Positions 1-32,000 of a DNA stretch of 32,000 bases are shown here, one piece after another. Every line of letters starts with the position of its first letter. Positions within the stretch are counted from its first letter, which is position 1. The stretch spans positions 1 through 32,000 of the forward strand of contig NZ_LGHJ01000024.1 of the NCBI RefSeq assembly GCF_001306055.1. Reading direction: 5' to 3'. The stretch comes from Bellilinea caldifistulae (lineage in GTDB: Bacteria > Chloroflexota > Anaerolineae > Anaerolineales > Anaerolineaceae). The notes beneath the pieces are model-generated. The model saw only the letters and a list, made by a program, of their open reading frames with translations. It was not told where the DNA came from and ran no database searches. A program made the position numbers and the translations under genes.

Positions 1-63
1 CAGCAGATAAGGTTGACCCATCACATAAGGTTTGAAGACAGGAGCGGCAGGTTTTCTTTTCAT
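1..63 (-). mobile_element. Possible 5' end of an IS1182/IS5-type transposase gene (first 21 codons only; gene runs off the left edge)
   Basis: The reverse complement of 1..63 starts with ATG and reads MKRKPAAPVFKPYVMGQPYLL. The F-K-x-Y-x3-Q-x2-L-L spacing resembles the conserved N-terminus (FxxYNQxQxxLLP) of IS1182-family transposases. Only 21 aa are visible and no terminal inverted repeat was identified. Confidence 0.3.
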
Positions 64-90
64 GCCCCCATTGAATCACGTTTCTCCTAA

Positions 91-126
91 AAAGAAAAGG
101 GCTGTCCCTTACTTTTTGGACAGCCC
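91..126 (-). terminator. Hairpin plus T-run, oriented as a minus-strand intrinsic terminator
   Basis: Perfect 9-bp stem GGGCTGTCC (99..107) / GGACAGCCC (118..126) with a 10-nt loop. On the minus strand it is followed by TTTTCTTT (complement of 91..98). No credible minus-strand gene lies upstream of it, so it may instead insulate the putative transposase start. Confidence 0.4.
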
Positions 127-380
127 CCTTATCCCTGTTGTTCTACACCCTTGTGGGCGCATGGGTCGGCATGGGGGTGCATTGGCTGCACTTGCGCCGG
201 AGTAGCTCTACTTAACTGCTGTTGCGGTTCTTGTCATGTCTCCCGGTAATTCACGCTGGTGTCTGGCAGCCCAGTTTCCCTTTTGTGGAAGAAACCAGAT
301 GACCCTTTAAGGTTTTCCCTTCCCCAATTCGGTATAATGAAATTGGGCCGAGCCATTACTGCCTGGGAAAGGAGGCTGAA

Positions 381-677
381 ATGTACGTTACCATTCTCTC
401 CGGTCATGTCAGCCACGAAAACTGGACCACGCTGCAAAAAGCCTATCAGGAAAAAGTAACCCGCCACCCGCCGCGCGGTTTGGTTGAATCTACGCTGGTG
501 CAGAGTGAGGACGACCCGACCCTGTGGCACATCATCTCCTTCTGGCAAAGCAAGGAAGCCTTCCAGCAGGCTGAAGATGAGGACGAGGCCAGCCTGTGCG
601 TGCGGTTGTTCTGCGATGCCGGCGGGGTGCCCACCCGCCGCCGCTACGCGGTCGCGGCACGGTATGTGCGGGTCTAG
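381..677 (+). CDS. Small ABM-fold (antibiotic biosynthesis monooxygenase / Dabb-like) protein, 98 aa
   Basis: ORF with SD GGAAAGGAGG 6-8 nt upstream of the ATG. Size and pattern (MYVTILSG..., ...WHIISFWQSKEAFQ) are typical of the ferredoxin-like ABM domain. A TATAAT box lies at 333..338 without a convincing -35. Confidence 0.45.
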   Translation: MYVTILSGHVSHENWTTLQKAYQEKVTRHPPRGLVESTLVQSEDDPTLWHIISFWQSKEAFQQAEDEDEASLCVRLFCDAGGVPTRRRYAVAARYVRV

Positions 678-704
678 ACGGATTCAGGTCAGTTCGATGG
701 CAAC

Positions 705-1463
705 ATGAACGCATGGTTGGAGCGGCTGGTCGCGCTGGAAAGTGAGGTAGAGTACAAAACTCCTCCACGGCGCGGGGAGGGGGAATTTTGTTTTCAACCG
801 GGCAGTTTACCGGTGCTGATTTCGGCTCCGCACGGCGCCGCCCACACCCGTCATGGGCGGTTGAAGGAAGAGGACGATTTTACCGCCGGCATGGCGCGGT
901 TGTGCGCGGAACTGAGCGGCGCGCATGTCCTGTATGCGTGGCGGAAATCGGCTACCGACCCGAATTACTACCCGGATGTGCCCTATAAGCAAGCCCTGCG
1001 GGAAATAGTCCGCCGTTTTGGAATTGGATTTGTGCTCGACCTGCACGGCTGTGCGGCTTATCGTGATTTTGGGATTGGGGTGGGGACGATGCAGGGGCAG
1101 AGCCTGCCATGCGAGTTTCGCCGTTTGATTTTGAAGGTGCTGTATCACCACGGTTTTCGCACGGGCGGGGGCTGGCTTTCGCGGGTGGACGTGGATCGCA
1201 CCTTCACCGCCGGCAATGGCAGCCGGCAGGAAACGATTACCCGCTTTGTTTCCCAGCGGTTGGGGGTGCCGGCCGTTCAGATTGAACTCAATTCCTACTT
1301 GCGGGTGGTGCGCCGTCGTCCGCAGGCATCCGAACGCAATCCGTTTGAGGGCGATCCGGAGATGATTGAACGCACCATCCGCCTGCTGGTCGGGTTGGTG
1401 CGGGCGGTTGCGCGCTTCGGCGCTTCGGATGGCTTTGGCGGGGTCAGCCCAACAAAACTGTAG
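705..1463 (+). CDS. N-formylglutamate amidohydrolase (FGase)-family hydrolase
   Basis: LPVLISAPHGA, VLDLHG and PAVQIELNS blocks line up with the LPLLISMPHAG, LWDAHS and HAVQLELAQ blocks I recall from HutG-type FGases. 252 aa. Confidence 0.6.
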   Translation: MNAWLERLVALESEVEYKTPPRRGEGEFCFQPGSLPVLISAPHGAAHTRHGRLKEEDDFTAGMARLCAELSGAHVLYAWRKSATDPNYYPDVPYKQALREIVRRFGIGFVLDLHGCAAYRDFGIGVGTMQGQSLPCEFRRLILKVLYHHGFRTGGGWLSRVDVDRTFTAGNGSRQETITRFVSQRLGVPAVQIELNSYLRVVRRRPQASERNPFEGDPEMIERTIRLLVGLVRAVARFGASDGFGGVSPTKL

Positions 1464-1504
1464 GGATGGGTTTGCCCGCTCTCTGATATAATCGGCTGCG
1501 TAGA

Positions 1505-2824
1505 ATGAATATGATCCGCAGGTTATTTAGCCCGGCTCAGCCGGTGCCGGCTGAACTCCGGCGCAATTTTTTGCACCTTTACCTTGATATTGCCTGGTGG
1601 GGTTTGCTCAACGGCAGTATTCTGGTCTTTTTGGGGGTATACGCTTCGCGATTGGGCGCCAGCACCTTTCAACTGGGGTTGTTGACGGCCTCTCCTGCGC
1701 TGATGAATCTGCTTTTTACCTTCCCGGCGGGTAGCCTGCTGGAGCGTAAACCGGTTGCCCGCGTAACGCGCTGGTCAGCCCTCCTGATGCGCCTTTTCTA
1801 CTTTTTACTCATTCCGCTGCCGGTGCTGCTGCCGGCCGGTACCCAGGTGTGGGTCATTCTGGCGATCACGCTGCTGATGAACATCCCCGGCACGCTGATT
1901 GCGATTGCCTTCAACGCTTTTTTTGCCGAGGCCGTGCCGCCCGAATGGCGAGGTCAGGTAGCCGGGGTGCGCAACGCGCTGTTCTCGATCACTACGATGG
2001 TAACGGCGCTGACGGTGGGGTTGATTTTAGACCGAACCCCCTTCGCCATTGGCTACCAGATTGTGTTTGGGATCGGCGCTTTTGGGGCAATGATGAGCGC
2101 CTTCCACCTGTGGCTGGTGCGCCTGCCGGACAAGCCCGCGGTGGCACCGTCATTCAATGGGATTCAAAAAGAGTTGCGGGCGGCTGAAAAGGCGCCGTTG
2201 AAGGCGCTGCGTTTGCAGGCCCTGCGGCTGGATGTGTTGAGCGGGGCTTTTGGACGGCTGCTGGTGCTGATTTTTGTGTATCAATTGGGGGTGTACCTGA
2301 TCGGCCCGGTGGTGCCCAAGTACCAGGTGAATGTGCTGCAATTGAGCGATGTGACCATCAGCCAGGCCAGTGCGCTGTTTTGGGTGGCGCATTTCATCGG
2401 CTCGTTGCAGAGCCGGCGGCTTTCGCAGCGATGGGGTTTTCAACGGATGACCGGCTGGGGGTTGATGATCGTCACGATCACCCTCGTCATGTTCACCTTC
2501 AGTTTCCAGCGCTGGATTTATCTGCTGCACTCGCTGATCGGCGGAATCGGCTGGGCGTGGATTGCGGGGGGGCTGATCAACTTTGTGCTGGAGCGCATTC
2601 CCGCCGATGATCGGCCTTCTCATCTGGCGTGGTTCAACCTCATCAATAACGCAGCGGCGTTGTTATGCGGGCTGCTTGCTCCGTTGATTGCTGGCTGGAT
2701 CGGTATGGCGGCTACCCTGTTGCTGGCGGCTGCGCTGCGACTGGTGGTGGGGGTGGTGCTGTGTGCCCGTAAACCGATCCAACTACCTCGTTGGAAGCCG
2801 GCGCGAGAAAAACCGCTATCTTGA
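1505..2824 (+). CDS. MFS-type transporter (about 12 TM helices)
   Basis: 439 aa, hydrophobic throughout, with two six-helix halves separated by a charged central loop (PDKPAVAPSFNGIQKELRAAEKAP). Confidence 0.65.
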   Translation: MNMIRRLFSPAQPVPAELRRNFLHLYLDIAWWGLLNGSILVFLGVYASRLGASTFQLGLLTASPALMNLLFTFPAGSLLERKPVARVTRWSALLMRLFYFLLIPLPVLLPAGTQVWVILAITLLMNIPGTLIAIAFNAFFAEAVPPEWRGQVAGVRNALFSITTMVTALTVGLILDRTPFAIGYQIVFGIGAFGAMMSAFHLWLVRLPDKPAVAPSFNGIQKELRAAEKAPLKALRLQALRLDVLSGAFGRLLVLIFVYQLGVYLIGPVVPKYQVNVLQLSDVTISQASALFWVAHFIGSLQSRRLSQRWGFQRMTGWGLMIVTITLVMFTFSFQRWIYLLHSLIGGIGWAWIAGGLINFVLERIPADDRPSHLAWFNLINNAAALLCGLLAPLIAGWIGMAATLLLAAALRLVVGVVLCARKPIQLPRWKPAREKPLS

Positions 2825-2914
2825 AAAGTGCGGCCGGTTAAAAACGCGTCGGCCATCAAAACCGCCCGGTTCTCATCACCGCGTAGAATGACTGCGTCAT
2901 TTTTTCGTCGCAAT

Positions 2915-2945
2915 TGTTTTGTTTTTAGAACAAATGTGTTATCAT
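2915..2945 (+). promoter_or_regulatory. Candidate promoter with extended -10 (TGtTATCAT)
   Basis: TGT+TATCAT lies at 2937..2945, about 30 nt upstream of ATG 2975, in an AT-rich stretch. The -35 is weak (TTGTTT/TTTTGT at 2915..2922). Confidence 0.3.
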
Positions 2946-2974
2946 GGAGAAAATCGGTTTGAGGAATATTGCCC

Positions 2975-4201
2975 ATGTCTGCTTTGAAGCATTTTGACGC
3001 GGAGATCATCCTGTCGCGCCGCGAGGCTCGCCGTTTTATGCTCTGGCAGCAGTACTTGCTGCCCGCTCATTCGCTGGAGGGCAAAGAGGGCATTCGGAGT
3101 TACTATCAGCGGGTGGGCTGCGTCCAGTTTGATCCGGTCAATGTGGTCGGGTGGAGCCCGCATCTGGTTTTGCAAGCCCGCGTGCGGGATTATCAACCGC
3201 ACTGGCTGGAAGAATTATTGTACCGGGAACGGCGCTTGTGGGATGGGTGGGATAAAGTCCAGTCCATTTACCCGGTGGAGGATTATCCCTTTTTTGCCTT
3301 GCGGCGTGAGGAAAACCGCCGAAACCACTGGCTGCCTCATGAGCAGGTACTCCAATTTCAACCCCGTGTGCTGGATCTGATTCGCCAGCGGGGGGCGCTT
3401 TCATCCCTGGATTTAGAAACGAGCCATCACATAGACGGCTGGTGGGGGGTGCCGGTGCGGGTGGAACGGGCCGCTCTGGAAAACCTGTATAACATGGGCG
3501 AAATCGGCATTCACCACCGGGTGGGAACCCGCCGCTATTTCGACCTGACCGATCGTTTACTGCCCGCCGAAATTCACGCAGCAAAATCGCCTTTTGACCG
3601 GCTGGAGGATTATCATGACTGGCATGTCCTGCGGCGGGTTGGCGGGATGGGGCTGGCTTCGCCAATGGCCGGTGAGGCGTGGGGAGGAATTTTGGGCATG
3701 AAAAGCCAAGAACGGCTGACCAGCCTGCGCCGGCTGGTGGAGCGGGGTGATTTGATGGCAGTCGGGGTTGAGGGGCTGGAGGGAAAATTATTGTTTTTGC
3801 GCCGCGGTGACTGGCAGGCGTGGCAGGACAACAGAGGGGTGAACAGCGAAGCGGATCGGGTTATTTTTTTGCCGCCGCTGGATAACCTGCTCTGGCAGCG
3901 CGAAGTCATCCGCTGGTTGTTCGATTTCCACTACATCTGGGAGGTGTATAAACCGCCCGCCACCCGCCAATTTGGGGCGTATACCCTGCCGGTCTTGCTG
4001 GGCGAGCAATTCATTGCCCGGTGTGATGCTGTGCTGGAACGCCGCTCCAAAACGCTGAACATACGCGGCTGGTGGTGGGAATCCGGTGTGAACAAGGGAG
4101 ATGGACGTTTGCGGGCGGCGGTGCGGAATGGGCTAACGGCTTTTCAGGCCGCGTTGGGGGCGGAGAAAGTGGAGATTGGCGCTGATTTGGATGTGGTGTA
4201 G
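2975..4201 (+). CDS. YcaQ/AlkZ-family (winged-helix HTH_42) DNA glycosylase-like protein, YcaQ-like QxD subtype
   Basis: VQFDPVNVVGWSPHLVLQARV aligns with E. coli YcaQ LQIDTINIVARSPYLVLFSRL, including the Q-hydrophobic-D catalytic motif. I prefer ATG 2975 (GAGGAA 9 nt upstream) to the TTG at 2969 given by the ORF track. Confidence 0.65.
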   Translation: MSALKHFDAEIILSRREARRFMLWQQYLLPAHSLEGKEGIRSYYQRVGCVQFDPVNVVGWSPHLVLQARVRDYQPHWLEELLYRERRLWDGWDKVQSIYPVEDYPFFALRREENRRNHWLPHEQVLQFQPRVLDLIRQRGALSSLDLETSHHIDGWWGVPVRVERAALENLYNMGEIGIHHRVGTRRYFDLTDRLLPAEIHAAKSPFDRLEDYHDWHVLRRVGGMGLASPMAGEAWGGILGMKSQERLTSLRRLVERGDLMAVGVEGLEGKLLFLRRGDWQAWQDNRGVNSEADRVIFLPPLDNLLWQREVIRWLFDFHYIWEVYKPPATRQFGAYTLPVLLGEQFIARCDAVLERRSKTLNIRGWWWESGVNKGDGRLRAAVRNGLTAFQAALGAEKVEIGADLDVV

Positions 4202-4228
4202 AACCCTTTTTAGATTCGGTCGTCCCCT

Positions 4229-6832
4229 TTACTGCTGGTAAGCGGGTAAGCGTGGCTCGGTCTGCTCTTCGTCCAGAATGAGCGCTACGAAATTTTCAAC
4301 CACCTGCGGATCGAACAAAATGCCAGCCTGCTCTTGCAGGTAAGCCAGGGCTTTTTCCACGCTCCACGCCTGACGGTAGGGGCGGTCGTTGGTCAGAGCG
4401 TCCCACACATCCACAATCGCAAAGATGCGCGCATACAGCGGAATTTGTTCGCCTTTCAAGCCGCGCGGGTAACCGCTGCCATCCCAACGCTCGTGATGGC
4501 AGTAGATCACATCCATTGCGCCTTTCAGGAAGGGGATTTTGGAAAGCAGATTGTAAGCAAATTGGGGATGCTGGCGCATGATGTCCCATTCTTCATCGTT
4601 CAACGGGCCGGGTTTGTTGAGAATGGCATCCGGCACGGCCATTTTGCCAATATCATGCAGCAGAACACCGTAGCGCAAGTCCTCCAATTGTTTTTCGTTC
4701 AAACCCATCCGCCGCCCCAGCCGTTCGCTGAGTTCCAGCATGCGTTCGGAGTGGCCCTGCGTCTCTTTGTCGCGCAGTTCAAGCGTGGCCGACCAACCTT
4801 CAATGGTGGCACGGTAAGCCTGCTGCAGTTCTTGATAAGCGCGTTGAATGTCCTGTATCATTTGAGTGTGATCCAGGGCGATGGCGGTTTGAGAGGCAAG
4901 CGTCTGGAAGAACGCCCGCCATTCATCGCCGGGGGTAAAAGGTTTGTGGGCAAACACTTCCAGAATGCCGTAGCGTTTGCCATCCACGAGCATGGGCGCC
5001 GCGGCGTAAAACTGGTAGGGAACAAAGCCGCTGAAACGGCTGGTCAACCAGTGAGACAGTTCACCGGTAACCAAGCGGTTGATGACCAGCGGCGTTCCGC
5101 GCCCCAGCGATTCTTCAGCTTCTTTGACCTCGATTTGAGCCGAGATGGGCATGATTTGAGCCAGATTGAAACCGCGGCTGGCATAGGGCAGCAGGTAACC
5201 CGGCAAACTTTCGGTGAGGATATTGACTGCATCCACCCTCAGAGCAGTTTTGATGGTGCTTAAGATGATTTCCATCTTCTCGTCAGAGGTTTGCGGGCTT
5301 GTGATGGTGGTATCAATCTCACGCAGGGTCTTCAAACGCTCCAGCAGCAGGTTGGATTCCTGCAAATGCTGCTGGATTTTTTCCTCATTTTTGCGGGCTT
5401 CGGTAATATCCTGTCCGATGCGCGCCATGCCGGCCACCGAACCATCCGGGTTGCGAATGAAGGTGTTGTTCCACGCAATCAGCCGTTTTTCGCCGGTTCG
5501 GGTGATTAACCAGGATTCTTGCTGGTGTTCGATCTTTTCCTGCTGAATGTGCTGGCGGTAGCGGGCACGGCGTTTCTCGCGTTCGGCGGGCAGCACAAAG
5601 CGCTCGAACCAGTCGCATTGCAGTACTTCCTGCCAGTTCCAGCCGGTCAGTTTGAGGAAGTATTCATTGCTGAAGATGACTTTACCATCGGTATCGAGGA
5701 TGACCGCAATCAGTTTCATCCTTTGCAGCATTTCGCGGTACTGACGTTCAGAAGCTGCAAGGGCGTGATGGTAGCGTCCCAGGTCTTGAATCATCTGGCT
5801 GAGCGCCAGCCCTAACTGGCTCAATTCATCCCTCCCGCGCACCGGGATGGTGATCGAATAATCCCGATTCTCGCGAAAACGGTTGATCGAACCGATGATG
5901 GCGAATAAGCGGGAGGTGAAGGTGTGACTGAAGAAAAGCCACGAGGCACTTCCCATGATGACGGCCAGAACCGCGAGGAAGAGAAGAAACTGGCGGAAGT
6001 TATTCAATCCGACCTGATAGATTTGCGGTTGTTTGCTCACTTTCATGATCAGATACGGCTCACCGCGCAGGGTGTTGAGCAGGGCGTATCCGCTGATTTT
6101 CTGGGAGGGGGATGGCTGTGATGGCTGAAAGACCAGGAGGGGTTCACCGGTGTTACCCATGTGTTCAAGCGAGCTGCGGAAATCGGCCGGAAGTTGGGGA
6201 TTGGCAACGGTTTCGACTTCGATGGAAAGCAGGGTGGCTTTTTCCAACTCGGCCACCCGCAGGTCGTTCAAATACCGCCCGATGACGATCAGTCCGGCCG
6301 GCTGACCGACGGCATCATTGCGCAAAATGGCGCGGCTGGCAAACACCAGCGGCCCGAACTGGGTGGAAATCAGCCCCGCCTGTTCAAAATCGGGCTTTGG
6401 TGGCAGGGAACCGAGCAGGTTTTGAAAGATTTGCCGGTCTACATCGGGCGGAAGCGGAATGGTATTCAAAGTCAGTGGGTTGACTGAAAATTCCGCAACC
6501 CGGCGGAAATTGATGTCGTAAAAGATCATGACATCCACCCCAAGACCCGCGAAAGTGGTGGGGGTCAGGTTGTCCTGAACAAAAGCCGGGTTCTTCCCTT
6601 TGATGAAATAATAAGTTTCATCCCAGTAGCCCCAATCGGCGGCGGTGTTGCTGAGGAATTCCGCATCTCTTTGCAGGATGGCTTCAACCCGGTTGAGGTC
6701 TTGCCGGAGGAGGTTTTCTTCCAGTGACCGGTAATGATGGAGAAACAGTTGATTGGAAATTAAAATCAGGCTGAGGATGGAAATTCCCCCCGCCAGCAAC
6801 GAAAAGAGAAGGATGCGGTTACGAAGCGTCAT
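4229..6832 (-). CDS. Membrane sensor with HD-GYP output: CHASE4-like periplasmic domain, HAMP, PAS, GAF, HD-GYP (c-di-GMP phosphodiesterase type)
   Basis: N-terminal TM helix, then DWGYWDETYYF (CHASE4-like signature), a second TM helix (FLLFLAVLAVIMGSASWLFF) and HAMP/PAS/GAF-sized blocks. The C-terminus carries HDIGK and HHERWDGSGYPRGL. 867 aa. Confidence 0.75.
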   Translation of the reverse strand: MTLRNRILLFSLLAGGISILSLILISNQLFLHHYRSLEENLLRQDLNRVEAILQRDAEFLSNTAADWGYWDETYYFIKGKNPAFVQDNLTPTTFAGLGVDVMIFYDINFRRVAEFSVNPLTLNTIPLPPDVDRQIFQNLLGSLPPKPDFEQAGLISTQFGPLVFASRAILRNDAVGQPAGLIVIGRYLNDLRVAELEKATLLSIEVETVANPQLPADFRSSLEHMGNTGEPLLVFQPSQPSPSQKISGYALLNTLRGEPYLIMKVSKQPQIYQVGLNNFRQFLLFLAVLAVIMGSASWLFFSHTFTSRLFAIIGSINRFRENRDYSITIPVRGRDELSQLGLALSQMIQDLGRYHHALAASERQYREMLQRMKLIAVILDTDGKVIFSNEYFLKLTGWNWQEVLQCDWFERFVLPAEREKRRARYRQHIQQEKIEHQQESWLITRTGEKRLIAWNNTFIRNPDGSVAGMARIGQDITEARKNEEKIQQHLQESNLLLERLKTLREIDTTITSPQTSDEKMEIILSTIKTALRVDAVNILTESLPGYLLPYASRGFNLAQIMPISAQIEVKEAEESLGRGTPLVINRLVTGELSHWLTSRFSGFVPYQFYAAAPMLVDGKRYGILEVFAHKPFTPGDEWRAFFQTLASQTAIALDHTQMIQDIQRAYQELQQAYRATIEGWSATLELRDKETQGHSERMLELSERLGRRMGLNEKQLEDLRYGVLLHDIGKMAVPDAILNKPGPLNDEEWDIMRQHPQFAYNLLSKIPFLKGAMDVIYCHHERWDGSGYPRGLKGEQIPLYARIFAIVDVWDALTNDRPYRQAWSVEKALAYLQEQAGILFDPQVVENFVALILDEEQTEPRLPAYQQ

Positions 6833-7094
6833 GAGGACATCCCGGACAACTTGAAAAGGGTGGCAATTTTTGGGATGATTTCACTCAAATGAACCGGCAC
6901 TGTCCTATGATTATCGTCCAATTCGATTAAAGATTGATAAAGAATAACTTACAAAATCCTTACAATTTCATTACAGAAAGGTTCTTTTCTCTTGACAAAT
7001 CGGAATTGCAGATCGGCGGTTGAGGGAACCCGGGCTCGCCCTCAGGCGTCTTATGGATGTTGAAAGCCCTCTGGCGAGTCAAAAGGAGGATGGA

Positions 7095-8426
7095 ATGAGT
7101 ACCCCGAAAAAGATGTGTTTCGTCATGCTGGCTGCCGTGTTAATCCTCAGCGCTTGTGCACCGGTAGCCACAATCGTGCCGCCGCAGCCTACCGCTGAGC
7201 CAACCCCCAAGGAGAATGGTATGGATGAGAGCGCTTTACTGATTTCCTCACGCCCGCGCAACACTGCCCCGCCCAGTGGGGATGTTGCCCTGCGCGAACT
7301 GGTCAACGGCAATACCGCTTTTGCGTTAGATCTTTACCAGCGGCTTGCCGAAAAACCCGGCAACCTGTTTTACTCGCCTTACAGCATTTCGCTGGCACTG
7401 GCGATGACCTACGCCGGGGCGCGCGGAGAGACCGAGCGGCAAATGGCGCAGACTCTCCGGTTCGGCCTGCCGCAGGCACAACTCCACCCGGCTTTTAACA
7501 TGCTGGATCTCAACCTGCGCCCGCCGGAGCAGAAACCCGCCAGCGAGGATGAGCAGCCGTTTCAGCTGAACATTGCCAACTCTCTATGGGGGCAGGCCGG
7601 GTTCGATTTCCTGCCGGAGTTTCTGGACTTGCTGGCGGAAAACTACGGGGCGGGGATGTACCGGGTGGACTACAGCGAGCCGGAAACCGCCCGCCAACGG
7701 ATCAACGGCTGGGTTGAAGAACAGACCAGGCAGAAAATCAAGGATCTGATTGCTCAGGGCATGCTCAACCCCATGACGCGGCTGGTGCTGGTCAATGCCA
7801 TTTACTTCAAGGGGGCGTGGGTCTATCCCTTTGACAAAGAAAGCACTCGTGATGCTCCCTTCACCCTGCTGGACGGTAGTCGGGTGAATGTGCCGATGAT
7901 GTACCTTGCCAAAGACTTGCTTTACCTGCGCGGCAAGAACTACACGGTGGTGCGCCTGCCCTACCGCGACAGCCCGATGGGCATGACCATCATTGTGCCG
8001 GACGAGGGTCAATTTGAGGAGGTTGAAAGAGCCCTTACCCCTCAATTGCTGGAGGAAATTCGCTCCAACTTCTCGCTGGCAGCAGTGCGTTTAGCCATGC
8101 CCAAATTCAAGATGGAAACCAGTTTCAACCTGAGTCAGACGCTGGCGGAGATGGGCATGCCGGCGGCTTTTGACCGTTCCCTGGCGGATTTTTCCGGCAT
8201 GACCGGGCGTAAAGACCTGTTCATCTCGAACGTGGTGCATAAAGCCTATGTGGATGTGAACGAAGAAGGTACCGAAGCAGCCGCAGCCACGGCAGTGATC
8301 ATGGAACTCAAAGCCATGCCGATGAATGAAGTGGAGTTGACAATAGACCGTCCGTTTCTGTTCTTCATTGAAGACCGGGAAAGCGGGACGCTGTTGTTTG
8401 CCGGGCGGGTGGTTGACCCGCGTTAG
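7095..8426 (+). CDS. Serpin, predicted lipoprotein (inhibitory-type hinge)
   Basis: Hinge EEGTEAAAATA followed by IDRPFLFFI. ATG 7095 is preceded by AAAGGAGGA, and the signal peptide ends in the lipobox ILSAC. The TTG-extended start at 7020 is rejected. Confidence 0.8.
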   Translation: MSTPKKMCFVMLAAVLILSACAPVATIVPPQPTAEPTPKENGMDESALLISSRPRNTAPPSGDVALRELVNGNTAFALDLYQRLAEKPGNLFYSPYSISLALAMTYAGARGETERQMAQTLRFGLPQAQLHPAFNMLDLNLRPPEQKPASEDEQPFQLNIANSLWGQAGFDFLPEFLDLLAENYGAGMYRVDYSEPETARQRINGWVEEQTRQKIKDLIAQGMLNPMTRLVLVNAIYFKGAWVYPFDKESTRDAPFTLLDGSRVNVPMMYLAKDLLYLRGKNYTVVRLPYRDSPMGMTIIVPDEGQFEEVERALTPQLLEEIRSNFSLAAVRLAMPKFKMETSFNLSQTLAEMGMPAAFDRSLADFSGMTGRKDLFISNVVHKAYVDVNEEGTEAAAATAVIMELKAMPMNEVELTIDRPFLFFIEDRESGTLLFAGRVVDPR

Positions 8427-8439
8427 GCACTCGGCAGGC

Positions 8440-9222
8440 TCATTCAGGCTGGCGGAGTTCCCGCCAGCCGATTTCTGCTTCAAAAGCGCGCGATTCGCTG
8501 CCGTTCAGGCTGCCGCATACGACATGGGTGAGCGGGTGGGCTGAACGGGTTCCCACGGCCAGAGTCACACTTGCGCCGGGCAGCACCTCGTGGTTGTAGT
8601 TGATTTGCAGCCAGGCCGGCTGGTAGCGGCGGTAATGTTCCGGTGGGAAGCAGTCGCAAATCCATTCGACATAGCGGGCGTTGTTGACGTGATTCATCAG
8701 GTCGAGGTCGCTGTAAGCAGCCTGACGAGTCAGAATGGGGGTCATTTCAGGCGGCAGGCCGATTTTTTCCAGATTTTCATTCAGCGTGCATAAACCCTCA
8801 TTGGGCGGCAGACTGCCCGGCAGGCTGTTTGGCAACAACATGCGCCGTTTGTTGGGGTCAATCAACAGCCACGCCGAGGTTGCCACCGCAAGCCGTTTGC
8901 CGGAGCCCAGGGTAAATAAAAAATCACGCGTGAAGAAGATTTTTTGCTGAATGCCCCTGGGAAAGGTTTGCAGGATAATTTTGTCGGGAATGGTCGGAAA
9001 GGCCTCAAAGCGGATTTTGAGGCGGGAGAGAACCCAGATCATCCCTTTTGCGATCATATCGGGATAATCGTACCCCAGATTGCGAGCATGGTTGGCGGCG
9101 GCTTCTTCCATGGCGTGGAAAAAAGCGGCTGGCTTCCAGCGATTATTGAGGTCGGTTTCAAAGACACGCACGCGAAGTTGTTCGCACCAAATCGGCTGAG
9201 GAAGGGTTGAAGTGGGGGGCAT
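8440..9222 (-). CDS. Acyl-ACP thioesterase (FatA/FatB-like, double hotdog)
   Basis: 260 aa. The pattern VRVFETDLNNRWKP...MIWVLSRLKIRFEAFP and the second-half block DLDLMNHVNNARY are typical of the Acyl-ACP_TE family. Confidence 0.65.
   Translation of the reverse strand: MPPTSTLPQPIWCEQLRVRVFETDLNNRWKPAAFFHAMEEAAANHARNLGYDYPDMIAKGMIWVLSRLKIRFEAFPTIPDKIILQTFPRGIQQKIFFTRDFLFTLGSGKRLAVATSAWLLIDPNKRRMLLPNSLPGSLPPNEGLCTLNENLEKIGLPPEMTPILTRQAAYSDLDLMNHVNNARYVEWICDCFPPEHYRRYQPAWLQINYNHEVLPGASVTLAVGTRSAHPLTHVVCGSLNGSESRAFEAEIGWRELRQPE
8447..8480 (+). terminator. Hairpin 21 nt downstream of the serpin stop, embedded in the 3' end of the convergent thioesterase gene
   Basis: Perfect 9-bp stem GGCTGGCGG (8447..8455) / CCGCCAGCC (8461..8469) with loop AGTTC, followed by GATTTCTGCTT. 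Confidence 0.45.
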
Positions 9223-9237
9223 GGCAATCCTGCAAAT

Positions 9238-9885
9238 ATGAGGAAAGTAAAGATGGGTAAATTGTACTTCAAAATGAAAATGATGCCCGTAACGGATTTA
9301 CTGCTTTGGCGTCATAATAATAGCGTGATAGATGAAGAGAAACGCCTGCTGGAAGGTGCCCGCCGCTTTGACCTGGACTGTCTTGCGGCAATTTACGACC
9401 GTTACAGTGATGGTCTGTACGGCTATGTAGTCCGTTTGCTGGGCAACGCTGATCTGGCGGAAGAGTGTGTCTCGGAGACCTTTGCCAGATTTTTACAGGC
9501 GTTGCATAACGGCGGCGGGCCGCGCAATCACCTGAAAGCCTACCTGTACCGGATTGCCCACAACTGGGTTACCGATCAGTTCCGCCGTCAGCCGACAACG
9601 ATGGAATTGAGCGAGAATCTCGGCGGGGATGAAAATGATGATGCGGACGGAGCATTGCAACTTGAACAGGAAAAACAACGGCTGCGGGCAGCCTTGCAGG
9701 CGCTCACCCCGGATCAACGGCAGGTGATTCTGCTGCGTTTTTTTGAAGGATGGGAAAATGATCAGATTGCAGCGGCGGTTGAAAAGCCGGTTGGCGCGGT
9801 GAAAGCTTTACAGCATCGCGCCGTTGCCTCACTGCGCCGCTGGTTGGGAGAAGACGAGAGGGAGTGGAAGCATGGCGAAGAGTGA
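9238..9885 (+). CDS. ECF-type RNA polymerase sigma-70 factor
   Basis: Region 2-like block (YDRYSDGLYGYVVRLLGNADLAEECVSETFARF) and region 4 HTH (LTPDQRQVILLRFFEGWENDQIAAAVEKPVGAVKALQHRA). The start is uncertain: ATG 9253 has the better RBS (AGGAAAG). Confidence 0.8.
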   Translation: MRKVKMGKLYFKMKMMPVTDLLLWRHNNSVIDEEKRLLEGARRFDLDCLAAIYDRYSDGLYGYVVRLLGNADLAEECVSETFARFLQALHNGGGPRNHLKAYLYRIAHNWVTDQFRRQPTTMELSENLGGDENDDADGALQLEQEKQRLRAALQALTPDQRQVILLRFFEGWENDQIAAAVEKPVGAVKALQHRAVASLRRWLGEDEREWKHGEE

Positions 9886-11062
9886 CGAAATGAATGAAAA
9901 ATGGAGGGAGCGTTTGGACATCTTGAAGGATGTCCCGCCGCGCGATGCTCAACGTGCGGCAGAGAGTCGGGCTGTCTATCTGGAACGCGCCAGACAACTG
10001 GCAGAGACCGTATCTGGATCCCCGAAACGGCGTCCTTTAACCAAAGGGATGTGGATACCCTTGATCTTTTGGAAACGAAAGGAGCGGTCTCTGATGGTCA
10101 ATCCAATTCTTGCTTTGGTACTGGTACTTTCCCTGGTATTTGGGGGGGGAGGGGCAACCGTGGCTGCGGCCCAATCCAGCCTTCCTGATCAGCCTCTTTA
10201 TGGACTGAAACTCTGGAGCGAGGATGCCCGTCTCAGTTTCACCAACCAGCCGGAAAACGGCTGGCAGGTGGCTTTGCAATTTGCTGAGCGGCGGATTGCT
10301 GAAATTCGGGCGATGATCGAGGCCGGTAAACAACCGGATGAAGCCCTGCAAACCCGCTACGAGGCTCAGCTGGAACAGGCGCTGCGCTATGCCCAAAACC
10401 TGCCGGATGAGCAGGCTTTGCGGGCTTTGGAACAAATCCGCCAACGGTTGCGCCTGCAAGAGGAGCAGATGAGCCAATTGCCTGCCAATCAGGCGGTGGT
10501 TGTACAGACCCGAAAAATGATTCAACAGCGCTTGGAGTGGGTGGAAAACGGGCTGCAAGAACCGCAGCAGTTCCGTCAGCGGATGCAGCAACGCCAACTT
10601 CCGAATGAGGTTCCTCCGGCTCAGCCGGGCGGCGGCAAGCCGTGGACGGACGAGACGCCCACACCGGGCAGCGGCTACGGGCCGGGCGGAGCCGGCACTG
10701 GCAACCCGTGGACGGACGAGACGCCCACACCGGGCAGCGGCTACGGACCGGGCGGAGAAGGCACTGGCAACCCATGGACGGACGAGACGCCCACACCGGG
10801 CAGCGGCTACGGACCGGGCGGAGAAGGCAGCGGCAACCCGTGGACGGACGAGACGCCCACACCGGGCAGCGGCTACGGACCGGGCGGAGAAGGCAGCGGC
10901 AACCCATGGACGGACGAGACGCCCACACCGGGCAGCGGCTACGGACCGGGCGGAGAAGGCAGCGGCAACCCATGGACGGACGAGACGCCCACGCCGGGCA
11001 GCGGTTATGGTCAGCCGGGTGGACCGGGGGATACGGGCGGCGGTGGCGGTAAAAAGCCGTAA
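9872..11062 (+). CDS. Single-pass membrane protein, anti-sigma-partner-like (DUF5667-like extracytoplasmic domain) with C-terminal tandem repeats
   Basis: ATG 9872 overlaps the sigma gene stop (9883..9885) by 14 nt. One TM helix (ILALVLVLSLVFGGG), then LPDQPLYGLKLWSEDARL (DUF5667-like pattern) and a coiled Q/R/E-rich segment. These are followed by six copies of NPWTDETPTPGSGYGPGGEG(T/S)G. Confidence 0.6.
   Translation: MAKSDEMNEKWRERLDILKDVPPRDAQRAAESRAVYLERARQLAETVSGSPKRRPLTKGMWIPLIFWKRKERSLMVNPILALVLVLSLVFGGGGATVAAAQSSLPDQPLYGLKLWSEDARLSFTNQPENGWQVALQFAERRIAEIRAMIEAGKQPDEALQTRYEAQLEQALRYAQNLPDEQALRALEQIRQRLRLQEEQMSQLPANQAVVVQTRKMIQQRLEWVENGLQEPQQFRQRMQQRQLPNEVPPAQPGGGKPWTDETPTPGSGYGPGGAGTGNPWTDETPTPGSGYGPGGEGTGNPWTDETPTPGSGYGPGGEGSGNPWTDETPTPGSGYGPGGEGSGNPWTDETPTPGSGYGPGGEGSGNPWTDETPTPGSGYGQPGGPGDTGGGGGKKP
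10637..11017 (+). repeat. Tandem repeat: five full 66-nt units plus a degenerate sixth, in frame, within the anti-sigma-like CDS
   Basis: CCGTGGACGGACGAG recurs at 10640 and 10706, and then every 66 nt. Units differ at only a few positions (GCC/GAA, ACT/AGC, CCG/CCA). Each unit encodes 22 aa. Confidence 0.95.
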
Positions 11063-11080
11063 GTCACTAACGGTATGGGC

Positions 11081-12532
11081 TCATTTCTTCGTGCGGGCGG
11101 CGAATTCTTTCAGCGCCGCCCGCGCGGCGTGATAGCCAGCCATGCCGTGCACTCCGCCGCCGGGCGGAGTGGAGGCGCTGCACAGATAGACCCCTTTGAG
11201 CGGGGTTCGGTAGGGGTTGAGGCTGAAGACCGGGCGGGTGAATAGTTGAGTCAGCGTTTGGGCGCCGCTGTTGATGTCGCCGCCAACGTAATTGGGGTTG
11301 TAAGCCTGCATGTCGCTGGCGGTAAAAGTGTGCCGGGCGAGGATGCGCGCTTGGAAACCGGGTGCAAACCGTTCAATCTGGTCTTCGATGGCGGCGAGGT
11401 AATCCTCCCGGCTGCCATGCGGGACGTGGGCATACGCCCAGGCGATGTGTTTGCCGGGCGGGGCGCGGTGCGGGTCAAACGGGGTGGGCTGCACCAGAAT
11501 CACAAACGGTGGAGCGGGACTTTTCCCGTTCCAAACCGCCCGTTCGGCATGGGCGATTTCTTCGAATGTGCCGCCGAGATGGATGGTCAAGGCTCGACGG
11601 GCGTTATCGGCTTTCCAGGGGATGGGTGCATCCAGCGCCCAATCTACTTTGAAAATGCCCGGCCCGTAACGGTAGCGGCTCAACGATTGGCGGTAATGCG
11701 CGGGCAGACGGTCGCCGACGATGCGCAGTACCTCGCGAGGGGTCAGGTCGAGCAGGATGAGGCGGGCGGGCGGCAGTTCATCCATATGGTTGATCTGCCA
11801 GCCGGTACGGATTTCCCCCCCTAATCGCTGCAGGTGTTCACCCAGTGCACCGGCCAGGCGGGCCGAACCGCCCTGTGCCAGCGGAAAGCCGCTGGTGTGG
11901 GCGAGCATGTGCAGTACCAAACTAAAGGCGGCTGTGGCGGGCAAGTCCAGCGGCAGAATGGCATGGGCGGCCATGCCCGCAAAGAGGGCGCGTGCCGGGG
12001 GTGTGCGGAAAGCCAGCCGCGCCATCCAGGCAGCCGGAAGCAGGGCTAACGGCGCAAAACGCGCCGCAGCCAGCGGGTGGCGCGGCGGAAGAGGGAAGGG
12101 GCCGAGAAAATCGCTCAGCAGGTGATTTGCTGAGTGCACCAGGGGGGTCATCAGCCGTTGGTAGGCATTTCCATCCCGGCCGAGGCCGGCAGCGGTTTCT
12201 TTAATTGACCGGCTGATGGTGAGAGCCCGGCCATCATTCAGCGGGTGTGCGACCGAATAAGGTGCATAAACCCAGCGCAGGCCGTAATTGGCGAGGGGCA
12301 GGGAGGAGAGAAAAGGAGAGTTCACCGCCAGGGCGTGGACGGTGGCGCATGGATCATGGATGAAACCGGGCAGGGTCAGTTCGGCGCTGCGTAAACCGCC
12401 GCCAACATCATTGGCAGCCTCAATCACCAGCACTTTCAAGCCATTTTGTGCCAGGTGGATGGCGGCTGCCAATCCGTTTGGCCCGCTCCCGACGATGATG
12501 GCGTCCCAGTGGTTCTTTGAAGAAATCAGCAT
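11081..12532 (-). CDS. FAD/NAD(P)-dependent oxidoreductase of the phytoene-desaturase (CrtI-like) superfamily
   Basis: N-terminal Rossmann motif DAIIVGSGPNGLAAAIHLAQNGLKVLVIEA. 483 aa; the C-terminal GGGVHGMAGY is typical of this family. Substrate unknown. Confidence 0.65.
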   Translation of the reverse strand: MLISSKNHWDAIIVGSGPNGLAAAIHLAQNGLKVLVIEAANDVGGGLRSAELTLPGFIHDPCATVHALAVNSPFLSSLPLANYGLRWVYAPYSVAHPLNDGRALTISRSIKETAAGLGRDGNAYQRLMTPLVHSANHLLSDFLGPFPLPPRHPLAAARFAPLALLPAAWMARLAFRTPPARALFAGMAAHAILPLDLPATAAFSLVLHMLAHTSGFPLAQGGSARLAGALGEHLQRLGGEIRTGWQINHMDELPPARLILLDLTPREVLRIVGDRLPAHYRQSLSRYRYGPGIFKVDWALDAPIPWKADNARRALTIHLGGTFEEIAHAERAVWNGKSPAPPFVILVQPTPFDPHRAPPGKHIAWAYAHVPHGSREDYLAAIEDQIERFAPGFQARILARHTFTASDMQAYNPNYVGGDINSGAQTLTQLFTRPVFSLNPYRTPLKGVYLCSASTPPGGGVHGMAGYHAARAALKEFAARTKK

Positions 12533-12545
12533 GACCGGGTGGGGG

Positions 12546-12992
12546 TTACTCGGGCTGCGGGGCGGATTCTGGCTGCCACTGGATCACTTCGATACCGGCT
12601 TGTTGGAGAAATTGCAGGGCGATTGGGTCAATCCGGTAGGGTTCGCGATAGACCAGCCGTGCAATGCGGGCATTGATCAGCATTTTGGTGCAGTTCAGGC
12701 AGGGGAAGTGGGTTACATAACAGACCGAATCGCGGGTGGCCAGCCCAAATACAGCCGCCTGAATGATGGCGTTCACTTCGGCGTGTACCGTGCGCACACA
12801 ATGACCATCCACCATCAGATGTCCCACATCGTCGCAATGCTCCAAACCCGCCGGCGAGCCGTTGTAACCGGTGGAGATGATGTGCTTTTCACGCACCAGC
12901 ACCGCACCGACCTGAGCGCGGTCACAGGTGCTGCGCAGAGCCACATCCTCGGCTATTTTCATGAAGTAGGAATCCCACGAGGGGCGGGGCAT
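12546..12992 (-). CDS. dCMP (deoxycytidylate) deaminase
   Basis: RPSWDSYFMKIA N-terminus, plus zinc motifs HAEVNAI and PCLNCTK. 148 aa. It lies 13 nt upstream of the oxidoreductase gene on the same strand. Confidence 0.85.
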   Translation of the reverse strand: MPRPSWDSYFMKIAEDVALRSTCDRAQVGAVLVREKHIISTGYNGSPAGLEHCDDVGHLMVDGHCVRTVHAEVNAIIQAAVFGLATRDSVCYVTHFPCLNCTKMLINARIARLVYREPYRIDPIALQFLQQAGIEVIQWQPESAPQPE

Positions 12993-13027
12993 AAACTTAT
13001 TGTAGAGAAGTTGAGCGGCGATGTCAA

Positions 13028-13210
13028 ATGGATCGTACTCTTATTCTTGATGCCGCTCACCTCAAAGCGAAGTATCCCATTTCTTATGCGGATGCGTTCG
13101 TAGTGGCATTGGCAAGCCGTGAGGGTGCGGTCATTTTGACCGGCAATCCTGAATTCGAAACAGTTCCGGATATTGTTCGAATCGAGTGGCTGGGAAACAA
13201 TCACCTTTAG
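13028..13210 (+). pseudogene. Relic of a PIN-domain (VapC-like) toxin gene: C-terminal third only
   Basis: LILDAAHLKAKYPISYADAFVVALASREGAVILTGNPEFETV matches the C-terminal block of PIN toxins (..lkaky.ls.aDa..vAlA...ga.l.TgD.eF). The in-frame reading stops at TAA 12992..12994, so the N-terminal roughly 70 aa with the first acidic residues are missing. No antitoxin ORF is present. Confidence 0.5.
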
Positions 13211-13557
13211 CTTGAATTCGGGATAATGATGTTGATGTAATCCAGAACGAAGTGACGTTTGCGCCACATTGCATGGGGCGAAGGCAGGCGGTAATCTCCC
13301 TTACTTGTGCGGTTGGTGAGAAGGTGAGGAAATTTGCCGCGAGAGGATTGAATAGCCTGCCGACGGGCTGAGGGTGGCGAATGCGATTGAAGCCGAGCCG
13401 GATTGGCAGGTAACCCATCATCGTAAAGATTTTCTCAGTTATCTTGAAGGGATTGTTGCTTTTCGGGTACGAAAGCAGGAAGATTTTGGGAATGGTTAAG
13501 GAGCGATTTCCTTTCGAGTCTGTTTAGAAGGTTGTGAGAAAGGTTATAATTTCGAGC

Positions 13558-14556
13558 ATGGCAACCAAACAAGAGTCCTACGGTTCGCTTTCGATTCTGC
13601 TCACTTTGGGGCTGTTTATATGGGTGTTGTTGATGTACACCTTCCTGCACGAGGGTGGTCATGCCCTGGTGGCGTGGCTTTCGGGCGGAAGCGTGTATGT
13701 GTTTGACATCAACTTTTTCAACCTGGGGGCGCATGTACGCACCAGCGCAGAACTCAACCGTACCGGTGAGATTTTTAACAGCCTTGCCGGTATGGGGCTG
13801 CCGCTGCTGGTCTGGCTGGGGTTTATGCTGATTGCGCCACGGCGGGCAAGTCCGCTGGTGGAAACCCTGAAAATCATCTCGTCTGCCGGTGTGATCGGCT
13901 CGCTGATCCCGTGGGTAATTATTCCGCTGATTTACGCCAGCGGCGGCGGGCCGGTCAGTGATGATGCGGCGCGGTTTTTGCAGTACTCTGCTTTCAATCC
14001 AAACTGGGTGGCGGCATTTTTTGCTGTGATGATTTTTGGCATGTATCGTCTTGCGCGGGCGCGAATCGGCAATTCAGGCGCACTGCGAGATTTGATCCTG
14101 AACAACGCGGATGAAGCTGGGCTGGGCTGGCAGCAAAACCGCCGCTTCTACCTGACGCTGCTGATCAGCGCCGGGTTGGTGCTGAGCATGACCGTATTGA
14201 TCAACGGATTGGGCGGCGGTGGACGTGCGGTGCAGCCCCTGCCGGAGGGGTATCAATTCATCCGGCGGGTGGAGCTCGGTGGCGGGGATCAACAGGACGA
14301 GGTGATTGCGGTGTTTACCCGCTGGTTGGGGAGCGGCGGGATACTGCTGGATTTGGATGGAGTGAAATGCGAATTGCTGGATGTGCGTCTGGCAGGTGAT
14401 AACGGTTTTGAAGAAAGGCTGCTGTACGGCGAGGAATTCACTTCTGAGCGGGGGCGCGTGGAGTACACCAAAGACCTGCCACCCGGCGAGTACCGCATCT
14501 ACCTGACCACACGAGGCGGTGTTGGCGTGCTGACGGTTTACCTGCGTGGGCGGTGA
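13558..14556 (+). CDS. Membrane HExxH metallopeptidase (M50B-like) with a C-terminal beta-rich extracytoplasmic domain
   Basis: LHEGGHALVAWLSGG lies in the first TM region and several more TM helices follow. The tail (PPGEYRIYLTTRGGVGVLTVYLRG) looks like a beta-sandwich. ATG 13558 is preferred over the GTG at 13534. Confidence 0.5.
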   Translation: MATKQESYGSLSILLTLGLFIWVLLMYTFLHEGGHALVAWLSGGSVYVFDINFFNLGAHVRTSAELNRTGEIFNSLAGMGLPLLVWLGFMLIAPRRASPLVETLKIISSAGVIGSLIPWVIIPLIYASGGGPVSDDAARFLQYSAFNPNWVAAFFAVMIFGMYRLARARIGNSGALRDLILNNADEAGLGWQQNRRFYLTLLISAGLVLSMTVLINGLGGGGRAVQPLPEGYQFIRRVELGGGDQQDEVIAVFTRWLGSGGILLDLDGVKCELLDVRLAGDNGFEERLLYGEEFTSERGRVEYTKDLPPGEYRIYLTTRGGVGVLTVYLRGR

Positions 14557-14563
14557 GGCGAGT

Positions 14564-15616
14564 TCAGCGCGGCGGGTTAATTTGCCACAGGATTAACTTG
14601 CCGGTGGAGTCCAGCGAAGCCAGCCAGCGTCCATCCGGTGAAAAGCGCACACTGATGACACTTTCTGTGTGGCCGGTGAGTGTTTCGACCACGTTCATGT
14701 CGCTGGTGGTGTAGATATCCACCCGGTCAGCCACTCCAACTGCCAGAAGCCGGTCATCCCATGAGAATTCGAGCGCATAGGGCATAGCATCCTGGCGCAG
14801 GCGGAGGAGTTCCTGCCCCAGAACGGCATCCCAGACGAACAAAATAGGGGCATATTCGTTGTCTATCGTACCGCCGGCTGCACTGACCAGCAGGGTGTCT
14901 CCGCGCGAGCGAGCAAAGGCGGTGACAAAGTCCTCGTGATCCAGAGAGGGATAGAGGGTTTCGCTGGGGATGTTCTGCAGTTGAATGCGGGCGCGGGCAG
15001 ACCAGGCCAGGTCAAGGATATTTTCGGCAATGCGCACATCATAAACCGGGGCAGCGGTTTGGAAGCCACGCACGGTTTTGAGCGGGGTGAGGTTTTGCGG
15101 GTTGTAGAGATGGGCGGCCCATTCTTCGTTGGAGCCGATGACCAGCAGCAATCCATCCGGCGAGAAGTGAACCGGGCCGATCAAGAAGTCAGTGGCGAGA
15201 GTACGCTGCTCACCGTTGGTAATGTCGGTGAAGCGCAGGGTTTGCTGGTCGAGGATGGAGACGATGGTGCGTCCGTCGGCGGAGAAATCCAGCAGGCTGG
15301 GGGCTGCGGGGTCGTTGAAGGTGAAAAGCGGTTGCAGGGCAGACACGGCCAGCAGGACGGCGGTTTGATTCCCCAGCACGCCCAGCGTTTGGCTGTCGGT
15401 TGACCAGATCAGCCTTTGCGCATTGGGGAGACTGGCTTCGCCAACCGGTTGGAAGGGGGAAGCCGGGGTAGGTGAAGGGGCTGGCGTTTCGGTTGGCGGC
15501 GGAGCAGGGGTGAGGGTGGCGGTGGGGGTGGGCGTCAGCGTCGGCGGTTGTTTTGGGGCGGGTATGCAGGCGGTTAGGAGGAGAAGGAAGAGGAGAGGAA
15601 GGGATAGACGGGGCAT
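14564..15616 (-). CDS. Lipoprotein with Pro/Thr-rich tether and WD40/PD40-like beta-propeller repeats
   Basis: Signal peptide with lipobox LLTAC, followed by PPTLTPTPTATLTPAPPPTETPAPSPTP. Repeated xFSxDG motifs (DFSADGRTIVS, HFSPDGLLLV, RFSPDGRWLASLDSTGKLILWQ). Confidence 0.65.
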   Translation of the reverse strand: MPRLSLPLLFLLLLTACIPAPKQPPTLTPTPTATLTPAPPPTETPAPSPTPASPFQPVGEASLPNAQRLIWSTDSQTLGVLGNQTAVLLAVSALQPLFTFNDPAAPSLLDFSADGRTIVSILDQQTLRFTDITNGEQRTLATDFLIGPVHFSPDGLLLVIGSNEEWAAHLYNPQNLTPLKTVRGFQTAAPVYDVRIAENILDLAWSARARIQLQNIPSETLYPSLDHEDFVTAFARSRGDTLLVSAAGGTIDNEYAPILFVWDAVLGQELLRLRQDAMPYALEFSWDDRLLAVGVADRVDIYTTSDMNVVETLTGHTESVISVRFSPDGRWLASLDSTGKLILWQINPPR

Positions 15617-15654
15617 GGGATTTTTGTGAACCGGGTATGGTATACTTTTTGATG

Positions 15655-15683
15655 TTGACTTTCATTGATATTACCACTAAAAA
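15655..15683 (+). promoter_or_regulatory. Candidate promoter for the GT-C-like gene
   Basis: TTGACT (15655..15660), a 17-nt spacer, then TAAAAA (15678..15683), 13 nt before ATG 15697. No SD is evident. Confidence 0.3.
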
Positions 15684-15696
15684 GTGACTTAATAAA

Positions 15697-17592
15697 ATGC
15701 TTAAAGAAGTAACTATTCTTCAATGGTTTTTCTTGGTTTTTTCGATTTTGTTATTTATCGGGCCGGGTATCAGTCTATGTAGTTTTCTTAGGCACGAAAC
15801 TAAGTATCGTTTTTCACTATTCTTTCTGATGACATTTGTTCTCTCCATAGCGTTTTGGACGATACTTCTGGTGTATTTTCGCTTTTTTAAAATTAATCTT
15901 CTAAATCATAATTTCGTATACCTTATATCAATTTTTAGTTGGATAATTGGAGTAATAAAATTTATCAAATTATCGAAAAACCGAGAATCCCAATTTCTTC
16001 TCCCTGATAAATGGGAGATACTTCTCATCTTTGGGTTAATTATTTCTTTACTTATCAACACTTATGCGCTGCGTAATATGGTGGTTGGATTGGGCAGCGA
16101 TAGCAATCATCATACGCTTATTACTTATATGTTTATTTGGAATGAAGGTTTACCCAATAACTACTCGCCAGCATATCCGGATATTATTACTTTTAATTAT
16201 CACTTCGGCTTTCACGCTTTGGCAGCAAACTTATCACTCTTAAGTGGGTGGGAACCAAGATTGATGGTTCTTGTTTTGGCTCCGATATTGATTACACTAT
16301 CCGGCCTGGCTACAGCCTACTTTTGCTGGCGAGTTTTTCAAAGTTCAATTGCAATGGCTCTTGCCGGGATAATACCCTCCTTGATAGCGGTTTTTCCAAC
16401 CGCCATGCTGGAATGGGGCAGATATCCTCAAACATTGGGCTTGATCATATTGTCCGTATTTCTGGCTGAGTATCTAGTGGTCCAAGCATCTGAAGTATCT
16501 AAAAGAAAAATAGTTGCTCTATCAGCAATTGCGAGTGGTTTGGCTTTAACCCATTATCGGGTAACTATTATGGGAATCTTGGCTATCTTGCTCTGGGAAT
16601 TCATAAGGCTCATTGAAAAAAAATCACTGATAGCTTTCTTCGGAGAACGAGGACTATTGATTGGTGGTGTTTCAGTTTTCAGTGTTTTTCTTGTTTGGCC
16701 TTGGTTTTTACAAGTGTATCTGAATCAATTTGTTGGTTATGCAGATCCATATTCTGCTCCCACAGAGCTATTTTTTTCGATTGATCGTTTAGGTTCTACC
16801 ACACTCGAATATCCTACAAATATTTCACTAATCGGCGCTTTTGCTTTATTCAGTTTGTGGGCAATTTACAGACGAAATCGTTTAGGAGCGTGGATATTTT
16901 TATGGATGTTTATGATGTTGATCAGTTCGTGGTTGACGAGAGGATTAAAATATACGGCGGCGGATACAATTACTGTTATCACCTCCTCGTACCTACCACT
17001 CTCTATCATGATTGGCTGGGGAGTGAGTGATGTTGAAAAATTATTTTCCCAAAAGATTGTAAATGGAATTTTAGGAACTATTGGTGTGATTGCGTTAGTT
17101 TGGGGGGCATATCACATGAATGGGTTGTTGGATGTTCCTTCTGCTGCGTATGTTAAGCCAGAAGACTTGAAGGCAGCTGAATGGATAAGGCAAAATACAC
17201 CTGAAGATGCCTGTTTTATGATCAATACTTATCGTTTTGAATTCTCAACGAATTTTATTATAGGAAGTGATGCTGGCGGGTGGTTACCTGTTTTAGCTCA
17301 AAGATGCGTTGTTACTTATCCAATGACAAGTAATATCGAACGGTTTGATCATCCTAGCGCATTGGATAAGGTGGTGAGGATACATAATTTAGATGGAAAA
17401 CTAACCTCTAAAGGGGCAATCGATTTATTTGGGAAATTTAATATAAAATATGTGTATGTTAGACAAAATGAAATATCTGAACGGATAAATGCAACAACTC
17501 TTTCGCAGTCGATTTTATATGAAAGGGTATATAGCCGAGATAATGTTGAAATTTATAAGATAAAAATAAACACTGCCATTTCAGTCAAATGA
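15697..17592 (+). CDS. Large polytopic membrane protein with GT-C-like architecture (putative polyprenyl-phosphate-sugar-dependent glycosyltransferase)
   Basis: 631 aa. About 13-14 hydrophobic helices are followed by a soluble C-terminal domain of about 150 aa (VKPEDLKAAEWIRQNTPEDACFMIN...). The layout matches ArnT/PMT/YfhO/AglB-type enzymes. A GSDSNHH motif sits in a loop. No named family was recognised with certainty. Confidence 0.4.
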   Translation: MLKEVTILQWFFLVFSILLFIGPGISLCSFLRHETKYRFSLFFLMTFVLSIAFWTILLVYFRFFKINLLNHNFVYLISIFSWIIGVIKFIKLSKNRESQFLLPDKWEILLIFGLIISLLINTYALRNMVVGLGSDSNHHTLITYMFIWNEGLPNNYSPAYPDIITFNYHFGFHALAANLSLLSGWEPRLMVLVLAPILITLSGLATAYFCWRVFQSSIAMALAGIIPSLIAVFPTAMLEWGRYPQTLGLIILSVFLAEYLVVQASEVSKRKIVALSAIASGLALTHYRVTIMGILAILLWEFIRLIEKKSLIAFFGERGLLIGGVSVFSVFLVWPWFLQVYLNQFVGYADPYSAPTELFFSIDRLGSTTLEYPTNISLIGAFALFSLWAIYRRNRLGAWIFLWMFMMLISSWLTRGLKYTAADTITVITSSYLPLSIMIGWGVSDVEKLFSQKIVNGILGTIGVIALVWGAYHMNGLLDVPSAAYVKPEDLKAAEWIRQNTPEDACFMINTYRFEFSTNFIIGSDAGGWLPVLAQRCVVTYPMTSNIERFDHPSALDKVVRIHNLDGKLTSKGAIDLFGKFNIKYVYVRQNEISERINATTLSQSILYERVYSRDNVEIYKIKINTAISVK

Positions 17593-18021
17593 AAAATATA
17601 CCTCACCCAGATCTATGATATTATTTTCTTTTACTTCAATTTTAAGAACATTTCCACTCTCATCGTAATAAACCATACCACCTGAAACTACCTCATATAT
17701 AACGAGAGAGTAATTACCTGGCTTAATATCATGAAAATAAAAACTACCATCAATTGGATCAACATAAGAGAAAGGGGCTTTTGAAGTATCTAAAAATCCA
17801 CCAGAAAATTCATTGGAAAGTTCTATAATATCCCCAAGGTATACAATTAATCCATTCAAATCAGAAGAATTTGGCATTATTAGCTTACCCTTAACTCCTC
17901 CTGTGCCTGGAAGAGGAGTTGGTTCTACTTTTTTTTCTGTTGCCCTTTCTCCGTTTGGAGCACAACCGAAAGTTAAGATAGTTAGAAGTATAAAAATAAA
18001 ATGCTTGCGGGTTGTTTTCAT
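17581..18021 (-). CDS. Small lipoprotein with a carboxypeptidase-regulatory-like beta-sandwich domain
   Basis: Signal peptide with lipobox LTFGC. GGVKGKLI...LNGLIVYL...DGSFYFHDIKPGNYSLVIYE fits the CarboxypepD_reg-like pattern. Strong SD (GGAGG) lies upstream. The 3' end overlaps the convergent GT-C-like gene by 12 nt. Confidence 0.55.
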   Translation of the reverse strand: MKTTRKHFIFILLTILTFGCAPNGERATEKKVEPTPLPGTGGVKGKLIMPNSSDLNGLIVYLGDIIELSNEFSGGFLDTSKAPFSYVDPIDGSFYFHDIKPGNYSLVIYEVVSGGMVYYDESGNVLKIEVKENNIIDLGEVYFSFD

Positions 18022-18038
18022 ATTTCAACCTCCAATAA

Positions 18039-18072
18039 CAGAAGTGTTGTGGAATTTTCCACAACACTTCTG
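18039..18072 (-). terminator. Perfect 14-bp stem-loop between the 494-aa gene and the lipoprotein gene (attenuator or mRNA-stabilising hairpin)
   Basis: CAGAAGTGTTGTGG (18039..18052), loop AATTTT, CCACAACACTTCTG (18059..18072). It starts 21 nt after the upstream stop codon and ends 17 nt before the next ATG. On the minus strand it is followed by TTATTGGAGG, which is only a weak T-tract. Confidence 0.5.
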
Positions 18073-18093
18073 CATTTTGTAAATATAGGTCAT

Positions 18094-19578
18094 TCACGGA
18101 ATTGGAACGCCAGTATACATCGTTGCAACATGTCGACCATAATTTGTATGAATGACAGTTGCAACCAGTTGAGCCCCTGATGATCCTTGTATAAAGGCTG
18201 AGCCTTTCCAACCAGACGGAATAGAACCATTCCCATCAAGTACTGGACCACCGAAATAAAACTCTATCGCTTGGCCGGGAGTTAGGGTTACATTACTCTT
18301 TGTCCCATTAAGGTTGCTTACAGAGTCTGGGTCAGCCGAGTATGTGATTGTAAATGTGGCATTGGAACTGCCGTAATTTTGTACTTTTATTCCGGAAATC
18401 CATACTCCAGAACCAGAAGGCCAATTGTAAAGCGATGGCAAGCTAATATTCCTGCTACCGCTAGCAAATCCCGCATAGCCTACCGCCACTCCGTATCCGC
18501 TTGCCCCTTCATAATTTGTGTGCTGTACTGTTGCAACAACAGGAACATTTGAATTGATTATTGCATATCCTTTGAACTGGTTAGGCATTGGACCAGCGGG
18601 TGAATTCAAAGTTGTTCCAGGAAGATACAGTTCTGTATTTCCACCAGCAGGGATACTAAGAGTTTTTGTACCGGTAAATGATGGCATCCCAGGGTCAGAT
18701 TTGAATTCCACCGTAATACTTGCGGGTGAGCTGGAGGAATTCACTATCTTTATACCAGATCTCCATGTGCCACTAGCGCCAGAGAAGTTGTTATAAAGAG
18801 ATGGCAGAAGAATCTTTGTTCCAGCATCTGTCGAAGAAAGTCCACGCGCGCTAATAAGCACATTGCCTTGGACATCACCATTACCGACCAGTCGCGTTTG
18901 ATTTGCCATAACTGCAACTGGACCACTTGACTCGATAGTGGCACTTCCAATAAACCACCCCAAATCGTTATATGTTGAAGTAAGGGTGTCAAAGCTTTGT
19001 GTCCCGTAGGGTGCAATACTAAAGGGAACTGTTTTTGTGTGGACACCAGAATCACTATATGAAACAGAAGATGAAGGTTCGGTGAAAACAATGTTTCCAG
19101 TGACTGACGAAGCCGTTGTGTTTTGAACAAAGATTTCGGTGCTCCAACTGTTGTGGTTGCGATAAACATATGGTACAAACACTGATGTAGAGGGTACCAT
19201 TGAATTATAGCTATCAGCCATGCCATAAGGATAATTTGTTGTAGTAACCACAGCACCAACGTTTCGATCAGAACTCACAACAGCCGAATATTGCCCTGCT
19301 GTAACGCTGGAAAAAGAAGGTAGATATACTTCAACTGATTTATTGGGTTGTGCTACTAAAGGACTACCACCAGAGGTCTGGGTGATGACATGTATTGGTG
19401 ATCCTCCACTGCTACCGTAGAGAGAGACACTAAGGTTAGCCACGTTGCTTGGATCAAGATTTTGGATCTTAATTCCAGACTGCCAGGTTCCCCCAGCAAG
19501 GCCATTCGCTATAGATGTTAGCATTAACATCATAATAATAACTATTGGTAACGCTTTGAAAACATTTTTGTTGAACAT
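18094..19578 (-). CDS. Secreted Ser/Thr/Gly/Asn-rich protein built from four homologous modules of about 115 aa (unknown family; candidate surface or matrix protein)
   Basis: Signal peptide MFNKNVFKALPIVIIMMLMLTSIANG. Module starts are GTWQSGIKIQN, SWSTEIFVQN, GTWRSGIKIVN and GVWISGIKVQN, with ends VVTTTNY, ATVQHTNY and ATVIHTNY. LPSLYN / VPYVYRN connectors join them. There is no Cys and no recognisable anchor. Strong SD (GGAGGTAAAAAAATG). Confidence 0.7.
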   Translation of the reverse strand: MFNKNVFKALPIVIIMMLMLTSIANGLAGGTWQSGIKIQNLDPSNVANLSVSLYGSSGGSPIHVITQTSGGSPLVAQPNKSVEVYLPSFSSVTAGQYSAVVSSDRNVGAVVTTTNYPYGMADSYNSMVPSTSVFVPYVYRNHNSWSTEIFVQNTTASSVTGNIVFTEPSSSVSYSDSGVHTKTVPFSIAPYGTQSFDTLTSTYNDLGWFIGSATIESSGPVAVMANQTRLVGNGDVQGNVLISARGLSSTDAGTKILLPSLYNNFSGASGTWRSGIKIVNSSSSPASITVEFKSDPGMPSFTGTKTLSIPAGGNTELYLPGTTLNSPAGPMPNQFKGYAIINSNVPVVATVQHTNYEGASGYGVAVGYAGFASGSRNISLPSLYNWPSGSGVWISGIKVQNYGSSNATFTITYSADPDSVSNLNGTKSNVTLTPGQAIEFYFGGPVLDGNGSIPSGWKGSAFIQGSSGAQLVATVIHTNYGRHVATMYTGVPIP

Positions 19579-19652
19579 TTTTTTACCTCCATAATTTTAG
19601 AGTTGCTATTAAGATACAATTGTTAATTTGCAATAGCAATAATTCTTATGGG

Positions 19653-20267
19653 TTAATGTTCTGGTTTTTTAAATTTACCAATGGCAAATATCCAGGGAAA
19701 CACATATTGTATGTTATGGACGATAATGTAATTTTTTATCAAATTCGAAAAACTTTTTAAATTCCAATGTTGAATATGACCTGGTGTGTTACCAAAACTT
19801 TTTATATATTTCATTCTAGCAAGGTTTAATAATTGCCACCAAGGTTCATTAGGCACGGAGAGAATTGTCCATCCGTTGCCAACCCTTTGAATCTCTTTTA
19901 GAACTAATTCTGGACTTGATACATGTTCGAGAACCTCACATGCAATTACAAGATCGAATGTGTTTTCTGAAAATGGAAGATTTTCTCCAAAACATACAAC
20001 CCAATTAGCATCCGAATTATTTTTTGCACTTGATTTTACGAAATGCCAATCAATATCACTTGCGAAAAAATGGACTTCCGGGTAAATATCTCTGACATAC
20101 CTTACTATGTATCCTTCGCCACTTCCAATTTCTAAAATATTATCTGCTTTAATGCGAGTTAAGAAATATTGAAAAGCACTTTTATACTTATTAACAAAAA
20201 ACTTCACCAATAGATTATTCGAAGTGTATTTATTATAATAATTACCTAAAGGGATGTTCTTTTTCAT
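19653..20267 (-). CDS. Class I SAM-dependent methyltransferase
   Basis: Motif I ILEIGSGEGY, an acidic residue after beta-2 (FASDID), and FDLVIACEVLEHV. 204 aa. Confidence 0.7.
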   Translation of the reverse strand: MKKNIPLGNYYNKYTSNNLLVKFFVNKYKSAFQYFLTRIKADNILEIGSGEGYIVRYVRDIYPEVHFFASDIDWHFVKSSAKNNSDANWVVCFGENLPFSENTFDLVIACEVLEHVSSPELVLKEIQRVGNGWTILSVPNEPWWQLLNLARMKYIKSFGNTPGHIQHWNLKSFSNLIKNYIIVHNIQYVFPWIFAIGKFKKPEH

Positions 20268-20361
20268 AATAATAATTCCGGGGAATACTTGAATATTAGG
20301 CCTGTGTGGTAAGATTATTATAAGATTTTAAACCCTATCGCCCAATCCATTGAGATAGATA

Positions 20362-21291
20362 TTGCAAAATTATAAACCAGGATTTGAAAATAAGTCTTCT
20401 CGCCTTAGGTTTCAACAACTAGGCATATGGCTTGGTCTCTTTTTATTCCTTCTTCAAGTTTATCAAAGTGTCCAAAAATTGCTTCAATCAAAAATTATTT
20501 TCCAATTCTCGTCCCTTAGTATCCTTGCACTTTTTCTTGGCTTAAGTTTCAATTTTCTTCAAATGCTCAATTGGAAATTGATCTTGAGCGGGTTGGGAAT
20601 TATCATTCCCCTTAAGGAAACCCTTAAAAATTTTCCAAGAACGTTCCTGCCTCGATACATTCCCGGCTCAATATGGGGCTATTTGAGCAGGGGAGAGTGG
20701 CTGCTTACTAACTTTAACGTTAGTCATAAGATGAATATTTATAGCTCCTTACTGGAAGTAATTATTCCACTCAGCGCTTCATTATTTCTGCTGTCGGGAT
20801 CTTTTTTAAAGTTTAATTTTCTTTTATATCTAGTTCTTGCTGTCATCATACTCTTCGGTTTTTGGTTGGTATTTGAGTTTTCCCGAAAAAGGATTTTTCC
20901 TCGATTAGGCTTTTCGGATGAAAAAAATTATTTTTCGTTTAGAAGGTGGCTATTAGGCAACTTTATTTTTTCGGTAAATTGGATATTGATGGGGTTGATG
21001 ACATTATTTTTAGTTACTATATTTAATAACCCAAATAACCAATTATCAATTTGGTCGGTTCAAAATGTGTGGAATGCAACTTTAGCCTATTGCACAGCTT
21101 GGCTTGGTGGTTTCCTTGTTTTATTTGTACCTGCGGGGATGGGGGTTCGTGAGATTTTGTTCAGGTTAGTCTTGGAACAACTTATGGGGATTTCTTCTGA
21201 CATTGCTCTTCTGGTTGCTGTTGCAGCCCGGTTTATATCTCTTCTCTCGGAAGGGGTCTGGCTGATTGTTGGGATTCTGATTAAAGATTGA
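20362..21291 (+). CDS. Membrane protein of the LPG_synthase_TM / UPF0104 'flippase-like domain' family
   Basis: About 8 TM helices and the family-typical PAGMGVREI motif near the C-terminus. It begins at TTG 20362, since there is no in-frame ATG until well inside the gene, so the start is uncertain. Confidence 0.55.
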   Translation: MQNYKPGFENKSSRLRFQQLGIWLGLFLFLLQVYQSVQKLLQSKIIFQFSSLSILALFLGLSFNFLQMLNWKLILSGLGIIIPLKETLKNFPRTFLPRYIPGSIWGYLSRGEWLLTNFNVSHKMNIYSSLLEVIIPLSASLFLLSGSFLKFNFLLYLVLAVIILFGFWLVFEFSRKRIFPRLGFSDEKNYFSFRRWLLGNFIFSVNWILMGLMTLFLVTIFNNPNNQLSIWSVQNVWNATLAYCTAWLGGFLVLFVPAGMGVREILFRLVLEQLMGISSDIALLVAVAARFISLLSEGVWLIVGILIKD

Positions 21292-21294
21292 TCA

Positions 21295-22251
21295 TCAAAC
21301 TTCATTACTATTGGGTTTTGCTTCGTCTAAGCGAATGCGATACAAAATCTCTTCTAACAACTTTCTATTAAAACTGATCAAATCCGCCACCAAACCAATT
21401 AGCAAAGTCTGAAAACCGACAATGATCAGCACAGCTCCCAACAATAGCGATTGAATTTTGCCTTCTCCCTGTCCTATGGCGAAAAAGTATAAAAAACGCA
21501 ACGCAGGGATCAGTCCGATTCCGATCATCAAGCTTCCAATGATGGTAAAAACCCTTAAAGGGCGGTACATAGTATAAGCGCGAACAATAGTTACCGTGGA
21601 GTGGCTTAAGTATTCTGTGATGCTGCGCATCAGGCGGGATGGACGGCGGGGCGGATTGGTGCGGATTGGAACGCTGGCGATGGCAAAGTTTTGGCTGCCG
21701 GCTTGAATCAGTGTTTCCAAAGTGTAAGAATAGTTACTCAGTACATTCGTTCGCAGGGCAACTTCACGGGTCATAGCCCGAAAACCACTGGTCGCGTCAG
21801 GAATATCCAACCCGGCTGCTCGTGAAACAACCTTGCTCCCCCAGGTTTGAAGTTTACGTTTAAGCGGTGAAAATGTCTCCAAATTGGCTACCCCTCGGTC
21901 GCCAATGACCAGTTCGGCTTTACCTTCCAAGATAGGCTTGAGCAGAGTCGGTATATCTCCCGCATTGTATTGATTGTCCGCATCGGTATTAAGGATGATA
22001 TCGGCCCCCAGCCGGAGGCATGCATCCAGCCCGGTCCGGTAAGCGGTTGCCAACCCTGCATGTTTCTTTATGCGTACAATATGATGCACCCCTACTTGCC
22101 GGGCAACCTCAGTGGTGTTATCGGTACTGCCATCATCAATAATTAAATACTCAATTTGATCCACCCCATCTATTACACGGGGTAACTCGGCGATGGTGTG
22201 AGGTAAGGTTTCAGCCTCGTTGTAACACGGAATCTGGATGATCAGTTTCAT
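21295..22251 (-). CDS. GT2 glycosyltransferase with two C-terminal TM helices (GtrB/CsbB/ArnC/DPMS-like polyprenyl-phosphate glycosyltransferase)
   Basis: [22 protein letters not shown] and the NTDADNQY (DxD) motif. The C-terminal segments [21 protein letters not shown] and [24 protein letters not shown] form the two helices. 318 aa, the size typical of GtrB. Confidence 0.75.
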
Positions 22252-22291
22252 TGGAGTATGCTTAGTATATCAAAATCCAATTCGGAATATC

Positions 22292-22321
22292 ACCCTCTTT
22301 TCTGGCAATCTCCTCTATAAT
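22292..22321 (+). promoter_or_regulatory. Candidate promoter for the 201-aa lipoprotein gene
   Basis: CTGGCA (22292..22297), an 18-nt spacer, then a perfect TATAAT (22316..22321), 30 nt upstream of ATG 22352. Confidence 0.35.
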
Positions 22322-22351
22322 TAAACCACCATTCACTCATCATGGGGAAAT

Positions 22352-22957
22352 ATGCTGAAACGTTTTTGCCTCCTCCTCTCCCTGGCCCTGCTGCTTTCCG
22401 CTTGCCGTGTACTCCCGGAACCGACGCCGGAACCGTTGCCGAGGATTCCCTTTCCGACGTTGCCTCCATCTCCCCCCACCCCTTTGCCTTCGCCGACGCC
22501 GCTGCCCAGCCCAACCCCAACGCCCGAACCCACGGTTGAAATTCAAGCCCAGCCGACTTTGCCTCCCTTTATCCCCTTGCAGCAAGCCCCGCTGTTTGCG
22601 CCGCCCTTTGCCCACGCCGAGCCGCCCTGCGGGTGGATGGGTGCAGCCGGTCAGGTCTTTGACGGCGAAGGCCGACCACTGAACGGCATCATCGTTTCAG
22701 TGGTCGGCAATGTGGCCGGCCAGAATGTGGACGCGCTTGGATTCACCGGCCTTGCCCCGGCTTACGGCCCCGGCGGCTACGAGGTAACTCTCCACAACGG
22801 GGTTGCCCCCGGCATCTTTTGGGTGCAATTGTTCGATCTGGCGGCTCAGCCGCTGACCGAGCCGCTCAACTTCACCATGTTGACCGATTGCCAAACCAGC
22901 CTGGCGGTGATCAACTTCCGTCAGCTGGATGCGGCCTTTCAACCGGTTTTGCCCTGA
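22352..22957 (+). CDS. Lipoprotein with Pro-rich tether and a small beta-rich C-terminal domain (unknown function)
   Basis: Lipobox LLSAC, then PEPTPEPLP...PTPLPSPTPLPSPTPTPEPT. The C-terminal domain, with two Cys (CGW...TDCQ) and GQVFDGEGRPLNGIIVSVVG, resembles a carboxypeptidase-regulatory-like fold. Confidence 0.55.
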   Translation: MLKRFCLLLSLALLLSACRVLPEPTPEPLPRIPFPTLPPSPPTPLPSPTPLPSPTPTPEPTVEIQAQPTLPPFIPLQQAPLFAPPFAHAEPPCGWMGAAGQVFDGEGRPLNGIIVSVVGNVAGQNVDALGFTGLAPAYGPGGYEVTLHNGVAPGIFWVQLFDLAAQPLTEPLNFTMLTDCQTSLAVINFRQLDAAFQPVLP

Positions 22958-22992
22958 GTCTTTCCCCAAGTTAACCAGATTAGCGTTTGGTT

Positions 22993-23027
22993 AAAAACCG
23001 GCTGCAACCCCTCCCGCAGCCGGTTTT
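22993..23027 (+). terminator. Rho-independent terminator after the lipoprotein gene
   Basis: AAAACCGGCTGC (22993..23005, perfect complement of GCAGCCGGTTTT at 23016..23027) with a 10-nt loop. The T-run is included in the 3' arm. Confidence 0.6.
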
Positions 23028-23053
23028 GAGGCTCTGGCGGGCAGAATGCGCCC

Positions 23054-23082
23054 TTGACCCAAACAACCGCCCGGTTTATAAT
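23054..23082 (+). promoter_or_regulatory. Near-consensus sigma70-type promoter of the glycan operon
   Basis: TTGACC (23054..23059), an exactly 17-nt spacer, then TATAAT (23077..23082). The ATG of the first gene is at 23104. Confidence 0.6.
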
Positions 23083-23103
23083 TCAGCCACTGAATTTTAG
23101 AAC

Positions 23104-24548
<1,445 letters not shown>

Positions 24549-24602
24549 GGAAGAGAAGGACGGGAAGCCTGATCTCCCCCGTCCATTGAGGAAATAACGC
24601 GT

Positions 24603-25450
24603 ATGGCAGAACGAGTCAACACCAACGTGACCTACATCCGACCGGCGCGCGGCTGGATCAACATCAACCTGCGCGATCTTTGGCTCTACCGCGAACTGGT
24701 CTATTTCCTCACCTGGCGGGATATTAAAGTGCGCTATAAGCAGGCAGTCCTTGGCATCGGCTGGGCAATTTTTCAACCTGTGCTGAGCATGGTCATCTTT
24801 ACGGTCATTTTCAACCGCTTTTTAGGCGTTAAACCGGATGCTGGCATTCCCAACGAGTTCTACCCGATCTTCGGTTTTGCAGCCTTGCTGCCATGGCAGT
24901 TTTTTCAGGGGGCGCTGCAGCGCGCCAGCATCAGTCTGGTGACCAACGCCAACCTGCTCACCAAGGTCTATTTTCCTCGCCTGATCATCCCCCTTTCGGC
25001 GGTGGCTGCCGGGCTGGTTGATTTCTTCTTTTCTTTCATCGTGCTGGCTGCCATGATGATCTACTTTGGCGTGCCGTTTACGAGCCGTCTGTTGTGGCTG
25101 CCACTCTTTTTGTTGCTGGCCCTTTTAGCGGCGCTGGCGGTGGGGCTTTGGCTATCGGCGCTCAATGTCCAGTACCGCGATGTGCAGCACATGGTTCCGT
25201 TTCTTCTGACGGCCTGGATGTACGCCTCGCCAGTGGTGTACTCGGCCGAAGTCATCACCGTTTCCCCGTTCTGGCAGGCAGTTTATGCCCTCAACCCGAT
25301 GGTTGGAGTCATTCAGGGTTTCCGCTGGGCATTATTCGGCACCAACCCACCCGGTCTTTCCATGCTGGTTTCGGCCGGGGTGGTGCTGGTTTTGTTTGTA
25401 TCAGGCCTGTTTTACTTCCGGCGCATGGAGCGCATTTTTGCGGATATGAT

Positions 25451-25454
<4 letters not shown>
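24603..25454 (+). CDS. wzm: ABC-2 type polysaccharide/teichoic-acid export permease (Wzm/TagG/KpsM class)
   Basis: LWLYRELVYFLTWRDIKVRYKQAVLGIGWAIFQPVLSM signature and 6 TM helices. 283 aa. Confidence 0.8.
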
Positions 25455-26701
<1,247 letters not shown>

Positions 26702-26704
26702 CTT

Positions 26705-28327
26705 ATGACACCTTCTGGAAAAGACACCATCAAACGAATTTTGGGAAACATTCCCTTCACGGCAGAGTTGTATTATCTGGTGCGCCAACGCGGTAAACCG
26801 CTGCGCACGCGTTTTTCTCTACGGAATTTGCAAACCCACCTGCCGGAAATCAGCCGTCAGGCAGCCGAATTACGCCAGACCGCCCCGCCCGGCAAAAAGA
26901 TTTTCATCTTTGCCACCCTGCACTACTGGATTGAACACGCCGCACTGGTAGGAATGGCGCTGGCAGCCCAGGGGCATAAAGTGACTCTCGGTTACCTGCC
27001 CTATGCGGACTGGCAAAACGACATCAACCGTTTTGACCTGCGCCGGCAGAATGCCTACGCCCGCAAGGTGCTGGAAGAAGCCCGTCCCTTGATGGATTCA
27101 GTTTCTTTTATCTCCGTGCGCGCCCCTTACACCCCGCTGCCCGCTGATCTGGCTGCCGCCGTGCAGGAAGTCAGCACCTATGATGCGCAGTATACCCTGC
27201 AGGTGGAAGAAATTGACCCGCAATCCGAGATTTATAAACTGCGTTTCAACCGCAACCGCGAGATTGCCCAAGGCGTGCTGGCGTACCTGCGCCAGAACCG
27301 CCCGGATGTGGTTGTTGTCCCCAACGGCACGATTCAGGAATTGGGCGTGGTTTATCGGGTTGCCCGCCATCTCAAATTGCCGGTAGTTACCTATGAGTTC
27401 AGCGATCAGCGTCAGCGCATCTGGCTGGCTTATAACAGCGAGGTGATGCGGCAGGATACGGCGAAACTGTGGGAAGCCAGCAAAGACCAGCCGCTTCGCG
27501 AAGATCAGCTGGAGCGGATGCGCAGTCTGATGATGGCGCGTCAGCGGGCGGCCATGTGGGAAAACTTCGCCCGCCTGTGGCAGGGCAAACCCGCCGAAGG
27601 CGGGGAGCAAGCCCGCCGCAAACTGGGGTTGGATCAACGCCCGGTGGTGTTGTTAGCCACCAACGTCCTGGGTGACAGTCTGACGCTGGGGCGGCAGGTC
27701 TTTTCCAAGTCCATGGCGGAGTGGATCAGCCGCACCGTCCAGTACTTCATCGGCCGGCCGGATGTACAGCTGGTCATCCGCATCCACCCCGGTGAGGTGC
27801 TGACCCACGGGCAATCCATGGCGGATGTGGTGCAGGAAGTCCTGCCGCGCCTGCCGGAAAACATCCGCCTGATCCGCGCCAGCGACGAGATCAACACCTA
27901 CGATCTGATTGAGGTAGCCGATGTGGGGCTGGTCTATACCACGACGGTTGGCCTTGAAATGGCCATGATGGGCCTGCCGGTGATTGTGGCCGGGCAGACT
28001 CACTACCGCGAGCGCGGCTTTACCTATGACCCGGATTCGTGGGTAACCTACTTCAAACTGCTGGGGCATATTCTTGAAAACCCAGCCGAATACCGTCTGA
28101 GCCGCGAGCAGGTCAATCAGGCATGGCAGTATGCCTACCGTTTCTTCTTTGATTACCCCCAGCCTTTCCCGTGGCATCTGGTGCGGTTGTGGGAAGATTA
28201 CCAGAATACCGATTTAAAGACCGCCCTGACCGGCAGCGAAAGCGAAGGTTATCGCCGATCATTCCGTTTTCTGGCGGGTGAGCCGGTCAACTGGGATTAC
28301 ATCAAGAACAACGGCGGTAAATCCTGA
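26705..28327 (+). CDS. GT-B-like transferase resembling capsule biosynthesis proteins KpsC/KpsS (Capsule_synth family)
   Basis: PVVLLATNVLGDSLTLG, QLVIRIHPGE and VADVGLVYTTTVGLEMAMMGLPVIVAGQTHY match the LQxxxD / HP / vvt.nStvGlEAl..gkPV...G.a.Y blocks I associate with KpsC/KpsS beta-Kdo transferases. 540 aa. Confidence 0.45.
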   Translation: MTPSGKDTIKRILGNIPFTAELYYLVRQRGKPLRTRFSLRNLQTHLPEISRQAAELRQTAPPGKKIFIFATLHYWIEHAALVGMALAAQGHKVTLGYLPYADWQNDINRFDLRRQNAYARKVLEEARPLMDSVSFISVRAPYTPLPADLAAAVQEVSTYDAQYTLQVEEIDPQSEIYKLRFNRNREIAQGVLAYLRQNRPDVVVVPNGTIQELGVVYRVARHLKLPVVTYEFSDQRQRIWLAYNSEVMRQDTAKLWEASKDQPLREDQLERMRSLMMARQRAAMWENFARLWQGKPAEGGEQARRKLGLDQRPVVLLATNVLGDSLTLGRQVFSKSMAEWISRTVQYFIGRPDVQLVIRIHPGEVLTHGQSMADVVQEVLPRLPENIRLIRASDEINTYDLIEVADVGLVYTTTVGLEMAMMGLPVIVAGQTHYRERGFTYDPDSWVTYFKLLGHILENPAEYRLSREQVNQAWQYAYRFFFDYPQPFPWHLVRLWEDYQNTDLKTALTGSESEGYRRSFRFLAGEPVNWDYIKNNGGKS

Positions 28328-28342
28328 CAAAGGCGTGATTGG

Positions 28343-29215
28343 ATGAGCGAAACCCGGGTTAAACAAAAAGTGCGTGAGTTTTACGATCAGGTCGGCTGGC
28401 AAACCGTCAGCGATGGCCTGTATCAAAACGCGCGCTATGAAGACCTGCGGCCAGTATCCCGTGAGTACATTCACCGCTGCCACCTGCGGGTTAACCGGCA
28501 TCTTGCACCGCAGGGTCGGTTTTTACTGGATGCCGGTTCCGGGCCGGTGCAGTACCCCGAATACCTGACGTATTCGCAGGGCTATCGTTACCGCGTGTGC
28601 GCCGATATTTCGATCCTCGCCTTGCGGGAAGCCCGCAAGCGACTGGGTGATCATGGGTTGTTTGTGGTTGCGGATGTTGCCAATTTGCCCTTCCGCGCGG
28701 ATGTGTTCGAGGGGGTGGTGTCCCTTCACACCCTCCATCATCTGCCTTTGAATGAGCAAAAACAAGCCTATCATGAACTCTACCGCGTCTTAACTCCCGG
28801 ACGCAGTCTGGCAGTGGTCAACGGCTGGACGGATTCACCACTCATGCGTCGGTTTGGCTGGCTGGTGAACCTGATGGAGACCATCGGTAAGTGGATTGCC
28901 CGATTGCGCGGCAAAGAAAAAGCAACACCCCGCAACGACGGGAAAACCGCCGTTCCTGTTAAGGCAACCCCAACCGGCACCTTTGTGGAAAAACTGGACG
29001 CAGCCTGGCTGCGCCGCGAATTAGCCGAATTAAGTCCCCAAATCTGGGTCTGGCGGAGCGTCAGCGTACGCTTTTTGCGCGCCGTCATTCACCGCCTTCT
29101 GGCCGGGCGTCTGTGGTTGCGTTTGTTATACGCGCTGGAAGAACGATTTCCGCATTATTTTGGTGAAAAGGGGCAATACCCCCTGATTGTGATTGATAAA
29201 CCGAAAGGATCATGA
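28343..29215 (+). CDS. Class I SAM-dependent methyltransferase with a C-terminal extension of about 100 aa
   Basis: Motif I LLDAGSGPVQ, plus VADVANLPFRADVFEGVVSLHTLHHL. 290 aa. Confidence 0.7.
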   Translation: MSETRVKQKVREFYDQVGWQTVSDGLYQNARYEDLRPVSREYIHRCHLRVNRHLAPQGRFLLDAGSGPVQYPEYLTYSQGYRYRVCADISILALREARKRLGDHGLFVVADVANLPFRADVFEGVVSLHTLHHLPLNEQKQAYHELYRVLTPGRSLAVVNGWTDSPLMRRFGWLVNLMETIGKWIARLRGKEKATPRNDGKTAVPVKATPTGTFVEKLDAAWLRRELAELSPQIWVWRSVSVRFLRAVIHRLLAGRLWLRLLYALEERFPHYFGEKGQYPLIVIDKPKGS

Positions 29216-29248
29216 CCCGCCCGTTGGGCGGAGGTGGAGGAAGCCAGC

Positions 29249-30256
29249 ATGGATTGGAGCGATAAAGTTGTTCTGGTGACCGGTGGTACCGGGTCGTTTG
29301 GAAAGAAATTCATCCGTATTTTGCTGGATGAGTACCGCCCGCTGAAGGTGATTGTCTTCAGCCGCGACGAATTGAAGCAACACGAGATGCGCCAGGCCGG
29401 TTTTGATGACAAACGGCTGCGTTATTTCATCGGTGATGTGCGCGATAAAGACCGCCTGCACCGCGCCTTCAACGGTGTGGATGTGGTAGTTCACGCCGCT
29501 GCGCTCAAACAGGTGCCAGCCTGCGAATACAACCCGATGGAAGCCATCAAAACCAACATCCTCGGCAGCAGTAATGTGATTGATGCCGCGTTGGATACCG
29601 GCGTCAGCCGTGTGATTGCTCTCAGCACTGATAAGGCGGTTAACCCGGTCAACCTGTACGGAGCCACAAAACTGGCTGCTGAAAAATTGTTCATCCAATC
29701 CAACAGTTACGCCGGCGGCATGACTACCCGTTTTGCCTGCGTCCGCTATGGTAATGTGGTGGGCAGCCGCGGCAGCGTTGTGCCGGTTTTCCTCAAACAA
29801 CGTGAAAATGGAGTCATCACCATCACCGATAAACGCATGACCCGTTTCTGGATCTCGCTGGAACAGGGCGTGCGGTTTGTGCTGCGCTGTGCCGAGCAGA
29901 TGCTGGGCGGCGAGGTGTTTGTGCCAAAGATCCCCAGCATGAAAGTGGTGGATCTGGCAAAGGCCGTAGCGCCGCGCGCCGAAATTGAGACAATCGGTAT
30001 CCGTCCGGGTGAAAAACTGCACGAAGTGCTGATTTCCGAGGACGAAGCCCGCACCACTGTGGAGTTGGAGGATATGTATGTGGTACAACCGGCTGAAACG
30101 CTCTGGTTTGGCCGGGAATGGGAAAAACGCGGCAAACCTCTGCCGGACGGCTTCCGTTATGCCAGCAACACCAACACCGACTGGCTGACGATTGAGAAAA
30201 TTCGTGAGATCATCCGTCCGATTGAAGAGGCCTACAAACAGGGAACCCTGGAATGA
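29249..30256 (+). CDS. UDP-GlcNAc 4,6-dehydratase of the PseB/FlaA1/CapD-CapE (FnlA) class
   Basis: VLVTGGTGSFGKKF, VVHAAALKQVP, the STDKAVNPVNLYGATKLAAEK motif and RYGNVVGSRGSV. ATG 29249 has GGAGGAAG upstream. The inverting (Pse) versus FnlA-type subclass cannot be told by eye. Confidence 0.75.
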   Translation: MDWSDKVVLVTGGTGSFGKKFIRILLDEYRPLKVIVFSRDELKQHEMRQAGFDDKRLRYFIGDVRDKDRLHRAFNGVDVVVHAAALKQVPACEYNPMEAIKTNILGSSNVIDAALDTGVSRVIALSTDKAVNPVNLYGATKLAAEKLFIQSNSYAGGMTTRFACVRYGNVVGSRGSVVPVFLKQRENGVITITDKRMTRFWISLEQGVRFVLRCAEQMLGGEVFVPKIPSMKVVDLAKAVAPRAEIETIGIRPGEKLHEVLISEDEARTTVELEDMYVVQPAETLWFGREWEKRGKPLPDGFRYASNTNTDWLTIEKIREIIRPIEEAYKQGTLE

Positions 30257-31191
30257 TGCGGATTCTGGTCACAGGTGCCAGCGGCTTGCTGGGCTTGAAC
30301 TTTGCCCTGCGTTACCACGCCGATCATCAGGTCAGCGGGGTGGTTCACCGCAACCCGCTGCGCAACCCGCCCTTTCGGCAAATCGTCGCCGACCTGAGCG
30401 ACCCAAAAATGCTCGAAGCCGTGTTGGAGCAGACTCAACCGGAGGTGGTGCTGCATTGTGCTGCGCTGGCCAATCTGGACGAATGCGAACGCAACCCCCA
30501 GCGCGCGGTTGAGATCAATGTGAACCTGCCGGCGGCGTTGGCGCGTTGCGCTGCGCGGGATGGCTTTCGGCTGGTGCATCTTTCTACCGACGCGGTTTTT
30601 GACGGACAGCGTGGTGACTACACCGAAGAGGATACCCCCAACCCCTTGAGTGTGTATGCCCGCACCAAGCGGCAGGCCGAACTGCGCGTCCTGGAAACCT
30701 GTCCGCAAGCGCTGGTGGCACGGGTTAATTTTTACGGGTGGAGCCTTTCCGGTCAGCGAAGTTTGGGGGAGTTTTTCTTTTATAACTTGAAAGAAGGCAG
30801 GCCGGTCAAGGGCTTTACGGATGTGTTGTTTTGCCCGCTGGAGGCCACCCAACTGGCCGATCTTTTGCTGAGTCTGGTTCGTAAGGGCGCTGCGGGTTTG
30901 TTCCACGTGGTCAGCAGCGAGTGCCAGTCCAAATATCAGTTTGGGGTGAGCATTGCCCGCCGGTTTGGGCTGGATGAAAGGTTGATCGAACCGGTTTCGG
31001 TGATGGAGGGGGGGCTGGTTGCCCGGCGTTCGCCCAATTTACGCCTGCGCACCGATAAACTGCGTGAGGCGCTTGGCGAATCTCCACCCGGGCAGGCGGA
31101 GGCTCTGGAGCGTTTTTATGAATTGTATTTATCCGGTTATCCGCAGCGAGTCCGCTCGCTGGCGGATGGCCGTGGAAGCCAATCGGCCTAA
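30253..31191 (+). CDS. RmlD-like SDR sugar-nucleotide 4-reductase
   Basis: ILVTGASGLLG, VLHCAALANLDECE, STDAVFDG and YARTKRQAE (YxxxK). 312 aa. The start overlaps the upstream stop (ATGA). Confidence 0.65.
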   Translation: MMRILVTGASGLLGLNFALRYHADHQVSGVVHRNPLRNPPFRQIVADLSDPKMLEAVLEQTQPEVVLHCAALANLDECERNPQRAVEINVNLPAALARCAARDGFRLVHLSTDAVFDGQRGDYTEEDTPNPLSVYARTKRQAELRVLETCPQALVARVNFYGWSLSGQRSLGEFFFYNLKEGRPVKGFTDVLFCPLEATQLADLLLSLVRKGAAGLFHVVSSECQSKYQFGVSIARRFGLDERLIEPVSVMEGGLVARRSPNLRLRTDKLREALGESPPGQAEALERFYELYLSGYPQRVRSLADGRGSQSA

Positions 31192-31216
31192 TTTCTGAGA
31201 AGAAGGAGACAGTCAG

Positions 31217-32000
31217 ATGTCCGTAGAAATCAAAATTGGAAATCGAATCATCGGCGACAATCACCCCACTTACTTTGTGGCTGACATTGCCGCCAACCAT
31301 GATGGCAGTCTGGAACGTGCCAAGTATCTGATCAAGCTTGCCAAACAAGCCGGCGCCGATGCGGCCAAGTTTCAGAACTTTGCCGCACCAAAAATCGTTT
31401 CGGATTACGGCTTCAAGGCGCTGGGTTCGCAGCAATCCCATCAGGCCAGCTGGAAGCGTTCGGTTTTTGAAGTCTATCAATCGGCTTCCATTCCCTTTGA
31501 ATGGACGTATGAGCTTAAGGAAACCTGCGACAAAGTTGGGATTGATTACTTTTCCGCGCCGTATGACTTCGAAGCGATTGATTTCCTTGATGAACATATG
31601 CCGGTTTACAAAATCGGCTCCGGCGATATTGACTGGCTGGAAGCCATTGAGCGGATTGCCCGCAAGGGCAAGCCGGTCTTTCTGGCAACAGGGGCATCCA
31701 ATATCGGTGATGTCCAGCGCGCCGTCCATACCGTGCTGGCGCATAATCCCCAACTGGTGCTGATGCAGTGCAACACCAACTACACCGGTAGTATCGAGAA
31801 TTTCAAACATGTTCACCTGAATGTGTTGAAAACCTACCGCGCCATGTTCCCGAACGTGGTGCTGGGACTTTCGGATCATACCCCCGGACATGCTGCGGTT
31901 TTGGGCGCGGTGGCGTTAGGCGCAAGGGTGATCGAAAAACACTTTACCGATGACAACACCCGCGAAGGCCCGGATCATGCCTTTGCCCTTGATCCGATTG
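31217..32000 (+). CDS. NeuB-family nonulosonic/sialic-acid synthase (NeuB/PseI/LegI/SpsE class), 3' end outside the window
   Basis: I translated this ORF by hand because it has no stop in the window. It reads MSVEIKIGNRIIGDNHPTYFVADIAANHDGSLERAKYLIKLAKQAGADAAKFQNF...YKIGSGDIDW...LGLSDHTPGH...GARVIEKHFT. GAAGGAGA lies 9 nt upstream of the ATG. Confidence 0.75.
   Translation, partial: MSVEIKIGNRIIGDNHPTYFVADIAANHDGSLERAKYLIKLAKQAGADAAKFQNFAAPKIVSDYGFKALGSQQSHQASWKRSVFEVYQSASIPFEWTYELKETCDKVGIDYFSAPYDFEAIDFLDEHMPVYKIGSGDIDWLEAIERIARKGKPVFLATGASNIGDVQRAVHTVLAHNPQLVLMQCNTNYTGSIENFKHVHLNVLKTYRAMFPNVVLGLSDHTPGHAAVLGAVALGARVIEKHFTDDNTREGPDHAFALDPI

Follow-up and report, generated by a model that had tools for sequence, protein, structure and literature searches.

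Six neighboring genes in the stretch of DNA analyzed here (the window, 32,000 nucleotides of Bellilinea caldifistulae) probably form a cell-envelope locus that is resident in Anaerolineae and Thermoflexus, is passed on vertically and glycosylates a surface protein, with the secreted protein of 494 amino acids encoded in their midst as the likeliest acceptor; we would put the probability of this reading at about 0.55. How might such a locus work? A minus-strand core operon would lead from a methyltransferase to the secreted, presumably abundant 494-aa protein and then to a 146-aa membrane lipoprotein, the former being a putative structural surface protein and the latter its probable anchor or assembly factor. 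[quoted passage not shown] The likeliest recipient would be the 494-aa protein, either directly or through a glycan that it already bears and that the adjacent Wzm/Wzt operon supplies.

Table 1. The cluster, its flanks and the linked glycan operon in the window
Feature	Position	Strand	Evidence
350-aa WD40 beta-propeller lipoprotein, conserved left flank	14564-15616	-	lipobox LLTAC
631-aa polytopic GT-C-fold glycosyltransferase candidate, DUF6541-type	15697-17592	+	AF2, Foldseek, PF20176
146-aa lipoprotein, small beta-sandwich domain (carboxypeptidase-regulatory-like)	17581-18021	-	lipobox
Perfect 16-bp stem-loop	18039-18072	-	between 494-aa-gene stop codon and lipoprotein Shine-Dalgarno
494-aa secreted protein (REP), four beta-sandwich modules	18094-19578	-	AF2, internal repeats
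204-aa cytoplasmic class I SAM-dependent methyltransferase	19653-20267	-	Methyltransf_11/23/25
309-aa UPF0104/LPG_synthase_TM membrane protein, candidate lipid-linked-sugar flippase	20362-21291	+	PF03706 at family level
318-aa polyisoprenyl-phosphate-type GT2 (DPMS/ArnC/GtrB/AglJ-like), two hydrophobic C-terminal segments	21295-22251	-	PF00535
201-aa proline-rich lipoprotein, between cluster and glycan operon	22352-22957	+	lipobox LLSAC
ABC-transporter-dependent glycan operon, host-like GC	23104-31191	+	Pfam matches

The cluster is found repeatedly across Anaerolineae and Thermoflexus. Among related loci (L001, L003, L008 and so on), 19 are non-redundant and well covered, and from these all association counts are taken. 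The core—methyltransferase, 494-aa protein and lipoprotein—occurs in nearly all of them: the lipoprotein gene is always 3' of the 494-aa gene and adjacent to it (19/19), and the methyltransferase gene lies within 8 kb (18/19), immediately upstream in every locus with a mapped gene order. The DUF6541-type GT-C is present in 14, the GT2 in 10 and the UPF0104 protein in 9, with all six genes together in five. Most loci have a large GT-C, at times of another family; a PMT_2 GT-C fills the same slot in L009, and Thermoflexus has an extra PMT_2. In L016 the 494-aa and lipoprotein genes are embedded in a Wzx/GT4/Bac_transf/Wzz pathway, and L018 brings together a GT4, two methyltransferases, UPF0104, 494-aa-like and lipoprotein-like genes and a DUF6541 protein. 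A tie between the 494-aa and 146-aa genes and glycosylation genes is thus supported across deep divergence (L009, L016). One point against our reading is L017, where a 494-aa-like and lipoprotein-like pair (28% identical) has no glycosylation genes nearby. The first-pass annotation had seen here a complete glycosylation kit, and its three enzymatic roles are indeed represented, by a GT2 of the polyprenyl-phosphate type, by UPF0104 as candidate flippase and by a GT-C; the six genes do recur together elsewhere. However, about half of the loci lack UPF0104, and about half lack the GT2, so the complete kit is no fixed unit, and UPF0104, a candidate for the flippase, is not an obligate part of it.

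That annotation had also called the block a portable, AT-rich island. The AT-richness is real. GC is 0.31-0.44 across positions 15501-21500 and 0.45-0.70 in the rest of the 32-kb window (500-nt windows), and GC3 by gene is 0.33 for the GT-C, 0.20 for the lipoprotein, 0.33 for the 494-aa protein, 0.25 for the methyltransferase and 0.37 for UPF0104 (five genes at 15.7-21.3 kb), with the GT2, at 0.50, closer to the host; the 14 flanking genes have 0.58-0.71. The shift is therefore synonymous and large, measured against the 32-kb window and the related loci as baseline. Its left edge is sharp, at about 15.65 kb, and its right edge is gradual and lies inside the GT2 gene, where no recombination breakpoint was found. 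One might imagine that a low-GC donor passed on the six genes jointly in a recent horizontal transfer, and the composition, the sharp left boundary and the AT-rich versions in several GC-rich hosts (Thermoflexus cluster genes have 0.26-0.36 in a host of 62-66% GC) would all fit; low-GC surface-glycan loci are commonly taken as lateral transfer (PMC2943079). Yet in L001, L008 and L012 all six genes recur in unchanged order with the flanks known from the window on either side, L010 holds five of them next to the same glycan operon, the clusters of L008 and L012 have host-like GC3 (0.58-0.72), and the 494-aa-protein tree pairs the window and L001 with L008 and L012, in agreement with the flanks. 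Nor is there a tRNA, integrase, transposase or flanking direct repeat at the cluster. Shared flanks and host-like relatives largely refute a recent event, which we regard as extremely unlikely, and the word portable fails for these same reasons. Low GC is a trait of the locus in several lineages and does not speak for recent insertion; the block is a conserved gene cluster of long standing, and the picture of a freshly inserted island does not apply.

All six gene calls and their labels hold on fold, profile and lipobox evidence, the one for UPF0104 with a qualification given below. The 631-aa protein has the GT-C fold that had been proposed for it, and by its model it would be a transferase. 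That AF2 model (pLDDT 92.8, pTM 0.94), from which about 14 transmembrane helices and a C-terminal extracytoplasmic alpha/beta domain were counted, draws only GT-C enzymes as its best 31 Foldseek matches in the PDB—STT3 first (1.6e-9), then DPY19, AglB, AftA, PglB, ArnT, AftD, ALG9 and Pmt4—and non-GT-C membrane proteins appear at E>0.2; homologs match PF20176/DUF6541. Residues D135, H139, T140, Y168, H169, H173, R242, Q245, H286, Y287, R288, D490 and D525 are invariant, and D135, H139, R242, R288, D490 and D525, with other invariant residues, all fall in loops predicted to lie outside from the positive-inside rule, the AF2 helices and the sequence. An invariant Asp thus occupies a predicted outside loop, where an acidic motif had been expected, and D135 is a putative catalytic residue only.

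Could the protein instead be an oligosaccharyltransferase like STT3, AglB or PglB, moving a whole polyprenyl-diphosphate-linked glycan, built and exported by the neighboring ABC-transporter pathway, onto the 494-aa protein, with the GT2 left to add a branch sugar or to serve some other step? Catalytic subunits of such enzymes are the top structural matches (STT3, with AglB and PglB high) and have a similar build, a membrane domain with an outside C-terminal domain; no WaaL/Wzy_C-type O-oligosaccharyltransferase occurs among the scanned open reading frames of the window; and one sequon of the 494-aa protein, N153, is widely kept. But the 631-aa protein has neither a WWDYG motif nor an STT3 Pfam match, a polyprenyl-monophosphate-sugar GT2 lies alongside in 10 of the 19 loci, and DPY19, AftA, ArnT and AftD have about equal Foldseek scores (TM ~0.5 for all), which points to the GT-C class at large rather than to oligosaccharyltransferases in particular. 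We think this reading very unlikely.

The GT2 matches PF00535 (6e-24). Its matches to AglJ (1.9e-31), PpgS (1e-18), ArnC and PgfS all stay under equivalog cut-offs, those to AglJ, ArnC and PgfS taking in almost the whole protein. In the PDB it matches DPMS (5mlz, 3e-15, residues 1-219) as well as ArnC and GtrB (sll0501), to which residues 2-292 align, hydrophobic C-terminal segments included; this upholds the label GtrB-like. The methyltransferase, whose gene opens the core operon, matches its three Pfam families at E 1e-12 to 1e-15, under every NCBIfam equivalog cut-off. The UPF0104/LPG_synthase_TM label stands at the level of the family, where 34 of 38 relatives match PF03706 (best E 2.6e-17) and the database entry for the exact protein reads PF03706, "Flippase-like domain-containing"; the window protein by itself had no match in the Pfam scan. 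Relatives at 31-34% identity also adjoin 494-aa-like and lipoprotein-like genes.

A UPF0104 protein could also flip a glycosylated membrane lipid, a role proposed for GpgF of Pseudomonas and HexF of C. difficile, and be only loosely tied to the GT-C step. GpgSDF pairs the GT4 glycosyltransferase GpgS with GpgF, a UPF0104 protein and predicted flippase (PMC12713373), and in L018 and L019 the UPF0104 gene keeps company with a GT4 and two methyltransferases, with no GT2 within 6 kb; half of the loci have no UPF0104 at all. In the window, L001, L008, L012 and L028, however, UPF0104 adjoins a polyprenyl-phosphate-type GT2, and even the GT4-type clusters still hold 494-aa-like and lipoprotein-like genes, L018 a DUF6541 GT-C as well. 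This glycolipid route seems unlikely to us.

What, then, of the proposed acceptor? The 494-aa protein begins with a hydrophobic signal-like segment, has no Cys, 8% charged residues and a pI near 7, and is, as had been suggested, built of four modules: internal repeats reach z-scores of 17, and the AF2 model is all-beta (pLDDT 92.3, pTM 0.88). Single modules match the fold of TM1070 and the Anabaena sensory rhodopsin transducer (E 4e-5, 20-24% identity), DUF5719 is a weak match, and no SLH or other known anchor domain was found. No other protein of the cluster is as conserved (90% identical to its L001 counterpart, vs 64% for the GT-C). The description of the secreted proteins as strongly translated stands as a statement about Shine-Dalgarno sequences, GGAGG being present 8 nt upstream of the 494-aa ATG and also before the 146-aa gene. 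A hairpin of -20 kcal/mol or lower follows within 140 nt of the 494-aa stop in 40 of 44 related loci (vs 17% of random segments), its sequence varying from locus to locus, and is likely a 3' stabilizer or partial terminator. Top conservation, a consensus Shine-Dalgarno sequence, the strong conserved 3' hairpin and the lack of Cys together give this protein the signature of a major subunit, and we consider it a candidate structural surface protein and putative glycan acceptor. Its N-X-S/T sequons are not clearly enriched (11 vs 8.3 +/- 2.5 expected), a second point against our reading; only at N153 do most homologs (23 of 30) have a sequon. Its partner bears out the label lipoprotein, the Cys of its lipobox (...LTFGC) being kept in 12 of 15 homologous ORFs (two duplicate loci counted); it has weak fn3_3 and EMC7 beta-sandwich matches and the UniRef name "Carboxypeptidase regulatory-like domain."

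Beyond the cluster, the WD40 lipoprotein holds the same position in L001 and L008 (L010 has a weak 28% match about 2 kb past the lipoprotein gene), and the proline-rich lipoprotein, which has no Pfam match, keeps its place in L001, L008, L010 and L012. In these same four loci the cluster is syntenic with the glycan operon, which encodes a MarR-type regulator, epimerase, Wzm, Wzt (with a weak Wzt_C match), a Capsule_synth-like protein, methyltransferase, CapD-like dehydratase and RmlD-like reductase. The first-pass annotation was right that this operon adjoins the cluster and has host-like composition; its separateness as a second operon is contradicted by a synteny that still holds where the 494-aa protein has diverged to 54% identity. 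The GT2 and GT-C could equally serve this polysaccharide operon.

Side-chain decoration outside the membrane is familiar from GtrABC on O-antigen, CsbB/GtcA/YfhO on teichoic acids and GacI/GacL on streptococcal rhamnan. In the same way, the GT2, UPF0104 and GT-C might decorate the polymer that Wzm/Wzt exports with side-chain sugars on the outer face, with an unglycosylated 494-aa protein binding or organizing that polymer and the lipoprotein as anchor. Only the proline-rich lipoprotein gene separates the GT2 from the MarR/epimerase/Wzm/Wzt/Capsule_synth operon, the linkage persists at the 54% identity of L010, the GC of the GT2 is host-like, as in the operon and unlike the other cluster genes, and the unremarkable sequon count fits too. 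On the other hand, GT-C and GT2 adjoin the 494-aa and lipoprotein genes in L003, L015, L009 and L018, with no Wzm/Wzt in the sequenced flanks; the GT-C shares a strand with the methyltransferase, 494-aa and lipoprotein genes in L009, L010, L011, L015 and L018; and the TM1070/rhodopsin transducer fold has no verifiable sugar-binding function. We hold decoration of the polysaccharide to be a possibility worth keeping, at roughly one chance in a few, and glycosylation of the surface protein to be the better account.

A further point against that account is that S-layer proteins are usually fast-evolving and acidic, whereas the 494-aa protein is highly conserved, with a near-neutral pI and no known anchor domain. 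Is the system without precedent, as the first-pass annotation supposed? It is not, because Makarova et al. predicted UPF0104 as an archaeal glycosylation flippase in 2015 and described the conservation of its gene neighborhood, which includes an AglD-like GT2 and an STT3/PMT-like protein (PMC5898192); COG0392 in CDD is "Predicted membrane flippase AglD2/YbhN," as quoted in PMC12713373. Glycosylation genes beside the gene for their cargo are likewise known, from the slg loci, which are low in GC and have an S-layer gene next to them as well as a WsfH/WsfD branch (PMC2943079), and from the Pgf locus, cnm-pgfS-pgfM1 (PMC5856776). In other words, the cluster is a familiar kind of system made of uncharacterized parts.

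What binds together the six genes that fill an AT-rich stretch of the window? They encode a 631-aa membrane protein of the GT-C type, a lipoprotein of 146 aa (LP), a secreted protein of 494 aa built of four modules (REP), a methyltransferase (204 aa), a UPF0104 protein (309 aa) and a GT2 glycosyltransferase (318 aa). We think, with a probability of roughly 0.55, that this locus is resident and serves the cell envelope: REP and LP would form a surface structure, and GT2, UPF0104 and GT-C would glycosylate that structure by way of a polyprenyl-phosphate sugar. The first-pass annotation had seen here a portable glycosylation island of undescribed composition. All six of its ORFs are where it placed them, and its calls for the single proteins (GT-C-like, lipoprotein, four-module secreted protein, SAM methyltransferase, UPF0104/LPG_synthase_TM and GtrB-like GT2) hold up, so that the glycosylation-type roles of GT-C, GT2 and UPF0104 stand; the words “portable” and “undescribed” do not.

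The locus is settled where it is. Methyltransferase, REP and LP form a minus-strand unit. The GT-C gene runs towards it, and the two overlap by 12 nt at their 3′ ends; the UPF0104 gene points away from the methyltransferase gene and towards GT2. The related loci L001, L008 and L012 have these six genes too, with order and flanks unchanged (L012 being cut at the GT-C side), and in L010, from a more distant metagenome-assembled genome (MAG) with a REP of 54% identity, five genes stand beside the same glycan operon; across these four loci we see no presence/absence polymorphism. One flank carries a WD40 lipoprotein and an M50B peptidase, and the other a proline-rich lipoprotein, MarR, an epimerase, Wzm, Wzt, a Capsule_synth-like gene and a methyltransferase. 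The REP tree groups the window and L001 with L008 and L012, and the flanks agree. There is no tRNA in the window, the only repeats are short and at chance level, none of them a flanking direct repeat, and no integrase or transposase is found among the six genes, where a sub-threshold DDE_Tnp_1 match in GT2 is the only trace. Given this shared setting and the lack of tRNA, integrase or flanking repeats, “portable island” does not fit. Nor is the Wzm/Wzt-containing operon a separate, second neighbour, as had been claimed: it is syntenic with the cluster in all four loci, and by that synteny operon and cluster are one conserved envelope region. Here belongs the main rival to our reading, which we consider less likely: that the same enzymes decorate instead a polymer exported by the adjacent Wzm/Wzt system.

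The main new evidence comes from a wider comparison, centred on REP and LP. We fetched and profile-scored 54 loci (a scan of a genome collection gave 8, and a metagenome scan was then added), and our counts come from the 19 non-redundant loci with several kilobases of context. LP follows REP in every one of the 19, and the methyltransferase lies beside REP in 18, directly upstream wherever gene order was mapped; a GT-C of the DUF6541 type is present in 14/19, GT2 in 10/19 and UPF0104 in 9/19. The full set of six recurs beyond the window, being found in 5/19 loci (the window, L001, L008, L012 and L028). Loci that lack the DUF6541 GT-C carry another glycosylation device instead. In L009, an Anaerolinea MAG, one strand holds GT2, a PMT_2-type GT-C of 1064 aa, methyltransferase, REP, LP and a UPF0104-like gene; L015, from Thermoflexus hugenholtzii, has a DUF6541-type relative, GT2 and two PMT_2 proteins; and in L016, REP and LP sit inside a Wzx/GT4/Bac_transf/Wzz cluster. 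More distant UPF0104 relatives (31-34% identity) belong to clusters with GT4, two methyltransferases, UPF0104 and REP-like and LP-like genes. This second cluster type encodes REP-like proteins of 476-493 aa and LP-like proteins of 178-190 aa, and in locus L018 it includes a DUF6541 GT-C, in L020 a gene of the GT-C family that the end of the contig truncates. A constant REP–LP pair surrounded by changeable glycosylation genes is what a surface glycoprotein whose glycan varies should look like, though as an association it proves nothing.

In conservation REP is well ahead of every other protein of the locus: against L001 it is 90% identical, where GT-C, methyltransferase and UPF0104 reach 62-64%, and against L003, a further related locus, it is 73% identical, where GT-C reaches 40%. 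It has a signal-like N-terminus followed by four related modules, contains no Cys and only 8% charged residues, and is preceded by the consensus ribosome-binding site GGAGG. Its AlphaFold2 (AF2) model is compact and all-beta (pLDDT 92.3, pTM 0.88), and the modules, taken singly, are similar in fold to TM1070 and to the Anabaena sensory rhodopsin transducer. Its conservation, its lack of Cys, the consensus ribosome-binding site and the hairpin described next give REP the look of a major subunit. An SLH domain and S-layer Pfam matches are absent, and as a whole the protein matches no S-layer protein in structure; a test for enrichment of N-X-S/T sequons was weak, counting neither for nor against N-glycosylation. 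REP belongs to a large superfamily (2543 representative clusters at E<=1e-3, 151 at E<=1e-30), and those members that bore a source name in our searches were all labelled hypothetical or by domain only; literature searches for DUF5719, DUF6541 and the S-layers of Anaerolineae or Thermoflexus returned no paper on these proteins. LP, for its part, has a conserved lipobox and a small beta-sandwich domain.

Between the two genes lies a perfect 16-bp hairpin. Our scan for consensus promoters and terminators stayed at chance level overall, with this hairpin as its sole standout, and we then followed it across loci: among related loci in the L001-L052 range, 40/44 have a hairpin of <= -20 kcal/mol 3′ of the REP stop codon, compared with 17% of random segments. 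What has been kept is the structure, since the sequence varies from locus to locus. Such conservation suggests a 3′ stabiliser, or a partial terminator that sets the ratio of REP to LP product.

Some observations on the records of these proteins may be set down here. An import of REP from low-GC Anaerolineae was considered and rejected: L014 and L001 apart, REP is closest to the GC-type versions of L008 and L012, not to those of low-GC hosts. L014 itself (CALJNV010000147.1, 2.9 kb) carries REP, LP and GT-C genes 93%, 81% and 73% identical to ours and comes from a “Bacteroidales” MAG, most likely through a binning error and not a transfer. Public records disagree over the UPF0104 protein, given as 309 aa (AC812_15870) or 242 aa (BECAL_00643), and LP is annotated with 146 aa or 98 aa; REP has GAP09497.1 and WP_ accessions only and, unlike its neighbours, no KPL (AC812) accession.

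The 631-aa protein (identical, at 100%, to BECAL_00639 of Bellilinea caldifistulae, a thermophilic, filamentous member of the Anaerolineae, Chloroflexota) finds no useful sequence match in Pfam, NCBIfam or PDB, and searches of PDB chains with its sequence and with its family profile both came back empty, without even an oligosaccharyltransferase; the comparison of folds alone was productive. An AlphaFold model built from a family of 41 relatives (pLDDT 92.8, pTM 0.94) gave a Foldseek list whose best 31 PDB matches are all GT-C enzymes—STT3, DPY19, AglB, AftA, PglB, ArnT, AftD, AftB, ALG9, Pmt4 and ALG3—at TM scores of about 0.45-0.55 and probabilities of 0.94-1.0, with unrelated membrane transporters at E>0.2. 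Judged by this predicted fold, the protein belongs to the GT-C glycosyltransferase superfamily. The family alignment has 17 invariant columns, among them D135, Y168/H169/H173, R242/Q245, H286/Y287/R288, D490 and D525; D135, in the motif GSDS-HHT, is invariant across 38 sequences down to 24% identity and is predicted by the positive-inside rule to lie in an outside loop after TM4. Applied to the helices of the model (about 14, N-out and C-out), the same rule would put all the listed residues outside, a placement that would suit a GT-C active site. The motif WWDYG is absent (there is no WWD anywhere in the 631 residues), so by sequence this is not an oligosaccharyltransferase of the STT3 type; an STT3 Pfam match is lacking even at E<=10. 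Its family name comes from relatives. The window protein itself does not match DUF6541 (PF20176), its homolog P0007, at 63% identity, does (4e-12, 45.6 bits against a cut-off of 29), and several further homologs and a neighbour in L018 were already annotated with PF20176; longer relatives, of about 800 aa, touch DUF1616. An hhalign comparison of the family with single PMT_2 proteins of L015 and L009 found only a weak shared “...LTHY” stretch (probabilities 12% and 1%). A polyprenyl-phosphate-linked sugar is the putative donor, the context being the polyprenyl-phosphate-type GT2 that accompanies the cluster at 10/19 loci.

That GT2 (PF00535 at 6e-24) matches the NCBIfam profiles of AglJ, PpgS, dolichyl-phosphate hexose transferase, ArnC and PgfS, with AglJ best (residues 4-298, 1.9e-31), ArnC and PgfS aligned over about 1-292, and PgfS at 1.5e-8; it also matches the solved structures of DPMS, ArnC and GtrB. 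The alignments to AglJ, ArnC, PgfS and GtrB are nearly full length and include the hydrophobic C-terminal segments. These matches class the protein as a polyprenyl-phosphate sugar synthase by type, with all NCBIfam scores far below the equivalog cut-offs that would assign a sugar (AglJ, 109.6 bits against 325). The 309-aa protein scanned alone does not match PF03706, and an identical protein was already annotated with it; 34/38 aligned relatives do match (best E 2.6e-17), which assigns it to UPF0104/LPG_synthase_TM at the family level. Its family profile, run against PDB, retrieved no MprF chain, and there is no sequence match to the solved MprF structure. Lipid flippase activity within this family has been shown experimentally for MprF only (PMC5898192). 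The methyltransferase is a generic class I enzyme, and none of the six genes, which fill the island, matches the GtrA family (PF04138).

Composition bears out the AT-rich block. GC in 500-nt windows is 0.31-0.44 across 15.5-21.5 kb and 0.45-0.70 in the rest of the window, and GC at third codon positions (GC3) is 0.20-0.37 in five of the six genes and 0.50 in GT2, with 14 flanking genes at 0.58-0.71. Is it, then, an insertion? In L008 and L012 the same cluster has a host-like GC3 of 0.58-0.72, against 0.20-0.37 in the sister pair of the window and L001, and a syntenic cluster that is AT-rich in one lineage and host-like in its sister warns against equating a drop in GC with an inserted island. 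AT-rich clusters in GC-rich hosts are also scattered elsewhere (loci L007, L035 and L033, and Thermoflexus, where REP has a GC3 of 0.31 and GT2 of 0.82 at a host GC of 62-66%); in the remaining lineages the cluster has its host's composition. Identity profiles against AT-type and GC-type relatives reveal no recombination breakpoint inside GT2, the site of the GC gradient. Recent transfer is an unlikely source of the low GC, and long-term maintenance or repeated exchange between relatives is a possible one. O-antigen, capsule and S-layer glycan loci are known for a low GC that is most marked in the genes that vary most (PMC2943079), and ours parallels that long-noted and likewise unexplained feature; in the window, however, the low GC takes in the most conserved gene, REP.

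The surroundings offer several further observations. Directly after Wzt, a 540-aa protein conserved in L001, L008, L010 and L012 has a weak Capsule_synth (KpsC/KpsS-like) match; such a partner would be unusual in a glycan operon of monoderm-type Chloroflexota. On either side of the cluster stands a lipoprotein whose linkers are long and rich in Pro/Thr, one a WD40 propeller and the other a 201-aa protein of no family; their positions are kept in L001 and L008, that of the 201-aa protein also in L012, with weaker matches in L010, and both may be part of the same envelope region. Farther out lie a bacterial serpin gene (PF00079, E 3e-121; same position in L001) and an ECF-type sigma factor gene followed by one for a DUF5667 protein, probably a sigma/anti-sigma pair; the composition of the 3′ part of the DUF5667 gene (GC 0.70, AT skew +0.55) suggests a low-complexity linker. 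In L003 and L020, in unrelated contexts, a fusion of a GerE-type HTH with a Kelch beta-propeller stands beside the methyltransferase, REP and LP genes and may be a dedicated regulator; the window has a MarR-type gene instead.

Coordinates of the features discussed, in the window and in related loci.
Feature	Sequence	Position	Strand	Remark
Six-gene cluster	window	15697-22251		
Counterpart, Bellilinea MAG	L008	7215-14004		same six genes, same flanks
Counterpart, Bellilinea MAG	L012	7262-13190		same six genes, same flanks
LP	window	17581-18021	-	
Perfect 16-bp hairpin	window	18039-18072		between REP stop codon and LP ribosome-binding site
REP	window	18094-19578	-	
Glycan operon	window	23104-31191	+	
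MarR-type gene	window	23104-23589		
Wzm, Wzt	window	24603-26701		
Capsule_synth-like protein	window	26705-28327		
WD40 lipoprotein	window	14564-15616	-	
201-aa lipoprotein	window	22352-22957	+	
Serpin	window	7020-8426		
Sigma factor and DUF5667 genes	window	9238-11062		
DUF5667 gene, 3′ part	window	10501-11000		
Second cluster type	L018	3311-11054		
Second cluster type	L019	3318-9127		
Second cluster type	L020	409-6119		
GerE-type HTH-Kelch fusion	L003	5444-6748		
GerE-type HTH-Kelch fusion	L020	6222-7631		

Chloroflexota envelopes are poorly understood, and we know of no major surface protein of Anaerolineae that has been defined; this locus nominates one, a large and unusually conserved REP family with glycosylation genes alongside. 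A bolder version of our reading, which we offer tentatively as possible rather than probable, is that filamentous Anaerolineae and Thermoflexus have an undescribed envelope structure, for instance a sheath or surface layer, built of REP and LP. Its glycosylation would have a route of its own, with UPF0104 flipping a polyprenyl-phosphate sugar and the DUF6541-type GT-C transferring it. On this reading the strongly AT-rich synonymous composition that some GC-rich lineages have, and their sister clades lack, would be kept up by selection or recurrent exchange and would not stem from recent transfer. If true, this would provide first functions for the DUF6541 GT-C family, for the REP superfamily (DUF5719-like proteins included) and for the stand-alone UPF0104 proteins of bacteria. 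With sister lineages that have and lack the gene, the locus also lends itself naturally to testing a prediction now ten years old, that UPF0104 proteins flip lipid-linked sugars.

How does all this compare with what is known? The Gtr (GtrA/GtrB/GtrC), CsbB/GtcA/YfhO and Arn (ArnC/ArnEF/ArnT) systems share its logic of a GT2 with C-terminal membrane helices, a GT-C and a small membrane flippase candidate. The cluster differs from them in having no flippase of the GtrA family or ArnE/F type, with UPF0104 in that place in about half of the loci, in having a GT-C of the uncharacterised DUF6541 family, and in encoding a methyltransferase and a candidate protein acceptor of its own. The GpgSDF glycolipid system uses a GT4, as does the second cluster type; the flippase role of GpgF is an unverified prediction (PMC12713373), and the CDD, quoted in the same paper, describes COG0392 as a predicted flippase (PMC12713373). 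For archaea, Makarova et al. (2015) predicted UPF0104 (arCOG00899) to be the flippase of glycosylation, in a conserved neighbourhood with an AglD-like GT2 and the STT3/PMT-like arCOG00563 (PMC5898192). That agl-type neighbourhood agrees with ours in its three roles and in the flippase predicted, and our GT2 is closest to AglJ in NCBIfam; our host, however, is bacterial, our UPF0104 is separate and not fused to GT2, and no component reaches an equivalog cut-off. In the archaeal case the acceptor is the S-layer glycoprotein, and the cluster's SAM methyltransferase has a parallel in AglP of Haloferax.

Bacterial S-layer glycan (slg) loci come close in another way. In Geobacillus stearothermophilus and G. 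tepidamans the structural gene adjoins the glycan genes, Wzm/Wzt is present, and in Geobacillus and Paenibacillus the GC of these loci is below that of the genome, with its minimum in the genes that vary most (PMC2943079); in P. alvei a branch is added through a separate lipid carrier, with WsfD as transferase and, according to the review, the flippase missing (PMC2943079). The window shares the Wzm/Wzt transporter and the drop in GC (lineage-specific in the cluster), but its REP lacks an SLH domain, shows unusual conservation and is only a putative S-layer protein, and its low GC spans the structural and GT-C/UPF0104 genes and not the Wzm/Wzt operon. Among the ORFs scanned between 9.8 and 31.9 kb there is no O-oligosaccharyltransferase of the WsaB/WsfB type (Wzy_C). 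In Streptococcus mutans, in the order cnm-pgfS-pgfM1-pgfE-pgfM2, the cargo gene directly precedes a membrane GT-A (PgfS) and a PMT_2 GT-C (PgfM1), with a leaky terminator after the cargo (PMC5856776). A cargo gene beside a membrane GT-A and a GT-C is common to both, and L009 and Thermoflexus have PMT_2-type GT-Cs as well; our candidate cargo, however, is unrelated, a folded beta-sandwich where Cnm is a Thr-rich repeat adhesin, and the cluster adds a methyltransferase, LP and UPF0104 to a GT-C of the DUF6541 type. Because the archaeal trio was predicted in 2015 (PMC5898192), and the slg and cnm-pgf loci, which are similar, had been described, the claim that no described system has this composition was overstated. 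What is new is the set of parts: a DUF6541 GT-C, a stand-alone bacterial UPF0104, a near-constant methyltransferase (18/19) and a REP–LP pair that has had no described function.
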